Assembly: GCA_000004985.1 (NCBI GenBank)
Contig: GG738852.1
From: Naegleria gruberi
Lineage: Eukaryota
Length of the DNA: 64,000 nt
Strand: one strand, 5' to 3'
In this document: positions 1 through 64,000 of the stretch, one piece after another
Numbering within the stretch: position 1 is the stretch's first letter
How the letters are laid out: the number at the start of each line of letters is the position of its first letter
Made by a program: the position numbers and the translations under genes
Notes under the pieces: model-generated
The model's input: only the letters and a program-made list of their open reading frames with translations
Database searches by the model: none
What the model was told of the DNA's origin: nothing

Positions 1-1
1 G

Positions 2-239
2 GGAAACTGTAAAGTTTTTACACGAGTCTAAGAATTCCCTCCAAGAATTGGAGAGGAGATTGAGATCATCATTCGGATTTAAAGTTGCATTTATTTCGGG
101 ATTTGTTCTTCTTGGATATTTACCATATGAAATTAGAAAAGTTGTTTCCGAAAAACAACCATCAATTATTTCGCTCACCAACAAGACATTAGCAAGAAGT
201 GAAGAAAGGAAACAAACTTTAAAGAATATGTTTGATTAA
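2..239 (+). CDS. 3' end of a gene that starts upstream of the window (partial CDS, unknown product)
   Basis: Frame 2 is open from the window edge to TAA at 237-239; ORF-track 48..239 is its tail. It has a hydrophobic segment (AFISGFVLLGYLPY). No recognisable family. Confidence 0.3.
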   Translation, partial: ETVKFLHESKNSLQELERRLRSSFGFKVAFISGFVLLGYLPYEIRKVVSEKQPSIISLTNKTLARSEERKQTLKNMFD

Positions 240-526
240 TTTATTAATTTAAATTAATTATCGGAGATGATAATAAAATTTCGAAGAGTCATGAGATTCT
301 TGGAAGGCAAAAAGATGATATTATAAAAACTAATTTCATTATTATTTAAATATTAACATGTTAATTATTGTGAACTAAAAGTTTTCAAGAAGGACTAAAT
401 GAGAGAATAGAGAAAGCATTAAACACACAATTAATCCACCCTACCATTTCTCCTACTATCAATACAAATGATAAAAAGCCGCTAATAACAACATTTTTGG
501 ACCATATGCTCTCTTATTGAATCTAC

Positions 527-3500
527 ATGAAGAAACATCAATGCATTAAAAATATAATAACAATAGAAAAAAATATTGCAACAATGTCCACTCAACCAAA
601 GACACTCACTGTTGGTCTCTTCCCATATCTTCCTTCTTGGAATGAAAATGGCAACGAAGTTAAATTGATCAATTTGATCAAGGATGTTTTGCCAACTCAG
701 GTTTCCGGATATAATATCGAATATACCGAATTTGATTGTTACAGTGATGCTAGTCTTCAAAGTCTTCCAGATGTTTTCTCAACTGATAGCATTTTCCTTC
801 CATATCTTGTTTCTTTGGGTGGTGTCAAGAGTTTGGATGAATCATTGGTTCGTGGTGTTACTGGTGATTTGCATAGTTTTGTTTCCTCAAGTGCCTCTGT
901 CAATGGTTCCGTTTATGGTTTCCCACAATACTTGTGCTCAAACTTTTTATTGTCCTCACCAAATGCTACTCAACAAGCATCTTCCCTTTTAGAATTGGCT
1001 CAAAAGGTTGGTTATGAACAAATTGTTTATCCAGATGTTGCCTCTTCTAGTTCTTTCACAGTTTTCGGATTGTATCAACAATTACTCCAATCATCATCAT
1101 CAGCTGCAGTTGATATCAAGGCCTCTGATCTTCCACAATCTGGTGACCAAGTCAACAAGGATATCACTCAAAAATATAGAACCATTTTGGATTCAACAGT
1201 TGTTGCCTCTCAAAGAGAATATATTAACTCTGTAAAGCAAGGTAAACCAATTTCAAACTACTATGTCGGATATAGTGAAAGTATGTGTGAAATTAAGGAT
1301 ATCATCAGAGATCAACAATACAATGTTCAACTCATTGGTACCTCTGATAAGCCATACGTTTATACTGATGTTTTGGCTTTGAATTCCAATTTGTGTGATG
1401 AAAAGCAAAAGGTTGCTGTTGAAGTTATCAAGAATTTATTGACTAATACTTTAGTTTTGGACTTGTTGGGTCTCGGATTAACTCTCCCAGCCAACAAGAA
1501 TGGTATTGCTCATTTGGCTAAATCATCAAACTTTTATGCTCAATTGAGCCAACAATTCGATGCCAAGGAAAGTGAAGTTAGAGTTTTGAGATGTGTTGAC
1601 TTTGCTAACAAGGAAGTTAAGAATTGTGCTGGTGTCTTGAGACCATTCCTTCAACATATTGCTGTTGCTACTTTGCGTTGTTTGACTGCTGACACTGTCG
1701 AAAAGGCTAAGAGTGGTCACCCTGGTATGCCAATTGGTATGTCACCAATTGCCTATGTTTTGTGGAAGTTCTTCTTCAAATCATCTAAGGATGATGTCAA
1801 TTGGTTGAACAGAGATAGATTTGTTTTGAGTAATGGTCACGGTTGTACATTGCTTTATGCCATGTTGCACCTCACTGATTGTAACTTGAGTTTGGATGAT
1901 CTCAAGAATTTCAGAAGTTTGCATTCCAAGACTCCTGGTCACCCAGAATATGGTCACACTGAAGGTGTTGATGCTACTACTGGTCCATTGGGTCAAGGTG
2001 TTTGTAATGCTATTGGTATGGCTCTCTCTGAAGCTCACTTGGCTGCTCGTTTCAATAAGGATGGACAAAATATCTTTGATCACCACACCTATGTTTTCCT
2101 TGGTGATGGTTGTTTGATGGAAGGTGTTGCTATGGAAGGTCTCTCATTTGCTGGTCACCAAAAGTTGAACAAGTTGATTGTTTTCTATGATGACAATAGT
2201 ATTACTATTGATGGTAAGACTGAATTGACCTTTACTCAAAATACTCCAGAAGTCATGAGAGGTTTTGGATGGCACGTAATTGTTGTCGACAAGGCTGATA
2301 ATGACTTGGTTGGTATTAAGGAAGCTATTTTGGAAGCTCACACTGTTACTGACAAGCCAATCATGATCGTTTGTAAGACTACAATTGGTTATTCCTCAAA
2401 GGTTCAAGGTACTGCTAAGGTTCACGGTTCTCCATTGGGTGCTGATGGATTGAAGAATTTGAAGGAAACTTGTGGTTTCACTGGTAATGATTTCTTCCAT
2501 GTTCCAGAAATTGTCAGAAAGGACTTTGCTACTGTCATTAATAGAAATAGTGAAAAGCTCTCTCAATGGAAGCAAGTTAAATCTGCCTATGATACCACTC
2601 ATGCTACTGAATCCCAACTCCTCCAAAGAATGATTAATCACGAATTGGAAGGTGATGTTATGGAAAAGTTGCCAAAATACCTCGAACAAAAGAAGATTGC
2701 TACCAGATCTACATCTCAACAAGTTTTGAATGCCATCTATCCACTCATTCCTTCTCTCGTTGGTGGTTCAGCTGACTTGACTCCATCCAACTTGACTGAT
2801 GTAACTGGATGTCAAGATTTCCAACCAAACAATAGAGTTGGTAGATATATCAGATTTGGTGTCCGTGAACATGCCATGGTTGCTATTGCCAATGGTATTC
2901 TCTATCATGGTGTTCTTAGAACCTATGTTGGTACATTCTTGAACTTTGCTTCATATGCTTTGGGTGCTATCAGATTGAGTGCCTTGTCTGGTCTTCCAAA
3001 TATTTATGTTTTCACTCATGACAGTATTGGTCTTGGTCAAGATGGTCCAACTCACCAACCTGTTGAAGTTTTACCAATGTTGAGAGCCATTCCAAATCAC
3101 ATTGTTTTCAGACCTGCTGATGGTAGAGAAACCAGTGGTGCTTATTTGTGGGCTGTTCAATCAAAGAAGACTCCATCCTCAATGATTCTTTCTCGTCAAG
3201 ATTTGCCACAATTGACTGGTACTGATATTTCAAAGGTTGCTTTGGGTGCCTATGTTATTCAAGGTGATGCTACTCCTGATGTTGTCCTTGTTGGTACTGG
3301 TTCTGAAGTTTCCCTCATGGTTGAAGCTGCTGAAAAGTTGAAGGCTAACCTTAAGGTTAACGTTGTTTCCATGCCAAGTTGGGAATTGTTTGTTCGTCAA
3401 TCAGAAGAATACAGGAAGACTGTCTTCCCAGATGGTATTCCAGTTGTCAGTGCCGAAGCTTCATCAACCTTTGGTTGGACAAGCTTTGCTCACTATGCTG

Positions 3501-3661
3501 TTGGTATGACTACTTTCGGTGCTAGTGCTGCTGCTGAAGAAGTTTACAAACTCCTCAAGATTACCTCAGACAATGTTGCTGAAAAGGCCACCAAATTGGT
3601 TACCAAGTATGGTAAGCAAGCTCCAAGACTCAGCTTGTCTCTTGTTGGTGAAGAACTCTAA
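527..3661 (+). CDS. tkt: Transketolase (TPP-dependent) carrying a ~370-aa N-terminal extension of unknown affinity
   Basis: 1044-aa single ORF. Residues ~375-1044 align end to end with yeast/bacterial transketolase (TADTVEKAKSGHPG, GDGCLMEG, THDSIGLGQDGPTHQP, C-terminal domain). ATG at 527; a second in-frame ATG at 584 (acaATGtcc) is an equally plausible start. Residues ~20-375 are not transketolase-like. Confidence 0.88.
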   Translation: MKKHQCIKNIITIEKNIATMSTQPKTLTVGLFPYLPSWNENGNEVKLINLIKDVLPTQVSGYNIEYTEFDCYSDASLQSLPDVFSTDSIFLPYLVSLGGVKSLDESLVRGVTGDLHSFVSSSASVNGSVYGFPQYLCSNFLLSSPNATQQASSLLELAQKVGYEQIVYPDVASSSSFTVFGLYQQLLQSSSSAAVDIKASDLPQSGDQVNKDITQKYRTILDSTVVASQREYINSVKQGKPISNYYVGYSESMCEIKDIIRDQQYNVQLIGTSDKPYVYTDVLALNSNLCDEKQKVAVEVIKNLLTNTLVLDLLGLGLTLPANKNGIAHLAKSSNFYAQLSQQFDAKESEVRVLRCVDFANKEVKNCAGVLRPFLQHIAVATLRCLTADTVEKAKSGHPGMPIGMSPIAYVLWKFFFKSSKDDVNWLNRDRFVLSNGHGCTLLYAMLHLTDCNLSLDDLKNFRSLHSKTPGHPEYGHTEGVDATTGPLGQGVCNAIGMALSEAHLAARFNKDGQNIFDHHTYVFLGDGCLMEGVAMEGLSFAGHQKLNKLIVFYDDNSITIDGKTELTFTQNTPEVMRGFGWHVIVVDKADNDLVGIKEAILEAHTVTDKPIMIVCKTTIGYSSKVQGTAKVHGSPLGADGLKNLKETCGFTGNDFFHVPEIVRKDFATVINRNSEKLSQWKQVKSAYDTTHATESQLLQRMINHELEGDVMEKLPKYLEQKKIATRSTSQQVLNAIYPLIPSLVGGSADLTPSNLTDVTGCQDFQPNNRVGRYIRFGVREHAMVAIANGILYHGVLRTYVGTFLNFASYALGAIRLSALSGLPNIYVFTHDSIGLGQDGPTHQPVEVLPMLRAIPNHIVFRPADGRETSGAYLWAVQSKKTPSSMILSRQDLPQLTGTDISKVALGAYVIQGDATPDVVLVGTGSEVSLMVEAAEKLKANLKVNVVSMPSWELFVRQSEEYRKTVFPDGIPVVSAEASSTFGWTSFAHYAVGMTTFGASAAAEEVYKLLKITSDNVAEKATKLVTKYGKQAPRLSLSLVGEEL

Positions 3662-3880
3662 ATCTTTTACAATACATTTTAATTTATATTCAAACATGCA
3701 CCTTTCTTTAATTGAGATTTGTTTCAATTTTTAATTGATTCAGTCATCTGTATTTTGGAAATTTGACAGTGTGCAAAATTTAATTTGCAATTTTAAAATA
3801 AAAATAACAAAACTTTTTAACGGTAAAAAACAGCACCAACACACAATAACTATTCGTCTTGGAACAATATCATCAACATT

Positions 3881-5725
3881 ATGTCCCTCGCCGATCAATT
3901 ATTGGAAAAGACCAAGCAACAAAAACTACGTTCGGCCTCAGCGTTTGCTCCGAACTTTAAAAAACCAAATATTGGAGGTGGAGCTGCTTCATCAACCCCC
4001 TCCAAAAGTAATAATACCAATAATAATAACAACAACAATAATAATAATACCACTGGACAAACGGAAGCCCATAATGAAGCATCGGCGATTGGCTCTGGAA
4101 GTGCACTCCTCTCTGTACCACCAACTTTGTCTCTGAGTTTCAATCCCACTCAAGATAATCCATTGGATCAATCCCTGTTGAGTACAACTTCATCCACCTC
4201 AATAATACAAGAGAGAGGTACAACATCCAATTCTACAATTGTTGGTGGCGATGATAATAATAATAATGCAATAACTGCACCATCATCATCCGATGATAAC
4301 AACACAAAGAAGGATAAAAGGAAAACCAAAACATCATCACGAGAAAAGAAGAGAAGGAGAAAAATCATTTATTCTGATGATGAAGATGATGAATATGTGG
4401 AACCTCCTCAAGATGACAATGAAGAGGATGCCATTTCAACCACCTCTGCCATGACAGCCACCTCCTCCAAATCAGCAACCAGTTCAAAGACTAAAAGACT
4501 CAAAAAACCAACAGGTGATTTTAAAACAATTTCGGATTTCATTCGGGATGCCATCTTGAATGACTATGAATCAGAAAATACCAATATTAATAATAACAAT
4601 AATAGATCTAATATGAATAATAATTCTTCAGCACAACAGAATGGAATTAGTGCTGATGAATTTATTAATGAAGAGGATGAATTTGAAATTGAAAATGATG
4701 ATCAATATAAGGATAGAGTACATCAAATTGAAATGGAGGATGATGAGAAGGATGATGAGAATGTTAATTCGGATAATATTTCTGCTGTGAGTGGAAAATC
4801 TTCCTACAAGAATTTTGTGGAAGTGAAAGCTCCATCAATTATTCCTCCTAATCCATATAAACCTGCAGATAATAATAGTGAATTTGATGATGATTATGAA
4901 CAGGATTTGGATTCAGAATTTGGAGATTTGGAGAAACCAGCAGGTGGTCCATCAGTTTTCTCATTCGATAGTGATGGTAACATTTTAATGAAACCAACTG
5001 AAACTGATGAAGCTTTAATCCCTTTCATGGAATCTGGAAGACAGGAATTTAACTATTCCAGAGCTATGAGATTGGCCAATCTTGATACCAATAAACCAGT
5101 CACTCAAGCCACCTATGCCAGAAAGGGAAAGGGAGAAAGATGGACAAAGGATGATTTGGAATTATTCTACGATGGTTTAAGACAATTTGGTACAGATTTT
5201 TCAATGATTTCTCGATTGTTCCCAAAGAGAACGAGAAGAGAAATTCATCAAAAGTACAAGAATGAAGAAAAGAAGAATAAGAAAAAGATTGAATTTGCAC
5301 TCAAGAATAGAGCTCCAATAGACATGACACTATTCCAAAAAAAGAGCAAGGAAAAAGATAAGATTCAAGGTATTACCAGAAAGAAGGTCACTAAAACAAC
5401 CTCAGAAGGTGCATCCAATAGTGAAAACAATGAAGATGAATGGAAAGAAGTCACAAGCTCCTCAAAGACTACCTCCAGTTATGAGCAGGCAATTGATGAC
5501 GAGTTTGAGGAAGACGAATTTGATATCGATGATTATGATCCTGAAGAAGATGAAAAGAAATACGAAAGACCTGTGTCAAAGCCTCAATCTTCAACGGCTA
5601 GCTCTGCAACCAATGCTAATAATAACCAGGATGAATTTGAGGAAGTTGAAGGCAATGAAGAAGATGAAACCTTTGACAATTTTGGAAATAATGTTTTGGG
5701 TAGAGGTGAAGATGAGTTTGAATAA
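3881..5725 (+). CDS. TFIIIB B'' subunit Bdp1-like protein (extended SANT domain), with poly-Asn and acidic tracts
   Basis: ATG at 3881, 614 aa. The SANT core WTKDDLELFYDGLRQFGTDFSMISRLFPKRTRREIHQKYKNEEKKN matches the Bdp1 signature (GTDFSMI..LFP.R.R.EI..K.K.EEK.N). There is a 12xAsn run near the N-terminus. Confidence 0.7.
   Translation: MSLADQLLEKTKQQKLRSASAFAPNFKKPNIGGGAASSTPSKSNNTNNNNNNNNNNTTGQTEAHNEASAIGSGSALLSVPPTLSLSFNPTQDNPLDQSLLSTTSSTSIIQERGTTSNSTIVGGDDNNNNAITAPSSSDDNNTKKDKRKTKTSSREKKRRRKIIYSDDEDDEYVEPPQDDNEEDAISTTSAMTATSSKSATSSKTKRLKKPTGDFKTISDFIRDAILNDYESENTNINNNNNRSNMNNNSSAQQNGISADEFINEEDEFEIENDDQYKDRVHQIEMEDDEKDDENVNSDNISAVSGKSSYKNFVEVKAPSIIPPNPYKPADNNSEFDDDYEQDLDSEFGDLEKPAGGPSVFSFDSDGNILMKPTETDEALIPFMESGRQEFNYSRAMRLANLDTNKPVTQATYARKGKGERWTKDDLELFYDGLRQFGTDFSMISRLFPKRTRREIHQKYKNEEKKNKKKIEFALKNRAPIDMTLFQKKSKEKDKIQGITRKKVTKTTSEGASNSENNEDEWKEVTSSSKTTSSYEQAIDDEFEEDEFDIDDYDPEEDEKKYERPVSKPQSSTASSATNANNNQDEFEEVEGNEEDETFDNFGNNVLGRGEDEFE
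4009..4056 (+). repeat. (AAT/AAC)n trinucleotide tract encoding a poly-Asn run inside the Bdp1-like gene
   Basis: aataataataccaataataataacaacaacaataataataat is translated as NNTNNNNNNNNNNNNT. Confidence 0.6.
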
Positions 5726-5735
5726 AACAAATGAT

Positions 5736-6815
<1,080 letters not shown>

Positions 6816-7036
6816 TCATGAGGCTCTTCCACCATCATGTTGAAGGTTGTTGTTTTCCCTCCAAAAATTAAATATGTATGATTTAGATATTATAATAATA
6901 ACATGTTGTTTGTAGAAATAAACAAATTGCAAGTCCCGATAATGAGTTTAAAAAAAGTGGTGCTGGCGATAGTGTTTGGTACATGAAAATGATTATTTAA
7001 ATAAAAAATAAAAAATTGTAAATAATTGAAAAAAAA

Positions 7037-7864
7037 ATGCGTAGCTTTATTTCTAATTCATCCTGCAAGGCTTTGGCCTTTGGTTCTAAACCATCACCAG
7101 GTTCTCTCTTCTTAAAAACACAACAACAAAACTTCCATACATCCATCCGACCAAGTGAAAAGCAACAAGAAGGAGAAGAAAATCTTCCATCACCACGTTA
7201 TATTGAAGATACCTTCCCAGTCGCTAAATCACACATGAAGGAAAGATATATGCAACCACCTAAACTCGATAGACACGGTAACCCAGTTTGGGATTATACT
7301 AAAATGAAAGCTTTTGATAAATCTAAATATCCAGCTATTGAATCACCATTCCTCACAATTCCAAAGAAAAAGAGACACGAATGGAAGGTCAGAGATTATA
7401 ATGACAAAACTACTGTGGAATTTCGTTGTGGTATCAAGTCTGATGACTTTTTAGCTACTGGAATGTCCTCCACTGAAACACCAATTGGTATGGAAGGAAA
7501 TGATGCTGGTATTCTTTCACCAGTTTCCGATTCTGCTTTGGAACAAGTCAAGAAGATTTTCAACTGGGACACTGCCTCAAAACCAGAAATTAACAAACAA
7601 AAGAAGCAAACTCAAATTTTGCGTTTCCAAATGGCTCCACGTGATACAGGAAGTGCACCAGTTCAAATTGCTGTCCTTACTGAACGTATCAAGGCTCTCA
7701 CTGAACATTTGAAAACCAACCACAAGGATTATGCTTCATCAAGAAAATTGCAAGTGATAGTCAATAGAAGAAAGAGAATGATGAGATATTTGAAGAGGAC
7801 AAATCCTGATACTTATTGGGAAACCGTTCGTAACTTGGATATGAAGATTAGTTTGGTAGATTAA
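7037..7864 (+). CDS. Mitochondrial ribosomal protein S15 (bS15 family) with N-terminal presequence
   Basis: C-terminal QIAVLTERIKALTEHLKTNHKDYASSRKLQVIVNRRKRMMRYLKR matches the bS15 helix-hairpin signature. The N-terminus is Ser/Arg-rich. ATG at 7037. Confidence 0.65.
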   Translation: MRSFISNSSCKALAFGSKPSPGSLFLKTQQQNFHTSIRPSEKQQEGEENLPSPRYIEDTFPVAKSHMKERYMQPPKLDRHGNPVWDYTKMKAFDKSKYPAIESPFLTIPKKKRHEWKVRDYNDKTTVEFRCGIKSDDFLATGMSSTETPIGMEGNDAGILSPVSDSALEQVKKIFNWDTASKPEINKQKKQTQILRFQMAPRDTGSAPVQIAVLTERIKALTEHLKTNHKDYASSRKLQVIVNRRKRMMRYLKRTNPDTYWETVRNLDMKISLVD

Positions 7865-7911
7865 TTTTTTAAATTTTATTGTATTAAAAAACACTTTTTT
7901 GGAATAATAAT

Positions 7912-9177
7912 TTACATTTTTAATTTCCAGAATTTGACTGCACCATCATCAGAACATGATGATAACAAACCAAATTCATTCTTATTCCATATACAACAAT
8001 TAATGTCAGAATCGTGTGCATTAGCAATTTTGGTTAATAATTTGAGTTGTCTTGTGGTGGTATCAAATTGATAAATTGCAATAGTGTTATCACCTCCAGC
8101 TGTTGCAACAAGAGAAATCGATTGACCAGTAGATGGATGTTTGTAAACACACCAATCAACATAATAAATCGTTCTGGTGTGTACATCTGAAATTGTTTGA
8201 ACTTGGGTTACATTCATATCAATATAATTGCCTACTACATCTTCACGCCAGAGAATGAGTGACTTATCATCTCCAACACTAACCATATATTGAGGATATT
8301 CAGGGTCATCACTACTCAATTGAGGTTCAAATGCAAGTCCCCAAACAGTGCTGGTATGGCCTCTCAAAATACCAACACATTTCCATTCATCACTTTGACG
8401 ATCGTGATCTTCTTCAAATCCTCCTTCTTTCCATATACGAATTGTATTATCATAGGATGCACTATATAATAAGGATGGCATATTTGATCTTGTCAATGGA
8501 TGCCAAGCAACAAATTTAACATCTTGAGTGTGACCACTGCAAACAGAATTACAATCAAAATCAGAGAATCCAACCTTATCAATTGCTTCCCAAACCCAAA
8601 CAGTTTTGTCACGTCCGCACGTAGCCAAGAGTCCACAATCACCATCCTCTCCATCATGATCATCGGATTGATCCATCAATGAGGCTGATTTATAATTCCA
8701 AGCTACGGATTTTACTTCATTTTCATGTCCTTCTAAAGTAGATACACATTTCAATAGTCCTAAATTTGCTGATGTTGTTGGTGATGATTCTTTGCTATTT
8801 TGTGATTCCTCTTCCAAGGCTTGTAAATGATTTTGCAATTTGTTTTGCAAAAGAATCCAAATAGAGCTTGTACCATCAAAACTAGCACAAGCAAGAGCAT
8901 TTCCACTCGGAAGAGACCAATCTACTCTCCTAATTGTTCTATTATGTTGATTTTCCAACACATCAATACACTTGGCAAATAATCTTCCCGAAGGACTCAA
9001 CACTCTCACATAATACAACCTCACAGTCTTGTCCGATGAACAAGTTGCCAATAAATTAGAATATTTTGGATGCCAAGCTATCGACCAAACACTCTCCTCA
9101 TGATCAGAGACATTTCCCTCCACTGCACTAATAATTTCTTGTGTTGTTAATGCTGCTAAATCGTCGTTTGTGGTCAT
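7912..9177 (-). CDS. WD40-repeat protein, Cia1/CIAO1-like (cytosolic Fe-S assembly)
   Basis: 421-aa single exon with seven WD-like repeats (WSIAWHP, AWNYKSASL, VAWHPLT, WDVHW etc.). ATG at 9175-9177. Confidence 0.6.
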   Translation of the reverse strand: MTTNDDLAALTTQEIISAVEGNVSDHEESVWSIAWHPKYSNLLATCSSDKTVRLYYVRVLSPSGRLFAKCIDVLENQHNRTIRRVDWSLPSGNALACASFDGTSSIWILLQNKLQNHLQALEEESQNSKESSPTTSANLGLLKCVSTLEGHENEVKSVAWNYKSASLMDQSDDHDGEDGDCGLLATCGRDKTVWVWEAIDKVGFSDFDCNSVCSGHTQDVKFVAWHPLTRSNMPSLLYSASYDNTIRIWKEGGFEEDHDRQSDEWKCVGILRGHTSTVWGLAFEPQLSSDDPEYPQYMVSVGDDKSLILWREDVVGNYIDMNVTQVQTISDVHTRTIYYVDWCVYKHPSTGQSISLVATAGGDNTIAIYQFDTTTRQLKLLTKIANAHDSDINCCIWNKNEFGLLSSCSDDGAVKFWKLKM

Positions 9178-9416
9178 TTTTTAGAGTTTCGTTTTTTCCT
9201 TGGTTTTTTTAATTGAGAATCAAAGATTCAGAAAGGATGGAAGATACGGAGATCCATCATATGTGCATGGACATGAATGTTAAGAATATTATTTGAGAAT
9301 AGACAATTTATTCTTCAAAGAGTTATTGAGGGGAGTCACAAATAATTTTAAGGTCAAATGTGTGTTAAGCTTGGTATCCATTAAATGTTTCAAAAATTTC
9401 GATCGGGATGGGTATA

Positions 9417-11086
9417 TTAGACAACGATTGAATCTTCCACCTTATCTTCAATTGGAGGTTCAGTTGGAGTTGTTTCATTGTTACAAACAATTGGTTGATT
9501 TTCTTCCAAGATGACCTGAACATGATCATTATTAACAATAATTGGTTGATTTTCCTCTGAATCAACTTTCTTTTCCTCCAATAATTTAACACCAACTTGT
9601 TGTTGAGGTCGAGGAGAAAGTGGTTGAACTCTAGATTTTCTCTTTTCATTTCTTCCACATGTATCCATAACACTCTTATCAGATAATTCCTTTGCTTGAT
9701 CATATCGTGAGCTATCTCCTCCACTCTGAGATGATTTCTCCTTCATCTCATTTAATTCCTTTACTGCTCCTGTGAATAAGGGATGATACAAGCTGAAAAC
9801 AAGACATGCAAAGATTACAATTCCAACATTATTAAAAAAGTAAAAGACCAATTTCAAATGTAAATATTCACTGGAGAGAGCAATGAAAATGCCAGCAAAT
9901 AATTGAATGAGAGCACTAATATTAACACCCAATTGGAGAATGACAACTTTTCTCAGGGATTGTTGGTTGGATTGTTTGTTGTGCTTGCTTGTTCTACGAC
10001 GAATGACACTGAAAACTGCACATCCGACTATCTGTTCAAGATAAACAATATTACATAGATTCCAATAAAATTTAAATTCATATTAAAATGTTAAACAAAT
10101 TGTTGAAATTATTTTGAAAAACTCACATTTGAAATAAGTCCATGAAACACAACAGTCACCACAAATATAATATACACAACCACATAGAGATAGGTTTGAA
10201 AATCAAACGCAATTCTAATCTTGATAATAAAATAACTAATAGCAGTGGCAGTAATAACCAACAGCAAGATAACAATAGCTGAACCTCCCAAAACATTTAC
10301 CAAATATCTAAGTATGGTCATCTTTCTTGTAGAGATAATACCAGTAGCCATTCCTACCGTATTTAAAAACACATTGGAAATAAATAAGATGATGAATATA
10401 ATGAGGGTCATGTTCTGAACTTGTGTCATGATTTCAAATGATCCCATCAAGTAGAGGGCTATTACTTTCGAGTCCTGGACGCCTGCCTGGGCCGCACTTG
10501 TAGTTGAATTCATTGAGCTCAAAGCTAGGTTGGCTGTTTCTATTCCTTCCTCCTTCTCAATGGTTGTCAATATGTCGTGTACAATATTAATGGTCAAGCT
10601 ATCGAATATTCCTCTGAAAGTCAATCCAACACATTGAATTATCAGAAGGATAATAACAAGTGTTAGTAAAATCTTTTGATTTCTTGCCATTACCTTTCGA
10701 ATATCCTTTCTTGTCATGAAAACAGCAATGAAAGTAACCAATCCGAGAAAGATGGGTATGAAAATAACTTCAATACCCAGAGAAATCCCACTCAATGTAT
10801 AAGGGTCCAAGTGTTGTAGATAAATTTCTGAAGCAATTCTATTCGAATTATTCAGTATGGTAGTTGTACTGCTACTGTTATTATCGTTTGAAGAAGAGAA
10901 AGAGGTTTCTATTGTTGAAGATGACACTCCAACTTTTGTAGATGAAGATAACAACATTTGAAGGAGAGACATTTTTCGATGCTTAGATATTTGAATGGTG
11001 CACTTGTTGTTGAATGATTGGTACCGGCATGTAATCTCTCTCTGACTTTTCACGATAAGAGTGTTTGTTGCAAAATAATTGACCAT
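9417..11086 (-). CDS. Multi-pass membrane protein (about 9-10 TM), unknown family; 2 exons
   Basis: Exons 10127..11086 and 9417..10031 (minus strand), joined by a 95-nt GTGAGT..AG intron (10032..10126), phase 0. ORF-track 9417..9932 begins at a TTG, not ATG, and is in frame after splicing. ATG at 11084-11086. Confidence 0.5.
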
Positions 11087-11333
11087 GCAACCAAATTGAA
11101 ACAGAAATTGTGTAACATGATCCGGTTTAGTTCAGGTATTAAATCCATGAAGCAAGATTTGGAAACAATTGATTTAAATTGCGTAAATATTATATAATAG
11201 CGGGCTTCTTACCACGAAGTTTGACAGGATTGGAGTTTATAAAGGCCAAAGGCTCAATTAACCAAGTTTACAACATTTGGGAATTCATATGCTTAACATA
11301 GGTTTGAGTGAACAGTAGTTTACAATTAATTGT

Positions 11334-12284
11334 TTAGAACAATAAACGTTTTCTATTGAGTAAAAAGAAGAGTAATCCTCCAAAGGCACCACCCAAATGG
11401 CCACTGGCACTCACAGATGAATCCCTATTCGTATACCAACGGTAACATTCAAATGCAATGAATGAGTAAAATACACTTCTCAATTTAAATTGGAATGGTA
11501 AGAAGAAAATTCCCACTGGAATGAATGGATGTACTTGTGTCACAAAAGCTAATAATCCAAATATGGCTCCACTGGCTCCAACACCAACACTGTAATATTC
11601 GTGAGGTCTATTTAAAATTGTACTTCCAATCCACTTATCCAAAATGTAAACAGATGAGCCAACCAATCCACAGAATATATAACCTGGCCAGAGTAATCTT
11701 CTAGTCATTGGCATCATTCTTCCAATTTGACTCAATGCATACATGTTCATGAATATGTGTAGCAAATCGGAATGAGTAAACATGCTGGTTAAAAGTGTAT
11801 GTAATCTTCCTTCTCTTAAATTATGTACTGAAACTCCTAAATAAGTGACCATCTCTTCTCTTGTTAGGAAAATATTAGAGAGGACAAACACAGCAACATT
11901 GAGAGCAATTAATTTTTGAATTCCAGTCAATCTAAATCCACCACCATCACCTCCGAAATAACTTTCTCCTCCATGTCGATATGATCTTCCCATATTTTTC
12001 AATTTTCCCATCCATTCATCAAATACATTTTTCATATTTAAATTTGGAAATCTTCTTGATATTACATGATATAAATTATTTAAAATTGAAGAATAGATAG
12101 ATTCTTGTCTAATGATCGTACTACTAGTTGATGTTCTTAATGTGGTTTGTAAATTTTTGACCAATCTCGTATTACTATTCATCAATTTTTGAGAGGATGA
12201 ATTAAACAACCTCCGAGGATTCATTGAAAATTTATTAATCATCGAGCAAGTCGATGAAGAAGCAGCAGAACAATAACGCAACAT
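11334..12284 (-). CDS. Rhomboid intramembrane serine protease, PARL/Pcp1-like (mitochondrial type)
   Basis: Catalytic GASGAIFGLL (Ser) and HLGGAFGGLLFF (His) motifs. N-terminus is presequence-like. ATG at 12282-12284. Confidence 0.8.
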   Translation of the reverse strand: MLRYCSAASSSTCSMINKFSMNPRRLFNSSSQKLMNSNTRLVKNLQTTLRTSTSSTIIRQESIYSSILNNLYHVISRRFPNLNMKNVFDEWMGKLKNMGRSYRHGGESYFGGDGGGFRLTGIQKLIALNVAVFVLSNIFLTREEMVTYLGVSVHNLREGRLHTLLTSMFTHSDLLHIFMNMYALSQIGRMMPMTRRLLWPGYIFCGLVGSSVYILDKWIGSTILNRPHEYYSVGVGASGAIFGLLAFVTQVHPFIPVGIFFLPFQFKLRSVFYSFIAFECYRWYTNRDSSVSASGHLGGAFGGLLFFLLNRKRLLF

Positions 12285-12334
12285 TTTTTAATCTAATAAA
12301 ATTTTAATATTTAAAAAATTTAAAAATTGCAACA

Positions 12335-13675
12335 ATGCTGAGCAAAAGTAGCGGCTTACTTTCAAGGAGGATTGTATCACTCCTAAAATTTAAAACAAAT
12401 AATGTACATTATAATTTTCCACGAAATAGTGTTCGTGATTTTAAAATTCGAAAGTTAGTGGAGGAGGAAGTAAAGATGAATATTCATAATCATGTTCACT
12501 TTGGAGGCTCCGAAGAGTATAAATCAGAGGAGGAATACCATCAAAAAGTGGATAAACAAAATGGAAAATTATGGAAATTGATGGTGGCTTTTCCTTCTCT
12601 TGCTGTTTTGCTCTTCGTAACGACAATAAGTATAGATAAGATGACGTATGAGGATTTGAAGAATTTGAATTTGGAAGAATTATTTAAAACAAAATTTATG
12701 GATGGGAAAACATATTACCTTGAGGATAATAAGGGTGGCGATTTGAAATTAGCATCACTGTTAAATCATACAGATGATTCATATTTGACAAGGTTGATCA
12801 AGGATTATTATAGAGCTCCTGTATTATGGGGATTATCTGCTATACATATTGCATCCTATACAGCCCTGGTAGCTCTTCAATTAAAGAGTCCAAGACGATA
12901 TGCTCGTTTCTTTGAAAGACACATGACAGTCTCACTCAATAACCTTTACGAAAAAAGATTTCACACTCTAATTACCAGTATTTTTGCTCACAAGAATGCT
13001 CTCTCCTTGGCAACAAGCGTACTTGCTATCAATTTTGTTGGCTGTTCTTTAAAGGAGTTTTTGAGTGATTCAACATTGTTAAGCATTTATTTTGGATCAG
13101 CAATTCTAGGTGTGTTGGCAGCCTCAATGTATGGTGTATTTTTGGTGAACTATTTCAGAAGAAACATGATGATGAGAGTACAATTGATTCATACAGGAAA
13201 GTTTGGATTTGATGCTACTTATTATGCATTACTTTGTGCATTACTTGGATTTAATACTGAACAATTTGATTTATTTGAAGAATATTTTGTGCCTAGCAAT
13301 TCACAACTAATGAACGGTATTTTGCTGTTCCAATTTATTCTTGCTATGAATGGCTTCAAGATTAACTTATTTTCAAATGCTATGAGCTCATACTTTGGAT
13401 ATGGAGTTATCAGAGCGTTGAGCAAACAAGAACATCATCAACAGAGAAGAATAGTGGAAATTAATACTGATTATCGTTATTATTTGGGTGAAATCAAAGA
13501 ATTTAAAGGTGATGGAAAGGGTATTGCCGTCAAACCAGACTTTCAATCGGCTTACTATGGAGATTTCAAAGATGATAAGTTTAATGGATTTGGTACAATA
13601 GTTGTGCCACCAAAAGAAAAACCAAGAGTTTTGAGTGGATTCTTTGAAAATGGCGAAATGAAATATTCGAAATAA
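12335..13675 (+). CDS. Rhomboid-like paralogue lacking the catalytic Ser/His (probable inactive rhomboid) with a C-terminal extension
   Basis: It shares the R.HTLITS.F.H block (FHTLITSIFAHKN) with the neighbouring rhomboid (HTLLTSMFTHSD), but GxSG is replaced (YFGSAILGV) and no His motif is present. Transcribed divergently, with the start about 50 bp from the 11334..12284 gene start. Confidence 0.5.
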   Translation: MLSKSSGLLSRRIVSLLKFKTNNVHYNFPRNSVRDFKIRKLVEEEVKMNIHNHVHFGGSEEYKSEEEYHQKVDKQNGKLWKLMVAFPSLAVLLFVTTISIDKMTYEDLKNLNLEELFKTKFMDGKTYYLEDNKGGDLKLASLLNHTDDSYLTRLIKDYYRAPVLWGLSAIHIASYTALVALQLKSPRRYARFFERHMTVSLNNLYEKRFHTLITSIFAHKNALSLATSVLAINFVGCSLKEFLSDSTLLSIYFGSAILGVLAASMYGVFLVNYFRRNMMMRVQLIHTGKFGFDATYYALLCALLGFNTEQFDLFEEYFVPSNSQLMNGILLFQFILAMNGFKINLFSNAMSSYFGYGVIRALSKQEHHQQRRIVEINTDYRYYLGEIKEFKGDGKGIAVKPDFQSAYYGDFKDDKFNGFGTIVVPPKEKPRVLSGFFENGEMKYSK

Positions 13676-13903
13676 AGTAACACCAAAAGAAACATCTCTA
13701 AAAAGGCAAAGAATTCTAGATTGATCACAAATAAGGAAGAACCTCAACAATAGGATTAATTTACTACATACGATTAAGCTTTGGAAGTGGTTTGTGGAGC
13801 GGTAGAGCCAAATTTGCTGTGGAACACAAATTCCCAAAAAATAAGAAGGAAAATCAGTCTGTGGAATAGATACCCACTATTTTTACAAAAACAGTTTTAA
13901 AAA

Positions 13904-15934
13904 ATGCCGAAAAGTCACGAAGTGTGGAGTGAAGCCCAATTTGTGAATGTTGGACAGGGTATGAATACAGCCACGCACAAATATACAACATCAACTAATG
14001 AAGAATTGTTTCCCATTGCCTGTGGACAATGCAGAAAGCTACATAAGCGTTGGTATGTTATTTTGTGATTGGAATTTGTTGTGATGATAATGAAATAATA
14101 ATAGTGGTAAGTGATACATGTTCGGAGGAACTTTAATATTCTCTCTCTAATAGATAAGAAATTACCATCATGTTCGAAATGCGTTTCAAAGGGGTTGACC
14201 TGTACGGTAGGTTTAATCGATTCATAGTTGTGTTGGGATAATTAGTAAAAGTATCAAGAACCAAAAAAGAAGGGTAGAACAAAGGGATCTAAAAATCATG
14301 TCACTAGTACTGAAGGTAATTCTAAAAATCAACAATCAAATAGTGGAGAAAACACTCCATCCCCCTTGAATCGAGATGATAATTCCAATGAAAATTCTTC
14401 ATCACCACCAAGTGTAGTAGTAGAAAATATTCCTCAATGTCAGTCATCTTCACAAAATAGTAATGTAAAAACACCATACGGAACCAATCTTGTAAATATT
14501 TCAAATAATCTCGTCAATAATGTGATGAATCCGATAACAAGTGTGGAAAATATGTTGAGTCAAACTCCTTCGTTTTTAAGAACAATGAGGATGAACCTTA
14601 TTGATGCTTACTATGAAATAGTATCTTTGGGCTATCCTCTTATTGAGAGATCAGAATTGGAGCGATACATGTTTAGCCAGGATCAACTCAATGATAGAAA
14701 GGAAATTCTTGCATTTGTCTTGTCTATACAGGGATTGTGCCAACAAAGGTTTGGATATTCAGATCTTGCCACTGATAGTATTGAAAAATCTGCTCTAGTT
14801 CTGAAAGACTGTTTTGATGGATACTCTGATTTTTATACAGCTGCAACTTATTCAAATTTTGCATATTATTTTTTAGGTGAAGGCGATACAAAGAAATCAA
14901 GATTCTACAATCATTTTGTAGAATTTTATTTGAAAGAATTGGATGAATTTGCAAATATTTACCAGCAAAACCTTAGATGGATTAAGCTTTTGGTTGACTA
15001 TTTGGGAAATCCTAGATTTCCCTATCTTTCTCCTGTTGATTTAATAGGATTTTTCAACTCTGTAGTAGATAAGGATATGCCTACTGAATGGAAGAATGCA
15101 CTCTTTGATTTTGCTGGTACTAATATTTCAAATTGTGAAGAAAGGTTGGCTATTTTTCATTGCATTACAGATTCAATGCAAAAGATGAGAAGAGGGTCAC
15201 TTATATCATCTATTATTTATGATGTAATTTATGGTGTGTTGAAAACAGGATTGAGTATTTCTATTTATTCTTTTGTGGATTTAATTCATTTTAGGCAAAC
15301 TATATTCGACCTTATTGTCAAGATGTTTAATATTTCAGATAATGAATACTTTTCATTCTCACCACCTATTGTAATACCCTACATGATCGTTTCTGCCAAA
15401 ATATTATTGGAGATGGAAAAGGTTATCGCTACAGGAGAGTTGAATACTAATGGTATCGATTACTACAGTTTACTCTCTAAATGTAATAGAGCACTCAACA
15501 TTTTAGCAAAGAGATACAGGTCCATCTCTTTATCATACTCTGATGTTTTACAGCAATTGAATACTCTTTTATCTAATAGATTCCAAAACTCTGAGACATA
15601 TATAGATTATAGCATTCCAGCAACTATTCCTCAAACTAAATCAAAAATATCTAGACTTGTGGAATTTGATTCAGAAATTAAGGGGTTCTTCCTTCCTTTT
15701 GTTCATCCACTAATTGAGCAAAACATGCTCACCCCTAAACCTCATGTTACATTTGCTACAGAACTTTCACCAAGTCGATCAACTGATCAAGCCAAGCCAC
15801 AAACAACCAATTCTCCCAATGCTTTCGAAAATAACGACTTCATAATGTCATTTTATCAAGATCCTCTGTTAACAGATGAAATAATTGCGTGTCTAGAAGA
15901 AGATGAGCATTATTTAAATGATGAATTTCTCTAA
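13904..15934 (+). CDS. Zn(II)2Cys6 (GAL4-type) binuclear-cluster transcription factor; multi-exon, first junctions unresolved
   Basis: Exon 1 13904..14052 encodes ...IACGQCRKLHKR+tg. Exon 14154..14206 encodes (D)KKLPSCSKCVSKGLTCT. A 45-nt GTAGGT..AG intron follows, then exon 14252..15934, which begins YQEPKKKGRTKGSK (basic linker typical after a Zn cluster). The third Cys of the cluster is only reconstituted if the 2 nt 'tg' at 14105-14106 are retained (see findings). Confidence 0.5.
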
Positions 15935-15942
15935 TAAAAACT

Positions 15943-17352
15943 TTATTTTTCAAATTTAGAAATAAACCATTTTGCTGATGTATCATGCACATGCTTGGCA
16001 AAATTGATATTCTTTGCTAATGGATGGGACTGGATGGATTCGTGTTCTTGAATAAATTTGAGAAACTTTTGAGTATCCTTTTTGGAAAATACAGCATCTG
16101 GGAAACACTCTTGTAAGAGGGAAGGTAATTTTGTCAATAAATATTCTTCGATTTCCTTTTCATCTTGTTCATTGAACTTGGATTTTTTCTCTTCTTTTTC
16201 TCTCTTGATTTTTTCTTGTTTGGTTTCTCCAAATTCCCAAATTAAGGAAGTGGATAGTTGAGTTTCAGAATCAGTAAATTGTCCATTAAATAATTTGTTT
16301 TCAAAGAGCATTAATTGTTTGATAAATCCATCATTTGGTCGAATAATATCTCTTCTTTCTTTAACATATTCAAGTGCCTGTTTCAAATTATATTTAAAGT
16401 GAGACATTACAAATGCAATCACAAAGCTGGCACTTCTTGATTTTCCAATAACACAATGAACTAGGATTTTCTTCTTTTCTTGGAGAGCAACGTTGATATA
16501 ATCGATACCTTCTTGTAAGAAGGTGAGAATATCTTGTTCCCTTTCATCTTTGAGTGCAATTCTCTTGAATTTAATCTGCTTTGGAACATGTTTACCAAGT
16601 GGCCACTCTTGTGTCACATTGAGGATGTATTCAACACCATTCTTGGTCAATTGAATTTCATCATTGGCATCCATTCCACTTCCCAAGAAGAGAACATCTT
16701 CAATAATGGTTGACATGCCACTCGGAAAGTTTGGTTCTCTCTTCTTTTTTGATAATTTGACAATTAACTCATCTTTGGAAATTTTAATTGATCGTTGCTT
16801 GCTATTTCCTTCACTTTTGTGATAAATTCCATAAAGAGATGAGATGGCGTGAATAAATTTACGATCAACATTTGTAAATTCAGTAGGGAATGTATAATTC
16901 TTTTGATTTTCATCTTCAATAAAGTTGGTAATAATTTTCAAAATTGAACCTGTTTTTTCATTCAAGATATAAATTGGTAATTCCAAACTTTCAGATGAAG
17001 GATGATCCATGTGGAACACTTGACTACTCAAACAAGTTTGTTCAATTTTTAACAAGGTTTCCAATAGAAATTCGGAAATATTTTCATCGGAATCTACTTG
17101 ATTAATGTTTATATTTTTCAAGTAAAAATCAATTATGCTTGGTGATACATCTTGTGTTGCTTGATTTAATTTTGTTGTCAAATCATCAATAAATTGTTTA
17201 ATTTTAACATTTTCCAAAGTGTTGTATGCCAATGGAATTGGTTCTGATAAACAAGTGTGGATATTGAAAGTAACAGTGCCACTCAAGCCCTTGTTACACA
17301 ATTCTACAACTTGATCTAATCCTTCCGATGATGATGAAGATGGTGATGACAT
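15943..17352 (-). CDS. Dual-specificity protein phosphatase (DUSP/MKP-like)
   Basis: Catalytic loop VHCVIGKSRSASFVIAFVM (HCxxGxxRS). ORF-track start 17460 is upstream of the first ATG, which is at 17350-17352 (MSSPSSSSSEGL...). Confidence 0.7.
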   Translation of the reverse strand: MSSPSSSSSEGLDQVVELCNKGLSGTVTFNIHTCLSEPIPLAYNTLENVKIKQFIDDLTTKLNQATQDVSPSIIDFYLKNININQVDSDENISEFLLETLLKIEQTCLSSQVFHMDHPSSESLELPIYILNEKTGSILKIITNFIEDENQKNYTFPTEFTNVDRKFIHAISSLYGIYHKSEGNSKQRSIKISKDELIVKLSKKKREPNFPSGMSTIIEDVLFLGSGMDANDEIQLTKNGVEYILNVTQEWPLGKHVPKQIKFKRIALKDEREQDILTFLQEGIDYINVALQEKKKILVHCVIGKSRSASFVIAFVMSHFKYNLKQALEYVKERRDIIRPNDGFIKQLMLFENKLFNGQFTDSETQLSTSLIWEFGETKQEKIKREKEEKKSKFNEQDEKEIEEYLLTKLPSLLQECFPDAVFSKKDTQKFLKFIQEHESIQSHPLAKNINFAKHVHDTSAKWFISKFEK

Positions 17353-17441
17353 TTTTTTTATTGTAAAATTAGAAAACAAACTTTGATGAACTACAACAAA
17401 CGAATACAAAAGTTTAATTGTGTGCAAATTAGAGATGGAAT

Positions 17442-20001
17442 CTATCTTCTCTTTTTGCATTTTTCAATCATACGAAGTGTTGGTAAATCTTGATTGTTTT
17501 GTTGAAGATACTCTCTAAATAATGGAAGTGCTTCTTCACATTCGTCACAGAAAAATCTTGAACATGCTTCATTGTACATTTTCCACTTATTCTTTTGTTC
17601 TGTGGATTGTAATTCATACATCCATTCATCCATTTCAACTGACTTGGATTCACCAACTTCATATAATTTTACCTTTTCTGTTCTTCTAATTTCTATTAAG
17701 GGAGAGGTGGTGCTATCCTCATTCAAAAGATGTGTACTAGCAACATATCTTGTATGGAAATCATTACTAATTTCAACATTAGCATCATTTGTTATTACTA
17801 TTCCCAAGTTAAACTTTTTAGCCTTCTTCATCAATAATTGTAAATTATTGTTGGCACTACCAATAATGGTAAAAGACTTGGAGTTTTTAGTACCAACATT
17901 ACCACAATGAGCATGTTGAGACAAAATACCAAACCTAACCTTGAATTGCTCTAACATCTTTGGAGATTGATTGAAAATGTCCTTTTGTTCCCATTTTGTG
18001 GAGCGTATTTGGTTCATTCTCTCTCTCAGTGTTGCAGCAGTGTGAGCAGCTTTCAATTCGTGGAATTTAATTCGCTCAGTGGAATTCCAACTCAAAAAGA
18101 CACTTTCATTCTCAAAGTTACCAATTTGAGCACCATTTGTAAGAGAAGCCTTTTGTAAAACTTCATAAATATCTGTCAAGAGATGAGTAATTTCATTAAA
18201 ACTCAAATTTTGAACCCACAAGTTAAATCCATCAAGATAGATCACCATGGATGAAACTCTTCTCTTTTCAAAACCAATCTTGAATAGTACGTTTGAAGAA
18301 GCTCCCATACTCTTCTTCATTGAAGATGAATTATTCATGGATGTATCTAAACCTGTGGCACTGTTGAGAGAAGCTCTTCTCTTTGATCCTGAAGGTACTG
18401 CCAAAAAGTTATTGCCAGTGCTATGCTTCATAGTGGAATTATTAATTTCTTCGACAGGTTGATCTTGATTTTCAAGCTGGTGCAACAAGTGAGAAGGAAT
18501 GAAGGCTCTATATTGCTTAATTCGTTGGGTCATCATTAAGAATTGGTCTTGCAATTTAGAAACTTCCTTAAATCTACTTGGTTTGATATTTAAAAAATCA
18601 AGTTCCATTCTCGAGACGCTCTCGAAAAGTTCAATAAGATTTTGGAAAGGTTTTGTTATCTTTACAGAGTAAACAATACCAGCAATAACTCCACCAATAG
18701 TAATAAGCACACTGATACCTAAGGCAATGCAAATTGCAATAATCATTGGTCCAATATATATCCACTGAGGTACAGAGAAGATTATTATCCAATCCATATT
18801 AAATTGAGTACACATTCTATAAGCACTAGTGACACGAGAGGTGAACATGTTTGTGCTCATTGTGTTGCACTTTAAGGTTTCATTGAGAGGATTTGTATAG
18901 CTGGAAACGAGTTCTGCATACATTTTTGTAATTTCTGGATCTGAGTGTTGATCTGGGGTTATTCTACCAGTGATTGAAATTTCAGGTTTACTCGCTTGAT
19001 GTTTACAAGTTGAATTATTGAAATAATGTGTTACAATAAAACTCACTGAACTACTTACTGGCAATAATAAAATTGGTGCTTGATTCAATGATCAAACCTA
19101 TTGATCCAATAACATAATCTGCTGTTGCTGTTTTTAAGAATTTACTCATATTGTCCACACTCATATCCAAGTGGAGAAACCAATCAAATGGTTTGTCACT
19201 TGTGGCTTGAGTATTATTAGGTGCTGTAAATGAATTAACCAAAGCTATCAACACAGCATCAATACCTGGAGATTTATAGGTGAGTGTATATACAGGTTTT
19301 CCAGGATTGGTTTTGATAACTGAATATGAGGATCTTGTATCGTATGGTTTTGTTGTTTTAACAGAGTATGAAAAGTTGGCAGGAATGCATCCTTGATTTA
19401 CATTAAGGGTTACACATGGATATCTGTACAGACCAGTATCATTTTGCAAAGTTTGTGAAACTGGAAGTGTTTTCACCATCAAAATACCTTGGTGGGGATT
19501 TCCTCTTCCGTACAAACTTGCAGCATTAACAAATCCTGCATGGTACTTGATTTCGTTAAAGTAAATGTTTTGCATGTGCTTCATAACCTTTGGTTGGAAA
19601 ACATCAGAGTGATTATTTGACATGGCCACTATCAGTTGGTTCTTCATTGTGTCTGAACCAACAGCAATTTCTCTAAATGTGTTTTCAGTGTATTGTGTAA
19701 TTTTTGAGAATTGAGCCTCTGTGAGTGATCGAGACAAAGTTCGGGTGGTATCAGCAAAAAAGGCTACCCAAATAGCTGTAAGGAATAAAACACATAACAA
19801 TATCACTGTTAAAAAGATGGTTATTGAACAAGATTTGATGGAGATTGTGAACCTTGATTTCAAGACCAATTCATCTTCACTCGTTCCAGTCGATATTATT
19901 TCCATAGAGTTTTCTCCATTCTGACTTCCTGTGGTTTGAACAGGCACTATGGTCGACTTCTTCCAGTTTGGATGTAATTGATCATTTGGAGTAGTTGTCA
20001 T
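17442..20001 (-). CDS. Receptor-like membrane protein with extracellular domain, 2 TM and a degenerate class III nucleotidyl-cyclase homology domain (probable pseudo-cyclase); 2 exons
   Basis: Exons 19059..20001 and 17442..18994 (minus strand). Proposed 64-nt GTAAGT..AG intron (18995..19058), phase 1. ATG at 19999-20001 (ORF-track M at 20061 is TTG). The cyclase-like blocks are VSSMVIYLDGFN ... AQIGNFENESVF ... RFGILSQHAHCGNVG ... TIIGSANNN. The second metal Asp is Asn and the NTASR arginine is absent. Confidence 0.5.
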
Positions 20002-20811
20002 TATGTTTGAGTTGGTGGAGGAGCTTTTGTTTATGAGTATGATGATGATTTTGTTAAGCAACTTTAGGACTAGTGAAAGGAAGGCTCAACAAATCGATAT
20101 TTAGGAGATTTGATTTGATAGGTTTTTTTGAGGTGAGAATTTGGTAAGGGTTGTCATTAAGTGTCTCTTGGTGTGATGAATAAAACTAGCGTTGTTGGCG
20201 GGAATACCGTCCAGTGTCTTTATAGAAAATATACATTCCTTAATCAAATATTATACCGTAGGATGTGTTGCGTGCATCTAAATTAAAGCCTCGTCCAAAC
20301 AAAGGTCTTTTTACGTAAAAAAACAAACTTATCAGAACATCTTAACGGCCCAGATGCAAAGAGCAAATTCGTCCAATTTATATATTAAGGCATTTTTAGG
20401 ACATCATTGTCAGTAATAAAGAATAAAGAGGCGCAATATCTTTTATAAATCTATCTCAACTTTTCGTAATAGTCACAAGCAAAGAACAGGTGCAATCAAC
20501 TACTTAACTTGAAACCTATCTTAAAAAAATTGGGCTTCCTTTTGAAAGAACAACAAGCCATGTCTACATCTTCAAGAAGAACAATCACTAAGCTAATAAC
20601 ACTCCATTTTAAAATTGAAATTGTAATTGCAGATTTTGGATTGGCTAAAAAGTTTCTAGAAATGAAAGGCAATTTACAAGTAGGTCCATACCTTGAAAAT
20701 TCACAACCTCAGAAAATGAAGCCAAATTTGCTCCAATTAATTGGAGAATGTTTTCAAAAACTACTGCTCATTAGCAGTTACAGAAATTCAAATCAATTTG
20801 TTGTAGAGATA

Positions 20812-21854
20812 TTAACAAAGAATACACTTCTTTCTTTGTTTCTTATCTTTCCATGTTTTCATATCCTCTATAGAAGCTCCATCTCTTTCATCTATTTCTT
20901 TAATTGCATTAAGAAATGGAAATTGAGACCAATCCTCCATTTTCAGAACATGTTCAAATATTTGATTCATGTTAATTGTTTGTTTAGCACTTGTTTCGAA
21001 TATTGCAGTATTTTTCAACTCAAATTCCTTGATAATTGTTCCAATAAATGAAATTATACTTTCCACACTTTCTATTCTTTCTTTTTCTGGAATATCAATC
21101 TTATTAATGGCAAATAAAACTGGAAAATCATTAATTTCTCTATCTTTAGCTCTAACTAAAATGTTAAATATACGTTTCGTATATTCCATTCTCTTTTCAT
21201 CGAGAGCATAGGTTGTGGAAAATAGATAAATAATTGAGTTGTATCTTTTAAATGCATGTTCAATGAGGGCAGTATATTCATCATGAGTATACAATTTCAA
21301 CAATTCAATCATAGTCCTTTCATTAAACTTTTTTCTGAATGTATCCTCAATGGAACATCCATACCAACAATCATCAACAAAATAACCATGAATTAATTGA
21401 TTGGCGATTGCCGTTTTACCAACACCACCTTAATAATTTAATTTCATCTAATGATCATCATGTACATACCCTCTCCTACTAGAACCATATATCTTTCTTG
21501 TATTTTTGGTGGAATTGTCTCACTTACTGGAATGAAATATTGAGTACGAGCCCATCTCAATAACAAAACTATTCTTCGTAGATTTCTCCTTCCTCTCCAC
21601 TTTTCCAATTCATTACAATTTTTGGCTTCATATTCTAATAAATTAAACCAAAAATTAGATGTGATTGGTTGAAACCATTCCGAAAATTGTTTACTAATGC
21701 TTTCCAATTTTAATACTTCCATAATGAGGGATTGATGTTTAGTAGTTTGAATATTAGAAAAATTAATTTCATCCTTCTGTTGTATGAGGAGCGAAGATAA
21801 AAGAAAAGATCGGATGATTTCTACCAATTCACTGGGAAGAACCAGTAAACTCAT
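20812..21854 (-). CDS. Atypical Ras/Rab-superfamily small GTPase with ~130-aa N-terminal extension and C-terminal CXC; 2 exons
   Basis: Exons 21470..21854 and 20812..21428 (minus strand), joined by a 41-nt GTATGT..AG intron (21429..21469), phase 1. Splicing creates the P-loop LVGEGGVGKTA. Switch I is SIEDTF. The G3 DxxG motif is replaced (LYTHDEY). NKID and ETSAK are present. C-terminus is ...KKCILC. ATG at 21852-21854 (ORF-track M at 21893 is TTG). The N-terminus contains an F-box-like LPSELVEIIRSFL. Confidence 0.6.
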
Positions 21855-21931
21855 TTTTTTAAGTTTTACAATGTAAACTTGTCCGTTCGCCAAAGGTAAT
21901 CAAGCTGATTATTCACATTTCATTAAAAAAA

Positions 21932-23617
21932 ATGTCAGCAATGATGTTCATCATTAAATTTCTCATCGTTACCATTTGTTTAATCCAAATTTGTGTTCAC
22001 TCAACATTGAACGATGAAATATTCAACTCTGTAATATCTACCAATCAATTACCATTTGAAATGCCATCTTTTGATCAAGTGTTAAATTCCAACAAGTTTG
22101 TTCTCGCTCATTATTTCAAACCCTTTCCACTTTCAATTGATAATAAGAATCCATCTCAAGATTATTATTCAGTTAATTATTTACAACCATCAGGAGAGGG
22201 AAATAAATTTATAAAACAAGGTGGTTTTTTGAGAGTGAGACCTCTTCCAATATTTGCACCACAAAATGCTTCAAATATTTATTGGAAATTAACAAATATG
22301 GAAAAGGAAGTGAGAATGGCAATTGCTAGAGGTATTAATGGATGGTCCTATGATATTTTGAGTGTTAAGGATATTGGTAATGGAACTTGTTTTTATAAGG
22401 GGACTTTATGTGAATTGTCAATCATGTTGCAAGCTGTTAAAAATGTTGATTCTCAATCAAGATTTAAAGTAGTTTTAATGCCAGATATGTCTTCTTCACT
22501 TTCACTATCAGATATTGTAACAATAGTTAAATATTTATATAATGACACTGCCATTTATAGAAATGGTTCAAAACCTGTCATTGCACCATTTTATGCAGAA
22601 GGTGTTTCACCAATTCAATGGCAAAGTTTATTACAAAATTTAACAAGTGATGGATTTCCAATACTTTTACTTCCAACATTTTTAACTATTTCTTCAAAAT
22701 ATATTAATGTAGAAATGTATGCTAATATTAGTATTGGAATGGGTGTTTGGGCAACTGTTGGAGTGCCAACACAAGGTTCTTCATCTATTGCATATGCTTC
22801 AACTGTTAGGAATGCAAAATCTAATAATTCTTTATTATTTTGGCTGGGAATGATGCCACAAACTTATAAACCAAAAGATTGCATACTCTATGATTCGTAT
22901 AACAGTTTAGCTTATAGAAATGCATGGATGTCTACTTTACAAACAAATGCAGATATTGTTCATGTGGCAACTTGGAATGATTTTAGTGAAAGTGGTCAAT
23001 TACAACCAATTACTGATTTACAAAATACAACAGGAAACGGATTTTATGATTTAACAGCTTATTATGCACATTGGTGGAGAACTGGATTACAACCAACTAT
23101 TATTAGAGATGTTGTTTATTATTTTTATAGAAAGGAAGCCACCAATGCCTATGCACCTAATATGGGATGTAATTTTACAATGGGAATTTCACAAAGTGTT
23201 TCAAATCAAATTGAAGTATTGACCTTTACAACAGATCAATCAATTTTAACAATTATTATTGAGAATTCAAATTATACATTTATGATTAATTCAAGTGGTA
23301 TTAATTCTTTCTTTATTCCATTACAAGCTGGAAAACCAAATATTCAATTATGGAGAAATGGAATTAATATCATTACTGTAGAAGGAAATCATGAAATTTT
23401 TGCAACCAATGTTGGATTACCGAATGGAGTATTGGATTTGACTTATTGGAGCGGAAGTACTGCTTCTTTTATTACACCTTCGAAAAGTGTAAATACTTTT
23501 ACTTCCTCTAATAGAAACGTGGGTAGCTCAATAGTTGCAATTTCCAAATGTTCAACTCATGTGAATATGTTTATTCCATTATTCTTTGTATTCATTGCAA
23601 TATTATTAATATTTTAA
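21932..23617 (+). CDS. Secreted glycoside hydrolase, GH71-like (alpha-1,3-glucanase / mutanase family)
   Basis: N-terminal signal peptide (MSAMMFIIKFLIVTICLIQICV). HVATWNDFSESGQLQP resembles the GH71 VTWNDYGESHY block. C-terminal hydrophobic tail (possible GPI or TM). 561 aa, single exon. Family call is from memory of GH71 motifs. Confidence 0.55.
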   Translation: MSAMMFIIKFLIVTICLIQICVHSTLNDEIFNSVISTNQLPFEMPSFDQVLNSNKFVLAHYFKPFPLSIDNKNPSQDYYSVNYLQPSGEGNKFIKQGGFLRVRPLPIFAPQNASNIYWKLTNMEKEVRMAIARGINGWSYDILSVKDIGNGTCFYKGTLCELSIMLQAVKNVDSQSRFKVVLMPDMSSSLSLSDIVTIVKYLYNDTAIYRNGSKPVIAPFYAEGVSPIQWQSLLQNLTSDGFPILLLPTFLTISSKYINVEMYANISIGMGVWATVGVPTQGSSSIAYASTVRNAKSNNSLLFWLGMMPQTYKPKDCILYDSYNSLAYRNAWMSTLQTNADIVHVATWNDFSESGQLQPITDLQNTTGNGFYDLTAYYAHWWRTGLQPTIIRDVVYYFYRKEATNAYAPNMGCNFTMGISQSVSNQIEVLTFTTDQSILTIIIENSNYTFMINSSGINSFFIPLQAGKPNIQLWRNGINIITVEGNHEIFATNVGLPNGVLDLTYWSGSTASFITPSKSVNTFTSSNRNVGSSIVAISKCSTHVNMFIPLFFVFIAILLIF

Positions 23618-24276
23618 TATTGAGATTATCTTCGAAGCTTATTTACTTCAGTGAAGGTAATCTTTACCATATAAACTTTACAAAAGGGAAATTTTGAGTA
23701 CTCAATCTTTCAAGAACAAAATAAATGTTGGGCCAAAACCTTTCCATTCTTTCGAACATTCTGTTTGAACGTATGACCAATATAACTGTTAATCTTTCGA
23801 AACTCAAATTTAGCTAAAATTCAATAAAAGTAAATGGCATTGGTGACAAATCGTTTGAGATTGTTGAATATTTTACGACAATTATCGAAATTGAATTAAT
23901 TCACTCGGCAGCAGTAGAAACATAAAACGGAACCTTCAAAAGATAATCCAAAGAAGAATCATATTCTTGAACCATATATCGTATCTTGTTTGCAAAACCT
24001 AGCACAAATTCCCTTTCTTAATTAATTTGAATTCTCCCTTGCTTAATAGATTCAAATTTGTGCTAATATAAGATAGTAAACTTAACCATCAGTTCAATTT
24101 CAAATCGTTTAAAGATTTCATGGGTTTAGATTTAGAGTCAATTCTCCCAACTCCCCAATATATTTAATGGCTAATATTATTGTTACAATGCTCTCAAACA
24201 CAAGACTCACTCAACTATTTAACTGTTTCAATTCTCCAACTGAATACATAATCAACAATTTTACCAAATTAAAAAA

Positions 24277-27054
24277 ATGTCGCTAATCTACTTGGACTAT
24301 AATGCTACCACACCAATAGATGTTGCAGTCTCCTCTGCAATGATTCCATACATGACCCAACATTTTGGCAATCCATCTTCGTCTCATCACTACGGCACTA
24401 TTACTAAGAAGGCAGTCACACGATCACGTATTCAAGTTTCACAATTGTTGAATTGTCATCCCGATGAGGTGATTTTTACGAGGTTTGTTTTTTAATGCAA
24501 ATTATGAATGACACACTGTAAAACAGTGGAGGAACAGAAAGTAATAATTATGCAATCAAGGTGTGTTTTAATCAATTTTATAATAATAATAATTTTATTC
24601 ATCTAATTTTAACATTAATACCTAAAAATTGGAATTGATCAATTAATTTAAATGAATTTTAATGAATTATTAAAGGGTATTGTGGAGAATGCCCTGTTAA
24701 ACTCAAGTGATCGAATCATTCATTGTATTACATCTAGAGTTGAACATCCTTCAGTGATGGAAGTTTTCAAATTTCTAGAACAAAGATATAGTCGAGTAAG
24801 AGTAACGTATTGTGGTGTTGATGAGAATGGCACGATTAGATTGGACGAATTTAAAAATGCACTGAGTAGGGAGACTCTTTTGGTTAGTGTCATGCATTCG
24901 AATAATGAAGTTGGCACACTGCAACCAATTAGAGAAATTGGAAAATTAATTAGAAGTTTTGAAAAGGAGAATCAAATGGAGAGAAATTCAATCATTTTAC
25001 ATACAGATGCTGCTCAAAGTATTGGAAAAACTTTAATTTCATTATATGAGAAACCATTATACTCTTACATTGATGATGAGGAACAAGGAAAGAAAATTGA
25101 CTTGGACAGAAATGAAATTAGGAACAAGGTGATGGCTCTCAATGAGAATTTTGTAAGTGATCTCTTTGGAACGAGTAGTGATACGGAGGAAGAGGATATC
25201 ACACCGGTTCACCTACTTTCTGTATGTACACACAAATTCTATGGTCCAAAGGGTGTTGGTGCCTTATTTATCAGAAGAAATTGTGGCATTCAATTAGAGA
25301 AACAAGTGCATGGAGCTTCTGTTCATGAGAGAGGATACAGAAGTGGTACTGAGAATGTTATTCTAGTTGTTGGATTAGGTAAAGCCTGTGAGCAATGCCT
25401 TATTCATATGGTTGACAGAGTTGAACACATGTTTACAACAAGGGAGAAACTTTACAATGGATTGTTAAACAACTTGTCAAATATTGTACAAATCAAACTG
25501 AATGGTCATCCAGAGAAGAGACTTCCAAACACTTTGAATATTTCTTTTGCTGGAATTGAGGCTAATACAATTTTAGATGATCTCTCCCAACACATTGCAG
25601 CAAGTGCTGGTTCAGCTTGCCACTCTTCATCTCATGAGGAAGGCGCAGAGAAGAAAATTGTAATTTCACAAATATTGGCTGAAATGGGAGTGGATGTAAA
25701 TATTGCTATGGGAACTATACGTTTCTCAACTGGTTTATTATTGACAAATGATGAGGTTGAGAGTGCTATTCACCATGTTACTGATACTATTAGCAAATTG
25801 AGTGGTGGAAATGCATCTTTTGCAATTACTTCTCAATTAAGCAATAGTTTATTCACACCAATAGAAGTTCCATCTATCAAATCAGGACTGGATTTGGCAA
25901 TGAAAAGAGTAGTGGAAGATATGGTTGAACCTTCATTTTCTGCAGAGAATGAGGGATTCAATGTGAAACTCACCTCCACAACTCACGGATTGGGATGTGG
26001 ATGCAAGATTAGAGCACAAACACTCTCAAGTATTTTGAGCAAGATACCAAAGCAACCATTCGATCCTAATGTTCTGGTTGGAACTGAGACGAGTGACGAT
26101 TGTGGTGTGTACAAGCTTACTTCTGAGCTTGCACTGTGCGCCACTGTTGACTTTTTTACACCTATTGTCGATTCTCCAAAAGATTTCGGAGCCATTGCAT
26201 GCGCCAACGCCTTAAGTGATGTTTATGCAATGGGAGGAGAGTGTAAAGTTGCTCTCAATATTGTGGCCTTCCCAGTTAAGAGACTCTCATTAGATATTTT
26301 ACAATTGATTCTGCAAGGTGCACAAGAAAAAGCCAGTGAAGCTGGTGTTACCATCATTGGTGGTCACTCAATAGAAGATAATGAACCAAAGTTTGGTATG
26401 TGTGTCAGTGGCTTGGTTCATCCTGAACGAATTTGGAAGAATGTTGGATGCAGAAATGGAGATGTACTCTTATTGACCAAACCTATTGGTACAGGAGTAC
26501 TCACTACAGCCATGAAGAAAGGACTTATTGGACCTAATGATGATTGTTCCAAGAAGTGTATCGAATGGATGTCCACACTTAATAAGAGTGCCTCAGAAAT
26601 TTTGAGAGGCTTGCACAGAGTAAATTCATCCTCCACACCATATGAAATACATGCCTGCACGGATATTACAGGTTTTGGATTAATGGGTCACTTAAGAGAA
26701 ATGATTACTGGAGACAATCAAGATAATTTATATGCACAAATTGAATCTGAAAAAGTTCCATTCATGGACAAGGCCTATGAAATGATTCTCTCAGATATCA
26801 TTCCTGGTGGTACAATTAACAATATGAATTTTGTTCAAAAGATCACTAAATTCAATGAGAGTGTTAGTCAAATTGTAAGAACTTTATTGTGTGATGCTCA
26901 AACCTCTGGTGGTCTCTTATTTAGTGTTTCTCCACATGAGAGTGAGGAAATTATTTCTGATTTCAAGAGATTAGGTATTTCAATATGGACAGTTGGTTCT
27001 ATTAAGCAACATGATACATGTTCCAATGATAATTGTACCATTCACGTATTGTAA
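24277..27054 (+). CDS. Fusion protein: N-terminal NifS-like class-V aminotransferase (cysteine desulfurase / selenocysteine lyase) joined to C-terminal selenophosphate synthetase (SelD/SPS, Cys type); 3 exons including a 34-nt micro-exon
   Basis: Exons 24277..24482, 24527..24560 (micro-exon encoding (S)GGTESNNYAIK) and 24676..27054, with GTTTGT..AG and GTGTGT..AG introns. Frames checked. The NifS part is YLDYNATTPID...HHYGT...FTSGGTESNN...SVMHSNNEVGT...FSAHKFYGPKG.... The SPS part runs from about 25950 and includes HGLGCGCKI (Cys, no in-frame TGA), VLVGTETSDDCGVYKL, DFFTPIVDSPKDFGAIA. Confidence 0.8.
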
Positions 27055-27075
27055 GAATGATCTAGTTAAAATACT

Positions 27076-28713
27076 TTAATTATTGTCACTAGGTGTGGTG
27101 GTTAATACACTATTTTCTACAAGTTCAATATCTGTTGGTTTTGTAACGGGAGCAGAAGGTTCTGAAATGATTGAAGTTGGAGTGTGACAATCCTCCGAAA
27201 TTAGTGAGCTAGTAGAATTGGAAAGCGTTTCACTTTGTCCAGGCACTGTCAAATATTGATTGAATTGTGGAGCGGTAACATTCCCATTGTCCTTAGAGTG
27301 GTCGATACTAAATGATGGAGTCATTGGTGATGTTGGCTCACCACTGTAAACACTATCTGTATCCACCATTGCACTTGTTGTATTACTTTTACCTTCGATG
27401 TGTTTCTTCTTCATTCTTCTATCGAATGTCTTTTCTGTATAATTAAATAATGGATTGTACAACATGAGTACAACAATTGCAAAGCTCAAAATTCCAAATG
27501 AATTGACAAAATAATGAGCTGTTTCCCAAATATCATTTCCACTCACTCTTGTAATTGTTTGTAAAATCATAGCAACCACCTGCAGAATTGCACAAAAAGA
27601 CAAACCTAATTGTAACACAATAATCTTGGCAAATCTTTTCCTCTTGACACACAACTTCTTTTGTTCTCTCTGAGACTTGACAGCTTGTTTGTTGATTGTT
27701 GAGACAACCTTAAATCCATAAATGTTAAACAGTATTGTTTCTGCAATAATCATTGAGCAATCAATTAAAAAGATGGAAATGTAGAATGCTAAGAGGAAAT
27801 CTTTCACAATTGCCAGTCTAGCCAATAAATAGCCAACTGATATTACAATCATAATCAAGGAAGCAATTACAAAGTAGAGAATATTTCCAGAAATGATCGA
27901 AATTTGTAAAATCTTGAAAGCTTTGGGTGAGATGGCTCCAATTTTCTGACATGTCGTCAAACTATCTCAATATATTAACATATTTAAATTTCCAAAATAC
28001 ACTTACAATACATTCAAAACAAAACACATAATAACTAAGGTAGTTGTCATATTTCCAAATGTGAGTCCCAACTCTGCACTGGCAAATACAAAGAATGCTG
28101 CAATCTGATGTCTCAAACTCTCATCTGTAATTGTAATGGAAGTCAATTGTTTAAATGAATTATCCAACGTGATTGAGAGAATATCACTCACACTTCTCAC
28201 ACACAATGCCAAGATTTGAATGACAACCAAACAAATAACCATGCAAAACATTACTTTTTGATTCTTATTCATGACTGCTTCCTTCTTTTCTTGTCCAGAA
28301 TTTGATTTTCCATTTGTTTGTTGCTGATTATTTTGATGATTGTTAGAGTGTACTGAGAAACTACTTCTGTGACTTTGACTCACTTCTCCTCTACTATTCG
28401 AAACTGCTGTTGGTCCATTAGTAGTATTACTTCCAGAGGCTTGCTTTGATGATTGCTGGTGTTGTACATGATCCGATGAGGAGGCTGATGCTGGTTGATT
28501 ATGAATAGAGGATAGAGACATTGGATCCTCTTCCTTTTCGCACCACTTGGAAGTATTTCTCAACTTGACACTAATGATGAAAGAAATGAATAAGAGCAAA
28601 TAGGTTAAGAATGCAACGAGAAAGAATGAACTGATTCCAATACTAGCTGCAGCGTAGGGAACCTCTTTTAAATAATACTTGACGTAGGTGGCATTGTAGG
28701 TCAGCTGATCCAT
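27076..28713 (-). CDS. Multi-pass membrane protein (about 8 TM) with Ser/Asn/Gln-rich loop, unknown family; 2 exons
   Basis: Exons 28007..28713 and 27076..27961 (minus strand), joined by a 45-nt GTAAGT..AG intron (27962..28006), phase 2. The junction reads ...VLNV-F-LTTCQK. ATG at 28711-28713. ORF-track M at 27960 is TTG. Confidence 0.45.
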
Positions 28714-29039
28714 TTTGTATTTTGTATGTTTGTTTGTTTTTTCTGAATAGTTGATGGAATCAAGATTCAGAGGTAGATGCTAGCATGATGTTTATGTTTT
28801 TTGAAAAGAGCATACATTTTGGGATGACTAAAACCAAATGGAAACAATCCTATTTTTTGTAATAAATTCGCGTGTACTCATTTTCTTTGTTGAGATTTGT
28901 TCTTCTCAAAAGGAAAGAACTACTTTGTTCATGAAAGTATCAATGAGGAAGTTAGGTGATAATTGTATGAAATTGAAAAGTTATTTGGAAATTAATGATT
29001 CAATAAGGAATACCAATTGTATTTTCTATTAATTATAAA

Positions 29040-31088
29040 TTAATTTTTAATACCTTGTTGTGTTGCTACATATAATAACTCTTTCAGGCCAGCAATTTCA
29101 AAATTTTTCAATTCAACTCTTTTTCTTTCAGTAACCAGTTTCTTCCTCAGATAGGTTGGGTTTTTGAAAAATGGAATTCCTTGTTCGTGCACAAGCTCTG
29201 ATTCTTCTTCTTCTGTTTCTGAAGTTGGAATCTCAGCAAGATTCATGACTGGTTGAGGCGGAGGAGACTTGGATATTCCATTCGATTTGGTAGTCGATTT
29301 AGTGGTATTCGAAATGGTTGAAACATTGGAAGGGGACTTTTTGTTACTGGAAGGCATGCTAGTAGGAGTTGACATGTTACTGATATTTGTAGGAACATTT
29401 GGGGTCACTGCTGGCGTACTATTAGATGCACTCTTAGAAATCTTTCCAGTTGTTGATGGACTTCTCTTCTGGGAGCTGTTTGTAGCGCTTGGAGTTTGGT
29501 ACTTTTCAGTATTCCTTGTTGGAGGAGAGCAATCTCTAGAATGCTTATTGCTTGAAGATTGCTCTGGTTCGTCAACATTGGAGTTTGGCGATTGAACAAT
29601 GTGAGAGTTTTCTTTCAAAACATTATTCTCCTGCTTTAAACTTTCAATTCTATCAACTAATTTGTGTTTTAACTTTTTGTATCTTTCCAGCTTTTCAATC
29701 ATCTTTTCATACTTTTCAACAAAGGTTGAGAATTGAAGCTTGGTTTGATCGAATTCCTTAACAAAATTCACCAAATCTTTTTCTTGATGCTTAATCTTTT
29801 TGGATTTGGTATGAAGCTCCTTTTGTTGTGATCCAATTTGAGCTTCAAGTTCTGAAATTCTCATATTTTGTTCCTCTATTCTCTTCTCAAGTCTTGCAAT
29901 TGTTTCTGCTTGTTGAGAGCACCTATCGTTGGATGATCGTAGTTGTTCTGTGGCTCTTGAAAGCTCCCCTTCCAAATTATTTACATTTTCGCTTAATCCT
30001 CTATTCTCGGTTTGCAGCTTGTCAATCTGAGTGGCGAGTTGTTGCGATGTTTCTGAAAGAGAGTCTAACCTCTCCTTCCAAGTTTTCTTTAGGGTCAACA
30101 ACTTTTGATTCTCTTCGGCCATCCTTTGTTGTTGATTGTAGTATTGTTCATTTAGTGCCTTTTCGTTTTTGAAACCTTCGTTAGCAATTTTCTCTCTTCT
30201 TTGACTTTCCATAAGTTCATTTTCGAGCATTGCTAATTTCCTTTCTAAATCTCTGTTCTTCTTTTCTAAATCCCATTTTTCTTTCTCATTCCATTTAGCG
30301 TCAAAGTCAATTGAAGATTTAACTTCATTGTCACCGTCATAGCCATTAGAAGCTGCCACTGATTCAAACCTATTAAGTAAATTTTTTGATGGTGAAACTG
30401 TTTTAGAGAGATCTGTTTTTTCCATAGAAGCTATTTGTTGATTCAGAGGATTTCTAATGGTCACATGAATGTCATTGAATCCATCACTTGCCATTATGGC
30501 TGTAGCAGAATCATCATCATCGTCCATCACCATAAGGCTGTTTAGAATATTTTGTCCAGTCTGAGAATCTATTGTTTGATTGGAATTCTTTTGCCAATTT
30601 TTAAGAGTGGTCACCACTGATATTAATGAATCTGATTTTTCGGAATCTGAACTGCTTGAAGTCTTGTTGTCATATTCTCCAAAATGAGAAATTAGTTCAT
30701 GAGATGAGAGTTTTCCAATACTTTGTTTCATTTCTTTAAGGTCGTATTTAAATTCAAGAAGTTCATTATCATCACTCTTCCTTATTCTTTGGGCTCTTCC
30801 GAACATGTCATCCCATTCAGTGTCATCTTCCTCTGAGAGCATTGAAGTATCGTAATTAGTGCTGAAACTTTCATCCAATTGCGAAAGTTCCTTTGCCTTG
30901 GAACTATTGAGACTAGTTCCAGTCGATTGTTGAGATGTATTTGTTGCAAGTAATTCAATCTTATTCGGTGAGGGTTGTTGAGGTGGAAGATTGCTACAAG
31001 CAAAATTAGCACCAGAATTGTTATTTGGTGTGTTAGGATTACTGGTCCTTTTCTTTGCGGGTGATGATGAATTTGAGAGAACCATCAT
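29040..31088 (-). CDS. Long coiled-coil protein with Ser/Thr/Asn-rich tail (unknown function)
   Basis: 682-aa ORF with ATG at 31086-31088. The central ~250 aa form heptad-rich coiled coil (LERKLAMLENELMESQRREK...). Low-complexity N- and C-terminal regions. Confidence 0.5.
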   Translation of the reverse strand: MMVLSNSSSPAKKRTSNPNTPNNNSGANFACSNLPPQQPSPNKIELLATNTSQQSTGTSLNSSKAKELSQLDESFSTNYDTSMLSEEDDTEWDDMFGRAQRIRKSDDNELLEFKYDLKEMKQSIGKLSSHELISHFGEYDNKTSSSSDSEKSDSLISVVTTLKNWQKNSNQTIDSQTGQNILNSLMVMDDDDDSATAIMASDGFNDIHVTIRNPLNQQIASMEKTDLSKTVSPSKNLLNRFESVAASNGYDGDNEVKSSIDFDAKWNEKEKWDLEKKNRDLERKLAMLENELMESQRREKIANEGFKNEKALNEQYYNQQQRMAEENQKLLTLKKTWKERLDSLSETSQQLATQIDKLQTENRGLSENVNNLEGELSRATEQLRSSNDRCSQQAETIARLEKRIEEQNMRISELEAQIGSQQKELHTKSKKIKHQEKDLVNFVKEFDQTKLQFSTFVEKYEKMIEKLERYKKLKHKLVDRIESLKQENNVLKENSHIVQSPNSNVDEPEQSSSNKHSRDCSPPTRNTEKYQTPSATNSSQKRSPSTTGKISKSASNSTPAVTPNVPTNISNMSTPTSMPSSNKKSPSNVSTISNTTKSTTKSNGISKSPPPQPVMNLAEIPTSETEEEESELVHEQGIPFFKNPTYLRKKLVTERKRVELKNFEIAGLKELLYVATQQGIKN

Positions 31089-31193
31089 GATGAAAATATC
31101 TTCTTCTTCTTCTTCTTAGTAAAGGCTTTTTTGCTAGATTAAAATCAGGCCACCAACAAAGCCTTCTTAGTGTTTCTTTTTTTTTAAATATTT

Positions 31194-31248
31194 TTTCCCG
31201 CTTTATGATTACATTTTTCAAAAAGCGCCAAATTTTTTCCCGCCAAAA
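31194..31248. promoter_or_regulatory. Cluster of three E2F-type motifs (TTTSSCGC) in the divergent promoter between the coiled-coil gene and the pseudouridine synthase gene
   Basis: TTTCCCGC at 31194-31201; GCGCCAAA (rc TTTGGCGC) at 31225-31232; TTTCCCGCCAAAA at 31236-31248. The cluster lies about 110-160 bp upstream of the ATG at 31088 (minus strand). Confidence 0.4.
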
Positions 31249-31569
31249 GGAATTTGTTTTATCTTGTAAAAACTAACACAAATAAATTATTTATCAGCTG
31301 GGTGCTTATAGTAGGTAGGAAGCATTATCGCTCATGAAATAGCTCAGCGGGAAGTCAGAAAGTTGTCATCATAATCAATTCACTGAATTGGGTAAGGAAA
31401 TAAAAAATGACAAGTTTAAATCGAGATGATTTATGGTTAACATTTTCTTACCTTTTAAAAAAATATTTACAAGTAGAAAATAATAAAGCAGTGTGATGGT
31501 GAGGATTAACAAGAGGCCATTCACATCAACAACAACTGATTAGAAAACCAGAAAATTAATTAGCAATGA

Positions 31570-33262
31570 ATGGTATTAATTTTGATTGAACAAAAAAATG
31601 ACGAAAAGAAGGTTTGTACCATCAACAAGACGAGAATATTTAATTCAAATTATTTCAGAGTTTTGGCTTGTATCGGATATTGTGGATTCGGACTGAAAGG
31701 TTCTCAATTACAGACACCATACTCTCATGCCTACAGTATGTTGTTTCAACCTATTTAAATATACTCAATAATTTCATTGAATTTGAATATCGGAATATTA
31801 TCGGAATGTAGCTGTTGAGGGTGTGATGGCAAAAAGACTTGTTCAAAATGGATTGGTCAAGGAAATTAACTTTTTAAATCCAACAAACATGGGATTTGAG
31901 AGAAGTAGTAGAACTGACAAGGGTGTCCACTCTGTTGCCAATTTCATTTCATTTAAAGCCGAGTCGGATGTGGATAAAAGAGATGAATATGAAGCTGGAG
32001 CATTTTTAGATTTTGTGAAACAAGCTCTCAACTCTAAAAATCCAATAAGGGAAGATATTGCAAAATTTGCAGTCTCTGAAGAACAAATTCAAAAAAATCA
32101 GGATAGAGGAAAGGATATTTATCAAAGTTTTGCAGAGGTAGCTCCAAATACAGCAGATCCTAAATTGAATATTTTTCATTTGACCATAACACCAAGAAGA
32201 TTCAATCCAAGACATAATGCTCTTGTGAGAGGATACGAATATGTTTTGCCGTTTGAAATTATTACCAATCTTATTTCCAAGTTTGACACCTCAAATACTA
32301 AGCTCAGTAACTTGATGGAATTGAGTGGATTGACCCCACAAAAGCCATTATCAACTCTAAATGACACTGAAAAACTCAATCTTGCTTCCATAATTTGCAA
32401 CAAGTTGAATACAATTTTGAATCAATATCAAGGCACTCACTCATTCCATAATTTTACTGTAAAGGGAGAAAATAATGAAACATTTGAGAGATTGATTTTT
32501 CACTGCTATGCCAAGCCAACTCTAATTACTATTGATGGAACAACTCATACAGTTATTAAATTCAAGATATCTGGTAATGGATTCCTTCAGCATCAAATTA
32601 GAAAAATGATTTCCAGTAGTGTTTTGAACTTGATAGCTCCAGAAATTGTGGATCAGGAATATGTTGACTTTGCCATCGAAACGAGGCAAAAAATTTACTT
32701 GAGTAAAGTACCAGGGGAGCATCTTATCCACACAAGGACAATCCTTCTCGATGAAGCTATTGAGAAGTTGTACGTGAATAATTGTAGAGAAAAGCAAATT
32801 GCCTACAAGAATAACATTCTCTATCCAGAAATACTTAGCAAGCATAAAGATTATTTGGAAGAAACTTGGAATATGTATGCTCAGGAAATTATGGACTATG
32901 GAAATGAGTGGCTGGAGGGAAAGGATAAGGTTAAAAATCAAGCAAGAGAAGAAATTGAAAAAGCAAATAATAGAGCAATTGAAAAAGCACAAAGAGAAAT
33001 GATTATTAGGAGGAAACTTTTGGATCAAGGTACTCCATTAAATGAAGACAAGGTTCTTCCAAGAGGTTACAGAGCTCACTTTTATGTCAAGTTTAAAGTT
33101 TACCCAACCGATGCCAAGGCAGCCAATGCTCTTAATACTCTCGTAGAATGGACTCTTGCAAAGAAAATTGACCTCTTCTCAGAATATGAACCACTCGATT
33201 CAATTGTTGTCTCGGAAGGGTTAATGGATCCAAATGAAATTCTTCATGGTGAGGAGTTATAA
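31570..33262 (+). CDS. tRNA pseudouridine synthase, TruA/Pus1 family; 2 exons
   Basis: Exon 1 31570..31735 encodes ...YFRVLACIGYCGFGLKGSQLQ (the YcGxgYxGxQ motif). A 76-nt GTATGT..AG intron (31736..31811) follows, phase 1. Exon 2 31812..33262 contains the catalytic RTDKGVHSVANFISFK. The ORF-track start at 31823 is a GTG. Confidence 0.7.
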
Positions 33263-33308
33263 ATTTTTGTTGAAATCAACTAAGAAATATGATGGAAACT
33301 GAAATAAT

Positions 33309-35147
33309 TTATTCTTGTTGTTGATTCTTTAAAAATCTTTCATACTTTTCATAGTAAAGAGTATTGTCTGAATATTTTCTTCCTCCGTTATGTTCACAAA
33401 CCTGAATGAGTTTTTCAAATAACTCCTTAGCTTGAGTTGTATTCTTCAAAGTATTCATTGAGAATTTTGCATATTGATAAAGACTATTCTTCACAGCTGT
33501 GAATTCGTGGAATTCATCAGACAAGTCGAAATTACAAGCTTTCTTAAAGTGAGTTTCAGCCAATTTGAAATTTTCAAGTTTGACAAGAGTCAGTGCCAAA
33601 TTAGAGTGAACCTCCAAAGAATCTGAATCAAGTTCCAAAGCTCTTTGATACATGCTCTTAGCTTCCTCATATTTACCTTCTTCGAATAAGAATGAAGCAT
33701 AATTATTGAATAAATTAACGTGAGAGTCATTTGGAGCAATCTTTTCGTGTTCATCATAGGCCTTAACAGCTTCATCGAAAGCCTTCTTGGCATCAATGTT
33801 ATTTCCACACATTCTTTCAGAGACAGCATAGTTCATCAAGATGGCACAGGATTGGAATGGATTGAGTTGGAGTGATCTCTTCAAATTGTCTCTTGCTCTC
33901 TTAAATATGGCGCTAGAATTCTTTGGATCGTTAACTGCTTGAGCCATTGACACCATACCATAACTAGACATGGACATGTAATCATTTGGTACAATTGACA
34001 TGGCTTGTTCTAATAATTTAGTAGCTTCCTCAACATCTCCTTCTTCTTCAAACAAATACATGGCATAATTTCTCAAATTGTTAACATGAGTTGGTTTAGC
34101 AGCGATAGCATCAATAAAGAATTGTTTAGCTCTCAAGAGGTCACGTTTAACATTTCTATAGAAGACAGCAATATCACCCATAACATCAGGATCATTTGGA
34201 TTGTATTGAGCAAGGAGTAAGTAGCACTTTTCTGCCATTTCAATATCTCCAGTATACTCATAAATAGTTGCCAACATTAAAATACTTCTCTCATCACTTG
34301 GCTTTGAGACCATTGAACGCAAGACGTATGATTCAGAGAGTTCAAAATTTCTCAAAGTTTCATCATGGAAATAAATCATGGCCAAACACATGGATGAAAT
34401 AAAGTCAACTCTCAAAATACGTTCTGAAAGGTCAGCAATATTCGTAATTCCATATTTTTCAGCCAAAATCTTCTTGGCTTCATCAGTTTCAATTAATTCG
34501 GCTATTCTTTCCTTAATCTTTGCTAAAAGCTTATTATTACCATGAGGTGAGTGTTCGAGTGCGTTCTTAACATATTCAGATGATTTAAATCTCTTCAAGA
34601 AAAGTTCCTTATATAATTTAGTTGATTCCAATAATAATTCCACACACAATTGTCTATCTTGTCCATCAGGTTTACAGCTTTGTCCATAATATCCATAGAG
34701 AATGCAATCAATAAGCATGTCATATTTAGTTCTTACAGAGGCCTTCTTGAGTCCTAACTTCTCTTCTCTTGGCAAAATTTGTGTATGCCATGATCTCAAA
34801 TAAAGTTTGGCACTATCAACATCTCCATGTTTAGAGAATAAACGAAAAACTGCTTCAATAACTTCTTTCTTTGCTTCTCCCAATTCAAATTCTCCAAAAA
34901 CAACTTCCTTTGGTTGTTCAGATTCAACATTATTGGATACTAATTTTGAAGTGTGGAATGCTCTGGTTTGGAAAAGTTGATTTGAAGAAGGAATGAATTT
35001 AATTGCTTTGCCACCATATTGTTGAGTGATGATATTATTGGATCCAATCAAAATTGATGAGGCCTCTCTTCCGTGATGCTGACCACTCTTCAAAAAGCGA
35101 AAAGCAGAGGAAGAACAAAGGCGTGAGGATAATCTCTTTCCTAACAT
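33309..35147 (-). CDS. TPR-repeat protein with mitochondrial-presequence-like N-terminus
   Basis: 612 aa with ATG at 35145-35147. N-terminus MLGKRLSSRLCSSSAFRFL. The C-terminal 450 aa are repeated 34-residue TPR-like units (AEKCYLLLAQYNP, YEEAKSMYQRALELD...). Confidence 0.6.
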   Translation of the reverse strand: MLGKRLSSRLCSSSAFRFLKSGQHHGREASSILIGSNNIITQQYGGKAIKFIPSSNQLFQTRAFHTSKLVSNNVESEQPKEVVFGEFELGEAKKEVIEAVFRLFSKHGDVDSAKLYLRSWHTQILPREEKLGLKKASVRTKYDMLIDCILYGYYGQSCKPDGQDRQLCVELLLESTKLYKELFLKRFKSSEYVKNALEHSPHGNNKLLAKIKERIAELIETDEAKKILAEKYGITNIADLSERILRVDFISSMCLAMIYFHDETLRNFELSESYVLRSMVSKPSDERSILMLATIYEYTGDIEMAEKCYLLLAQYNPNDPDVMGDIAVFYRNVKRDLLRAKQFFIDAIAAKPTHVNNLRNYAMYLFEEEGDVEEATKLLEQAMSIVPNDYMSMSSYGMVSMAQAVNDPKNSSAIFKRARDNLKRSLQLNPFQSCAILMNYAVSERMCGNNIDAKKAFDEAVKAYDEHEKIAPNDSHVNLFNNYASFLFEEGKYEEAKSMYQRALELDSDSLEVHSNLALTLVKLENFKLAETHFKKACNFDLSDEFHEFTAVKNSLYQYAKFSMNTLKNTTQAKELFEKLIQVCEHNGGRKYSDNTLYYEKYERFLKNQQQE

Positions 35148-35290
35148 TTTTTTTGTATTATTAATAATATTATTATTGTTTATTATTGTTTATTATTAGA
35201 AGGGTTCAATGAAAGTCATGTAACAATAATAAACTAGTTAAATAATATTTAATAACATGCAATAATAATAATAATTTAATTTTATTGGAT

Positions 35291-36028
35291 TTATTCAATC
35301 TTCTTAGACTTCTTCTTTGGAGTAGAAGTGGATGGGGAGGACTTACCAGCCTTTCTTTCTTCATCTCTCTTGGCATAGATCATTGCAGTGAATGGTTCTT
35401 CGAACAAACAAGCAAACTTGTACATGACAAAGACACAGATAGCCATTAAAATACCAGCTGGTGATGACTTAACCAAGGAGTGACCAAGGAACCATAAAGT
35501 AGAACCATTGTACATTGGATTGTCAGTAACATTGAATGGGAAAGAGGTAATTCTATCTTCCATGAGAATACCAAAGTAGTCTATTAATTATTATTATTAT
35601 TAAATTTGCCACAATAGTATATTATCATCATGATAACAACAAGAAGATAAATACAACAAGTGAAAATAAAACATACCACCAAGATAAGTACCAGTAATAC
35701 CCAATTGATAATAGGCACCCATAACAAGGAGAGAACCGATAACTTGCAAAGCATAACCACCATACATAATTTCAGTAGCATATTGGGAAGCAAAGATTGG
35801 TTGAGTTTCGAGAGCCTTATTGAAAATATAATCTCTGAACAAGGAGAAGCCGAAAACATAAACAGCCAAAATATAACATCCCAAATACTTGTTTCCACAG
35901 GCCAATTTAGTGAGCAAGTGAGTATAATATTCGATACGAGCCAAAATGTTCCAAATAATTGGAGTGATAATGATCACACCAATTGAAATGAACAAATTCT
36001 TATCGGAAAAGTCGATTAATTGATCCAT
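35291..36028 (-). CDS. Phosphatidylethanolamine / phospholipid N-methyltransferase (PEMT/PLMT family); 2 exons
   Basis: Exons 35677..36028 and 35291..35580 (minus strand), joined by a 96-nt GTATGT..AG intron (35581..35676), phase 1. The spliced product reads ...[41 protein letters not shown]..., the PEMT signature. ATG at 36026-36028. Confidence 0.75.
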
Positions 36029-36271
36029 TGTGATGATGAGGATATTTTTTGTTCGCTTTTGCAAAATTTGTGTTCAACTTTTTTCCGCTATTTTGTGAAG
36101 ATTGGATGACGTCATGTGAAATCACCTATTGAATTGATTGGATAACGCTCACAAACGATATTGGTTCCAATTTTTATTAATTATTGTTAATAAAACAATA
36201 ATGAACATAAATATATATGTTGAATTGTTTTGAGTGCAAATAATAAGGAATGTTATGGTACTCCCAACGAG

Positions 36272-36352
36272 CGGTCTTGACCGAGTGGTTAAGGTGATTG
36301 ACTAGAAATCAATTGGGGCGACCCGCACAGGTTCGAATCCTGTAGACCGCGA
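36272..36352 (+). tRNA. tRNA-Ser (anticodon AGA, decodes UCU), long variable arm
   Basis: GCGGTCTTGACCGAGTGGTTAAGGTGATTGACTAGAAATCAATTGGGGCGACCCGCACAGGTTCGAATCCTGTAGACCGCG. Acceptor stem GCGGTCT/AGACCGC. D-loop GAGTGGTTAAGG. Anticodon loop CTAGAAA. T-arm GGTTCGAATCC. No encoded CCA. Followed by a T-run. Confidence 0.85.
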
Positions 36353-36354
36353 AT

Positions 36355-36360
36355 TTTTTG
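36355..36360 (+). terminator. RNA polymerase III terminator (T6) immediately 3' of tRNA-Ser
   Basis: TTTTTT begins 3 nt after the discriminator base. Confidence 0.6.
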
Positions 36361-36503
36361 ATTATGCTCAAAATGATGCAATTTTCCTTTGCCTCACCTT
36401 TCATAGTTGTTAGTGTTGTGCGTACAAATGTCCAATTTCTTAGTTCCCTTAAAAAGTCCTCAAAACAAACTTCCCGCCATCTCATGAAAGAGATTTAAAA
36501 AAA

Positions 36504-38469
36504 ATGGGTTATACAGCTACAGCTCCACCTCAATCACAAGTTGCAAGACATCCAGTGATTCAAGGTTTGATCGATTTTTTGCAAAGTCCATTCTGGATTA
36601 ACCCAATTCAAAGTTTTATCGATGAAAATTGTCTTGTATTTGGAGGTGAAGACGAAAATTGTTTAGAACATACAAGTGTTCATGAAAAGTTTAGAGAATT
36701 AATTGAAAACTTGCTCGAATTCCTTGTCGGAGAGATGAATCTGAGTCATGAAGATGTAAGTGTATTATTTGTACAGAACATTATTTAAACTGAATGATGA
36801 AAACAGTTCATCAAGGCTCTTCAATCAGAAACCAATGATGAAACACTCGGACAAGCTCTTGAACACATTATGGCTATGGATGACTTTTTGAGTTTCAAAA
36901 AGATTATGGAGAGAAGAAATTTACAATTGGAATATGAAACAATAGAGTATGTATTCAATCTTGCATTATACTTACTAAAATAATAAGGGAAATGAAAAAG
37001 AGTACCGAGCCAACAACATCTGATGAGTCTAATGAAGATGAAGAACTTCAAAGAGTGTTGGAATTATCTAAGCAAGAGCATGAAGAAAATTTGAAAAGAG
37101 AAAAATCCGTCTCTGAAAGAGAAGAGTATGAAATGGCTGTCGGAGCTTCATTATCAGAACAAGAAAAGTACTTGCAAGAAAGTCAAAGAAGACTCGAACA
37201 AGCTGAACTTGAAATGGCTATTGCCATCTCCTTGTCACTCCAAGAAGAACAAAAGAGAGTAAGTTTTTCCAGAATATCAGTAACCATTCTTATCATTGAT
37301 CTTTAGAGAGAAATGGAAGAAGAAGCTGAAACACTCAGAGTTCAACAAATTGAAGAAGAAAGAAGAAGACAAGATGAGGAAGAAGAAAAGAAACGCCAAG
37401 AGGAAAGAAGATTGGAAGAAGAAAGACAAACGAAACTTCTCCAACAAGTCATGGAGGAGGAAGAAAGAAGAAAGCTTCAAGAACAACTTGAAAGAGAAAG
37501 AAAGGAAAGAGAAGAACAAGAAAGAATCAAGAGAGAAGAGGAACGTTTAAGACTCGAACAATTGAAGAGAGAAGAGGAAATGAGAAGAGAAGAACAAAGA
37601 AAGTTGGAAGAAGCTAGAAGAATCGAGGAAGAAAACAAGAGAAAGGAACAAGAGCAAAAGCTTTTGGAATTGAAGAAACAAGAAGAAGAATCCAAAAAGG
37701 TTCCTGAAGTCAAACCAGAAACTTTCAACTTTAATTTCAGAACCACCAGTAAATCTGAAAAGGAAATTAAGGAAGAATTAGATAGAATTCAAAAGGAAAG
37801 AGAACTTCTCCAAAAATTAATGGCTGAAAAGGAAAAGCAAAAAGAAGAAACAGCTGCCAAGATTTTGGCTAACAATACTACTCCTGAAAGGTACGTTTTT
37901 GTTCATATTTAATCTCAAACTTTTCAAATAGTGCAACCATCAAGAAAGAAATCAAGGAGGGTAAGGAGAGGCTTGTTGAAAAGAAAAAGCAAGAAAGAGA
38001 AGAAAGACTTAAAGAATTCAAGATGAAGCTCACCTTGAAGAAGATTAACACAACTGACAATAGTCCAAAATCAGTCACAGCTTCTCCAACATTCTCAAGC
38101 TCTGCTTCCTCACCAGTTTCATCTGTTGACATTACTACTCCAAAAATCTCAAAGCCTATTGTTTCTCCAATTGTCGTTTCTGCTACCACCTTCACCGAAA
38201 GCCCAGTTCAAACACCAAAGAGTGATTCATCATCCGATGATAGTGATTCAAAGAAGAGAATGATTAGAGAGGCTCTTTCAAAGAGAGTCAAGGACGATCT
38301 CCTCAGACAATCTCAACCAATTTTGGAGCAGCCAAAAACAACTCAACAACAATCTCAAGCACTTCCTGTACAAAATAATGATCACTTGCGATCACTCCTT
38401 AATAATGTTGTTAGAAACTTGAAAAAGACTGTGGATGAAGAAGATTTCCACTTTTCTGAAACCAAGTAA
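36504..38469 (+). CDS. BART (ARL2-binding-protein)-like domain protein with two UIM motifs, a long Glu/Arg/Lys-rich coiled-coil and a Ser-rich tail; 5 exons
   Basis: Exons 36504..36755, 36807..36946, 36988..37258, 37307..37890 and 37932..38469. Four introns of 41-51 nt with GTAAGT, GTATGT, GTAAGT and GTACGT donors; all phases are consistent. BART-like: QGLIDFLQSPFW...FIDENCLVF...KFRELIENLLEFLVGEM. UIMs: EDEELQRVLELSKQE and ELEMAIAISLSLQEEQ. TAA stop at 38467-38469. Confidence 0.55.
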
Positions 38470-38492
38470 GTCAATAAAGAATGAGATGATCT

Positions 38493-39131
38493 TTATTTCT
38501 TTGATGCACCAACCGATATGGCAGCAACTTCAAGACTCACTATAACAATTGAAAAAACTATATTAACTACAAGAGTAATCAGGAATGCAATCCATGCATA
38601 CCTTCCAACTCTTTGTGTCTTCTTATCCTTCTTATTAGCATATTTTAACAAGCGAATGAAGGGAAGACACGAAAGAAAGAACAGCCCAAATAAACTAAGC
38701 ACTATAGATATTACAACCATTTTTGGAAATTGTGCTTTTGCTATTTTTCTTTCTTGCAATTCCTTCTCTTTTTCAATATTCTCCTTGATAAAATTGGCTC
38801 CCTCTGACTTTTCTTGGGTTCCTATAATTTGAATGTTTTCAAAATTGAGATTGGATGGTAATGAGTGTCTACGTTGACCCAATGTTTCTCTTCTTCCATA
38901 TTTCAGTTCTTCATCATTAACAATAGTCATTCTAAAGTTGTTGTTTGGTCGATCTCTTTGGCTGCCACTATTGAATGAATTATCAAAATAAGAACCAACT
39001 CCGTATGAGAATAGAAATGGGTTTTGACTTGGTTGAGTTGTTCCACAACTCGAATCGAGAGGGTTTAGCAGAAACTCTTGGGAAGAAATTGGTAAGCTAC
39101 TGGCAGGAACTGAATCACTTGATTGCATCAT
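38493..39131 (-). CDS. Small protein with two C-terminal TM helices, unknown function
   Basis: 212-aa ORF with ATG at 39129-39131. Hydrophobic MVVISIVLSLFGLFFLSCLPFI and AWIAFLITLVVNIVFSIVIVSL. No family recognised. Confidence 0.4.
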   Translation of the reverse strand: MMQSSDSVPASSLPISSQEFLLNPLDSSCGTTQPSQNPFLFSYGVGSYFDNSFNSGSQRDRPNNNFRMTIVNDEELKYGRRETLGQRRHSLPSNLNFENIQIIGTQEKSEGANFIKENIEKEKELQERKIAKAQFPKMVVISIVLSLFGLFFLSCLPFIRLLKYANKKDKKTQRVGRYAWIAFLITLVVNIVFSIVIVSLEVAAISVGASKK

Positions 39132-39262
39132 TTTTTATTGTTTGGTTAGAGTTCAGAATGTTCTGATATCAATACATTTCACCTTTCTTTCCTTGAAGAT
39201 TGAAACGTTAAAAGAAGAAAAAGTAAAAATGGTCATTATTCAATTTTAAAAGTTTAATATAA

Positions 39263-42205
39263 TTATTCCTTTCTAATGTAGAACAAAACATAGTTAGAAG
39301 AGGCTTTGATTGATTCTGGATTGTGCACTTCAGAAGAACGAGAATCATCAAATTTGTACCACTTTCCATCAATATGATTCTTAGCACATGCAGTATAGTG
39401 ACCTCCACCCAAACCACCAAAGTGATCAGAGACAGCAAACAAATCATACTTCAAATTCAAATCTTTACAATGAACAAAGGAACTAATATCTAAATCTTGG
39501 ATTGGATAATCAATAAAACGATCAATCTTGTCTCTACTATAGGAAGAGAAGGAGAATCTCTTTAAATGAACAACCAAAACATCAGGAGCTTTCCAAATAT
39601 CAAATTTCTTAGTTGCTTCTACATGTTCCTTGCAGCTTGGACAGTACCAAGTATCGTTTGCTCCAAGCTTTTCCTTTGATGTATACAAATCCAAACATTG
39701 ATAAATATTGATGGCTTCACTTTGAGAAATCTTTTGCTTGGTTGATGGGTGTTCCTTGAATCTAGGAAGCTTTTCATAATCCAACATCTTGTCGTGGAAG
39801 AAGGCTGGAATGTGCATAAAGATCGACTTCTTTTCAGTTCTAGCACTGCTATATTTTGGAGCGTAAGGCTTGAATTCAGTTTCATCACAAAGTAAGGCAC
39901 CATCAAAACTACGATCATTGACCTCAAGTCTGCCTCCTTCTTGGTCGAATAAATAGAATATGGAGATATTTTCTTCAACATTTTCTCCAGACTTCAAGGC
40001 TTCAAGCTTTTCTTTAGATGGCAAGAAGTCTTTGAAAGTTAAATTACGTTCCTTCATAGTTTGTTCGATTTCTGCAGCAAATTCATCCTTAACATATCTA
40101 AGCATGTATTGGAAACAATATTCGTAGAGATCTTCATGAGTTGGAACACTGACTTCTTTATCTTCCTTCTTTTCCTCGAAAATTTGTCCCAAAGGAACAA
40201 CAAAAGGTGTACCAATAATTTGGAAGGACTTTCTACCATATTGATTTGCAGTGTGAGAGGACAAGCTGACTTGCAAGAATGGCAATTGTTGTTGAGTGTT
40301 GGAATAGGTTTGTCTGTACAATGAGTGAACATTCTTAGGAAGATTATTCAATTTTTCAACTGCCTTTCCAGATGTTACAAAGTTGGAAACGATTACTTCG
40401 GATGCCTTTGGCAAAATTTGACAGTGAATAATGTCTGCATCTAGAATACCTGAAATAGAGTCACCATCAGAAAGATACTTGTAGACCTTGTTGCTGAAAA
40501 TTTCGTACAATACGCATCTATCATGATCTTCGTTTGTGTTCAAGCCCAAAAGTTCCAAAACATTATCTCTGAGTTGAGAGACTGAACCAGTCTTGGAAAC
40601 TTTACATGTGAGTCTGGTTGGCATGTTGCTAAGCTTTGAAAGATCAGAATCAAGAGTTGACTCAACTTCATTAGGGAAGGTAGAATTGGAAAATACCATA
40701 ACATTAATCAATCTGTTCTTTTCAATTGGGATTGGTAATGACAAATACATGAAAGGATCAAAAATAATAGAAAAATTATCACATTTTGGACAATGAAGTG
40801 TTGACTTCAATTGACCTTGGAATTTGTCAACAATAATAGAATCATTACGTAATTTGTGAACATCCCAAGATTCTTGAGCAACAACAGAATCCTCTCTACC
40901 CTTAGCTTCAACTGGATTTGTGGCTGGTTTCTTTTGAATTCTATTCAAATCTTCATGTAAACCATCCAAAATGAATGAAATCAATTCTTGAGAATCTTGT
41001 TGTTGGTAGCCTGCAAATTGAGGGGCATATTTACCAATGACACGTTTAAAATCATTTGGAGAGAAATATGAATTTTCTCCTGACCACATTTCTTTCATTA
41101 AAGCACCAAATGCAAGAGCTACAGCACCACCCATACCTAATGGATTAGTTTCGTTGATTTCTTTTGAATAGTCATTTTCCAAAAAGTATCTATAGAGAAC
41201 AGGTGAGTGAGTCAAACATTGAAGACCACTGTTCATGAAACAAGTATTACCGAGATTACTCAAACCACATACTCCTGGAGGTGCACTATCGTATCTCTTC
41301 TTTTGTTGTGCTGTTGTTCCACTAATTTGAACCTTGTTATTTGTCATGGATCTAATGGCATTATATGATTCAGCAACTGGAGGTTCAATAATCCAATTTG
41401 GACCAACTTCAACAATAAATCTTTGACCAGTTTTTCGTTCAAGAGCATTTTCCAAAGTTTGATCCTCAACAACTGATAAATCAACTTCCTCGTGAGGAGA
41501 ATTGTAAATTGTTTTCCATAATTTACATTCTCTGCTTTGAATATTAAACTCTCTTTTAACTTGATCCATGACTTGCTTGATGGTGGCATTTTTGGAGAAT
41601 TCAAAGTCAACCCAATCCAGTTGATTTGATGTTGTTTGTAGAGCAACACTAATTTCACAAGGTCTTACTTCAACAGTGTATGAAATTCTGTAGGCTTCAG
41701 GGTTTTGTATAACAGATTTTCTAGGAATAGCAGGACCACCTCCAAACCTTTAACAATAAATTAAATAAAATAGAATGTGAATTACATACCATGAGTGAAA
41801 AAGATTCCAAATATGTTCAGGTATAATTTCATAATCTTGTTGTTCTTGTACTTCGTCTTTAACTCTATAGATACCATCCGATGTTTCATCGACAAGGTGA
41901 GTGTTGTCAATAGTACCTGGAGAGATTTTTGCTGCTTCATCGAAAAACGCTGCTACCCATTTAGCATCAATGACATACCATGTTTCTCCTTCTTGTGAAG
42001 GTACTCCAGGGTGTTTAAGTAGTAATTCCTTGATATGATTAACTTTTTCATCAAGTGTAGTGGCATCACTAGATGATGTAAGTTCAGAGTCCATTGTTGT
42101 AGAGGCAGCAGCAACAGGAGCTCCTGATATATTGTTTGTTTCATCTTCCATTCTATTGTCATCACTGGCTGCAGGTGGTGCAGAGACTTGATCAGCTTGA
42201 GCCAT
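39263..42205 (-). CDS. Ubiquitin carboxyl-terminal hydrolase, USP4/11/15-type (N-terminal DUSP domain + USP catalytic domain); 2 exons
   Basis: Exons 41790..42205 and 39263..41747 (minus strand), joined by a 42-nt GTATGT..AG intron (41748..41789), phase 2, reconstituting W at the junction. Exon 1 DUSP-like: ETWYVIDAKWVAAFFDEAAKI...IPEHIWNLFHSW. Exon 2 has the Cys box GLSNLGNTCFMNSGLQCL and the His box near the C-terminus. ATG at 42203-42205. Confidence 0.85.
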
Positions 42206-42955
42206 CTTTTCCGTATCTTTTCTGTGTTAGTAGTAGTGGTGGGAGAAAGTATAAATTGTACTAAAGATCTTGTTATGTACTAGATTATCCAGGTGAGACT
42301 TTAAAACTAGCCTGTTGATGAAGATGATGTTGGAAAAAAACAACGTCAATAAATTAATTTTGGCTAAAAACTTCGTTGTCTAGGCTAACGTTGTGATCAA
42401 ACAATTTTTTTCAAGTTAACCAGAGGAAGTTTTTTTTAGATTGGAACTTACTGTGAGCAAGCCTTGAATGTTTCTTCATGATGGAATTCAGATAATTATT
42501 GCATGGTTCAATACATCATCAATCCTTTGATAATGTTCTTCTTCAATGCAGAGTGGATGTTGGGTTACAAAATTTGAAACGAATTAAAAATTGAAAATTC
42601 TCAAAGAATCTGTTCTTGAATTGAAGATTGAGTTTCAATGTTAAGCCGTAGAAAATTTTCAATTACTAATACTATACTTTTGTAATTGTCATTTAAATGA
42701 AATTGAAGATCGAACGTTCAAGCAATATTTATTCAATTGTAATCTTGAATAAATATCCAATCTTTCATTCCAACTTTAAGGATTCTCATTATCCTACATA
42801 ACTAATACTTGAATTCTAAATAACACTTTTATTCCTATCTAGCTTGAATGGAGAGGACAAATTGATCACACTCAATTAACTGCTGATGGACTTAATATTT
42901 TGAATAAAAAACGCAAATCCATTATTATATTTTTAATTTCTTCATCTTTAAAAAA

Positions 42956-44270
42956 ATGCCAAAACACCAAAACATCTCCTACTTTTATGATGGAGATGTT
43001 GGTAATTATTACTATGGCCAAGGCCATCCAATGAAGCCACATCGTATCAAGATGACCCACAATTTGTTATTAAATTATGGACTTTATAAACATTTGGAAG
43101 TATATGTAGGTTTTATTATGATTGAAAATAGATTAAATTTTGTATGATGATCAGAGACCTCATCCAGCTTCTGAAGTTGAAATGTGTAAATTCCATGCGG
43201 ATGAATATGTTGAATTCTTGAAAAGAGTTACACCTGATAATATGCATGATTTCCAAAAACAATTACAAGCTTTTAATGTTGGTGAAGATTGTCCAGTATT
43301 TGATGGTCTTTTTGAATTTTGCAAACTTTCTGCAGGTGGTAGTATTGGAGCAGCAGTAAAATTAAACCATGAACAATCAGATATTGCCATCAACTGGGCT
43401 GGTGGTTTGCACCACGCTAAGAAGAATGAAGCCAGTGGCTTTTGTTACATTAATGATATTGTATTGGCTATTTTGGAATTACTTAAATATCATGCACGTG
43501 TTCTTTATATTGATATTGACATTCACCATGGTGATGGTGTTGAGGAAGCTTTTTATACCACAGATCGTGTAATGACAGTTTCTTTCCACAAATTTGGAGA
43601 ACAATATTTCCCAGGAACAGGTGATATCAAGGACATTGGTGCTGGTGCTGGAAAGTATTATGCACTCAACTTCCCACTTAAGGATGGTATTGATGATGAG
43701 AGCTATCTTTCAATTTTCAAACCTGTTATTGAAAAGGTTATGCAAGTTTTTAGACCAGGTGCTGTTGTTCTTCAATGTGGTGCTGATTCTTTAACTGGTG
43801 ATAGATTGGGTTGTTTTAACTTGACAACCAAAGGACATGCTGCTTGTGTAGACTTTGTCAAAACATTTGGCTTACCTCTTCTTGTTTTAGGTGGTGGTGG
43901 TTATACTGTTCGTAACGTTGCTAGATGTTGGACATATGAAACCTCAGTTCTTCTAGGTATTGACATTGAAAGTGAAATGCCATATAATGACTACTTTGAA
44001 TATTTTGGCCCAGATTATAATTTACATCTTCAACCTTCAAACATGGAAAATATGAATTCTCTAGAGTATTTAGAAAAGTATAAGAATATTATTTTGGATA
44101 ATTTGAATCATATCAAAGGAGCACCTTCGGTGCAGATGCAAGAAGTTCCACCTGACACTTATTATGTCAGTGAAGATGAGGATGATGTTGATCCTGATGA
44201 TCGTTTGTCACAAAAGGTTCTTGATAGACATAGAGCTCGTTCTAATGATTTTTATGATGATGACTTGTAA
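42956..44270 (+). CDS. Class I histone deacetylase (Rpd3/HDAC1-like); 2 exons
   Basis: Exons 42956..43105 and 43155..44270, joined by a 49-nt GTAGGT..AG intron, phase 0. The junction ...YKHLEVY|[22 protein letters not shown] matches HDAC1 ...EIYRPHKA.... Catalytic blocks [42 protein letters not shown]. Confidence 0.9.
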
Positions 44271-44327
44271 TCTAATTTAATAACTCTTGTAAATTTAAAT
44301 ATAATTCTTTATTCACACAAATAAAAA

Positions 44328-44963
44328 ATGACCTTTTCCAATAACCTAATCATTCACGTTCATTATGATCACCAACAACAATACCAGAACAATAATCATT
44401 CTTTTCAAGAAGAAGAAATTAAACAATCGGAATCTATTCCATATCATGCAATTTTAACTTTTAATGGAAAACAATATAAATGTAGTGTTGGAAGAAATGG
44501 AATCAATCAAAAGGTTGGTGAGGGCGATGGAATTACACCCATTGGAGAATATTCATTGAGAATGGCCTTTTACAGATCAGATAGGGTTGATCCATCAATT
44601 ATTTCAAAAATTAAAGGAATTCCTCTTATTGAATTGAAAGAAAATTATGGTTGGTGTGATGATATGTTAGATTCACTGCATTACAATAGATTAATACAGC
44701 TTCCTGTATTGGAAGGATTATCGAGTGAAAAATTGTGGAGACAAGATCATTTGTATGACCTTTTTGCAGTAATAGGTTATAATGATAATCCAATTCAATT
44801 AGGAAAGGGAAGTGCAATCTTTTTCCACATTGCATCTGAAAATTATGGACCAACTTCAGGATGTGTTGCCATGCAGAGGGATGATTTAATTGAAGTATTT
44901 TCTAAATTGACTGCCTTTACCATTTTGAAAATTTCACAATCCTCTTATCCTTATCTGAAATAA
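44328..44963 (+). CDS. L,D-transpeptidase (YkuD/ErfK) catalytic-domain protein, bacterial-type; no signal peptide
   Basis: 211 aa with ATG at 44328. GEGDGITPIGEYSL and FFHIASENYGPTSGCVAMQRDDLIEVF fit the YkuD H...(S/T)xGC(I/V)xM catalytic signature. Only 57 bp downstream of the HDAC stop. Confidence 0.55.
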   Translation: MTFSNNLIIHVHYDHQQQYQNNNHSFQEEEIKQSESIPYHAILTFNGKQYKCSVGRNGINQKVGEGDGITPIGEYSLRMAFYRSDRVDPSIISKIKGIPLIELKENYGWCDDMLDSLHYNRLIQLPVLEGLSSEKLWRQDHLYDLFAVIGYNDNPIQLGKGSAIFFHIASENYGPTSGCVAMQRDDLIEVFSKLTAFTILKISQSSYPYLK

Positions 44964-45008
44964 ATTTCAACTTGTTTAAATAAAATTTAGTTTTTAATAA
45001 ATTACATT

Positions 45009-46248
45009 TTAATCTTGATATTGCTTTTGAACAACTTGGGAATCACCATGTTTCAAAAGTTCAACATCACCTTCCACCATTCCTCTAACTAATTCATCAA
45101 AGCTGACATTTCTCTTCCATCCTAATTCAGTTTCAGCCTTGGTTGGGTCACCAATCAAGAGTTCAACTTCAGTTGGTCTAAAGTAACGTGGGTCAACCTT
45201 AACTCTGACAACACCATCAACAACACCATGTTCATCAACAGTACCTGGAGTACCCTTCCATTCAACCTTCTTACCGAGAACAGCAAATGATTTTTCAACA
45301 AATTCTCTAACTTTGTGTTTTTCACCAGTGGCAACACAATAATCGGCTGGCTTTTCTTGTTGGAGCATCAACCACATGGCTTCAACATAGTCCTTAGCAT
45401 GTCCCCAATCTCTTTCAGCATCCAAATTACCCAAATACAAGCAATCTTGCAATCCGAGATGAATACGAGCAACAGCCATAGTAATCTTTCTTGTAACAAA
45501 GGTTGGACCACGACGAATACTTTCATGATTGAAAAGAATTCCGTTCAAAGCAAACATATTGTAAGCTTCTCTATAGTTGATAACAATCCAATAACTGTAC
45601 AACTTGGCGCAAGCATATGGAGAACGTGGATAGAATGGAGTGGTTTCTTTTTGTGGAATTTCTTGAACTAAACCATACAATTCACTAGTACTAGCTTGAT
45701 AGAATCTAGTCTTCTTTTCCAATCCACAAGCACGAATGGCTTCCAAAATACGCAAAGTACCAATACCATCAACATTGGCAGTGTATTCAGGCATTTCAAA
45801 ACTGACTTTAACATGGGATTGAGCACCCAAGTTGTAGATTTCATCTGGTCTAATCTTGGAAATGATGGAAATCAAGTTTCCGGTATCAGTCAAGTCACCA
45901 TATAAAAGTTTGAATTCTGATTAATTATTATTATTAATCAAATAAATTAAATCATCAAAAAAGATCAAAATAATTATCATCACAAAGGATTAAAATTGTT
46001 AGCGTGAATCACGACAAAAATTACTTACTAGCCTTGGTGATGTGAATATCCTTATACAAATGTTCAACTCTACCAGTGTTGAATGATGAAGAACGTCTAA
46101 TCATACCATAGACAGTATATCCCTTTTCTAACAAGAGTTCAGCCAAGTAGGATCCATCTTGACCAGTTACACCAGTAATCAAGGCAACTTTAGAGTCGTG
46201 TTCTTGGATTGGAATTTGGGTAATGTCGACTGGTGTTGGTTCGCTCAT
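45009..46248 (-). CDS. GMD: GDP-mannose 4,6-dehydratase; 2 exons
   Basis: Exons 46029..46248 and 45009..45916 (minus strand), joined by a 112-nt GTAAGT..AG intron (45917..46028), phase 1. Exon 1 encodes [48 protein letters not shown]. Exon 2 encodes [59 protein letters not shown]... ATG at 46246-46248 (MSEPTPV...). Confidence 0.9.
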
Positions 46249-46767
46249 TTTTTTATTGTCAGTGCTTCTGTTGTTTTCCAACAGTGTCGAAAAAACATCA
46301 ACGGTAACCATACAAAATATTCACAGAAGAAAATAAGGAATGGAAGTGGAAGTTGTTTACGATACATGGTTTGTATTAGGAACAATGAAGAGGTTGGTCA
46401 ATTGGTTTAATAATTTTGAATATTGTTGAGAAGAATCTTTGTCATTTTCTCATTCTCGGTAAATTTCCCTATTTATTTGTTTTCTCGTTAAGAATATTGT
46501 CAAAGATTAGGCGAAGTTTAATATTACACAAGAGTGGTAAAATTCAAGGTCAGACAATAAAGCGTTTCTTGATCACTGCTTATGCTACATTTCTTAGATG
46601 TCCTTAACTTTTGATTCATCATATTAGCTGTTGAACCTAACCATCCGGCCTTTTCCTGTTCTCATATTTTTTGAACAGCAAAATTGCGGTTTTTAAAATT
46701 TATTAAATATTTAATACGTGTGTGCTGGAATAATTCCTAGAAGTTAAATAAATCTGGATTTTATTGC

Positions 46768-47904
46768 TTATTTCTGATATAATGATCTGGAATTTGGAAT
46801 GTAGAAATAATCGAAAAAGTAAACCTTATGTGTTAAATCCAAAGCTCCATTCAAAAATGTAATTATATGATCATCAGAGGTACTTGTCTTTGAATCGAAT
46901 GGCTGTTCAATATTGAACAATTTTTGCTGATATTCTTCTTCAGCCTTCAATTCCTTAATGCTCTTTCTAACAAAATTCTGGTCGTCGTGCACATGGCCAA
47001 ATACAGAAATATTTGGCTTAACTCTATGAATTAATTGATTTTTCAACCAATAATCTCCCCAATGCTCATAATAGTCATGAATATTTCCACAAACTTTACA
47101 AACTTGTTTTGGATTTTCATTATTCTTTACCCAAGCTAAATCCAGAATGTTGAAAGGTGGAGTATGACTCAGGACAATATCAGAATCACTGTCAATCTCC
47201 TTCCAATAAGAATAAGAATTTGATGAGTGAAAGGCCATTCCCTGAGAGGTAATTGGTGATCCATAAATCTTAATACTCGAATCTAAAATTATTGAATTAT
47301 TCTGTAAATAATAATCACAGTTTGGCAGTAATGGATTTTGTCTAGTATTGAAAATTTTCTCAGGGTCCAAATTCTTATTATATTTTGCATCCATTCCATA
47401 ATCATGATTACCTGAAATACAGATTATTGTTTTACAATTTCCACTTATTTTTAGTCTTCCTAGAAAATCATTGAATTGAGAAATTTCATCCAAACTCCCC
47501 CTATTTGAAAAGTCTCCACAACATAAAATTACATCTCCATTGGGTATTTTGGGGAAGAGAGCTTCTCCTTTTGAATGAATATCAGATAGTACAACAAATC
47601 TTTTAACATTATATTCTTGGTTGGTGTCATTAATAATTGGCATGTTCATTTCTTTCAATCCCTGCAACAATTGATCCCTAATCTTGATGATAACATCCTT
47701 ATCTTTATTAGTATCCTTTCCTAACAAATATTGATGAATGTACCAATTAATAAACTTTAAGTTCACCTGTATAGGTACAAAGTTTGGTTTATGATAGGCA
47801 ATTTCCTTCTCCGAGGAAAAATAGCTTCCCTGATGTAATCTCTCTTTAATGAAGAGAGAAATTAATTGTTCACAGTGTTGTTTTAGTGGTAGATTTTGAG
47901 ACAT
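46768..47904 (-). CDS. Calcineurin-like metallophosphoesterase (MPP superfamily), unknown substrate
   Basis: 378 aa with ATG at 47902-47904. Motifs VVLSDIHS, GDFSNRGS, ISGNHDYG, GHVHDD (metal-ligand blocks I-IV). Confidence 0.65.
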   Translation of the reverse strand: MSQNLPLKQHCEQLISLFIKERLHQGSYFSSEKEIAYHKPNFVPIQVNLKFINWYIHQYLLGKDTNKDKDVIIKIRDQLLQGLKEMNMPIINDTNQEYNVKRFVVLSDIHSKGEALFPKIPNGDVILCCGDFSNRGSLDEISQFNDFLGRLKISGNCKTIICISGNHDYGMDAKYNKNLDPEKIFNTRQNPLLPNCDYYLQNNSIILDSSIKIYGSPITSQGMAFHSSNSYSYWKEIDSDSDIVLSHTPPFNILDLAWVKNNENPKQVCKVCGNIHDYYEHWGDYWLKNQLIHRVKPNISVFGHVHDDQNFVRKSIKELKAEEEYQQKLFNIEQPFDSKTSTSDDHIITFLNGALDLTHKVYFFDYFYIPNSRSLYQK

Positions 47905-48089
47905 TTTTTAATTGCTTTTTTGCTGATCTATCAAGTTCCTTATCCCTATCTCTCCATGTTCAAATTGTTCAATATCTTAGAAAAATATCCAGAGAATTCC
48001 TGAAGAATCGTTTGCTTGAAGTTCCTATTAACTATCTCTATGCATTATGATTTTTAAAAAACTATTATTTATTATTCTTATTAATTAAT

Positions 48090-49240
48090 TTACAATCTAT
48101 TTGAAGCACCACCACAAGTATTTCTCATAATAATTGATTCAGATGAAACACCTGGACCGAAAGCAACAGCAATAGACCATTCATTATTGAGATATTGTTG
48201 AGTTCTTCTATATAATTCCATTACAAACATAATGGTAACAGAGGACATGTTACCATATCTTGTCATGATATCCCATGAGGCCTTCAAATCTTCACGATTC
48301 ATTGTCAATGCCTTTTCAACTGCATACAAGATTGCCTTACCACCTGGGTGAGCCAAAACATTACAATTTTCCTTCAAAACAATTTCATCCTTGTGTTGAG
48401 ACTTCTTCAACAAGGTATTAATGTAATCCTTGAGTGAGTTGGTAATGATTTGTGGAACTTCAGGTGACAAGCTCAAGTGGAAACCATCATGGAAAACTTT
48501 CCATGTCATGCATTCATCAGTATTTGGAGTAGTGTAAGAGTGAGTATCGAATAATTCATAAACAGGTTTTTCACCCTTTTGAGCTTGTGGTTGAGAACCA
48601 ACAACCATTGAGGCAACACCATCACCAAAGATGGCACTAACAATCTTTTCATCAGTATTATTGGAAATTCTAAAGTGAACAGATGACAATTCAATACAAA
48701 TGACCAAAACTCTATTCTTTGGATTGAGAGAAGTCAAAGCACGAGCAGCCTTCAAAGTAATCAAACCAGCAGCACATCCTGACATGTTGATTGGGAAATA
48801 TTCAACAGCGTGAGACAATCCAAGTCTATCCATAAACTTCAAGTGAATATTTGGAACAGCAATACCAGTTGAGGTACAAGTAATGAGGTGAGTAATTTCC
48901 TTAACATCACCCTTCCATTCATCAATGGCCTTAGAAGCAGCTTGATAAGCCAATTCTGGGGCAACCTTCAAGAAGATATCATTTCTACTTTCAATAGTCT
49001 TCAAATCATTGGTAGAATTCTTGGTAAAATCGAAAGCAACACATCTTTCCTTAATTTCACAGCCCTTGAACAAGTTGTGAATTCTTTCCTTGATCTTTTC
49101 GTCAGCAGTTCCGTAATCCTTCATGATACCTTCGAAGAGTTCTTCTTGAGTCTTTCTTGGAGGATTGGCAACACCAATACCAAGAATGTAAGCATTGCTT
49201 GGGTTCTTCATGTTGGCCTTTCTGGCATGAGCAGCAAATT
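48090..49240 (-). other. Type III PKS (chalcone/stilbene synthase-like) domain forming the C-terminus of the hybrid PKS
   Basis: Catalytic triad context Cys (INMSGCAAGLITL), His (LAHPGGKAIL), Asn (RYGNMSSVTIMFV), plus the GFGPG-like AFGPGVSSES near the C-terminus. Domain boundaries are approximate. Confidence 0.8.
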
Positions 49241-52200
49241 CCTTAACTGGAACACTTTCAGGAACAACAGTCTTAGTGAGTGGAGTGTTATCAGTGGTGG
49301 TAGTAGTGACTGTTGTGGTAGCAGTAACAACTGGAGTTTGTTGAGCGACAACAGGTTTTGGTTGTTCAGCAACAACTGGTTTTGGTTGAACTGGAGTAGC
49401 AGCAGAGGCAACAGCAGTTGGAGTAGCAGTCTTGGTTTGCTTGGCTGGTTCAGATTTTTTAGAAGTCTTAGATTCCTTCTTTTCAGATGAAGCAGCTCCC
49501 ATCTTGTCCATAATCTTAGCAGCAAGTGACTTGACAGTTGTGTCCTTCTTCAAGATATCAATGGTTGTGATTGAACCACGAGGATACATCTTATCCAACC
49601 AGTTCTTCAATTGAGTAGCCATCAAAGAGTCCATACCGTATTGTCTGAGTGGTTCAGCAATTTCAATAGCTTCTAATGGAATACCCAAAATCTTGGCCAA
49701 TTGAGTGGCAATCATTTGATCGACAGTTAATTGAGAAGTAGAAGCATCCATACCAGCATCTTGAGCAGTTTCAATAAACAATTCACCGAACATCTTCTTC
49801 AAATGCTTAAAGTTATCAGAGTGATCCTTCCAATCAATACAACTGATAATCTTTTGTGGTTGAGCATCAGTTTGTTGAGAAATCAATGCCTTTTCAAGAC
49901 ATTTAACCAAGAGTGGAATTGGCATAGAAATGAAACCTCTTGATCTCAAAATAACCTTAGTTGAGTATTGTCTTGAAACAAAACCATCATCAATGGCACC
50001 AAAGTTAACACTCAATGCTGGTAAATTCTTTGACTTTCTGTAGTGGGCAAGAGCATCCAAAATACAATTGGCAGCAGCATAATTGGATTGTTCCATATTA
50101 CCATTGATAGCAACAAAGCTGGAGAACATGACAAAATATTTGATAGAGTTTTCATTCAAAGTAGCATGGTGAACATTCCAAGCAGAAACAGCCTTAGCTT
50201 GAATGACATTGTTGAACTTGGTTTCAGTCATGTTATTGATGGAACAATCTTCATATACAGTAGCAAGATGGAAAACTGATTCCAATGGTGGCATATTCAA
50301 AGTGGTACGAACTTGAGTAATGATATTTTCAACATTTTGTCTGTTAGAAACATCACATGGCAAAACTTGAATATTCAAAGAAGAGTCAGTCTTGATCAAT
50401 TCTTCAATTCTATCCTTTGATTGACCTTCAGTCAATTTACCACTTCTTGAGAGAATGACTAAATTCTTAACTTGCTTTTGTTCAATGAGCCATAAAACGA
50501 GGGACAAACCAACACCACGAGTACCACCAACAACCAAATGAGTCTTGTCAGAAGAGAAGGTCAATCCACGCATTTCTTCCTTCAATTTTTCATATCTTGG
50601 AATGGAGGTTTCCAAATCTTCATTGGTCATGTTGAGGACAATCTTACCAATGTGCTTGGCATGAGCCATAAAATTGAAAGCATCATGAAGCTTTTCCTTA
50701 TCATAGACAACATATGGCAATGGGAAGAGTCTCTTTTGCTCCATCAAATCCATAACTTCTCTGAACATTTGTTGAACAAGTTCTGGCTTTTCGTCCATCA
50801 TTCTGTCCAAATCAACTGAGGCATAGGTCAAGTTACGATGCATTTGTTGCAAATTGACACAAGTACCATCATAGATATCTCTAATACCAATTTCGACAAA
50901 TCTACCATATGAACCCAATGATTCAAAGTTGGCAGACAACATATCAGTACCAGCCAAAGAGTTCAAAACAACATCACAACCCTTTCCATTAGTGAATTTC
51001 ATAACATCATCACGGAAACTAGTTGAACGAGAATCAGTAGTGTAATGAACCTTATAGGTTTCATCTTGTTCCAAGAAGGTTCTCTTCTCACCACGACCAG
51101 CTGTACCAATGGTGACGGCACCAAAGTGATTAGCAATTTGAACAGCAGACAACCCAACAGCACCAGCTGCAGAGTGAATCATACAGGTTTCTCCCTTTCT
51201 CAATCTGGCAACATGAACCAAACCATACCATGAAGTCAAGAAGGCAGATGGAATAGTTGAAGCTTGTTCGTAGGACATCCAATCTGGTTTCTTAATAGCG
51301 AGACTTGACTTGACATTGACATAGGATGAGAAACATTTTCTAGCAATACAGACAACCTTATCACCAATCTTAAAGTCAGTAACAGATGGGCCAACTTCAA
51401 CAATGACACCAGAACATTCCAAACCGAATGGTGGATTCCATTTACCACCTCTTCTAAAAGCCTTATCTGGAATTCTACCCAATGAGAACATTAAATCCTT
51501 GAAACTCAAAGCAGAAGCCTTAACTGAAATTCTAACTTCATCAGCTTCAAGTGGAACAAATTCTTCAACTTCATGGAATGACAATTCACTAACTGAACCA
51601 ATTGAGTTGGACTTTAAGGTAACTGGAGCGTTTGGCTTTTGAATCAATGTTGATTTGACAACCTTCAAATACTTCAAGTCACCACAAGCAGCTAAAGCCA
51701 ATTCGTTATATTCCAAATTGTCACAATTTACAAAGAGGTTAGAAATAGTTTGGGAAGCAATGTCCATGTTGATACCTTCAGAGAAATCGAACAAGAAACT
51801 CTTAATGTTTGGATGTTCACTTCTGAAAGTTCTACCAATACCAACAAATTGAGCAGATGATGGAACAGAGTAGGTGAGTTGAGCACCCTTGGTGACAATC
51901 CACAATTTAGTTTCACATGATTCATGGTCAAGTTCAATCTTGATCATTTCCTTAATAATTTGCATCAATCTCCAAGAGTTGGATTCTTGAGTGACTTGAT
52001 TATCTTCAGCAACGTTAGCAACAAACACAATACCAGAAATTTCTTGATTTTGAGCGAGCATGTTAACAGCTTGTTCAGCAGAAACAATTGTAGTAGAAAC
52101 AGCAGACAAGGAAGAGACAACAGCCTTGGTCATGTCAGATTCAGCAACATCAGAGACAACAATCCATTGTTGAGCAACAGATTGTTCTTCTTGTTCGACT

Positions 52201-55200
52201 GGAGCAGTCATTTCAGTCAATTCTTCCTTATTGGCGGAAGTCCAAGCAACATCATACATACAATCATTAGAAGTAATGGTAAAGACAGTTGGACAAGATG
52301 CTTGAGTAATAGCTCTACACTTGACGCACAAGAATGAAGCAATTGGAACAATAGAACCTTGCTTGTGGCCATAAATAAAGACGTCACCTTCAAGTTCATA
52401 TTGAGATTGATTAGTCATCTTGCAGTAAACTGAAATACTATCCATGTCTGGGACCAATTGGTTCAAACAAACTTCAGTATTCAAAACACAAGTATCAATT
52501 GAAGATGGAATGTATACGATAGCATCTTCTTCAGCAATAGCGATCAATGATTGCAAACAAGAATCCAAAATACCAACTTCCAAAACAGACTTGTGTCTCT
52601 TAGTATCCAAGAGACTCTTTGGTCCTTCATCGAATTTCTTCTTCAATGACAATTCACTGACACCTTCATTCTTACCAACATAAATCTTATCCAATTGTTG
52701 GAAAACTGGACCATATTCAAGACCCATCTTTCTCAATTTAGAGTAGAGTTCATTCTTTGACATTGAGACTTCCATGCAACGTGGCTTGACTTCATCCAAG
52801 TTTGGATGAGTCTTTAAATTGGTTGGTGGCAACATTCTCAAGAAACACTTATAGTGATCGAGCCAATCTTCCAAACCTCTCTTACTCTTAATTTCAATCA
52901 TTTGACTATTTTGAGTTCCGTGAACTAATGGAGTAACATCAGTTTCAACAATGAAACCACCTGGTGCAGTTTGAGATAAGGATAGAGCACCCTTAAAGTC
53001 ACATCCTTGCAAAATGAATTGCTTTGGAAGTTCCTTTTGTTCAGAGTCCTTTTCATTAGCTCTGATTTGAGCAACAGCAGCGTGGAGAGACATTAAAACA
53101 TAGGAAACACCTGGATAAATGATATCACCTTGAATAACGTGATCCTTCAAGTTAGGGAAGTGATCCAATGAAATTCTATTTTGGAATGTAACACTACCAG
53201 ATCTCAAACTCTTGTGTCCAACCAAATTAGATGGATAACCTCTTCTCCATTCAGCAGCTTGTTCTTCAGTTTGATTCCAAATCATTTGACTTCTATCCCA
53301 TGGGTAGAATGGAACTTTAACCTTATTGAAAAGGTGATTCCAGTTGACATTTTCTCTGAAGGTAACATTGTGAATGAATCCATTGACGAATAAATCTCTA
53401 GCACATTGGAGCATAGTTTCTTGTTCATCAACGAAACGCTTCAAAGTAAAGTAACACTTGGTATCTTCAATACCCAATTCAGAAGCACATTCCTTAATGG
53501 AAGCAGCAAGAACTGGATGAGGACTCAACTCAACAAATCCTCTGTAACCTTGTTTTAACAAATCAGTAATTGGATCAGCAAAGAGAACAGCTTGTCTAAC
53601 ATTACCCCACAAATAGTGTTCATCCATATTTTCAACAGTGGTATCATACAATTTACCAGTAACAGTAGAGTAGAGTGGAATGAGGGTTGGTTTACCACGG
53701 CTGACTGGTGAGAAATTCTTCAAAGCATTCAACATTTCTTCCTTAATTGGTTCTTGATATTGAGAGTGGAATGCACAATAACCTCTCAACTTTCTACAAA
53801 AGACTCCCTTACCCTTGGAAATATCTTGTTCCAACTTGTTAATGAGTTGAGGAGAACCAGCCAAAGTACATGATCCAGGACCATTGATAGCAGCAACAAC
53901 AACAGCAGAACGATCTTCACCACTCAAATATTCATCCAAGTAGAGTTCACATTGAGCTGGAGAGACACCAACAGCCAACATGTTACCAGATCCACAGGTC
54001 TTTTCTTGCAAGGTACTTCTCCAATACAAGATGGTAATGGCTTCTTCCAAAGTATAGACACCAGCAGCATAGGCACTACCAACTTCACCAGCAGAGTGAC
54101 CAACAACGACAGATGGATGAATATTCCAAGCTTTCATCATGGCATATAAACCAGCTTGGAGGAAGAAGATAGCTGGTTGAGCATAGAGTGGGTGATCCAT
54201 ATCATCATCAGTTAAACATTGTTCCTTAATCCACTTTCCAACAAGAGACCATCCAGACAATTGACTGAACAATCTATCACATTCATCCAAACAATTTCTG
54301 AAAATTTCATACTTGTTATAGAGTTGGATACCCATGGATTTAGTTTGTGGACCTTGACCTGGGAAGACAAAGACGAATCCCTTATCACTTCTATTTGAAT
54401 TATGTACAATACCCTTAGATCTAAGAGTATCAGCAGATTCGGATGCAATTGTCTTCAATTGTTTGACACAATCTTCAACAGAGCTAGTAATGATAGTACT
54501 TCTCAATTTGTGATGAGATCTAAATTGATTTTGAACAGTAAAGACATCAATCATAGAATCCTTATCATGGATACATTCCTTGCTTGATAAATCTTGAGCA
54601 AGACTTTGGAGGGATGGAATGGATTGTGCAGACAACATCATCATGACCTTTTCGCTTTCCTTTTCTGGCAATTTTGGTGCTTCCAACTTTGGTTGCTCGA
54701 ATTCTTCCAAAATGACGTGAGCATTGACACCACCAATACCCATAGAGTTAATACCAAAGACCAATGGCTTGGAACCTCTCTTCTTAACCAATGGAATTGG
54801 TTCAGTAACAACTCTCATATTATACTTATCCAATGGAATCTTTGGATTCAACTTTTTAATATTGGCAACTGGACATAAGAGTCTCTTTTCCATCATGAGA
54901 ACAGCCTTAATTAAACCAGCGACACCAGATGCACATTCCAAGTGACCAATATTACCCTTAACAGAACCAACATAGATTGGTTTGGATCTATTTGGACCGG
55001 AGAGAACTTCACCAATGGCAACAGTTTCAACAACGTCACCCTTAGCAGTACCAGTACCGTGACATTCAACATAATCAACTTCGAATGGTGACAAGATACT
55101 AGCAGTTTCTTCTGGTAATCTATCATAAGCTTTCTTAATATTCAAAGCTTGAGTAATTGAGGAAGGAGTGATCAAAGAATCTTCAGCAGCACCATCAACA

Positions 55201-56066
55201 TTGACACTTGAACCACGAATGACACCATAAATACGGTCACCACTTTCAAGAGCCTTCTTCAATGGCTTTAAAACAACTAAACCAGCACCTTCACCTCTAA
55301 CGAAACCGTTGGCAGATTCATCGAATGGTTTACACTTACCATCCTTTGATAAAACACCAACTTTACTAAACTCGCAATAAGGAGATGGAGAAAGGATTAA
55401 AGAGACACCACCTGCAATAGCCATTTCACACTCATTATTCTTCAAGCTCATACATGCTTGATGAACTGCAACGAGAGAAGATGAACAAGCAGTATCAATA
55501 CTCATAGATGGACCTCTAAAATCATAGAGGAATGAAATACGGTTAGAGGCAATACTCAAAGTATTACCATTGTGAGTGTATGAAGTAATTCTTTCAAAAT
55601 TATTGTTATCCAATTGAACAGTGTAAAAGTCCAATTGACCAATACCGATAAAGACACCAGTTTCATCGAACAAATGACCATTTGTGCTATCTTTCTTTGG
55701 TCTAATACCAGCATCTTCTAAACATTCCCATGTTAATTCTAAAAGTAAACGTTGTTGTGGATCCATAACTTCCACTTCTTTTTGACCAACACCCAAAACA
55801 CTACAATCGAAAGCCTTGATTTGATCCTCGGGTATGTAAGCACCACGAGATGAAGACATTAATCCAGGAACATTGGAAGCATCAGTAGATTCCCAATTTT
55901 GAGATTTCCATCTCCATTCAGGTGTATCGGTAATGTGTTCTTGGCATTCAGTGAGGAGCTTCCAAAATTCGTGCTTATCTTTAGCTCCAGGTAAACGACA
56001 GGAAAGACCAACAATGGCATAACTGTCAGCAGTGATATGATTGTGATTATTTGTAGTTGTAGACAT
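48090..56066 (-). CDS. Hybrid polyketide synthase: reducing type I PKS (KS-AT-DH-ER-KR-ACP) with a C-terminal type III PKS (chalcone-synthase-like) domain; single 8-kb exon
   Basis: First ATG at 56064-56066 (MSTTTNNHNH...); ORF-track M at 56102 is TTG. KS: DTACSSSLVAV, ECHGTGT, GHLECASG. AT: GHSAGEVGSAYAAG. DH: LDHFPNLKDHVIQGDIIYPG. ER: GLECSGVIVEVG...IHSAAGAVGLSAV. KR: VVGGTRGVGLSLVLWL. ACP: QYGMDSLMATQL. A Pro/Thr/Val-rich linker follows. Type III domain, about 48090..49240: MSGCAAGL (Cys), HPGGKAIL (His), YGNMSSV (Asn), AFGPGV. No SAM-methyltransferase motif found. Confidence 0.9.
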   Translation of the reverse strand: MSTTTNNHNHITADSYAIVGLSCRLPGAKDKHEFWKLLTECQEHITDTPEWRWKSQNWESTDASNVPGLMSSSRGAYIPEDQIKAFDCSVLGVGQKEVEVMDPQQRLLLELTWECLEDAGIRPKKDSTNGHLFDETGVFIGIGQLDFYTVQLDNNNFERITSYTHNGNTLSIASNRISFLYDFRGPSMSIDTACSSSLVAVHQACMSLKNNECEMAIAGGVSLILSPSPYCEFSKVGVLSKDGKCKPFDESANGFVRGEGAGLVVLKPLKKALESGDRIYGVIRGSSVNVDGAAEDSLITPSSITQALNIKKAYDRLPEETASILSPFEVDYVECHGTGTAKGDVVETVAIGEVLSGPNRSKPIYVGSVKGNIGHLECASGVAGLIKAVLMMEKRLLCPVANIKKLNPKIPLDKYNMRVVTEPIPLVKKRGSKPLVFGINSMGIGGVNAHVILEEFEQPKLEAPKLPEKESEKVMMMLSAQSIPSLQSLAQDLSSKECIHDKDSMIDVFTVQNQFRSHHKLRSTIITSSVEDCVKQLKTIASESADTLRSKGIVHNSNRSDKGFVFVFPGQGPQTKSMGIQLYNKYEIFRNCLDECDRLFSQLSGWSLVGKWIKEQCLTDDDMDHPLYAQPAIFFLQAGLYAMMKAWNIHPSVVVGHSAGEVGSAYAAGVYTLEEAITILYWRSTLQEKTCGSGNMLAVGVSPAQCELYLDEYLSGEDRSAVVVAAINGPGSCTLAGSPQLINKLEQDISKGKGVFCRKLRGYCAFHSQYQEPIKEEMLNALKNFSPVSRGKPTLIPLYSTVTGKLYDTTVENMDEHYLWGNVRQAVLFADPITDLLKQGYRGFVELSPHPVLAASIKECASELGIEDTKCYFTLKRFVDEQETMLQCARDLFVNGFIHNVTFRENVNWNHLFNKVKVPFYPWDRSQMIWNQTEEQAAEWRRGYPSNLVGHKSLRSGSVTFQNRISLDHFPNLKDHVIQGDIIYPGVSYVLMSLHAAVAQIRANEKDSEQKELPKQFILQGCDFKGALSLSQTAPGGFIVETDVTPLVHGTQNSQMIEIKSKRGLEDWLDHYKCFLRMLPPTNLKTHPNLDEVKPRCMEVSMSKNELYSKLRKMGLEYGPVFQQLDKIYVGKNEGVSELSLKKKFDEGPKSLLDTKRHKSVLEVGILDSCLQSLIAIAEEDAIVYIPSSIDTCVLNTEVCLNQLVPDMDSISVYCKMTNQSQYELEGDVFIYGHKQGSIVPIASFLCVKCRAITQASCPTVFTITSNDCMYDVAWTSANKEELTEMTAPVEQEEQSVAQQWIVVSDVAESDMTKAVVSSLSAVSTTIVSAEQAVNMLAQNQEISGIVFVANVAEDNQVTQESNSWRLMQIIKEMIKIELDHESCETKLWIVTKGAQLTYSVPSSAQFVGIGRTFRSEHPNIKSFLFDFSEGINMDIASQTISNLFVNCDNLEYNELALAACGDLKYLKVVKSTLIQKPNAPVTLKSNSIGSVSELSFHEVEEFVPLEADEVRISVKASALSFKDLMFSLGRIPDKAFRRGGKWNPPFGLECSGVIVEVGPSVTDFKIGDKVVCIARKCFSSYVNVKSSLAIKKPDWMSYEQASTIPSAFLTSWYGLVHVARLRKGETCMIHSAAGAVGLSAVQIANHFGAVTIGTAGRGEKRTFLEQDETYKVHYTTDSRSTSFRDDVMKFTNGKGCDVVLNSLAGTDMLSANFESLGSYGRFVEIGIRDIYDGTCVNLQQMHRNLTYASVDLDRMMDEKPELVQQMFREVMDLMEQKRLFPLPYVVYDKEKLHDAFNFMAHAKHIGKIVLNMTNEDLETSIPRYEKLKEEMRGLTFSSDKTHLVVGGTRGVGLSLVLWLIEQKQVKNLVILSRSGKLTEGQSKDRIEELIKTDSSLNIQVLPCDVSNRQNVENIITQVRTTLNMPPLESVFHLATVYEDCSINNMTETKFNNVIQAKAVSAWNVHHATLNENSIKYFVMFSSFVAINGNMEQSNYAAANCILDALAHYRKSKNLPALSVNFGAIDDGFVSRQYSTKVILRSRGFISMPIPLLVKCLEKALISQQTDAQPQKIISCIDWKDHSDNFKHLKKMFGELFIETAQDAGMDASTSQLTVDQMIATQLAKILGIPLEAIEIAEPLRQYGMDSLMATQLKNWLDKMYPRGSITTIDILKKDTTVKSLAAKIMDKMGAASSEKKESKTSKKSEPAKQTKTATPTAVASAATPVQPKPVVAEQPKPVVAQQTPVVTATTTVTTTTTDNTPLTKTVVPESVPVKEFAAHARKANMKNPSNAYILGIGVANPPRKTQEELFEGIMKDYGTADEKIKERIHNLFKGCEIKERCVAFDFTKNSTNDLKTIESRNDIFLKVAPELAYQAASKAIDEWKGDVKEITHLITCTSTGIAVPNIHLKFMDRLGLSHAVEYFPINMSGCAAGLITLKAARALTSLNPKNRVLVICIELSSVHFRISNNTDEKIVSAIFGDGVASMVVGSQPQAQKGEKPVYELFDTHSYTTPNTDECMTWKVFHDGFHLSLSPEVPQIITNSLKDYINTLLKKSQHKDEIVLKENCNVLAHPGGKAILYAVEKALTMNREDLKASWDIMTRYGNMSSVTIMFVMELYRRTQQYLNNEWSIAVAFGPGVSSESIIMRNTCGGASNRL

Positions 56067-57664
56067 TCTTTGATCTATATGGTTGTTATCGTGACTATAC
56101 AATTGATTAATTGATCAAAGTGTTTGTGTTGTTGTATATAGATTCTCTATATAATGTTTTGGGTTGATTTTGTGTCTTTTTTTCAGACTTGCAATTTGTC
56201 TAAGGTGGCCTTGCAGTTCTCTTAAAGGTTCAAATTTGAGTACTATGCTGAAGTGTGCTATTGTGACACAAAAATTGAAACTAGCTGTTGTTGTGGAGAG
56301 TCCTCTCTCTTCGAATCAACATTCAACATCTCTCTCCTTTCTTACATCACCAGCACACAGAAAGTAGAGTGCTCTCTCTTGAGGAATCAACAACATTGCT
56401 GTTGATGATATTCATGAAGAATCTGAAAAGATCTTTTGCCAACAACCATCCACTTGGTTAAAAGAAAGTTTGAGGAATCAAATGTTAACTTTTGAGTGAA
56501 AGAAGGCACTTCTTCTCGGCATTTTCCAGAAATCAACGGACACTTTGGAATAAATTCACCGTACATGTAGGCCATTTCTATCGAGTATTTGATAGTTCCA
56601 AATTGCTGGAATGTTTGAAATTCCAAATCAGCAATTGGGTTACGATCAAATTTCTAAATTTTTCAAGCTGTATTTTGCTTCTTAATACCTTACTGTAAGT
56701 TTGAATTGCATTTTCAATGTGTTTCTTAATGAAGTGTGCAGTGGGTCATTGCAATAAGGAGTAATCGATAGAGTTACTACTAGTCGATTGAAAAGATAAT
56801 TTAAGGAACTTAATATCCTTCCTCCCATTCATATTAACAGATAACAAGACAGATCATATATTGGCTCATATTGCATTAATACTAAACAGTAAGCGCTGAT
56901 GCTTCAAGTTGTTTTTACAGCCATTGGTACACTGCAAAGGAATATAGGGCAGAACTTTCATATTGATGGTTCTCTTGAAGCTTCATATGATTGAAAGGTT
57001 CTTCATCCAGCAACACCTCATCATCAGAAAGCATAATATTCATGATTATTAATCATTCAATGTCCTCTCAACGTCCACGTTTCTTTTATAGATTAAATTC
57101 CAATCCTAGAAGCCAATACAAATCATGCTTATTGTATAGAAATTTATTGTAATTTTCTATTGCGTTCCGATAATAATAAAAGATAATCACACTATTCAAC
57201 TTTAAATTTTCGAAAGCATAGAATACAGCCCACCATTTCAATGCATTCTTTATTCTGTGCCTGAACCTGTGTGACAACCCAATTTTGTACAGACACTTTG
57301 AATTTTCCTGTGAATTGGACATAAAACTTGATGTGCGATTGTATACTATTTGAGGATTGTTAGATATGGAATCAACAAAGATAAGTGGTAATTATCTGGC
57401 TGCAATTATGTTAGAAAAAATGTCTCAATCTCTTACACTTGTATTCTTGTGAAACCTTAATGAAATCAGAGCATGAATCAACAAATTTATTAAAATAATA
57501 ATAAAAAAATTGTCAAATAATACCTCTTAAATGTTGATCATATTTGAACCCATTTTACATTCTCTTTATATTCAAAACTTTTCATCCCTAAAGTAAAAGT
57601 GAAAATTAACTTTACACCTGCTATTCAAAAATTTGCTTGAAAGTAAAAAAAATTGAATTAAAAA

Positions 57665-59509
57665 ATGAGTGAAGTGAAAAGAACCCCAAAAGCCTTCAAG
57701 TCATTGGCCACTGCTCCATCTTCTTCGGATGAACCATCTTCATCAATAAATACACCAAAGAAAACACCATCTTCATCAACCAAATCCACACCAGCAAAAC
57801 AAACAACAATACTAGCAAAATCTACACCAGCAAAACAAACCCCAAAAAAGAAGGAACAATCCGATAATGTAGTAGAAAAAACCACTCCATCAACTAACAC
57901 CACCACACCAAAGGAGAAACGTAAACAAACAGAACAAAAACAATCGGCAACAAAGAGAAAGTTTTCCGAAACTGATCTCGAAAAAGAATCAACAACAATA
58001 GAACAACAAGAATCAACAAAAACCACCACTGTTGATGATATCAATACTGTTGGTGATAACAAGGCTGACTCATCTGTTATTGATACATCAATTTCATTTG
58101 CTTCTCTTGGACTTTCACAGGTTTTATGTGATACATTGAAGGAAATTGGATATAAACACCCAACCAAAATTCAAAGAGAAGTTATTCCAGTTGCCATCAA
58201 GGAAGCATTCCATGACGATGAAACTGGATTTACTAAATATAATGATATTATTGGTATTTCTGAAACAGGTTCTGGTAAGACTGCTTCCTATGTTTTACCA
58301 GTTCTGGAAAGACTTTTACAATTGAAAGGTGATCCATCACCATGTAGTGCTCTTATTTTAGCACCAACAAGAGAATTGGCTGTACAAATTCAAGGACACG
58401 TAAATGCATTAGGTAGTAAGATTGGTATCACTTCAACAACCTTAACAGGTGGTACAAGCATTGCCAATGATTCTTTGCGTTTCAAGAAGAATAGATATCA
58501 CGTAGTTGTTGGTACTCCTGGAAGAGTTTGTGACTTGTTAGAATTCGGAAAGAGTAATTTCAATTTGAATCATACTAGATTTTTAGTTTTGGATGAAGCT
58601 GACAAAATGTTGGGATCTGAATTTGACAAGTGGCTCACTACCATTTCTGAAAAATTGAGAAGAAAACAATGTACAGTCTACTTGTTCAGTGCAACCATGA
58701 CTACCAAGATTGACAAACTCTTAAAATTGCATCAAATGACTAATCCTGTAAAAATTCAAGTCACAAGCTCAAAATACCACACTGTCGATACACTCACTCA
58801 ACAATACCTACTCTTACCTGAAAAGTATAAGGAACAATATTTAGTATATTTACTCAATGAAAATCCTGGAAAGAGAATATTAGTTTTTGCTGGACAAAAC
58901 TCAACATGTATCTTATTGAGTATTTTATTGAGATCTCTCAAATTCCCTACAGTTCCACTTTCTGGACATATGGACGAAACTCACAGACAACATTGTCTTA
59001 GAAAATTCGTATCTGGTGATAGACCAATTCTTGTTGCTACTGATATTGCTGCTAGAGGTTTGGATATTCCTCTCGTAGATATTGTTATTAATTTTGATAT
59101 TCCAGTTCACTCTAAGGAATACGTTCACCGTGTAGGTAGAACTGCTAGAATTGGTAATCAAGGTCTTGCTGTCACTTTTGTTACTCAATACGATTTACAA
59201 TATTTCCAAAAGATTGAAGCTCTCATTGAAAAGAAGATGGATGTCTGTAATGTTAATAAGGAAAATGCAATGCTCTTAACAAATACTGTTTCACAAGCAT
59301 TGAAATTGGCCAAGAAGAAGATGTCTGACATGGAAAAGGGTGATATGGCTGTCAAATCTGATGAATTTACCGAAGAAGAAGAAGTTTTGAACAATGCCAT
59401 TAGATCTCTTTCAGCTAAGAGAGCTGGTGCCAAGTCAAGTGGTAAAGGATCATCCATGGCTAGTAGTGGACCAGGTAATCAAAAGAAGAAGAGAAAGCAA
59501 CAAAAATAA
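57665..59509 (+). CDS. DEAD-box ATP-dependent RNA helicase, DDX47/Rrp3-like, with Lys/Ser/Thr-rich N-terminal tail
   Basis: ATG at 57665. PTKIQREVIP (Q motif), SETGSGKTASY, PTRELAVQI, TPGRV, DEADKML, SAT, LVATDIAARGLDIP, HRVGRTAR. The N-terminal 130 aa are low complexity with repeated KSTPAKQT. Confidence 0.8.
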   Translation: MSEVKRTPKAFKSLATAPSSSDEPSSSINTPKKTPSSSTKSTPAKQTTILAKSTPAKQTPKKKEQSDNVVEKTTPSTNTTTPKEKRKQTEQKQSATKRKFSETDLEKESTTIEQQESTKTTTVDDINTVGDNKADSSVIDTSISFASLGLSQVLCDTLKEIGYKHPTKIQREVIPVAIKEAFHDDETGFTKYNDIIGISETGSGKTASYVLPVLERLLQLKGDPSPCSALILAPTRELAVQIQGHVNALGSKIGITSTTLTGGTSIANDSLRFKKNRYHVVVGTPGRVCDLLEFGKSNFNLNHTRFLVLDEADKMLGSEFDKWLTTISEKLRRKQCTVYLFSATMTTKIDKLLKLHQMTNPVKIQVTSSKYHTVDTLTQQYLLLPEKYKEQYLVYLLNENPGKRILVFAGQNSTCILLSILLRSLKFPTVPLSGHMDETHRQHCLRKFVSGDRPILVATDIAARGLDIPLVDIVINFDIPVHSKEYVHRVGRTARIGNQGLAVTFVTQYDLQYFQKIEALIEKKMDVCNVNKENAMLLTNTVSQALKLAKKKMSDMEKGDMAVKSDEFTEEEEVLNNAIRSLSAKRAGAKSSGKGSSMASSGPGNQKKKRKQQK

Positions 59510-59635
59510 ATTAATTTGTACAACTGGCTTGTTAATGCAAAAGTAAATTATTTATTTTCTCTTCTTCAGATCAGCATTGCAGTATTCAAATGAGTAATTC
59601 ATCATCTCAATTTTTTGAAAATGAAAAATTCAGAG

Positions 59636-59666
59636 CGTGCGCATAAATATTTCAATAATGCGCACG
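59636..59666. promoter_or_regulatory. Perfect 9-bp inverted repeat CGTGCGCAT-N13-ATGCGCACG upstream of the thioredoxin reductase gene
   Basis: Arms at 59636-59644 and 59658-59666; GC-rich arms in an AT-rich spacer; about 150 bp upstream of the ATG at 59812. A TTTCCCGC E2F-type motif follows at 59706-59713. Confidence 0.4.
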
Positions 59667-59808
59667 ATGCTAAGCATTAAATATTTTCACTTCCACGTCC
59701 AAAAGTTTCCCGCTAAAAATACTCTGAGGATACTCCATTTAAAAACCTCAAGCCAAGCATTACTGACAATAACCAAAATAACAAAGTGAAAAAAAAAGAC
59801 AACAATAG

Positions 59809-61422
<1,614 letters not shown>

Positions 61423-61952
61423 ATAGATATTTGTAATTACAAATATCAAAGAGCTCTTTAATGTAAATAAACAATTTTGAAAAATCTAAAAACTTTACTT
61501 TATCATTGTGTTATGGTCTTAATGACTACAATTGAGGTACCAACTAGTTGGCATTTCTCGATAGGTATAATGAAGTCATGTTCCTGTTACTGCATTAGTT
61601 TGTTCTCATAATTGTTACATAGAACAGAAGGAGATAGAGATTGACTAGTGTTCGTCGTTTTTTGCCGTTACACAATTTCAATTTCAATCGATTATTTAAC
61701 GATGGCTGTTACATATTTCTCCCGCCATTTTATTTACAAGTAAAAACCTATCCGTTTTAACAACCTTATTTTTTGAAAACAATCGAAAGAAAAAGTCTCG
61801 AAAGCACCTCAAACAACATCACTCCCTTATTAATTTATTAATAATATATTAATATACCATCTACAACAATTCAAGAGAGATCATCGTACAATCATCGTCA
61901 TCATCAATACTAATCCTTCTATACAATATAATTATTAATTTACATCAACAAG

Positions 61953-63905
61953 ATGATAAACAGAAACCGAAATTTGGGATTAGGAGTAGGCCCCACTACG
62001 TCCAAACCAACAACATCGACAGCAGCCCTAACCAAAAGGTCAAATATACCTGTCTCTTCTTCAGCAAGTTTTCCTCTCTCTAGCAGAAAGAATCCAATAA
62101 TACAGGAAGTTGCTGATAAGGGTGGAGTAAAAACTGTCCTCACTACATATAAGCAAGGTGAAATGTTGGGAGAAGGAGGTTTTGCCAAGTGTTACGAAGT
62201 AACAGACTGTAGTTCTGGAGCTTCATTAGCAGCAAAGGTAATCCCAAAGACTTCCCTTGTAAAGGAAAAGACAAAGGAGAAACTAATGACTGAAATTAAG
62301 ATTCACAAGAAGATGAACCACAAATACGTTGTTGGTTTTGAAAGGTTTTTTGAAGATTCCCAAAACGCTTACATTATGCTAGAAATGTGTCATTGTAAAT
62401 CATTGATGGAACTCATGGAAAAGAAGAGAAGACTCGCCGAGTCAGAAGCTCAATATATTTTCTACCAAGTACTCTCTGCTGTGAGGTATATGCACTCTTG
62501 CAGAGTAATTCATAGAGATTTAAAGTTGGGTAACATTTTCCTGGATAAATATATGAGAGTCAAGATTGGTGACTTTGGTCTTGCCACTGAAGTAAATGGC
62601 CAAGAGAGAAAGACAACTCTGTGTGGTACTCCAAATTATATCGCCCCAGAAATTTTAGAGAACAGAGGCCACTCATACGAGGTTGATATGTGGTCATGTG
62701 GTGTCATTCTGTATACTCTCCTTATTGGTACACCACCATTCGAAACTAGTGATGTAAAATCAACATATAGAAAGATTCAAGAGAACAGGTATTCATTCCC
62801 TCCTGATATTAAGATTAGCGAGCCAGCCAAGAAACTCATCAAGAGACTCTTGAGTTCAGATCCAAAGAGCAGACCAAATGTAGAACAATCAATCAATGAT
62901 GAATTCTTTAAAACTATGAAATCTACTGGATGCCCATCCTCACTGATGAAGTATGCTCAAAGCTACTGTGGTCAAGACGTCAAGAAGAACCTAGAAGTCC
63001 TTCAAAGAGAAAGAGAAGAAGCACTGAAGAGAAAGCAACAAGATGCTGAAGAAGGAAGCACTAGATCTTCTGAGGAAAGAGCTCCACTCAAATCAATTGA
63101 TCCAAACATTCTCAGTGCAAGAGGAAAGGAAAATGGAGTTCTCGACAAGTTATTCAAAAAAGTCTTGCCAAAGAAGAGGGAAAGTGATGAAAATAGCAGA
63201 CCATGCTCAAGTAGATCTACTCAGCCTCCACTTTCAGCCAAATCCAAATCGCCAGTCCCAACCTCAACAAGAGGATCACCTTCCAACTCTGCCTCTCCAA
63301 AGTTGAAACCAACAAGGTTGTCTTCACGATCTCCAGTGCCAAGAACAAAGGTCGTCCACTCAATTGACTATCCAGATTATGGTCTTGCTTATCGTCTCAG
63401 CAATGGATCCACAGGTGCCTTCTTTAATGATTGGTCCAAGATGGTTCTCTCTGCTGATAAGAAACGAGTTGACTATTACGAATTCCAAAAGGATCAAGTG
63501 CAACCATTTGACAAGCAATCCACTTTTTCTCTGGTTCAACACCCAGAAGAATTAAAGAAGAAGATTACTCTCATTAAATTCTTCAAAGGTGTCTTGGATC
63601 AAGAAATTAAAAAGACTGGAAAACCAGAGTTATTGGAAATCTCTGGAGAGGACTCTAATGTTTATGTGAAGAAGTATCACTCAACCAAACAAGCTACTGC
63701 CTACAGATTGAGCAATATGGTTATTCAAGTGAGGTTCCAAGACAGTGCAGAAGTTTTGCTCGCAAACAGCTCACATGTTGCCATCTTTACAAACACTAAG
63801 GGAGAGAAGGAGTACATTCATGAAGATTCCACTGCTCCAGAAGCTCAAAGATATATCAGTCTCGCTAAAGATTATATTAAGGAATTGAAAACAGATTCCC
63901 GCTAA
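61953..63905 (+). CDS. PLK: Polo-like kinase (Ser/Thr kinase domain + two polo boxes)
   Basis: ATG at 61953. Kinase: LGEGGFAKCYEV, VIHRDLKLGNIFL, DFGLAT, GTPNYIAPE. Polo boxes: YGLAYRLSNGSTGAFFNDWSKMVL and VKKYHSTKQATAYRLSNMVIQVRFQD. Confidence 0.9.
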   Translation: MINRNRNLGLGVGPTTSKPTTSTAALTKRSNIPVSSSASFPLSSRKNPIIQEVADKGGVKTVLTTYKQGEMLGEGGFAKCYEVTDCSSGASLAAKVIPKTSLVKEKTKEKLMTEIKIHKKMNHKYVVGFERFFEDSQNAYIMLEMCHCKSLMELMEKKRRLAESEAQYIFYQVLSAVRYMHSCRVIHRDLKLGNIFLDKYMRVKIGDFGLATEVNGQERKTTLCGTPNYIAPEILENRGHSYEVDMWSCGVILYTLLIGTPPFETSDVKSTYRKIQENRYSFPPDIKISEPAKKLIKRLLSSDPKSRPNVEQSINDEFFKTMKSTGCPSSLMKYAQSYCGQDVKKNLEVLQREREEALKRKQQDAEEGSTRSSEERAPLKSIDPNILSARGKENGVLDKLFKKVLPKKRESDENSRPCSSRSTQPPLSAKSKSPVPTSTRGSPSNSASPKLKPTRLSSRSPVPRTKVVHSIDYPDYGLAYRLSNGSTGAFFNDWSKMVLSADKKRVDYYEFQKDQVQPFDKQSTFSLVQHPEELKKKITLIKFFKGVLDQEIKKTGKPELLEISGEDSNVYVKKYHSTKQATAYRLSNMVIQVRFQDSAEVLLANSSHVAIFTNTKGEKEYIHEDSTAPEAQRYISLAKDYIKELKTDSR

Positions 63906-64000
63906 GCTTTTTAATTCGCAGTGACACCATTAAATTGGCTGTCACTGTTTATTGTAAAAAAAAATAAATAATATACTATTAAATTCAATTTAATAATTGC

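What the first reader, a model, noticed from the sequence alone, without database searches (positions are those of the whole stretch)
527..1700. Transketolase carries an in-frame ~370-aa N-terminal domain with no transketolase homology
Transketolase proper starts near residue 375 (TADTVEKAKSGHPG) and is colinear with yeast and bacterial enzymes to the stop. Upstream of it lie about 370 residues (TLTVGLFPYLPSWNENG...GLGLTLPANKNG...) in the same ORF with no stop or obvious intron. The region has alpha/beta character and could be a periplasmic-binding-protein-like fold. I considered an NMT1/THI5-type (thiamine-pyrimidine) relationship, which would be striking on a TPP enzyme, but the THI5 CCCFC motif is absent. 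So the domain is unidentified. It could be a genuine fusion, a regulatory or targeting domain, or two genes whose boundary hides a missed intron or stop.
Basis: partly seen in the sequence, partly recalled or inferred. Interest (0 to 1): 0.5.

Follow-up and report, generated by a model that had tools for sequence, protein, structure and literature searches.

The report
Thiaminase I fused to transketolase (Naegleria)
The "unidentified" front end of this transketolase gene is the already crystallised thiaminase I of the amoeba Naegleria gruberi. It is genuinely fused, with no linker, to a complete transketolase, so a vitamin-B1-destroying enzyme sits on a vitamin-B1-dependent one.

Summary
One uninterrupted ORF (527-3661, + strand) carries about 356 non-transketolase residues in front of a complete transketolase (TK).

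The domain is not unidentified. Residues 20-375 are 100% identical to PDB 4HCW/4HCY, "thiaminase-I" of Naegleria gruberi. The 1025-aa product starting at ATG 584 is exactly XP_002680761.1 / D2V4Z5_NAEGR, annotated only as "transketolase".

The fusion is real:
- An independent assembly has the same ORF.
- TK homology starts at the residue right after the last residue of the crystallised thiaminase, so there is no linker.
- No usable start codon exists for a separate TK.
- The same architecture and junction motif occur in N. fowleri, N. lovaniensis, Willaertia magna and an unidentified protist clade. In that clade, poly(A)-tailed 3.25-kb mRNA contigs encode the whole fusion.
- The fused TKs form one clade.

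The thiaminase catalytic Cys/Glu/Asp and 13 of 13 TK catalytic residues are intact here. The Cys is lost in Willaertia, in a second Naegleria paralogue and in the unknown clade, so the fusion is kept even where thiaminase chemistry is probably dead.

The reason for the fusion is inferred, not shown. Verdict: known protein, known domain and a real fusion whose biology looks unexplored in the searchable literature.

The parts
527..583 (+). In-frame upstream extension of the ORF (19 codons, MKKHQCIKNIITIEKNIAT). Most likely 5' UTR rather than coding sequence.
   Evidence: GC3 is 0.16 here against 0.30-0.32 in the CDS. The public protein XP_002680761.1 and the orthologues start at MS(T/Q)QP.
584..1651 (+). 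Thiaminase I domain: residues 1-356 counted from ATG 584, or ORF residues 20-375. About 39.1 kDa, with no signal peptide.
   Evidence: 100% identical to PDB 4HCW/4HCY 'thiaminase-I'. Pfam PF22156 Thiaminase_I-like_N at 260 bits against a cutoff of 27. TIGR04541 thiaminase_BcmE at E 1e-22, below its equivalog cutoff. Bacterial thiaminases 4KYS and 2THI match at E about 1e-14. Molecular weight.
935..937 (+). Codon TGC for Cys118 (numbering from ATG 584). It corresponds to the catalytic nucleophile Cys113 of Paenibacillus (Bacillus) thiaminolyticus thiaminase I.
   Evidence: It aligns with the Cys at chain position 113 of 2THI (my count on the alignment). It is conserved in all six bacterial homologues aligned and in the Naegleria paralogue-1 clade. 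Sequence read.
1277..1279 (+). Codon GAA for Glu232, in the motif GYSESM. It corresponds to Glu241 of the bacterial enzyme.
   Evidence: Alignments; sequence read.
1367..1369 (+). Codon GAT for Asp262, in the motif YTD. It corresponds to Asp272 of the bacterial enzyme.
   Evidence: Alignments; sequence read.
1649..1654 (+). Fusion junction: Leu (the last residue of the crystallised thiaminase) followed directly by Gln (the first residue aligning to transketolase). There is no linker and no GT splice donor at this point.
   Evidence: PDB chain 4HCW ends at ORF residue 375. Yeast TK alignment begins at ORF residue 376. The junction motif (L/I)(R/K)P(F/Y/H)(L/I/V)QH is shared by the paralogue-1, Willaertia and unknown-clade fusions and by the 682-aa N. 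gruberi TK; paralogue 2 has a diverged form, ILRHRLHH. In the AF2 model, helix 342-355 is followed by a 3-residue break and helix 359-375, with pLDDT 93-97.
1652..3658 (+). Complete transketolase, about 73.1 kDa. Transketolase_N spans 1658-2647, Transket_pyr 2690-3208 and Transketolase_C_1 3245-3565.
   Evidence: Pfam E-values of 1.7e-129, 3.5e-50 and 2.5e-33. 689 bits against yeast TKL1 1GPU, colinear with yeast residues 8-667 and with all 13 catalytic or cofactor residues checked conserved. The AF2 model superposes on TK structures at TMt 0.95. Molecular weight.
3659..3661 (+). Stop codon of the fused gene.

Best explanation
The window comes from Naegleria gruberi. The gene at 584-3661 encodes one 1025-aa, 112-kDa cytosolic polypeptide made of two enzymes joined head to tail without a linker. 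The N-terminal part is thiaminase I (EC 2.5.1.2), which has a periplasmic-binding-protein-type fold and an intact Cys118/Glu232/Asp262 active site. This is the very domain whose crystal structure is deposited as 4HCW/4HCY. The C-terminal part is a complete, catalytically intact transketolase.

Shown: the domain identities, the continuity of the ORF, the conserved junction, and conservation of the fusion across Heterolobosea.

Inferred:
(a) The protein is made and works as a fusion. The transketolase half would dimerise as all transketolases do, giving a roughly 224-kDa dimer with two thiaminase lobes rigidly packed on it.
(b) The fusion arose once. A bacterial-type secreted thiaminase I lost its signal peptide and was joined to the host TK in an ancestor of Naegleria, Willaertia and an unidentified protist clade, and the gene then duplicated.
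(c) The physiological logic is a Rosetta-stone link within thiamin metabolism. The thiaminase half would cleave thiamin or thiamin analogues next to a major ThDP-consuming enzyme, either for pyrimidine salvage or for removal of antivitamins.

Most relatives have lost the catalytic Cys but keep the domain. The fusion must therefore also serve a non-catalytic, structural or ligand-binding role for the transketolase.
For: Identity:
- Residues 20-375 are 100% identical to 4HCW/4HCY thiaminase-I.
- The exact 1025-aa sequence is XP_002680761.1 / EFC48017.1 / D2V4Z5_NAEGR, 'transketolase [Naegleria gruberi]'.
- Pfam finds PF22156 plus three TK domains.

Intact enzymes:
- Cys, Glu and Asp align with bacterial C113, E241 and D272.
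- Yeast TK residues H30, H69, H103, D157, N187, H263, R359, S386, E418, H469, D477, H481 and R528 are all conserved.

Fusion is real:
- An independent assembly gives the identical ORF.
- TK homology begins at the residue after the last crystallised residue.
- The first in-frame Met codons after the junction lie inside GHPGMPIGM, which is too late for an active TK.
- GC3 is continuous across the junction, 0.30 against 0.32.
- Fused orthologues exist in N. fowleri (1020 aa), N. lovaniensis (1020 aa) and Willaertia magna (1003 aa, a single uninterrupted genomic ORF). There is a second fused paralogue in N. fowleri (1067 aa) and N. lovaniensis (1039 aa), plus unnamed proteins of 987-1064 aa.
- In the distant clade, about 3.25-kb contigs from several samples carry a 5' UTR, the whole fused ORF, an AATAAA signal and a poly(A) tail.
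- An NJ tree puts all fused TKs in one clade.
- The full-length AF2 model has pLDDT 92.2 and pTM 0.91, with a well-ordered junction.

No signal peptide: the eukaryotic proteins begin directly at the first beta-strand, whereas the bacterial homologues carry hydrophobic leaders.
Against: - No transcript or protein data for N. gruberi itself could be obtained. No RNA-derived contig is on record.
- The crystallised construct stops exactly at the junction. This could mean that the native protein is processed there, or only that the authors trimmed it. The paper (Kreinbring et al. 2014, PNAS) is not in the held library.
- N. gruberi also has a 682-aa TK without the domain (P0083), so the fusion is not required for TK function.
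- The catalytic Cys is replaced by Ser, Gln or Ala in Willaertia, in paralogue 2 and in the unknown clade. This weakens any explanation that depends on thiaminase catalysis being the reason for the fusion.
- The inter-domain packing is a prediction from only about 9 fused sequences in the alignment.
- The NJ tree has no bootstrap support.
Confidence: 0.88

Rival explanations
1. Precursor model. The gene is translated as one chain and then cut at or near Leu356|Gln357 into a free 39-kDa thiaminase I and a free 73-kDa transketolase. The fusion would then only ensure co-expression.
For: The deposited crystallographic chain ends exactly at the domain boundary. The two halves differ in predicted pI, 4.9 against 6.6.
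Against: There is no linker or loop to cut. The AF2 model gives helix, a 3-residue break, then helix, at pLDDT 93-97 across the junction. The junction residues are conserved as part of both folds. No protease site is evident. N. gruberi's stand-alone TK (P0083) still carries the last residues of the thiaminase helix (MSNILKPHLQH), which suggests those residues belong to the TK-side packing.
Confidence: 0.1
2. The N-terminal domain is kept mainly as a non-catalytic module of the transketolase, acting as a structural brace or a thiamin/analogue-binding sensor. On this view, thiaminase activity in the Naegleria paralogue-1 clade is an ancestral leftover rather than the reason for the fusion.
For: The catalytic Cys is lost in three separate branches: Willaertia has Ser, paralogue 2 has Gln, and the unknown clade has Ala or Ser. 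The Glu is also lost (to Gln) in the unknown clade, and the Asp is lost (to Ser) in paralogue 2. All of these still keep a full-length domain and the same junction. The high pTM of 0.91 suggests a fixed domain arrangement.
Against: In N. gruberi, N. fowleri, N. lovaniensis and P0077 the full Cys/Glu/Asp set is conserved. From my memory of Kreinbring et al. 2014, the isolated domain is an active thiaminase I. N. gruberi's second TK appears to do without the domain.
Confidence: 0.3
3. Artefact: two adjacent genes, thiaminase and transketolase, wrongly joined because of a missed intron, a missed stop or an assembly error.
For: One N. fowleri annotation does split the locus into FDP41_007799 (393 aa) and FDP41_007798 (599 aa).
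Against: That split is caused by a frameshift about 20 codons after the junction. The 393-aa model reads through ...LRPYLQHIAVATLRCLTADTVEK and then goes out of frame, and the 599-aa model lacks the GHPG region. Two other N. fowleri assemblies give the intact 1020-aa ORF. The N. gruberi ORF is identical in two assemblies. The fused ORF is conserved in Willaertia and in a second paralogue. Poly(A)+ mRNA contigs carry the whole fusion in a distant relative. No ATG is available for a separate TK.
Confidence: 0.02
4. The N-terminal domain is an NMT1/THI5-type pyrimidine (HMP-P) synthase.
For: Both families have periplasmic-binding-protein-like folds and act on the thiamin pyrimidine (general knowledge).
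Against: No NMT1/THI5 Pfam hit appears even at E<=1, while Thiaminase_I-like_N scores 260 bits. The domain is identical to a solved thiaminase I.
Confidence: 0.01

Closest known systems
Naegleria gruberi thiaminase I, PDB 4HCW / 4HCY (Kreinbring et al., PNAS 2014; cited from memory and from the reference list shown)
   Same: Identical sequence over all 356 residues. This is the same gene, with the same Cys/Glu/Asp active site.
   Different: The solved protein is only the first 356 residues of a 1025-aa gene product. No PDB chain covers both halves (best TMq 0.63). I could not check whether the paper discusses the transketolase half.
Bacterial thiaminase I (Paenibacillus thiaminolyticus 2THI/3THI/4THI; Clostridium botulinum BcmE 4KYS; TIGR04541)
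   Same: Homologous along most of the domain (E about 1e-14 to the PDB chains; 1e-22 to TIGR04541). The catalytic Cys, Glu and Asp columns are conserved.
   Different: The bacterial enzymes are stand-alone, about 380-430 aa, and carry N-terminal secretion leaders. Identity is only 24-31%. The score is below the BcmE equivalog cutoff, 80.6 against 175 bits.
Canonical eukaryotic transketolase (yeast TKL1, 1GPU/1TRK; Leishmania 1R9J)
   Same: The C-terminal 669 residues are colinear, about 49% identical, with all 13 catalytic or cofactor residues checked conserved. The model superposes at TMt 0.95.
   Different: It carries a 356-residue enzyme on its N-terminus with no linker, and it lacks its own start codon.
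Yeast THI20/THI21: HMP(-P) kinase fused to a TenA-type thiaminase II (from general knowledge, not tested here)
   Same: A thiamin-cleaving domain fused to another enzyme of thiamin metabolism. The usual interpretation is salvage of the pyrimidine moiety.
   Different: That is thiaminase II (TenA fold, hydrolytic), not thiaminase I (PBP fold, Cys nucleophile). Its partner is a biosynthetic kinase, not a ThDP-dependent enzyme.
Fused thiaminase-like/transketolase proteins of other Heterolobosea: N. fowleri CAG4713849.1 and FDP41_009844, N. lovaniensis C9374_007041 and C9374_010042, Willaertia magna ABK040_002245
   Same: Same architecture and a single TK clade. Willaertia and the paralogue-1 proteins also share the junction motif; paralogue 2 (FDP41_009844, C9374_010042) has a diverged form, ILRHRLHH.
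   Different: Only the Naegleria paralogue-1 clade keeps the catalytic Cys. Willaertia has Ser and paralogue 2 has Gln.

Membership tests
Thiaminase I (EC 2.5.1.2) | Sequence match to a curated family model above its cutoff | tested here: met
   PF22156 Thiaminase_I-like_N scores 260.2 bits against a cutoff of 27, E 5e-78.
Thiaminase I (EC 2.5.1.2) | Equivalog of bacterial BcmE-type thiamine pyridinylase (TIGR04541 cutoff) | tested here: not met
   80.6 bits against a cutoff of 175, although E is 1e-22 over model positions 26-366. It is a divergent eukaryotic branch, not a BcmE equivalog.
Thiaminase I (EC 2.5.1.2) | Periplasmic-binding-protein-type two-lobe fold, shown by a solved structure | tested here: met
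   100% identity to PDB 4HCW/4HCY chains named thiaminase-I. The homologues also hit SBP_bac_1 and SBP_bac_8.
Thiaminase I (EC 2.5.1.2) | Catalytic Cys nucleophile (C113 of the P. thiaminolyticus enzyme) | tested here: met
   Cys118 (nt 935-937) aligns with chain position 113 of 2THI. The same column is Cys in all six bacterial homologues aligned.
Thiaminase I (EC 2.5.1.2) | Active-site acid/base residues (bacterial E241 and D272) | tested here: met
   Glu232 in GYSESM and Asp262 in YTD align with bacterial E241 and D272.
Thiaminase I (EC 2.5.1.2) | Base-exchange cleavage of thiamin, measured as enzyme activity | not testable with these tools
   Reported for the isolated domain by Kreinbring et al. 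2014 (from memory; the paper is not held). Other papers cite N. gruberi as a confirmed thiaminase I producer.
Transketolase (EC 2.2.1.1) | Three TK domains (N/ThDP-binding, pyrimidine-binding, C-terminal) in order and above cutoffs | tested here: met
   PF00456 scores 432 bits, PF02779 170.5 bits and PF22613 115.1 bits.
Transketolase (EC 2.2.1.1) | Cofactor, metal and substrate residues (yeast H30, H69, H103, D157, N187, H263, R359, S386, E418, H469, D477, H481, R528) | tested here: met
   All 13 are identical in the residue-by-residue alignment to 1GPU (positions counted from the printed alignment).
Transketolase (EC 2.2.1.1) | Homodimer with active sites at the interface; measured activity | not testable with these tools
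   Only a monomer model was made.
   No such hit at E<=1 in the Pfam scan of residues 1-378.
Heterolobosean thiaminase-like/transketolase fusion clade | Same domain order, linker-less junction motif ...(R/K)P(F/Y/H)(L/I/V)QH..., and TK part inside one clade | tested here: met
   Alignment, NJ tree and domain scans.

The most novel reading that the evidence does not exclude
The thiaminase-I-fold domain is an ancient, obligatory accessory module of heterolobosean transketolases, and its conserved job is not thiamin destruction. In most lineages it would be a pseudo-enzyme that braces the TK or senses or hands over thiamin-type ligands. Only the Naegleria paralogue-1 clade would keep real thiaminase chemistry, possibly to destroy thiamin antivitamins or to recycle the pyrimidine right at a ThDP enzyme. 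That would be a new kind of cofactor-linked regulation or proofreading of a central pentose-phosphate enzyme. It might also explain why eukaryotic thiaminase I activities were historically reported at about 100 kDa.
Probability: 0.25. Interest if true: 0.6.

Novelty: already known. Interest (0 to 1): 0.35.

Why it matters
Thiaminase I is a long-standing puzzle: why would a cell make an enzyme that destroys an essential vitamin? Its one confirmed eukaryotic example is this gene. In the genome that enzyme is the N-terminus of a transketolase, a ThDP-dependent enzyme. The fusion is conserved across Naegleria, including the pathogen N. fowleri, and Willaertia, even where the catalytic cysteine has been lost. 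This gives a concrete, testable link between thiaminase I and ThDP-enzyme function.

For genome annotation, the practical points are smaller:
- The product named "transketolase" is bifunctional.
- The split N. fowleri models FDP41_007799 and FDP41_007798 are a frameshift artefact.
- The domain itself and the gene model are already public, so this is not a discovery of a new domain.

Tried and rejected
- The search for homologous proteins with the N-domain alone and with an 8-sequence N-domain alignment returned no hits. The full-length query found all the fused relatives. I treat this as a limit of the word index, not as absence of relatives.
- The exhaustive representative search recovered the relatives, but without names.
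- Kreinbring et al. 2014 and Sannino et al. 2018 are not in the held library. I therefore could not check whether the authors discuss the TK half or why their construct ends at the junction.
- Seven full-text searches found no paper describing a thiaminase-transketolase fusion.
- The look-up of encoding contigs has no record for the 1025-aa product or for the 682-aa second TK. I could not get N. gruberi transcript contigs, nor look upstream of the second TK.
- The afdb50 fold library was unavailable.
- Model coordinates are not exposed, so I could not measure the inter-domain interface or the distance between the two active sites.
- THI5/NMT1 identity was rejected.
- A hidden intron or two separate genes was rejected.
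- The Pythium 1034-aa TK (P0098) turned out to have an unrelated C-terminal extension, not this fusion.
Full report
**1. Observation**

The window has one + strand ORF at 527..3661 (1044 aa). Pfam finds the three transketolase domains at ORF residues 378-707, 722-894 and 907-1013. The alignment to yeast transketolase (PDB 1GPU) runs from ORF residue 376 to near the C-terminus, covering yeast residues 8-667 at 689 bits.

The likely true start is ATG 584 (MSTQPK...), for three reasons:
- The public protein and all orthologues begin there.
- GC3 of the 19 upstream codons is 0.16, against 0.30 for the N-domain and 0.32 for the TK.
- GC content drops to about 0.27 upstream of 600.

An independently assembled ENA contig (L001) is 99.3% identical to window 1-4573 and gives the identical ORF. 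The open frame is not a sequencing error.

**2. What the N-terminal region is**

It is not unidentified.
- A Pfam scan gives PF22156 "Thiaminase I-like, N-terminal domain" at E 5e-78.
- NCBIfam gives thiaminase_BcmE (thiamine pyridinylase) at E 1e-22 across nearly the whole model, though below the equivalog cutoff.
- ORF residues 20-375 are 100% identical, end to end, to PDB chains 4HCW/4HCY, "thiaminase-I". The cluster look-up assigns these to Naegleria gruberi.
- The 1025-aa product from ATG 584 is exactly XP_002680761.1 / EFC48017.1 / D2V4Z5_NAEGR, named only "transketolase [Naegleria gruberi]".

The window is therefore N. gruberi DNA, and both the gene model and the domain structure are already public.

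Bacterial thiaminases I (C. botulinum 4KYS; P. thiaminolyticus 2THI/3THI/4THI) match at E about 1e-14. Counting positions in the printed 2THI alignment, the bacterial catalytic Cys113, Glu241 and Asp272 fall on conserved columns. (These residue roles come from established literature on the bacterial enzyme, cited from memory.) The columns correspond to Cys118, Glu232 and Asp262 of the Naegleria protein, numbered from ATG 584, at nt 935-937, 1277-1279 and 1367-1369.

Unlike the bacterial homologues, which carry hydrophobic secretion leaders, the Naegleria protein begins directly at the first strand of the fold. It is presumably intracellular; this is an inference.

**3. The transketolase half**

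It is complete and looks active. Yeast residues H30, H69, H103, D157, N187, H263, R359, S386, E418, H469, D477, H481 and R528 are all identical in the alignment. A full-length AlphaFold2 model superposes on solved transketolases at TM 0.93-0.96, normalised to the target.

**4. Is the fusion real?**

Several independent lines say yes.
- (a) TK homology begins at the residue immediately after the last residue of the crystallised thiaminase (L375|Q376 in ORF numbering). There is no linker, no stop and no GT donor at that point.
- (b) The first in-frame Met codons after the junction lie inside the conserved GHPGMPIGM motif. A separately translated TK would lack its first helix and His30.
- (c) Codon composition is continuous across the junction.
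- (d) The same architecture is present in several species:
  - N. fowleri CAG4713849.1 (1020 aa) and N. lovaniensis C9374_007041 (1020 aa);
  - an unnamed ENA protein (1007 aa);
  - Willaertia magna ABK040_002245 (1003 aa), a single uninterrupted ORF in its genome;
  - a second, more divergent paralogue, N. fowleri FDP41_009844 (1067 aa) and N. lovaniensis C9374_010042 (1039 aa);
  - an unidentified eukaryotic clade (987-1064 aa).
- (e) The paralogue-1, Willaertia and unknown-clade proteins share the junction motif ...(R/K)P(F/Y/H)(L/I/V)QH(I/L/T)(A/S/T)VA...; paralogue 2 carries a diverged form, ILRHRLHHLAV.
- (f) In the unidentified clade, about 3.25-kb contigs recovered from many samples have a roughly 100-nt 5' UTR, the whole 998-aa fused ORF, an AATAAA signal and a poly(A) tail. 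These are mRNAs encoding the fusion.
- (g) An NJ tree of the TK halves places all fused proteins in one clade, apart from trypanosomatid, fungal, Nuclearia, oomycete and cyanobacterial TKs (no bootstrap). This is consistent with a single ancestral fusion followed by duplication.
- (h) The one annotation that splits the locus is N. fowleri FDP41_007799 (393 aa) plus FDP41_007798 (599 aa). The 393-aa model reads straight through the junction into the TK (…LRPYLQHIAVATLRCLTADTVEK) and then goes out of frame. The 599-aa model starts at an internal Met downstream of the GHPG region. Two other N. fowleri assemblies give the intact 1020-aa ORF. That split is a frameshift artefact.

**5. Structure of the fusion**

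An AlphaFold2 model of the 1025-aa chain was built on a 52-sequence alignment, of which only about 9 sequences are fused. It has mean pLDDT 92.2 and pTM 0.91.

The junction is modelled as the last thiaminase helix (342-355), a three-residue break, and the first TK helix (359-375), at pLDDT 93-97. A pTM of 0.91 could not be reached if the 35% of the chain in the N-domain were placed arbitrarily. The prediction is therefore a fixed, packed arrangement rather than beads on a string. No PDB entry covers both halves (best query-normalised TM 0.63).

**6. An unexpected pattern**

In the alignment of all fused N-domains with six bacterial thiaminases, the catalytic residues are distributed as follows.

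| Lineage | Cys (bacterial C113) | Glu (E241) | Asp (D272) |
|---|---|---|---|
| Naegleria paralogue-1 clade (N. gruberi, N. fowleri, N. lovaniensis, P0077) | Cys | Glu | Asp |
| Willaertia magna | Ser | Glu | Glu |
| Paralogue 2 (N. fowleri, N. lovaniensis) | Gln | Glu | Ser |
| Unidentified clade | Ala or Ser | Gln | Asp |

Given the tree, this is at least three independent losses of the nucleophile with retention of a full-length domain and junction. The fusion is therefore maintained even where thiaminase chemistry is almost certainly gone.

N. gruberi itself has a second TK, modelled at 682 aa (P0083). It nests with paralogue 2 and begins MSNILKPHLQHIAV, that is, with the last residues of the thiaminase-like helix plus the junction. 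Either the domain was deleted there or the gene model is truncated. I could not reach that locus.

**7. How it most likely works**

Shown: one gene, two intact enzymes, no linker, and a conserved architecture.

Inferred:
- The protein functions as a 112-kDa bifunctional chain (39.1 + 73.1 kDa). It would dimerise through its TK half.
- The thiaminase half descends from a bacterial-type secreted thiaminase I that lost its leader.
- The functional rationale is a link within thiamin metabolism. Thiaminase I has been proposed to salvage precursors from thiamin and its analogues (Sannino et al. 2018, as summarised in PMC8068756). Placing that activity on a major ThDP enzyme could serve pyrimidine salvage or removal of antivitamins.
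- Because the Cys-less relatives keep the domain, a non-catalytic role, structural or ligand-binding, must also exist.

I put about 0.88 on the identity and the real fusion. I put only about 0.25-0.3 on any specific physiological rationale.

**8. Rivals**

- Post-translational cleavage at the junction (about 0.1). It is suggested only by the crystallographic construct ending there, and it is disfavoured by the ordered, linker-less, conserved junction.
- A purely non-catalytic accessory role (about 0.3). This is not exclusive of the main explanation.
- A two-gene or intron artefact (about 0.02).
- A THI5/NMT1 identity (about 0.01).

**9. Novelty and literature**

The domain, its structure and the fused gene model are public, so I classify this as already known. 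Papers in the held library cite N. gruberi as the one confirmed eukaryotic thiaminase I producer. Seven full-text searches found none that mentions a transketolase fusion. The primary structure paper could not be read, so I cannot say whether its authors discuss the fusion.

Two points may be new: the breadth of conservation of the fusion, and the repeated loss of the catalytic cysteine. They are modest in scope and rest on sequence analysis only.

Noticed in passing
not in the window: N. gruberi protein P0083 (682 aa, 'predicted protein', on a 260-kb scaffold): This second N. gruberi transketolase begins MSNILKPHLQHIAV, which is the tail of the thiaminase-like domain plus the junction motif. 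It nests with the fused paralogue 2 of N. fowleri and N. lovaniensis. Either the N-domain was deleted or the gene model is truncated.
   Followed up: partly
N. fowleri proteins P0063 and P0064 (FDP41_007799 and FDP41_007798); intact locus at L012:6001-9063 and L013:669-3731: The RefSeq-style N. fowleri annotation splits the fused gene into a 393-aa 'Thiaminase I-like N-terminal domain-containing protein' and a 599-aa 'transketolase'. The 393-aa model reads through the junction and then frameshifts. Two other assemblies have the intact 1020-aa ORF.
   Followed up: yes
L004-L009 (about 3.25-kb contigs; JGI samples 3300057245 and others) and L014 (10-kb genomic contig, SRR25336392): An unidentified eukaryotic clade expresses a 998-1064-aa fusion whose thiaminase-like domain lacks both the catalytic Cys and the Glu. 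The contigs carry AATAAA plus poly(A). The organism could not be named. L014 shows compact, apparently intron-poor genes, with Rpb6 and a DEAD-box helicase next door.
   Followed up: partly
L002:3133-4406 and L003:3063-3943: Two contigs of that clade continue past the poly(A) site used in the other contigs and into a further ORF with no Pfam match. This may be read-through, genomic DNA or chimeric assembly.
   Followed up: no
window 3881-5725 (+): The next gene downstream encodes a 614-aa protein with a Myb_DNA-bind_7 (BDP1/TFIIIB B''-type) domain at aa 411-494, flanked by poly-Asn and long acidic low-complexity tracts.
   Followed up: partly
window 1-240 (+): The 3' end of an upstream gene appears to run into the window and stop at about 238 (…KNMFD*). 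The AT-rich region of about 345 nt between it and ATG 584 is the presumed promoter and 5' UTR of the fusion gene.
   Followed up: no
N. fowleri paralogue 2, P0080 residues about 170-200: A low-complexity insert (…TSTTTTTTTTGGGGSGEKGD…) interrupts the thiaminase-like domain of FDP41_009844 relative to its N. lovaniensis orthologue. This is a further sign of relaxed constraint on that domain.
   Followed up: no
tool behaviour (against 34): The word-indexed protein search returned no hit for N-domain-only queries, even though the full-length query retrieved proteins containing that exact domain. Absence of hits from that tool should not be read as absence of relatives.
   Followed up: yes

What the first reader, a model, noticed from the sequence alone, without database searches (positions are those of the whole stretch)
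24277..27054. NifS-like (selenocysteine-lyase/cysteine-desulfurase) domain fused to selenophosphate synthetase, spliced through a 34-nt micro-exon; SPS is the Cys form
Three exons (24277..24482, 24527..24560, 24676..27054) join a PLP-dependent NifS-like domain to a full SelD/SPS domain (HGLGCGCKI..., DFFTPIVD...). The fusion would channel selenide released from selenocysteine straight into selenophosphate synthesis. From memory, this fusion has been reported for only a few protists (I recall Naegleria). The Gly-Gly-Thr-Glu-Ser-Asn segment conserved in NifS is supplied only by the 34-nt micro-exon, so an ORF scan misses it. The SPS active-site residue is Cys, not Sec (no in-frame TGA). The nearby TrxR also carries Cys-Cys rather than Cys-Sec. 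Retaining SPS still implies selenium use.
Basis: partly seen in the sequence, partly recalled or inferred. Interest (0 to 1): 0.6.

Follow-up and report, generated by a model that had tools for sequence, protein, structure and literature searches.

The report
Known Naegleria NifS–selenophosphate synthetase fusion gene
This is a real three-exon gene that joins a NifS-type selenocysteine/cysteine lyase to a bacterial-type selenophosphate synthetase, but it is the same Naegleria gruberi NifS-SPS gene already published in 2015, so it is correct but not new.

Summary
Exons 24277..24482, 24527..24560 and 24676..27054 (+) splice through two GT..AG introns of 44 and 115 nt. The product is an in-frame 872-aa protein.

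- Residues 1-455 are a group-I NifS/IscS-type PLP enzyme. The PLP lysine K267 and catalytic Cys395 are present.
- Residues 509-872 are a full bacterial-type SelD, with Cys521 at the Sec/Cys site and Lys524.
- The 34-nt micro-exon encodes GGTESNNYAIK. This is 11/11 identical to the orthologues in N. lovaniensis and Willaertia magna, which encode the stretch without introns.

The SPS part is residue-for-residue the "SPS.1.cysteine.Naegleria_gruberi" entry (GG738852.1:697921-699003) of Mariotti et al. 2015. That paper describes this gene as a NifS-SPS fusion with small introns and Cys at the Sec site, acquired from bacteria as an already fused gene. It also proposes the selenocysteine-recycling role. 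At least 115 bacterial clusters carry the same architecture.

- Both introns around the micro-exon are absent from the two orthologues whose DNA was read.
- The fusion family has an invariant Cys-His at the lyase active site, as in animal selenocysteine lyase.
- One bacterium encodes a Sec-type SelD directly downstream of its fusion gene.

Selenium channelling remains untested.

The parts
24277..24482 (+). Exon 1. It runs from the start codon ATG at 24277 and encodes aa 1-68 plus 2 nt of codon 69. This is the N-terminus of the NifS-like domain (MSLIYLDYNATTP...EVIFT).
   Evidence: The start agrees with the orthologues (W. magna MSEPIYLDYNATTP; bacterial M..IYLDYNATTP).
24483..24526 (+). Intron 1: 44 nt, GTTTGT...AAACAG, 27% GC.
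   Evidence: It is absent at the homologous site in N. lovaniensis (L001) and W. magna (L002).
24527..24560 (+). The 34-nt micro-exon. It completes Ser69 and encodes GGTESNNYAIK (aa 70-80).
   Evidence: It is 11/11 identical to the heterolobosean orthologues. G71, E73, S74, N75, N76 and A78 are invariant in alignment A1.
24561..24675 (+). Intron 2: 115 nt, GTGTGT...TTAAAG, 14% GC.
   Evidence: It is absent in L001 and L002. Retaining it gives a stop codon.
24676..27054 (+). Exon 3. It encodes aa 81-872 plus the stop TAA at 27052..27054. A single exon carries the rest of the NifS-like domain, the linker and the whole SelD domain.
   Evidence: The open reading frame is continuous across the domain junction.
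24277..25800 (+). NifS/IscS-like PLP domain (aa 1-455, introns included in the span). Key residues are H104, D191, Q194, the PLP lysine K267 (25234..25236), catalytic Cys395 followed by His396 (25618..25623), and R429. A heterolobosean-specific insert covers aa 205-257. An insertion of about 8 aa relative to E. coli IscS follows the Cys loop (aa ~400-409).
   Evidence: Pfam Aminotran_5. Alignment to E. coli IscS 1p3w at 6.2e-70. Invariant columns in A1. Foldseek TM 0.87-0.93 to NFS1/IscS/NifS.
25801..25959 (+). Inter-domain linker (aa 456-508). It is much longer than in the bacterial fusions and is predicted to be disordered.
   Evidence: The A1 alignment shows gaps here in all bacterial rows. 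AF2 pLDDT is below 50 for residues 458-534.
25960..27051 (+). SelD/selenophosphate synthetase domain (aa 509-872). The Gly-rich loop HGLGCGCK carries Cys521 (25996..25998) and Lys524 (26005..26007). Metal/ATP ligands are D555, D572, N591, D595 and D743.
   Evidence: NCBIfam TIGR00476 scores 352 bits (cut-off 125) and NF002098 scores 337.6 (cut-off 299). Alignment to E. coli SelD 3u0o at 4e-73. It is identical to SPS.1.cysteine.Naegleria_gruberi in the Mariotti 2015 supplement.

Best explanation
This is the nuclear NifS-SPS gene of Naegleria gruberi. It is a bacterial-origin gene that was acquired already fused and has since gained spliceosomal introns.

What it encodes. The protein is bifunctional and has no N-terminal extension ahead of the conserved NifS core; localisation was not tested.
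1. Residues 1-455 are a group-I NifS/IscS-type PLP enzyme. It should remove selenium from free L-selenocysteine, and probably also sulfur from cysteine. The chalcogen would be held as a perselenide or persulfide on Cys395, which sits on a mobile loop.
2. Residues 509-872 are a Cys-type SelD. Its flexible N-terminal Gly-rich loop (Cys521/Lys524) would accept the selenium. ATP would then convert it to selenophosphate, the selenium donor for Sec-tRNA(Sec) synthesis.

Physiological role. The covalent tether would keep reactive selenide from being released. That would make the enzyme a selenocysteine-salvage selenophosphate synthase. It would work alongside the organism's second SPS, the methyltransferase-SPS2.

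Shown here: the gene structure, both domains, all catalytic residues, the bacterial affinity, and identity with the published gene. Inferred, not shown: Sec lyase activity, intramolecular or intradimer selenium transfer, and the physiological role.
For: Gene model and frame.

Domains.

Catalytic residues. They are conserved against E. coli IscS (H104, D180, Q183, K206, C328, R354) and E. coli SelD (C17, K20, D51, D68, N87, D91, D227). They are invariant across 16 fused homologues.

Folds. AF2 predicts two confident domains. The low-confidence segments are the Cys395 loop (394-402) and the linker plus SelD N-terminal loop (458-534). Fold matches are to NFS1/IscS/NifS, SCLY and SelD.

Bacterial origin of a pre-fused gene. 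After three heterolobosean proteins and two metagenome proteins (P0004, on a contig with eukaryotic neighbours, and P0005), the best hits are about 115 bacterial clusters with the same three Pfam domains at 43-47% identity. The SelD half matches E. coli SelD at 4e-73 but human SEPHS1 only at 3e-28. The six presumed eukaryotic sequences group together for each half separately.

Not contamination. The gene has spliceosomal introns and eukaryotic neighbours such as a GH71 gene and a polo kinase.

Identity with the published gene and the same functional proposal: PMC4561486 and its Supplement S2.

Functional coupling of separate proteins. E. coli NifS-like proteins supply Se to SelD (Lacourciere 2000, as cited). 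T. brucei SCLY binds SEPHS2 through the SEPHS2 N-terminal region (PMC7595633).

Selenium context in bacteria. In L006 the selenouridine synthase MnmH/SelU lies 5.4 kb upstream. In L007 a Sec-type SelD, a Se_S_carrier, YedE-like transporters and TusA lie directly downstream.
Against: - No transcript evidence could be obtained, so the splice junctions rest on homology and GT..AG rules only.
- No biochemical study of any NifS-SelD fusion was found in the searchable library.
- The lyase half is closer to general cysteine desulfurases than to Sec-specific SCLY. At the position of the human SCLY specificity residue Asp146 it has Pro105. Selenium specificity is therefore unproven.
- AF2 pTM is 0.54, so nothing can be said about domain arrangement.
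- Two of the four bacterial neighbourhoods examined show no selenium genes.
Confidence: 0.72

Rival explanations
1. The N-terminal half is a general cysteine desulfurase that mobilises sulfur, for example for Fe-S clusters or thiolation. The SelD half uses free selenide independently. The fusion would then reflect co-regulation rather than selenium hand-over.
For: The best sequence matches are IscS/NFS1/NifS rather than SCLY. The SCLY determinant Asp146 is not present; the residue is Pro105. Group-I NifS enzymes act on both Cys and Sec (Mariotti Supplement S2; Collins 2012).
Against: - The same architecture is kept in at least 115 bacterial clusters and six presumed eukaryotic sequences, always with NifS N-terminal to the selenium-accepting loop of SelD.
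- The fusion family has a conserved Cys-His, as in SCLY, not the Cys-Thr of E. coli IscS; Collins 2012 gives Thr or Ala for non-specific enzymes.
- The domain scores below the NifS, IscS and SufS equivalog cut-offs.
- Selenium genes neighbour the fusion in some bacteria.
Confidence: 0.13
2. The fused enzyme makes selenophosphate mainly for a non-Sec use, such as 2-selenouridine in tRNA or a selenium cofactor. The methyltransferase-SPS2 would serve Sec synthesis.
For: In one bacterium the fusion lies near MnmH/SelU. N. gruberi has a second SPS that complements E. coli selD (da Silva 2013, as summarised).
Against: No SelU/MnmH or selenium-cofactor gene is present in this window. The rest of the genome could not be examined. 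The literature reports Sec machinery and selenoproteins in N. gruberi.
Confidence: 0.1
3. The fusion is not real. It could be two adjacent genes, a mis-joined model, a pseudogene, or bacterial contamination of the assembly.
For: There are no transcript data. The exact 872-aa product is not in the protein collection.
Against: - A single 2379-nt exon runs uninterrupted from NifS residue 81 through the whole SelD domain.
- All catalytic residues are intact.
- Orthologous fused genes exist in N. fowleri, N. lovaniensis and W. magna.
- The gene has spliceosomal introns, AT-rich composition and eukaryotic flanking genes.
- Mariotti 2015 independently predicted the same fusion.
Confidence: 0.02

Closest known systems
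NifS-SPS fusion of Naegleria gruberi (Mariotti et al. 2015, Genome Res; PMC4561486, Supplement S2; SPS.1.cysteine.Naegleria_gruberi, GG738852.1:697921-699003)
   Same: It is the same gene. The SPS-domain sequence is identical residue for residue, and the coordinates differ from the window by a constant 672000. The published description is also the same: NifS N-terminal, SPS C-terminal, Cys at the Sec site, small introns, and bacterial origin by horizontal transfer of a fused gene.
   Different: Nothing substantive differs. The paper's text does not spell out the 34-nt micro-exon. It does not note that both flanking introns are missing in other heteroloboseans.
Bacterial NifS-SelD fusions (Geobacter sp. 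FRC-32, Caldithrix abyssi; Zhang 2008 and Mariotti 2015; many metagenome-assembled genomes)
   Same: The domain order and all catalytic residues are the same. Identity is 43-47% over 95-99% of the length. They share the EH-P, (A/C)-x-H-K and AC-H motifs. They co-occur with a second, stand-alone SPS (L007).
   Different: The bacterial proteins are about 735 aa and have a short linker. The Naegleria protein has three lineage-specific insertions (aa 205-257, the Cys loop, and the linker), GCGCK instead of GCACK, and introns. The Geobacter fusion carries Sec; this one carries Cys.
Spironucleus salmonicida selenophosphate synthetase-NifS fusion (Xu et al. 2014, PMC3916229)
   Same: The same two activities sit in one polypeptide of a protist. 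The proposed role is the same, selenocysteine lyase feeding SPS.
   Different: That paper describes the NifS-like part as lying at the C-terminal end of the SPS, which is the reverse order. Here NifS is N-terminal.
Non-covalent SCLY-SEPHS2 complex (Trypanosoma brucei, da Silva et al. 2020, PMC7595633; mouse co-IP)
   Same: A Sec-decomposing PLP enzyme is physically coupled to SPS. The interaction needs the SPS N-terminal region. In the fusion that is exactly the region tethered to the NifS C-terminus.
   Different: These are separate polypeptides. SCLY is the Sec-specific eukaryotic type with Asp146, and SEPHS2 is the eukaryotic type. Here both halves are bacterial-type and covalently joined.
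Methyltransferase-SPS2 of N. gruberi (da Silva et al. 2013, as summarised in PMC4561486 Supplement S2)
   Same: It is the second Cys-type, N-terminally extended SPS in the same organism.
   Different: It has a different N-terminal domain (arsenite/UbiE-type methyltransferase) and lies on a different scaffold (GG738883.1). It has been shown to complement E. coli selD. The NifS-SPS has not been tested.

Membership tests
SelD / selenophosphate synthetase (selenide, water dikinase; TIGR00476) | AIRS plus AIRS_C fold, scoring above the curated equivalog cut-off | tested here: met
   PF00586 at 1.7e-22 and PF02769 at 2.1e-14. TIGR00476 scores 352.3 bits against a cut-off of 125. NF002098 scores 337.6 against 299. 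Foldseek TM is 0.86-0.89 to SelD structures.
SelD / selenophosphate synthetase (selenide, water dikinase; TIGR00476) | N-terminal Gly-rich loop with Sec/Cys (E. coli Cys17) and Lys20 | tested here: met
   In HGLGCGCK, C521 aligns with C17 and K524 with K20. Both are invariant in A1.
SelD / selenophosphate synthetase (selenide, water dikinase; TIGR00476) | Asp/Asn metal-ATP ligands (E. coli D51, D68, N87, D91, D227) | tested here: met
   D555, D572, N591, D595 and D743 are aligned to them and invariant.
SelD / selenophosphate synthetase (selenide, water dikinase; TIGR00476) | ATP-dependent selenophosphate synthesis | not testable with these tools
   This needs an enzyme assay or complementation of an E. 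coli selD deletion.
Group-I NifS/IscS cysteine desulfurase (class-V aminotransferase fold) | Class-V aminotransferase fold with the PLP lysine and PLP-site His, Asp and Gln | tested here: met
   PF00266 at 4.7e-56. K267, H104, D191 and Q194 align to IscS K206, H104, D180 and Q183. TM is 0.87-0.93 to NFS1/IscS/NifS.
Group-I NifS/IscS cysteine desulfurase (class-V aminotransferase fold) | Catalytic Cys on a mobile loop (IscS Cys328) and substrate-binding Arg354 | tested here: met
   C395 and R429 are aligned to them and invariant. The loop 394-402 has low confidence in AF2, as expected for a mobile loop.
Group-I NifS/IscS cysteine desulfurase (class-V aminotransferase fold) | Scores as an equivalog of NifS, IscS, DndA or SufS | tested here: not met
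   The scores are 358.5 against a cut-off of 530.75 (NifS), 320 against 643 (IscS), 314.5 against 480 (DndA) and 94 against 475 (SufS). It is a separate subfamily of the fold, not an orthologue of these.
Sec-specific selenocysteine lyase (animal SCLY type) | Asp at human SCLY position 146, necessary and sufficient for Sec specificity (Collins 2012) | tested here: not met
   The position after the PLP-stacking His is Pro105 (EHP). It aligns with IscS K105. Pro is found in 115 of 121 fusions. The determinant is defined in PMC3266270.
Sec-specific selenocysteine lyase (animal SCLY type) | His immediately after the catalytic Cys (human H389) and Val at position 256 | tested here: inconclusive
   His396 is present, and ACH is found in all 116 fusions where the motif was located. 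Position 256 is Cys264, which is neither the Val of SCLY nor the Ser of desulfurases. Collins 2012 found that these two sites alone do not set specificity.
Sec-specific selenocysteine lyase (animal SCLY type) | Closer to SCLY or SclA than to desulfurases | tested here: not met
   SCLY 3a9x scores 1e-48 against 6e-70 for IscS. The NCBIfam SclA model scores 55 bits against a cut-off of 525.
NifS-SPS fusion proteins (Zhang 2008; Mariotti 2015) | A NifS-like domain N-terminal to a complete SPS in one reading frame | tested here: met
   The two domains are joined within one exon. The three-domain Pfam pattern is the same as in all 120 best homologues.
NifS-SPS fusion proteins (Zhang 2008; Mariotti 2015) | A bacterial-type SPS half, sharing ancestry with the bacterial fusions | tested here: met
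   E. coli SelD matches at 4e-73 against 3e-28 for human SEPHS1. Both halves give the same grouping of the six presumed eukaryotic sequences.
NifS-SPS fusion proteins (Zhang 2008; Mariotti 2015) | Co-occurrence with Sec machinery and a second SPS | not testable with these tools
   The rest of the genome is not available here. The literature reports both for N. gruberi.

The most novel reading that the evidence does not exclude
The lyase half of all NifS-SelD fusions could be a distinct, Sec-preferring subfamily. It would be marked by an invariant Cys-His dyad and a Pro in place of the Lys (desulfurase) or Asp (SCLY) specificity residue, and would be convergent with animal selenocysteine lyase. 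On this reading the fusion is a dedicated selenocysteine-salvage selenophosphate synthase. It would have subfunctionalised away from a co-resident de novo SPS. That second SPS is the methyltransferase-SPS2 in Naegleria, and a Sec-type SelD in tandem in the bacterium of L007. In N. gruberi the gene has also gained two introns only 34 nt apart since the horizontal transfer, which would be a datable case of recent intron gain.
Probability: 0.3. Interest if true: 0.4.

Novelty: already known. Interest (0 to 1): 0.15.

Why it matters
It matters little for discovery. The gene, its architecture, its Cys form, its bacterial origin and its proposed role in recycling selenocysteine were published in 2015.

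It remains a good experimental handle on an open mechanistic question: how toxic selenide is passed from a lyase to selenophosphate synthetase without being released. No fused enzyme appears to have been characterised biochemically or structurally. No solved structure covers both domains, and no such study was found in the searchable literature.

The micro-exon is a practical annotation caveat. An ORF-based or intron-naive model loses the conserved GGTESN segment and splits the NifS domain.

Tried and rejected
- The exact sequence is not in the protein collection, and no N. gruberi entry appeared among the homologues. I therefore could not see whether the public annotation already contains the micro-exon. 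The source organism's proteins are probably withheld.
- The N. fowleri orthologue P0001 has no contig on record. Intron conservation could only be checked in N. lovaniensis and W. magna.
- A scan of metagenome and metatranscriptome contigs for a 54-nt sequence spanning both splice junctions found nothing. This is uninformative rather than negative.
- Rfam at gathering thresholds found only one tRNA-Ser in the window. There is no tRNA-Sec and no SECIS.
- Midpoint-rooted NJ trees recover the eukaryotic clade but do not identify a bacterial donor lineage.
- The AF2 monomer model (pTM 0.54) cannot be used to judge domain packing or the Cys395-Cys521 distance.
- Four bacterial neighbourhoods show no universally conserved partner gene.
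- Contamination, a two-gene model and a pseudogene were considered and rejected. The reasons are given under the rival explanations.
Full report
**1. What is in the sequence**

- Exon 1 is 24277..24482.
- The micro-exon is 24527..24560 (34 nt).
- Exon 3 is 24676..27054.

Together they make 2619 nt, in frame from ATG to TAA, giving 872 aa. The introns are 44 nt (GTTTGT...AAACAG, 27% GC) and 115 nt (GTGTGT...TTAAAG, 14% GC). The window as a whole is 35% GC.

Exon 1 ends two bases into codon 69. The micro-exon completes Ser69 and adds GGTESNNYAIK. Exon 3 starts on a codon boundary. Omitting the micro-exon, or retaining either intron, produces a frameshift or stop within a few codons.

A mechanical ORF scan sees only a 72-aa and an 800-aa ORF. 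It does not list the micro-exon, so the remark that an ORF scan misses it is correct.

**2. Is the splice model more than chance?**

Yes. The spliced peptide ...EVIFTSGGTESNNYAIKGIVENALL... matches two orthologues:
- Naegleria lovaniensis: ...EIIFTSGGTESNNYAIKGVVETALL...
- Willaertia magna: ...EIIFTSGGTESNNYAIKGLIEEKL...

In the genomic DNA of both species this stretch is encoded without interruption (loci L001 and L002).

The micro-exon's 11 complete codons are 11/11 identical to those orthologues. They are 10/11 identical to the bacterial consensus GGSESNNYAIK.

Two conclusions follow. The model is secure without RNA data. Both introns flanking the micro-exon are absent from the two orthologues examined, so they were most simply gained in the N. 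gruberi lineage. They sit at AG|T and AG|G sites.

**3. What the protein is**

Profile searches. Pfam finds Aminotran_5 (4.7e-56, in two stretches because of an insertion), AIRS (1.7e-22) and AIRS_C (2.1e-14).

C-terminal half. NCBIfam places it as a true SelD. TIGR00476 scores 352 bits against a cut-off of 125, and NF002098 scores 338 against 299.

N-terminal half. It hits the NifS, IscS and DndA models strongly (314-358 bits) but below each equivalog cut-off.

Comparison with solved structures.
- Residues 4-455 align to E. coli IscS at 6e-70, and to rat and human selenocysteine lyase at about 1e-48.
- Residues 509-856 align to E. coli SelD at 4e-73, but to human SEPHS1 only at 3e-28.

Catalytic residues. 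All are present and invariant in a 16-sequence alignment of fused homologues.
- NifS half: H104, D191, Q194, K267 (PLP lysine), C395 and R429. These correspond to IscS H104, D180, Q183, K206, C328 and R354.
- SelD half: C521, K524, D555, D572, N591, D595 and D743. These correspond to SelD C17, K20, D51, D68, N87, D91 and D227.

The site that is Sec in some SPS enzymes is Cys521 (HGLGCGCK), and there is no in-frame TGA.

Structure prediction. AlphaFold2 has mean pLDDT 77.8 and pTM 0.54. It gives two confident domains. The low-confidence segments are the Cys395 loop (394-402) and the linker plus SelD N-terminal loop (458-534). Foldseek matches:
- NFS1/IscS/NifS at target TM 0.87-0.93
- SCLY at 0.88
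- SelD at 0.86-0.89

No solved chain covers both halves.

**4. Where it comes from, and what is already known**

Source. The supplementary SPS alignment of Mariotti et al. [quoted passage not shown] Its sequence (MVEPSFSAENEGFNVKLTSTTHGLGCGCKIR...WTVGSI) is identical to window 25921..27003, a constant offset of 672000. The window is therefore N. gruberi scaffold GG738852.1, about 672001-736000.

What that paper says. The main text and Supplement S2 describe this very gene.
- It is a second, Cys-containing SPS of N. gruberi whose N-terminus is homologous to NifS.
- It has 'a number of (small) introns'.
- The same architecture was found in Acanthamoeba castellanii, Geobacter sp. FRC-32 and Caldithrix abyssi.
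- The protist genes are explained by horizontal transfer of a bacterial gene that was already fused.
- The authors note that species with NifS-SPS also have another SPS. In N. gruberi this is the methyltransferase-SPS2 of da Silva 2013.
- They report Sec machinery and selenoproteins for N. gruberi: two thioredoxin reductases and a deiodinase-like protein.

**5. Evidence gathered here that agrees with that picture**

Homologues. The best matches fall into four groups.
- N. fowleri (64%), N. lovaniensis (63%) and W. magna (60%).
- Two metagenome proteins, P0004 and P0005, at 46% identity (BLASTP). The contig of P0004 carries eukaryotic genes (IFT52, CFAP161, a TRAM/LAG1 protein).
- About 115 bacterial clusters of roughly 735 aa with the same three-domain pattern at 43-47% identity. 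Names given by sources include Bacteroidales, Calditrichaeota, KSB1, Planctomycetes and Zixibacteria.

Trees. NJ trees of the NifS half, the SelD half and the full length each recover the six presumed eukaryotic sequences as one group. This fits a single acquisition of a pre-fused gene.

Heterolobosean additions.
- An insert at aa 205-257, which is partly structured in the AF2 model.
- An insertion of about 8 aa relative to E. coli IscS just after the catalytic Cys.
- A linker of about 50 aa that is predicted to be disordered.

**6. How it most likely works**

Shown here:
- Both active sites are intact.
- The two elements known from separate enzymes to carry and accept the chalcogen are present. 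These are the mobile Cys loop of NifS/IscS/SCLY and the flexible Gly-rich N-terminal loop of SelD.
- Both elements are predicted to be flexible.
- The fusion point places the NifS C-terminus directly upstream of the SelD acceptor loop.

From the literature:
- T. brucei SCLY forms a binary complex with SEPHS2 that needs the SEPHS2 N-terminal region (PMC7595633).
- Direct loop-to-loop transfer has been proposed (Itoh et al., quoted).

Inferred chain of events:
1. PLP-dependent beta-elimination of Se from L-Sec gives a Cys395 perselenide.
2. The selenium is transferred to Cys521.
3. ATP-dependent phosphorylation gives selenophosphate for SepSecS.

I put about 0.7 on this overall. Nearly all of the uncertainty lies in the transfer step and in substrate preference.

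**7. Is the lyase half a selenocysteine lyase in the strict sense?**

It is not, by the only experimentally defined determinant. Collins et al. 2012 (PMC3266270) showed that human SCLY Asp146 is necessary and sufficient for Sec specificity. Group-I desulfurases have Lys at that position. Here the residue is Pro105 (EHP), as in 115 of 121 fusion proteins.

On the other hand, the residue after the catalytic Cys is His396. It is His in all 116 fusions where the motif could be located. [quoted passage not shown]

The third Collins position is Cys264 (Ala in bacteria). It is neither Val (SCLY) nor Ser (desulfurases).

The family is thus a distinct branch of the NifS fold with a mixed signature. Its Sec/Cys preference must be measured.

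**8. Bacterial gene neighbourhoods (four sampled)**

- Two show nothing related to selenium.
- One has the selenouridine synthase MnmH/SelU 5.4 kb upstream on the same strand.
- One (L007) has several relevant genes directly downstream of the fusion. The first is a stand-alone SelD whose called ORF lacks the first ~34 model positions. Reading upstream shows MKDKEKLIKLTEHTTGAG*ASKLG, a TGA at the Cys17 position. It is therefore probably a Sec-type SelD truncated by the gene caller. A Se_S_carrier protein, two YedE-like transporters and TusA follow it.

This echoes the published observation that fusion carriers keep a second SPS. It supports a selenium role for the fusion, but it is anecdotal.

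**9.

The thioredoxin reductase is at 59812..59977 + 60065..61422 (+). An 87-nt intron splits the CVNVGC redox motif. Its C-terminus is ...YEDKTCCG followed by TAA, so it is a Cys-Cys enzyme. It lies 33 kb from the fusion gene.

The window has no tRNA-Sec and no Rfam match other than one tRNA-Ser.

**10. Verdict**

The finding is already in the literature for this exact gene.

- the explicit 34-nt micro-exon;
- the absence of its two flanking introns from the two orthologues whose DNA was read;
- three further heterolobosean orthologues (N. fowleri, N. lovaniensis, W. magna), plus P0004 on a contig with eukaryotic neighbours and its close relative P0005;
- the invariant Cys-His and EH-Pro signature of the fusion family;
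- a tandem fusion plus Sec-SelD arrangement in one bacterium.

Interest is low. The unresolved part is biochemical: whether selenium is really handed over within the fusion, and whether the lyase prefers Sec.

Noticed in passing
window 527..3661 (+): A single 1044-aa ORF joins a Thiaminase_I-like N-terminal domain (aa 139-273, 3.7e-77) to a complete transketolase (Transketolase_N, pyr and C domains). This pairs a thiamin-degrading or salvage-type domain with a thiamin-diphosphate enzyme, which is an unusual combination.
   Followed up: no
window 48090..56102 (-): A 2670-aa ORF has type I PKS/FAS domains (KS, AT, DH, ER, KR, ACP). It ends in a type III PKS (chalcone/stilbene synthase N and C domains). 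From memory, this resembles the 'Steely' hybrid PKS of Dictyostelium.
   Followed up: no
window 59812..59977 + 60065..61422 (+): This is a large thioredoxin/glutathione-reductase-type flavoenzyme (the first exon's best NCBIfam match is the TGR model, far below its cut-off). An 87-nt intron (59978..60064) splits the CVNVGC redox motif. The C-terminus is ...KTCCG* (TGT TGT GGA TAA), so it is a Cys-Cys rather than Cys-Sec enzyme. The literature reports two Sec-containing TRs elsewhere in this genome.
   Followed up: yes
L001 6001..8891 (N. lovaniensis) and L002 6001..8688 (W. magna), compared with window 24277..27054: Intron positions in the orthologous NifS-SPS genes differ between species. N. 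lovaniensis has an intron near aa 788/789. W. magna has one after aa ~19 and others near aa 306 and 491. Neither has the two N. gruberi introns around the micro-exon. This suggests independent intron gain or loss after the horizontal transfer.
   Followed up: partly
L003 8001..10391 (JGI metagenome 3300062347, contig Ga0606064_0218): P0004 is an intronless 796-aa NifS-SelD fusion. It sits on a 35.6-kb contig whose neighbours are eukaryotic ciliary and chromatin genes (IFT52, CFAP161, WAC/Acf1, TRAM/LAG1). This is an unidentified flagellated eukaryote carrying the same fusion. P0004 groups with the heteroloboseans.
   Followed up: partly
L007 8001..11298 (GCA_054774055.1, BAAGMZ010000017.1): A bacterial NifS-SelD(Cys) fusion is followed directly by a stand-alone SelD with an in-frame TGA at the Cys17 position (…TEHTTGAG*ASKLG…). 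The gene caller truncated that SelD to 314 aa. A Se_S_carrier (PF11823), two YedE-like Sulf_transp genes and TusA come next.
   Followed up: partly
Fusion family (120 homologues plus the window protein): The family has conserved active-site motifs. ACH (Cys-His) occurs in all 116 proteins where the motif was located. EH-Pro occurs in 115 of 121. The SelD loop is GCACK in bacteria and GCGCK in the six presumed eukaryotic sequences. The Cys-His resembles human SCLY C388-H389.
   Followed up: partly
window 36271..36351 (+): tRNA-Ser (anticodon AGA). It is the only tRNA and the only Rfam match in the window.
   Followed up: yes

Follow-up and report, generated by a model that had tools for sequence, protein, structure and literature searches.

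The window analysed here, by which we mean the whole stretch of DNA of 64 kb, carries between a histone deacetylase (HDAC) gene and a GDP-mannose 4,6-dehydratase gene a complete open reading frame for a small protein of the YkuD family (Table 1). A preliminary description of this DNA, made from the letters alone, had announced a 211-aa product encoded without introns 57 bp behind the HDAC, and all three statements were borne out: the frame runs from its ATG to a TAA exactly as described, the HDAC exon-ORF ends 57 bp ahead of that ATG, and the frame is collinear with bacterial proteins from the first beta-strand to the C-terminus.

Table 1. Features of the YkuD locus and its product, numbered from the first nucleotide of the window
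Feature	Position	Strand	Description
HDAC, last large exon	43140..44270	+	Upstream neighbour, class I histone deacetylase; Pfam Hist_deacetyl E=2e-84
Intergenic spacer	44271..44327		AT-rich 57 bp, HDAC stop codon to YkuD ATG
YkuD gene, CDS	44328..44963	+	211 aa + TAA stop (ORF listing); intronless, complete; single-domain leaderless cysteine peptidase
Residues 1-13	44328..44366	+	First beta-strand LIIHVH; matches 'MDLIV' N-terminus of leaderless bacterial proteins
Residues 14-38	44367..44441	+	Q/N/E-rich low-complexity insertion, predicted disordered
YkuD catalytic domain	44469..44921	+	Residues 48-198
E65-G66-D67 motif	44520..44528	+	E65 aligned to Csd6 Glu-110; E65 and D67 invariant in 120 sequences
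W109-C110...Y119-N120 segment	44652..44687	+	8-residue spacer ending in His118
Catalytic His167	44826..44828	+	CAC; invariant column; aligned to Csd6 His-160
Nucleophile Cys179	44862..44864	+	TGT; invariant column; aligned to Csd6 Cys-176
GDP-mannose 4,6-dehydratase	45009..46311	-	Convergent downstream neighbour; exon-ORFs 45009-45893 and 46021-46311, intron between

Genomic setting of the YkuD gene

Both flanks of the gene are eukaryotic, at distances of 57 and 45 bp, and the genes around it contain introns. The HDAC, which in the homologue list is 96% and 92% identical to environmental sequences and 84% identical to the protein of Willaertia magna, is a vertically inherited eukaryotic gene. 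On the other side, the two exon-ORFs of the GDP-mannose dehydratase match Pfam GDP_Man_Dehyd one after the other, at profile positions 1-48 and 61-332, and this gene ends 45 bp downstream of the YkuD frame. The 57-bp intergenic spacer has to contain the 3' end of the HDAC gene as well as the promoter and 5' UTR of the YkuD gene. Such tight spacing had been put forward as a sign of a transferred gene; the observation itself is correct, but many neighbouring open frames within the window are separated by 15-60 bp, so that close spacing is the normal condition here and is not evidence for anything. Base composition is uniform over the 64 kb, and the 211-codon frame stays open in DNA of 32% GC. 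The comparison of codon usage with neighbouring genes, which had been proposed as a check, gave a GC3 of 0.222 for the YkuD gene, like that of its neighbours (range of window genes, 0.18-0.36). The gene is physically integrated in the host chromosome and its codon usage is ameliorated to that of the host.

Fold, catalytic residues and N-terminus of the product

The two motifs from which the YkuD assignment had been made, ...ITPIGEYSL... and HIASENYGPTSGCVAMQRDDL, are both present, and the profile test of the fold came out in its favour, with 43.8 bits against Pfam YkuD (PF03734) where the gathering score is 23.4 (E=4.9e-11). The protein has the YkuD beta-barrel fold, and its AlphaFold model is confident (pLDDT 86, pTM 0.83). 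His167 and Cys179 are invariant across 120 aligned family sequences, and every column that is invariant among the bacterial members is kept in the window protein, Glu65 included. Compared with the published motif H(S/G/D)X14-19C, the catalytic His and Cys are present, but 11 residues rather than 14-19 separate His167 from Cys179 and the residue after His167 is Ile instead of Ser, Gly or Asp; in Csd6, only the main-chain carbonyl of the residue at this position joins the triad (PMC4599014). Cys179 is directly followed by V-A, like the 'GC[IV]A' of Csd6 and Pgp2, and the loop ahead of His167 (residues 150-164, 15 residues) is strandless in the predicted model, without a beta-hairpin lid. The YkuD fold and the catalytic residues of the window protein are established.

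A search of PDB sequences with the single sequence returned nothing, while the family profile retrieved Pgp2 of Campylobacter jejuni and Csd6 of Helicobacter pylori as the only sequence matches within the fold; these two are also the closest structural neighbours of the window protein among solved structures. Both are, with Bd1075 of Bdellovibrio, L,D-carboxypeptidases of the YkuD fold. Six residues of Csd6 are essential for activity (Glu-110, Tyr-133, His-155, Trp-158, His-160 and Cys-176), of which Glu-110 recognises the mDAP side chain (PMC4599014). Four of the six are identical here and invariant in the family (E110=E65, Y133=Y143, H160=H167, C176=C179); Trp-158 is conservatively replaced by F165, whereas His-155, an essential mDAP contact, is not conserved, a Ser (Ser162) taking its place in the window protein as well as family-wide. 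Identity to the enzymes of this type is only 20-22% and the architectures differ, Csd6 and Pgp2 being periplasmic proteins of three domains (dimerisation, catalytic and NTF2-like) whereas the window protein is leaderless and consists of a single domain of 211 aa.

The claim that there is no signal peptide also held: N-terminal hydropathy peaks at 0.81 (Kyte-Doolittle, 10-residue window), compared with 2.5-3.5 for secreted bacterial members. No transmembrane segment is predicted (maximum of 0.94 in a 19-residue window), the first 30 residues include neither Arg nor Lys, there is no mitochondrial presequence, and no domain beyond YkuD, PG-binding module included, was found in the protein. The catalytic core accounts for about 165 of the 211 residues, the rest including a 25-residue low-complexity insert (pLDDT <50 at residues 21-36) that corresponds to a gap in the remaining eukaryotic copies and in the bacterial homologues. 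Ahead of the insert stands the first strand (E8-13 in the predicted model), and since this N-terminus corresponds to the 'MDLIV' start of leaderless bacterial proteins, no targeting peptide has been added. Targeting signals are absent from the window protein. Among the bacterial members, about 65% lack a leader and about 8% have signal peptides, and at the Willaertia locus an in-frame upstream ATG would prepend a signal-peptide-like segment, so that the family is not uniformly cytoplasmic.

Bacterial ancestry and spread among amoebae

The closest homologue matches the window protein at E=4e-80, and 628 proteins in one database and 3052 in the other match at E<=1e-3, a similarity therefore far beyond chance. 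The search for orthologues in related protists was positive for Naegleria lovaniensis, N. fowleri and Willaertia magna, and six eukaryotic copies are now known, those of Naegleria and Willaertia and two environmental protist-like sequences grouping with that of the window. This group, made up only of heterolobosean or environmental sequences, scores 273-324 bits, and all other matches reach at most 228 bits. Apart from it, no eukaryote appears among the matches in either search, the databases including Acrasis, jakobids, Balamuthia and dictyostelids. The orthologues lie on contigs of 233-790 kb with genes such as Maf1, HECT, histone and V-ATPase nearby; the window shows no synteny with the other eukaryotic loci besides the YkuD gene itself, and there is none between genera. 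With dN/dS values of 0.11-0.31 between the window gene and its orthologues, and of 0.13 at dS ~1 between N. lovaniensis and N. fowleri, the gene is under purifying selection. In N. fowleri the gene is damaged, its start codon being changed from ATG to TGG and its frame shifted, with an insertion of 4 nt, hence the function is dispensable in at least one species. Literature searches on YkuD or transpeptidase genes in Naegleria, heteroloboseans or other eukaryotes brought up no description of the amoeba gene, whose only trace is the label that databases assign automatically to its products in N. lovaniensis and N. fowleri.

All the relatives found outside this group are bacterial, most of them leaderless and about 167 aa long, the majority belonging to Alphaproteobacteria; members occur in at least 595 bacterial species representatives. 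In 69 bacterial loci the gene sits in conserved housekeeping synteny, for instance with YggS (convergent in 19 loci), a 320-350-aa protein of no assigned function, RibBA, a response regulator, HrcA or LeuS, and none of these 69 neighbourhoods contains peptidoglycan-recycling genes or an operon of them; bacterial neighbourhoods bring no functional information. Domain fusions, namely with an APH-family kinase above threshold, with CHAP and NlpC/P60 below their thresholds, and with CHAT, PAS and a DUF559 insertion, are only suggestive as a functional clue. The members of this subfamily, bacterial or eukaryotic, are uncharacterised so far.

In a neighbour-joining tree the six eukaryotic sequences form one clade with a bootstrap of 49%, the four Naegleria-type sequences being joined at 87% and the window sequence and P0001 at 100%. 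Although 49% is low, the clade is supported by a rare shared indel: between W109-C110 and Y119-N120, all six eukaryotic copies have an 8-residue spacer ending in His, whereas the spacer has 7 residues in 306 of 343 bacterial sequences and 8 ending in His in 2 of the 343 (1 of 98 in a second set). The nearest-relative search and the phylogeny placed the eukaryotic copies in the midst of bacterial sequences and showed them to be confined to few eukaryotes, and the idea of a horizontally acquired and domesticated bacterial gene, already voiced in the preliminary description, gains support from the bacterial relatives, the integration into the chromosome, the GC3 of 0.22 and the dN/dS of 0.11-0.31. 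The amoeba YkuD gene is of bacterial ancestry, was transferred long ago and has been domesticated; most parsimoniously, it was acquired once, in an ancestor common to the window amoeba, Naegleria and Willaertia. The bootstrap does not fix the sister group or donor. The sequences that score nearest (P0389, P0007, P0004, L006 and CPR phyla) come from AT-rich bacteria of unassigned or mixed taxonomy, and their composition may cause compositional attraction in the tree. A viral origin or vector was rejected, as no relative was found in IMG/VR and no significant match in BFVD.

A putative cytosolic carboxypeptidase for prey peptidoglycan

How would a eukaryote use such an enzyme? With slightly better than even confidence, we propose that this nuclear gene, intact and selected in its heterolobosean host and bacterial by transfer, encodes a cytosolic L,D-carboxypeptidase-type enzyme for peptidoglycan peptides of prey. 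The most likely role is the cytosolic trimming of stem peptides from eaten bacteria, and peptide trimming is most likely a better description of the product's job than wall cross-linking. We infer that the enzyme acts as a carboxypeptidase and not as a transpeptidase, and likewise its substrate, its cytosolic location and its physiological role, the activity assignment being drawn from structural similarity at 20-22% identity. In the proposed reaction, Cys179 together with His167 would attack the mDAP-D-Ala bond of a peptidoglycan tetrapeptide stem, the mDAP side chain of which would be held by Glu65; water would then resolve the acyl-enzyme, with release of D-Ala and a tripeptide, water being the expected acceptor because no second acceptor path is seen. 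Such chemistry would be that of the L,D-carboxypeptidases Csd6, Pgp2 and Bd1075, and its cytosolic setting would be that of ElsL. Muropeptides or stem peptides that reach the amoeba's cytosol from digested bacterial prey may be the substrates, and the enzyme could serve in the catabolism or salvage of these fragments next to the bacterial-type AnmK of Naegleria. Several findings count against this proposal: the Ser in place of Csd6 His-155, a score far below the cut-off for ElsL, the housekeeping surroundings of the bacterial genes, the signal peptides of some family members and the damaged N. fowleri copy; the bootstrap of 49% and the lack of synteny between genera weigh likewise against the transfer history.

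ElsL of Acinetobacter baumannii, which consists of one YkuD domain of about 164 aa and has no leader, is a cytoplasmic L,D-carboxypeptidase of peptidoglycan recycling that cleaves tetrapeptide (M4) and not pentapeptide (M5) substrates and that, transpeptidase-like in appearance, proved not to be one (PMC8649774). The resemblance lies in a single YkuD domain of about 164-170 aa without signal peptide or PG-binding module, and the ~165-aa core of the window protein agrees with published selection criteria (one YkuD domain, 105-200 aa, neither leader nor PG-binding domain; PMC8649774). We take ElsL as the functional model of a YkuD-fold enzyme that acts in the cytosol. Judged by sequence profiles, the two nevertheless belong to different families: against the NCBIfam ElsL model NF040925 the window protein scores 16.7 bits for a cut-off of 270, the match being confined to the C-terminal 28 residues, and at E<0.01 this model matches, weakly, only 3 of 120 members of the window family. 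ElsL orthologues are mainly gamma- or betaproteobacterial or from Verrucomicrobia (PMC8649774), whereas the window subfamily is mainly alphaproteobacterial. An AnmK orthogroup is found across Naegleria genomes and has been classed under 'bacteria digestion' (PMC9928731 and supplement). AnmK is likewise a bacterial wall-metabolising enzyme fixed in a eukaryote that faces bacteria, of a different fold and chemistry. The dae/Tae amidases are bacterial peptidoglycan-active enzymes domesticated in ticks and other animals, the same kind of domestication, again with another fold and chemistry. A more far-reaching reading, which we hold tentatively and find rather doubtful as a whole, is that Naegleria-type amoebae gathered by separate transfers a cytosolic pathway for prey muropeptides, with at least AnmK and an L,D-carboxypeptidase-like YkuD enzyme, and that the donor subfamily, leaderless and about 167 aa long, would represent, besides LdcA and ElsL, a separate third class of cytoplasmic L,D-carboxypeptidases in cell-wall recycling.

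Among other explanations, the one that fares best, although we judge it unlikely, is that the YkuD-fold cysteine peptidase was repurposed for an endogenous amoeba substrate instead of peptidoglycan, such as the cyst wall or another peptide bond, a DpaA-like amidase reaction or the modification of proteins by a transferase. The bacterial family already has an invariant Ser at the position of Ser162, which is hence no eukaryote-specific change, the retention of all bacterially invariant columns extends to Glu65, and no sequence feature suggests a new substrate. We give a still smaller chance to an antibacterial effector sent to phagosomes or to the outside, which would damage prey walls in the manner of Tlde1-type T6SS effectors or dae genes. 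Neither signal peptide nor transmembrane segment is found in the window protein or in the P0001, N. lovaniensis and P0005 copies, the window locus has no upstream in-frame start in the mere 57 bp that separate it from the HDAC stop, and the match to Tlde1a is weaker than those to Csd6 and Pgp2; as for the hydrophobic extension in Willaertia, T-rich DNA upstream of the gene could easily yield such a segment by chance in a genome of 28% GC.

An endosymbiotic gene transfer, the gene being then a relic of the alphaproteobacterial ancestor of mitochondria lost in nearly all other eukaryotes, would agree with the mostly alphaproteobacterial relatives and with the fact that P0016, among the few bacteria with the 8-residue spacer ending in His, lies in a typical alphaproteobacterial gene context. 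We nonetheless deem it very improbable: it requires very many independent losses, the searches turned up no other eukaryote despite the presence of Acrasis, jakobids, Balamuthia and dictyostelids, the protein is devoid of a mitochondrial presequence, and the sequences nearest by score are not alphaproteobacterial.

Hardly any more credit goes, and if anything slightly less, to the reading, suggested by the Pfam name, of a genuine L,D-transpeptidase that forms 3-3 cross-links or attaches proteins to peptidoglycan. The canonical enzymes (B. subtilis YkuD, E. faecium Ldtfm, M. tuberculosis LdtMt1/2, E. coli YcbB) share Pfam family, fold and His/Cys pair with the window protein, but they are secreted, usually bear PG-binding or other domains and act on an existing wall, none of which applies here; the host has no peptidoglycan, and the export that characterises functional transpeptidases is not to be expected of a protein with neither a hydrophobic N-terminus nor a transmembrane segment. 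Transpeptidases generally have Arg or Asn two positions after the catalytic Cys, whereas the window protein has Ala, as in Csd6 and Pgp2. The best matches are moreover enzymes shown to be carboxypeptidases only, and ElsL sets the precedent of a protein that resembled a transpeptidase and was not. Canonical transpeptidases possess a lid and two substrate paths, although B. subtilis LdtBs is also without lid (PMC4599014); neither a lid nor a second substrate path is seen in the predicted model. Finally, despite the damaged N. fowleri copy and the absence of the exact protein from the gene catalogues searched, where a neighbouring 378-aa protein is missing as well, bacterial contamination, an assembly artefact, a decaying pseudogene or a chance ORF can practically be dismissed and were rejected, in view of the uniform composition of the 64 kb, the intron-bearing eukaryotic flanks 45-57 bp away, the host-like codon usage, the orthologues on large contigs of three other genomes and a dN/dS well below 1.

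The transfer of bacterial wall-active enzymes to bacteria-eating eukaryotes is an established phenomenon, of which the amoeba YkuD gene is a tidy example that changes no general principle and adds no new type of system; the damaged copy of the pathogen N. fowleri is a small extra point on gene loss in that species. On the bacterial side, and provided that the proposed activity is right, the leaderless YkuD proteins of this subfamily, now labelled 'L,D-transpeptidase family protein', are probably cytoplasmic L,D-carboxypeptidases; if so, a widespread subfamily would have to be relabelled, which matters for annotation and for the understanding of cell-wall recycling in Alphaproteobacteria. Should the activity that we propose be right, some of the chemistry with which bacteria recycle peptidoglycan would be at work in the cytosol of a eukaryote, which would bear on how bacterivorous amoebae digest, and perhaps sense, cell-wall fragments and would give the AnmK known from Naegleria a partner that can be tested. 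If the two enzymes do belong to one pathway, peptidoglycan fragments would be usable as nutrients or signals for a eukaryote.

Gene, protein and genomic setting

The open reading frame singled out in the preliminary description was recovered in the ORF listing with the same start, stop, strand and length, and both YkuD motifs quoted for it occur in its product, which the Pfam YkuD profile matches at 43.8 bits against a curated threshold of 23.4 (E=4.9e-11). Sequence searches returned hundreds to thousands of relatives (best E=4e-80). A chance ORF is ruled out by the profile match and these homologue E-values, and the protein is, by Pfam and by fold, a member of the YkuD superfamily.

Features of the window discussed in the text
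Feature	Position	Strand	Remarks
Glycoside hydrolase family 71 (alpha-1,3-glucanase-like)	21863-23614	+	GC3 0.18, window minimum
Class V aminotransferase (NifS or selenocysteine-lyase-like) fused to SelD-type AIRS/AIRS_C (selenophosphate synthetase)	24652-27051	+	800-aa frame
tRNA-Ser	36271-36351	+	Anticodon AGA; sole RNA gene in the window by ARAGORN and Rfam
Class I histone deacetylase (HDAC)	Exon-ORF end 44270		5' of YkuD ORF; ordinary eukaryotic gene
YkuD ORF	44328-44963	+	ATG to TAA, 211 codons
Catalytic His167	44826-44828	+	Codon CAC
Catalytic Cys179	44862-44864	+	Codon TGT
GDP-mannose 4,6-dehydratase	Ends 45 bp 3' of YkuD ORF		Convergent; intron-split
Metallophosphoesterase	Flanking region of YkuD ORF		Ordinary eukaryotic gene
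USP-type ubiquitin hydrolase with DUSP domain	Flanking region of YkuD ORF		Ordinary eukaryotic gene
Type I PKS/FAS-like KS-AT-DH-ER-KR-ACP with C-terminal type III polyketide synthase (chalcone-synthase-like)	48093-56114	-	Single 2673-aa frame

The gap of 57 bp behind HDAC, an AT-rich spacer, is real; as a clue to the origin of the gene it has to be abandoned because close spacing is the rule in the window, where many adjacent open frames lie 15-60 bp apart. GC content is uniform at ~31-39% throughout, and HDAC itself shares 96% and 92% identity with environmental sequences and 84% with Willaertia magna, which places the source organism among the heterolobosean amoebae. Elsewhere in the window, the type I/type III PKS hybrid has the architecture of the Dictyostelium 'Steely' enzymes.

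The AlphaFold model of the YkuD protein is confident over residues 39-206 (block pLDDT 93-98; overall 86.3; pTM 0.83) and less so over residues 1-38, where a beta-strand (8-13) leads into a disordered Q/N/E-rich insertion. Because the bacterial proteins begin with the equivalent of this strand ('MDLIV...'), the amoeba protein is the whole bacterial domain plus a low-complexity insert, without an added targeting peptide. Hydropathy and charge exclude a signal peptide, whose absence had been claimed, and likewise a transmembrane segment or a mitochondrial-type presequence. About 65% of the bacterial family are leaderless like the window protein, ~8% carry signal peptides and a few have extra domains. 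Fusions seen among the relatives P0133, P0160, P0136, P0237, P0249 and P0226 join YkuD to an APH-family kinase or to CHAP-like or NlpC/P60-like domains (both sub-threshold), some with lipoprotein signals; a CHAT-YkuD fusion also occurs, and in P0192 a DUF559 endonuclease domain is inserted inside the YkuD domain.

Distribution and history of the gene

Orthologues are present in related protists, the closest named homologues being those of Naegleria lovaniensis (53% identity), W. magna (51%) and N. fowleri; all three lie on large contigs (233, 790 and 730 kb) surrounded by plainly eukaryotic genes, among them Maf1, HECT, histone, RING and V-ATPase subunit D. Two environmental proteins, P0001 (75% identity) and P0005, group with them. 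The P0005 gene, on a metagenome contig of 40% GC (L088), adjoins a split WD40 gene and a gene for a secreted Q/G/Y/P-rich low-complexity repeat protein, surroundings that look eukaryotic in character; this contig probably belongs to another protist with the same transferred gene. When a profile made from the eukaryotic sequences alone was used as query, the five known eukaryotic sequences scored 273-324 bits and everything else at most 228, with no additional named eukaryotes or EukProt entries in a database that includes Acrasis, jakobids, Balamuthia and dictyostelids; searches of viral contigs and viral structures returned no kin.

All remaining relatives are bacterial and come from at least 595 species representatives in GTDB, the majority being Alphaproteobacteria (Rhodospirillales, Rhizomicrobium/Micropepsaceae, Reyranella, Hyphomonadaceae), together with some Gammaproteobacteria, Cyanobacteria, Melainabacteria, Bdellovibrionales, Nitrospinae and CPR phyla. 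It is worth recording that three alphaproteobacterial loci (L011, L015, L092) and ~16 others share the order RibBA, an unknown protein of ~320-350 aa and leaderless YkuD, with a convergent YggS-type PLP-binding protein (alanine-racemase fold) ~7-17 bp beyond; tying YggS function to D-Ala release would be pure speculation.

The best neighbour-joining tree (258 sequences, 165 columns) unites the six eukaryotic sequences in a single clade with a bootstrap of only 49%, within which the window sequence joins Naegleria; the four Naegleria-type sequences are recovered at 87%, and the pairs window/P0001 and N. lovaniensis/N. fowleri at 100% each. Independent support for a single origin of the eukaryotic copies comes from a rare indel in the aligned sequences: the spacer between the invariant W-C and Y-N has eight residues ending in His in six of six eukaryotic copies, against seven residues in 306 of 343 bacterial sequences, the eukaryotic state being found in two of these 343 and in one of a second set of 98. 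One bacterial sequence with this state, P0016, has a typical alphaproteobacterial gene context. The top-scoring bacterial sequences (P0389, P0007, P0004 and L006) derive from AT-rich bacteria, either gammaproteobacterial or of unknown affiliation, and compositional attraction may affect the placement of the eukaryotic copies among bacteria.

The neighbourhood of the gene differs between the window organism, N. lovaniensis and N. fowleri, Willaertia and the P0005 organism. Its GC3 (0.222) falls inside the range of the other window frames (0.18-0.36) and close to that of HDAC (0.215); GC content on the contigs that carry its bacterial relatives is 37-56%. Comparing the eukaryotic copies two by two gives dN/dS values of 0.11-0.31; for N. 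lovaniensis against N. fowleri, where saturation is lowest, the value is 0.13 at a dS of ~1.0. Taken together, the neighbourhood changes, GC3 and dN/dS identify the gene as an old, ameliorated and selected acquisition, followed by vertical inheritance within a heterolobosean lineage. The proposal of a domesticated bacterial gene acquired horizontally is supported by the bacterial relatives, the eukaryotic clade, GC3 and dN/dS. That eukaryotes dealing with bacteria acquire wall-active enzymes from them by gene transfer is already well established.

Compared with N. lovaniensis, the N. fowleri copy has TGG in place of the start ATG, a 4-nt insertion shifting the frame past '...CHVGR', a Ser replacing an otherwise invariant Pro and an insert of ~70 low-complexity residues, and this damage is the same in three independent assemblies (L003 5880-6130, GCA_008403515.1; L004; L005). 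Owing to the start-codon loss and the frameshift, the annotated 221-aa protein, which begins at an internal ATG, lacks the domain's first three strands. In this pathogenic species the copy may be a pseudogene or encode a truncated product, yet its dN/dS against N. lovaniensis is 0.13. In W. magna, an in-frame ATG 87 nt 5' of the annotated start (L002 5914-6000) would add 'MKIIISLFFLLYLIFSVLSVNFS...', an extension resembling a signal peptide (KD 2.84); the protein could be secreted, or the extension could have arisen by chance from T-rich DNA 5' of the gene.

Likeness to L,D-carboxypeptidases

The orthologues of N. lovaniensis and N. fowleri already bear the automatic label 'L,D-TPase catalytic domain-containing protein', and our literature searches found no paper discussing a heterolobosean YkuD gene. 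When the family profile was compared with PDB sequences, the only fold-relevant matches were Pgp2 and Csd6, through the EGDxxTPxG motif and the nucleophile region. Both are experimentally L,D-carboxypeptidases (PMC3961634, PMC4599014), as is Bd1075 (PMC8938487). Activity of Csd6 is abolished by mutating any of six residues, among which Glu-110 binds the mDAP side chain (PMC4599014). By profile alignment, four are identical in the window protein (Glu-110=E65, Tyr-133=Y143, His-160=H167, Cys-176=C179), Trp-158 is conservatively replaced by F165 and His-155 differs (S162); the six equivalent columns are invariant in a 120-sequence family alignment. Where lidded transpeptidases have a hairpin, the window protein is modelled with only a short strand-free loop.

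The functional precedent is ElsL of Acinetobacter. This leaderless YkuD domain of ~164 aa carried a transpeptidase annotation until it was shown to act in the cytoplasm as an L,D-carboxypeptidase of cell-wall recycling, cleaving M4 and not M5 (PMC8649774). The window protein scores 16.7 bits with the ElsL family model (cut-off 270) and is thus not of that family by sequence. It is predicted to work most like the catalytic domain of Csd6 and Pgp2 and like ElsL, while belonging to neither family.

A putative role in the amoeba cytosol

In the amoeba cytosol the enzyme probably trims mDAP-type tetrapeptide stems by taking off their terminal D-Ala, its substrates presumably being wall fragments from bacteria that the amoeba has digested. 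This role fits with a Naegleria pangenome study, which reports AnmK (anhydro-N-acetylmuramic acid kinase), another enzyme of bacterial cytoplasmic recycling, as single-copy across Naegleria genomes and classes it under bacterial digestion (PMC9928731). The role is weakened by the Ser at the position of Csd6 His-155, the housekeeping and uninformative gene neighbourhoods of the bacterial relatives, the secretion of some bacterial members and the signal-peptide-like segment that the upstream Willaertia ATG would add. The gene is of value chiefly as a way into a very widespread, uncharacterised bacterial YkuD subfamily and into what may be a muropeptide pathway of the amoeba cytosol.

What the first reader, a model, noticed from the sequence alone, without database searches (positions are those of the whole stretch)
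48090..56066. Steely-type hybrid megasynthase: reducing type I PKS fused in one 8-kb exon to a chalcone-synthase-like type III PKS
A single 2658-codon exon encodes KS-AT-DH-ER-KR-ACP followed, after a Pro/Thr/Val-rich linker, by a complete type III PKS domain with the Cys/His/Asn triad (MSGCAAG, HPGGKAIL, YGNMSSV). This fusion is so far known essentially only from the dictyostelid Steely enzymes. There the type I part hands an acyl-ACP primer directly to the type III domain to build alkyl-resorcinol/phloroglucinol signals of the DIF-1/MPBD type. The codon usage here (TTG/AAG-rich) is not typically dictyostelid, and no SAM-methyltransferase motif is seen, so this may be a new lineage or new member of the class with a distinct product. 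Flanking genes (metallophosphoesterase, GDP-mannose dehydratase) do not look like tailoring enzymes, so I see no obvious cluster.
Basis: partly seen in the sequence, partly recalled or inferred. Interest (0 to 1): 0.7.

Follow-up and report, generated by a model that had tools for sequence, protein, structure and literature searches.

The report
Steely-type hybrid polyketide synthase in Naegleria
The soil amoeba Naegleria gruberi has one 8-kb gene that fuses a fatty-acid-synthase-like polyketide synthase to a chalcone-synthase-like enzyme, a design the literature describes as unique to the unrelated Dictyostelium slime moulds, and relatives including the brain-eating N. fowleri carry it too.

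Summary
Window 48090-56066 (minus strand) is one uninterrupted 2658-codon ORF encoding KS-AT-DH-ER-KR-ACP, a T/A/V/P-rich linker, and a type III PKS domain with an intact triad (Cys2431, His2573, Asn2606).

The window is Naegleria gruberi NEG-M, not a dictyostelid. The protein is exactly XP_002680948.1 / UniProt D2V518, publicly named only "beta-ketoacyl synthase". Full-length orthologues exist in N. fowleri (79% identity) and Willaertia magna (69%), and a partial gene model in N. lovaniensis.

The type III domain's best solved-structure match, by sequence and by predicted fold, is Dictyostelium Steely1 (2H84). It shares Steely1's cavity substitutions.

It is not a clear StlA/StlB orthologue:
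- It has no methyltransferase domain, which the two dictyostelid Steely proteins scanned do have.
- Type III identity to Steely is only about 34%.
- Its type I domains resemble bacterial PKS modules as much as they resemble Steely.
- Tree support for a shared clade is weak (57% for type III, 43% for KS).

Most likely it works like Steely: acyl-ACP is handed directly to the type III domain, giving an alkyl-resorcinol, acylphloroglucinol or pyrone. That mechanism and the product are inferred, not shown.

No paper in the searched library reports a Steely-type enzyme outside Dictyostelia. I rate it a new member of a known kind, of moderate interest.

The parts
48090..56066 (-). Complete single-exon CDS of the hybrid synthase: 2658 aa plus stop. 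It equals N. gruberi XP_002680948.1 / EFC48204.1 / UniProt D2V518.
   Evidence: ORF list and translation. Exact-sequence match to the public protein.
54495..56018 (-). Ketosynthase (aa 17-524, including the C-terminal extension). Active-site Cys194 (DTACSS), His336 (HGTGT) and His375 (NIGH).
   Evidence: Pfam PF00109, PF02801 and PF16197. Motifs and codons checked.
53385..54374 (-). Acyltransferase (aa 565-894). Ser658 lies in GHSAG. The CAFH motif at 764 is of the malonyl-specific xAFH type rather than YASH.
   Evidence: Pfam PF00698 at 185 bits. Motifs. The specificity reading rests on established AT motif knowledge, not on a test here.
52287..53207 (-). Dehydratase (aa 954-1260). His976 lies in HVIQGDIIYP (the HxxxGxxxxP motif), and DSCLQ is at 1168.
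   Evidence: Pfam PF21089 and PF14765. Motifs.
51582..52286 (-). Inter-domain region (aa 1261-1495), probably the structural KR sub-domain. It has no methyltransferase. The two dictyostelid Steely proteins scanned carry a detectable MT domain at this position.
   Evidence: No MT hit at E<=10. MT domains found in P0244 and P0246. An NCBIfam mycobacterial Pks2 model spans from this region through ER, KR and ACP. The region is only 46-60% identical among the heterolobosean orthologues.
50634..51545 (-). Enoylreductase (aa 1508-1811), with the NADPH motif HSAAGAVG at 1631.
   Evidence: Pfam PF08240, PF00107 and PF13602. Motif.
49989..50543 (-). Ketoreductase (aa 1842-2026), with GTRGVG at 1848 and the catalytic Tyr1996 in YAAAN.
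   Evidence: Pfam PF08659 at 166 bits. Motifs.
49470..49745 (-). Acyl carrier protein (aa 2108-2199). The phosphopantetheine site is Ser2147 in GMDSL. No thioesterase follows it.
   Evidence: Pfam PF23297 and PF00550. Motif. No TE family, and the only GxSxG motif in the protein is the AT one.
49215..49469 (-). Low-complexity linker (aa 2200-2284: T19, A13, V13, P11, K10 of 85 residues) joining ACP to the type III domain.
   Evidence: Composition and alignment: 31-40% identity with 22-24 gap positions against N. fowleri and Willaertia, compared with 71-90% identity in the catalytic domains. The reading frame is kept in all three species.
48117..49214 (-). Type III PKS (chalcone-synthase-fold) domain, aa 2285-2650. 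Triad: Cys2431 (nt 48774-48776), His2573 (48348-48350) and Asn2606 (48249-48251). The gatekeeper Phe2480 is kept. The cavity has His2464 (CHS T197), Trp2522 (G256) and Leu2531 (F265), as in Steely1.
   Evidence: Pfam PF00195 and PF02797. PDB sequence search, best hit 2H84 Steely1 at 269 bits. Residue mapping to CHS2 numbering. AF2 model with pLDDT 88, best structural match 2H84 (TMt 0.94, rmsd 1.8 A).

Best explanation
This is a native, expressed-looking Naegleria gruberi gene for a Steely-type hybrid megasynthase.

**Shown**
- One polypeptide carries a complete reducing type I module (KS-AT-DH-ER-KR-ACP) with all catalytic motifs intact.
- It has no thioesterase and no methyltransferase.
- A flexible linker leads to a C-terminal type III PKS domain with the CHS fold, an intact Cys-His-Asn triad and a Steely1-like active-site lining.

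**Inferred mechanism**
1. The AT loads malonyl units.
2. The type I part works iteratively, like a fatty-acid synthase, and builds a saturated short- or medium-chain acyl-ACP.
3. With no thioesterase to release it, the acyl chain passes directly from the phosphopantetheine arm on Ser2147 to Cys2431 of the type III domain.
4. That domain adds two or three malonyl-CoA units and cyclises the chain to an alkyl-resorcinol, acylphloroglucinol or alkyl-pyrone.

This is the mechanism proposed for Dictyostelium StlA and StlB, and demonstrated in trans for Azotobacter ArsA handing acyl chains to ArsB and ArsC.

**Not determined**
- The chain length, the cyclisation mode and the biological role.
- A signalling, defensive or cyst-associated phenolic lipid is the most plausible class of product.
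- Whether the gene shares a fused ancestor with the dictyostelid Steely genes or arose by an independent fusion.
For: **Architecture and motifs.**

**Native gene**
- Exact match to XP_002680948.1, with the neighbouring ORFs matching N. gruberi NEG-M proteins on the same 938-kb scaffold.
- Codon usage correlates with other window genes at r=0.90. The gene has the strongest codon bias in the window (Nc 30.9).

**Conservation**
- Full-length orthologues with the same Pfam set exist in N. fowleri (79%) and Willaertia (69%). The Willaertia copy is also one uninterrupted 7881-nt ORF.
- Catalytic domains are 71-90% identical, while the linker is 31-40% identical and stays in frame.
- All 27 CHS-numbered positions tabulated, including the active-site lining, are the same in the three Naegleria sequences. 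Willaertia differs at one of them, position 255.

**Type III domain**
- Steely1 (2H84) is the best solved relative by sequence (269 bits against 182) and by fold.
- It shares T197H, G256W, F265L, I254M and a retained S338 with StlA.

**Expression of the orthologue.** W. magna gene 1237 (best hit "beta-ketoacyl synthase [N. gruberi]", with a CHS-like domain) is described as expressed at a high level and is listed under both transcripts and proteins (PMC7285305).

**Mechanistic precedent.** StlB type I to type III hand-off is proposed in PMC9489281. Direct ArsA-ACP to ArsB/ArsC transfer is described in PMC6274091.
Against: - No biochemical, transcript or product data exist for the N. gruberi gene itself.
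- ACP to type III transfer is only proposed even for Steely. StlB's type III domain can be cleaved off and work alone.
- Differences from dictyostelid Steely could mean a different programme or product: no MT domain, only about 34% identity in the type III domain, and changes at cavity positions 165, 194, 216 and 263.
- No tailoring genes lie nearby, and there is no conserved synteny with Willaertia.
- A phosphopantetheinyl transferase was not looked for.
Confidence: 0.75

Rival explanations
1. Convergent look-alike. The Naegleria/Willaertia gene arose by an independent fusion of a bacterial-type (Mas/Pks2-like, MT-less) reducing PKS module to a protist type III PKS. On this view it is Steely-like in design and probably in mechanism, but it is not a member of the StlA/StlB lineage.
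For: - There is no MT domain. The DH-to-ER gap is about 300 aa against about 660 aa in the two Steely proteins scanned.
- KS, AT, ER and KR score as well or better against myxobacterial and other bacterial PKSs than against Steely. For example, ER scores 240 against 188 bits and KS about 390 against about 340.
- From StlA's side, Naegleria (261 bits) is no closer than the FAAL-ACP-CHS proteins of other protists (250-262 bits).
- Bootstrap support for a joint clade is only 57% for type III and 43% for KS.
- Other ACP-to-type III fusions with different front ends exist in Percolomonas, probably in Acrasis (only an ACP-CHS fragment was seen and it was not Pfam-scanned), in Physarum (architecture read by eye and from sibling sequences, not Pfam-scanned), and in the GC-rich contig L002. 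Such fusions therefore arise repeatedly.
Against: - From the Naegleria side, the best type III matches outside its own genus group are fused proteins: P0243 (295 bits, with the same MT-less architecture) and Steely (250-269 bits). Most unfused type III PKSs score lower: the best in the word-indexed search was 217 bits. The exception is the stand-alone 392-aa metagenomic P0245 at 258 bits.
- Both NJ trees do place Naegleria, P0243 and Steely together.
- The fastest-evolving domains, DH and ACP, have Steely as their best non-heterolobosean hit, though weakly.
- The cavity residues are shared with StlA, although H197 and W256 are common in bacterial-type type III PKSs generally.
Confidence: 0.45
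2. The two halves work independently. The type III domain is proteolytically released, or simply ignores its own ACP, and uses free acyl-CoA starters. The type I part would then act as an ordinary fatty-acid or polyketide synthase.
For: - StlB is cleaved late in development, and its isolated chalcone-synthase domain still supports product formation (PMC9489281).
- The long, poorly conserved linker would be accessible to proteases.
Against: - The type I part has no thioesterase or other release domain, so it has no obvious way to off-load product other than through the type III domain.
- The fusion and its reading frame are kept in N. gruberi, N. fowleri and Willaertia despite rapid linker divergence. 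This argues that linkage is under selection.
Confidence: 0.15
3. Annotation or assembly artefact, or bacterial contamination: two genes wrongly joined, or a non-Naegleria insert.
For: - Type I PKS domains score highly against bacterial PKSs.
- The N. lovaniensis gene model is only 1591 aa.
Against: - The ORF is continuous, with a chance probability of about 1e-69.
- The same full-length fusion occurs in independent assemblies of N. fowleri and Willaertia.
- The neighbours on both sides are eukaryotic genes: a DEAD-box helicase, a Polo kinase, a histone deacetylase and a ubiquitin hydrolase.
- Codon usage and GC3 are native.
- A Percolomonas transcript shows that a heterolobosean transcribes a PKS-type III fusion, of a different architecture, as one complete mRNA ORF.
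Confidence: 0.02

Closest known systems
Dictyostelium Steely enzymes: StlA (Steely1, makes MPBD) and StlB (Steely2, makes the DIF-1 precursor THPH)
   Same: - One polypeptide with an N-terminal reducing type I PKS/FAS (KS-AT-DH-ER-KR-ACP), no thioesterase, and a C-terminal type III PKS with a Cys-His-Asn triad.
- Steely1's type III domain is the best solved-structure match by sequence and by fold.
- The cavity substitutions T197H, G256W, F265L and I254M are shared.
- The host is also a soil amoeba.
   Different: - The host belongs to a different eukaryotic supergroup (Heterolobosea/Discoba rather than Amoebozoa).
- There is no C-methyltransferase domain, and the protein is 350-420 aa shorter (2658 aa against 3003 and 3076).
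- Type III identity is about 34%.
- The type I domains are not closer to Steely than to bacterial PKSs.
- The product and biological role are unknown.
- No ChlA- or DmtA-like tailoring genes are nearby.
Uncultured-eukaryote-like metagenomic protein P0243 (JGI 3300062347, contig Ga0606064_0590, locus L001)
   Same: - It has the same MT-less order, KS-AT-DH-ER-KR-ACP-type III.
- It is the best non-heterolobosean match for the type III domain (295 bits, 39-43% identity), for AT (273 bits) and for KR.
- Its contig is AT-rich (37% GC) with gene-poor flanks.
   Different: - The organism is unknown.
- The predicted protein lacks the KS N-terminus; the Pfam match starts at profile position 26.
- It groups with Steely at only 46% bootstrap.
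Azotobacter vinelandii ArsA-D: type I FAS (ArsA/ArsD) plus type III PKSs ArsB and ArsC
   Same: - A reducing type I synthase hands its acyl-ACP product directly to the catalytic Cys of a type III PKS. The products are alkylresorcinols and alkylpyrones (PMC6274091).
- The producer is a cyst-forming soil microbe, and the products are cyst-coat lipids.
   Different: - The proteins are separate, encoded in a bacterial operon, rather than fused.
- The acyl chains are long (C10-C22).
- Homology of the Naegleria residue Trp2522 to the ArsB Trp281 cyclisation switch was not tested.
Other protist ACP-linked type III hybrids: Percolomonas cosmopolitus P0388, Acrasis kona P0250, Physarum P0279
   Same: The C-terminal type III PKS sits directly downstream of a carrier-protein domain in one polypeptide. 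The hosts are also amoeboid or heterolobosean protists.
   Different: - The front ends differ. Percolomonas has FAAL-ACP-KS-AT-MT-ACP. Physarum appears to have FAAL-ACP only; it was not Pfam-scanned, and the reading rests on the sequence and on the sibling protein P0252.
- These are non-reducing, with no DH, ER or KR.
- Their type III domains fall in a different, well-supported clade (Percolomonas with Acrasis, 100%).

Membership tests
Steely-type hybrid type I / type III PKS (defined by architecture) | A single polypeptide and ORF joins a type I PKS/FAS module to a type III PKS. | tested here: met
   One 2658-codon ORF, identical to the public gene model. The full-length fusion is conserved in N. 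fowleri and Willaertia.
Steely-type hybrid type I / type III PKS (defined by architecture) | A fully reducing type I module, KS-AT-DH-ER-KR-ACP, with intact catalytic motifs. | tested here: met
   Pfam domains. Cys194, His336, His375, Ser658, His976, the HSAAGAVG motif, Tyr1996 and Ser2147 are all present.
Steely-type hybrid type I / type III PKS (defined by architecture) | A C-terminal type III PKS domain with the CHS fold and the Cys-His-Asn triad at homologous positions. | tested here: met
   Cys2431, His2573 and Asn2606 align to CHS2 positions 164, 303 and 336. They are invariant in a 40-sequence alignment. The AF2 model matches 2H84 at TM 0.94 and rmsd 1.8 A.
Steely-type hybrid type I / type III PKS (defined by architecture) | No thioesterase or other release domain between ACP and the type III domain. 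| tested here: met
   No TE family in Pfam. The only GxSxG motif is the AT one. Residues 2200-2284 are a low-complexity linker.
Steely-type hybrid type I / type III PKS (defined by architecture) | Direct transfer of the acyl chain from ACP to the type III active-site cysteine. | not testable with these tools
   This needs enzymology. It is inferred from the missing release domain and from the StlB and ArsA precedents.
Dictyostelid StlA/StlB lineage (membership by descent) | A methyltransferase domain between DH and ER, as found in the two dictyostelid Steely proteins scanned here. | tested here: not met
   PF08242 and PF13489 are found in P0244 and P0246. They are absent from the N. gruberi protein at E<=0.01, and from residues 1200-1510 even at E<=10.
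Dictyostelid StlA/StlB lineage (membership by descent) | The type III domain is monophyletic with the Steely type III domains. | tested here: inconclusive
   NJ places Naegleria/Willaertia with Steely, P0243, P0245, P0248 and P0258 at 57% bootstrap. The reciprocal scores are asymmetric.
Dictyostelid StlA/StlB lineage (membership by descent) | The type I part is monophyletic with the Steely type I part. | tested here: inconclusive
   KS NJ groups the six fused proteins at 43% bootstrap, and long-branch attraction is possible. Per-domain scores are equal to or lower than those against bacterial PKSs. No other dictyostelid, fungal or animal PKSs were available for comparison.
Dictyostelid StlA/StlB lineage (membership by descent) | The product is an alkyl-resorcinol (MPBD) or acylphloroglucinol (THPH) developmental signal. 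| not testable with these tools
   No metabolite data are available. The active-site lining resembles StlA's, but this does not fix the product.

The most novel reading that the evidence does not exclude
Carrier-protein-tethered type III PKS megasynthases may be a widespread toolkit of free-living amoeboid protists that has not been recognised as such, rather than a Dictyostelium curiosity. The examples seen here span at least two eukaryotic supergroups:
- the reducing Steely type in Dictyostelia, in Naegleria/Willaertia and in an uncultured eukaryote;
- a FAAL-KS-AT-MT type in Percolomonas and probably in Acrasis;
- a FAAL-ACP type in Physarum.

On this reading the fusions spread by gene transfer among soil amoebae or arose repeatedly. 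The Naegleria enzyme would make a phenolic-lipid signal or cyst component that controls encystment or the amoeba-flagellate-cyst transitions. It would then be a parasite-specific target in N. fowleri, because humans have no type III PKS.
Probability: 0.3. Interest if true: 0.7.

Novelty: new member of a known kind. Interest (0 to 1): 0.52.

Why it matters
- **It corrects a standing claim.** Papers from 2022 and 2025 still call Steely fusions "unique" or "not reported from other organisms". A complete, conserved and apparently well-expressed example exists in Heterolobosea, including the lethal human pathogen N. fowleri.
- **It allows a test of origin.** Did type I to type III channelling arise once and move between soil amoebae, or arise repeatedly?
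- **It supplies a natural variant.** This MT-less form could be used in engineering. StlB is already used to make cannabinoid precursors.
- **It points to an unknown metabolite.** A Naegleria phenolic polyketide may act in signalling, defence or encystment. Humans have no type III PKS, so the N. fowleri orthologue could be a selective target if it proves essential.

Tried and rejected
**Dictyostelid origin of the window.** Rejected. Exact protein matches place it in N. gruberi NEG-M.

**Word-indexed homologue searches.** Searches with the type III domain alone and with the KS alone returned no long fused proteins, not even the N. fowleri orthologue. All hits to the 540-aa KS query were under 950 aa, and all listed hits to the type III query were about 400 aa or less. 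The tool seems to favour targets of query-like length. These searches therefore could not show Steely relatives, and the exhaustive representative search was needed.

**Hidden or degenerate methyltransferase between DH and ER.** None found at E<=10. phmmer of that region hits only P0243 and the structural regions of bacterial PKSs.

**Biosynthetic cluster.**
- The N. gruberi neighbours are a metallophosphoesterase, a GDP-mannose dehydratase, a YkuD-domain protein, a histone deacetylase, a DEAD-box helicase, a pyridine-nucleotide disulphide oxidoreductase and a Polo kinase.
- The Willaertia neighbours are entirely different.
- There is no cluster and no synteny.

**Bacterial contamination or recent transfer.** Rejected on codon usage and eukaryotic context.

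**Resolving single against multiple origin.** NJ trees with Kimura distances and 100 bootstraps gave weak support. No ML software or wider eukaryotic PKS sampling was available.

**Austin et al. 2006 (PMC2864586).** Not held, so the Steely1/2 active-site discussion could not be cited.

**ArsB Trp281 equivalence to Trp2522.** Not tested, because no ArsB or ArsC sequence was retrievable.

**Literature.** Searches for Naegleria with Steely, chalcone synthase, type III, polyketide and the accession numbers found no paper recognising the fusion. The only trace is a supplementary figure legend listing a CHS-like domain in the Willaertia orthologue.

Full report
**1. The observation**

The region holds one long ORF, on the minus strand, at 48090..56102. 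Its first ATG is at 56066. It encodes 2658 residues and ends with a stop at 48090-48092. The window's stop-codon frequency is 0.058 per codon, so an open frame of this length has a chance probability of about 1e-69.

Pfam finds the following domains in order, all far above their cut-offs:

| Domain | Residues |
|---|---|
| KS | 17-403 |
| KS C-terminal extension | 407-524 |
| AT | 565-894 |
| DH | 954-1199 |
| ER | 1508-1811 |
| KR | 1842-2026 |
| ACP | 2108-2199 |
| Chal_sti_synt_N | 2286-2493 |
| Chal_sti_synt_C | 2512-2649 |

Every catalytic signature is intact:
- KS: Cys194, His336 and His375.
- AT: Ser658 in GHSAG, and a CAFH motif of the malonyl type. The specificity reading rests on established motif knowledge.
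- DH: His976 in HVIQGDIIYP.
- ER: HSAAGAVG.
- KR: GTRGVG and Tyr1996.
- ACP: Ser2147 in GMDSL.

There is no thioesterase. Residues 2200-2284 form a T/A/V/P/K-rich linker. The only addition is the strand, which the finding did not state: the gene is on the minus strand.

**2. Whose gene it is**

The translated ORF is identical, residue for residue, to N. gruberi NEG-M XP_002680948.1 / EFC48204.1 / UniProt D2V518. That entry is named only "beta-ketoacyl synthase". Five further ORFs of the window match N. gruberi proteins exactly, and a sixth falls in the same 90% cluster as an N. gruberi protein, all on the same 938-kb scaffold. The public gene model is therefore the same single exon.

The gene looks native:
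- Its RSCU correlates at r=0.90 with the other window genes, which range from 0.79 to 0.97.
- Its GC3 is 0.31, like its neighbours.
- It has the strongest codon bias in the window, with Nc 30.9, AAG/Lys 0.81 and TTG/Leu 0.60.

It hints at good expression, though that is an inference.

The neighbours are ordinary eukaryotic genes: a metallophosphoesterase, a GDP-mannose dehydratase, a histone deacetylase, a DEAD-box helicase, a disulphide oxidoreductase and a Polo kinase.

**3. Conservation**

Full-length orthologues with the same domain set occur in N. fowleri (2702 aa, 79% identity) and Willaertia magna (2626 aa, 69%). A partial gene model occurs in N. lovaniensis (1591 aa; 84% identity in the type III domain). 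The Willaertia gene is also one uninterrupted 7881-nt ORF. Its neighbours are unrelated to those in N. gruberi, so there is no conserved cluster.

Catalytic domains are 71-90% identical between the genera. The ACP-to-type III linker is only 31-40% identical, has many indels, and always stays in frame. That is the pattern expected if the physical linkage is under selection.

All 27 CHS-numbered positions tabulated, including the active-site lining, are the same in the three Naegleria sequences. Willaertia differs at one of them, position 255.

In W. magna, "gene 1237" has "beta-ketoacyl synthase [N. gruberi]" as its best hit. The paper describes it as highly expressed and lists it under both transcripts and proteins. 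Its supplementary Figure S5 legend lists a "CHS-like domain" without further comment (PMC7285305).

**4. The type III domain**

Against all PDB sequences, the best match is the Steely1 C-terminal domain (2H84) at 269 bits, E=6e-79. The next hit, a stilbene synthase, scores 182 bits. An AlphaFold2 model (pLDDT 88, pTM 0.89) has 2H84 as its best structural match, with TM 0.94 normalised to the target and rmsd 1.8 A over 365 columns. Plant CHS-family structures follow at TM 0.84-0.88.

Mapping to alfalfa CHS2 numbering through the 1I8B alignment gives:

| CHS2 position | N. gruberi residue | Note |
|---|---|---|
| Cys164 | Cys2431 | catalytic |
| His303 | His2573 | catalytic |
| Asn336 | Asn2606 | catalytic |
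| Phe215 | Phe2480 | gatekeeper kept |
| Thr197 | His2464 | as in StlA |
| Gly256 | Trp2522 | as in StlA |
| Phe265 | Leu2531 | as in StlA |
| Ile254 | Met | as in StlA |
| Ser338 | Ser | kept, as in StlA |

StlA has the same residues at all of these positions. The two proteins differ at positions 165, 194, 216 and 263. His197 and Trp256 are also near-invariant across the bacterial-type type III PKSs aligned, so they are not Steely-specific.

**5. Is it a Steely by descent?**

Here the evidence is mixed.

An exhaustive search of 1.84 billion representative proteins with the type III domain, followed by look-ups and Pfam scans, showed the following:
- After the Naegleria/Willaertia group, the best hit is P0243, a metagenomic 2467-aa protein (295 bits). 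It has the same KS-AT-DH-ER-KR-ACP-type III order and no MT. It sits on a 37%-GC contig with gene-poor flanks.
- Next come the dictyostelid Steely proteins of D. purpureum (262 bits) and Cavenderia fasciculata (252 bits), with a stand-alone 392-aa metagenomic type III PKS, P0245, at 258 bits between them.
- Most other unfused type III PKSs score lower. The best in the word-indexed search was 217 bits.

Both dictyostelid proteins carry a Pfam-detectable methyltransferase between DH and ER. The N. gruberi protein has none, even at E<=10. Its DH-to-ER spacer is about 300 aa against about 660 aa.

Type III identity to Steely is about 34%. This is no higher than to the Percolomonas domain, although the bit scores are higher. 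From StlA's side, Naegleria scores 261 bits, the same as the FAAL-ACP-type III proteins of other protists (250-262 bits).

NJ trees place Naegleria/Willaertia, P0243 and Steely together, but with weak support: 57% bootstrap for the type III clade including three short relatives and 43% for KS. Long-branch attraction is possible.

Domain by domain, KS, AT, ER and KR score as well or better against bacterial PKSs than against Steely. Only DH and ACP weakly prefer Steely. An NCBIfam model of mycobacterial Pks2 aligns continuously across the region before ER and on through ER, KR and ACP.

I conclude that the protein is a Steely-type enzyme by architecture and probably by mechanism. Its membership of the StlA/StlB lineage is unproven, and one feature of that lineage, the MT domain, is absent.

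**6. How it most likely works**

Shown: the parts list above, with no release domain.

Inferred:
1. The reducing module acts iteratively, like a fatty-acid synthase, to build a saturated acyl-ACP.
2. With no thioesterase, the chain is transferred from the phosphopantetheine arm on Ser2147 to Cys2431.
3. The type III domain adds two or three malonyl-CoA units and cyclises the chain to an alkyl-resorcinol, acylphloroglucinol or pyrone.

This is the scheme proposed for StlB (PMC9489281). Direct acyl-ACP to type III transfer is documented for Azotobacter ArsA feeding ArsB and ArsC, whose alkylresorcinols build the cyst coat (PMC6274091).

Chain length, cyclisation mode and role cannot be read from the sequence. 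Naegleria also encysts, so a cyst-associated or signalling phenolic lipid is a reasonable hypothesis, but it is only a hypothesis.

The alternative, that the type III domain is cleaved off and works alone as late-stage StlB does, cannot be excluded.

**7. Context and novelty**

The searched library has no paper linking Naegleria to Steely, to chalcone synthase or to a type III PKS:
- The Naegleria pangenome paper counts 16 PKSs without noting the fusion.
- Recent Dictyostelium papers call the Steely fusions "unique" and "not reported from other organisms".
- The library lacks most subscription journals, so a prior report elsewhere cannot be ruled out.

The sequence itself has been public since the N. 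gruberi genome was released, and its domains are visible to any domain scan. This is therefore a new member of a known kind, in an unexpected supergroup and with a variant (MT-less) architecture. It is not a new kind of system.

The database search also showed that C-terminal, ACP-linked type III domains occur with other front ends:
- Percolomonas has FAAL-ACP-KS-AT-MT-ACP-type III.
- Acrasis yielded only an ACP-type III fragment of the same clade, which was not Pfam-scanned.
- Physarum and several metagenomic proteins have FAAL-ACP-type III. Pfam was run only on P0252; the Physarum architecture was read from its sequence.
- A 63%-GC contig has a reducing-PKS fusion whose type III domain falls in another clade.

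Tethering a type III PKS to a carrier protein therefore looks like a recurrent solution in amoeboid protists.

**8. Verdict**

Interest is moderate at 0.52. The finding corrects a repeated claim of uniqueness and opens a tractable question in Naegleria, including N. fowleri, but the enzymology is predictable from Steely and nothing functional has been shown.

Noticed in passing
window 44328-44963 (+): A 211-aa ORF carries a YkuD L,D-transpeptidase catalytic domain (Pfam E=5e-11). This is a peptidoglycan-crosslinking enzyme family that is unusual in a eukaryotic genome, so the gene may be bacterial in origin.
   Followed up: no
window 527-3661 (+): The 90% cluster of this 1044-aa ORF contains both the N. 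gruberi "transketolase" XP_002680761 (1025 aa) and the N. gruberi thiaminase-I chain solved as PDB 4HCW (357 aa). The large protein therefore includes the known thiaminase-I domain.
   Followed up: partly
protein P0241 (Cymbomonas tetramitiformis KAK3233920.1), not in the window: This predicted green-alga protein of 4818 aa has 12 separate type III PKS matches. It is either a tandem array merged by gene prediction or a real poly-type III protein.
   Followed up: no
proteins P0388/P0257 (Percolomonas), P0250 (Acrasis kona), P0279 (Physarum), and P0252, P0270, P0271, P0273 (metagenomes): Other carrier-protein-linked type III PKS hybrids exist in protists. Pfam-scanned: Percolomonas has FAAL-ACP-KS-AT-MT-ACP-type III, and metagenomic P0252 has FAAL-ACP-type III. 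Not Pfam-scanned: Acrasis (an ACP-type III fragment of the Percolomonas clade) and Physarum and P0270, P0271, P0273, which look like FAAL-ACP-type III from their sequences or source names. I found no description of these in the searched literature.
   Followed up: partly
locus L002 (ENA ERZ17173254, NODE_242735), protein P0284: A 63%-GC contig encodes a 2482-aa KS-AT-DH-ER-KR-type III fusion. Its type III domain falls outside the Steely/Naegleria group, which suggests an independent fusion in an unknown, possibly bacterial, organism.
   Followed up: partly
window 48090-56066 (-) compared with other window genes: The PKS gene has the strongest codon bias of the 15 window genes checked (Nc 30.9; AAG is 81% of Lys codons; CTG 0 and CTA 1 of 230 Leu codons). 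This is comparable to central-metabolism genes in the window and suggests high expression.
   Followed up: partly
tool behaviour: The word-indexed homologue search returned only targets of roughly query-like length when given single domains. It missed the N. fowleri and Willaertia orthologues that the full-length query and the exhaustive search found. Single-domain queries with that tool can give a false impression that no fused relatives exist.
   Followed up: yes
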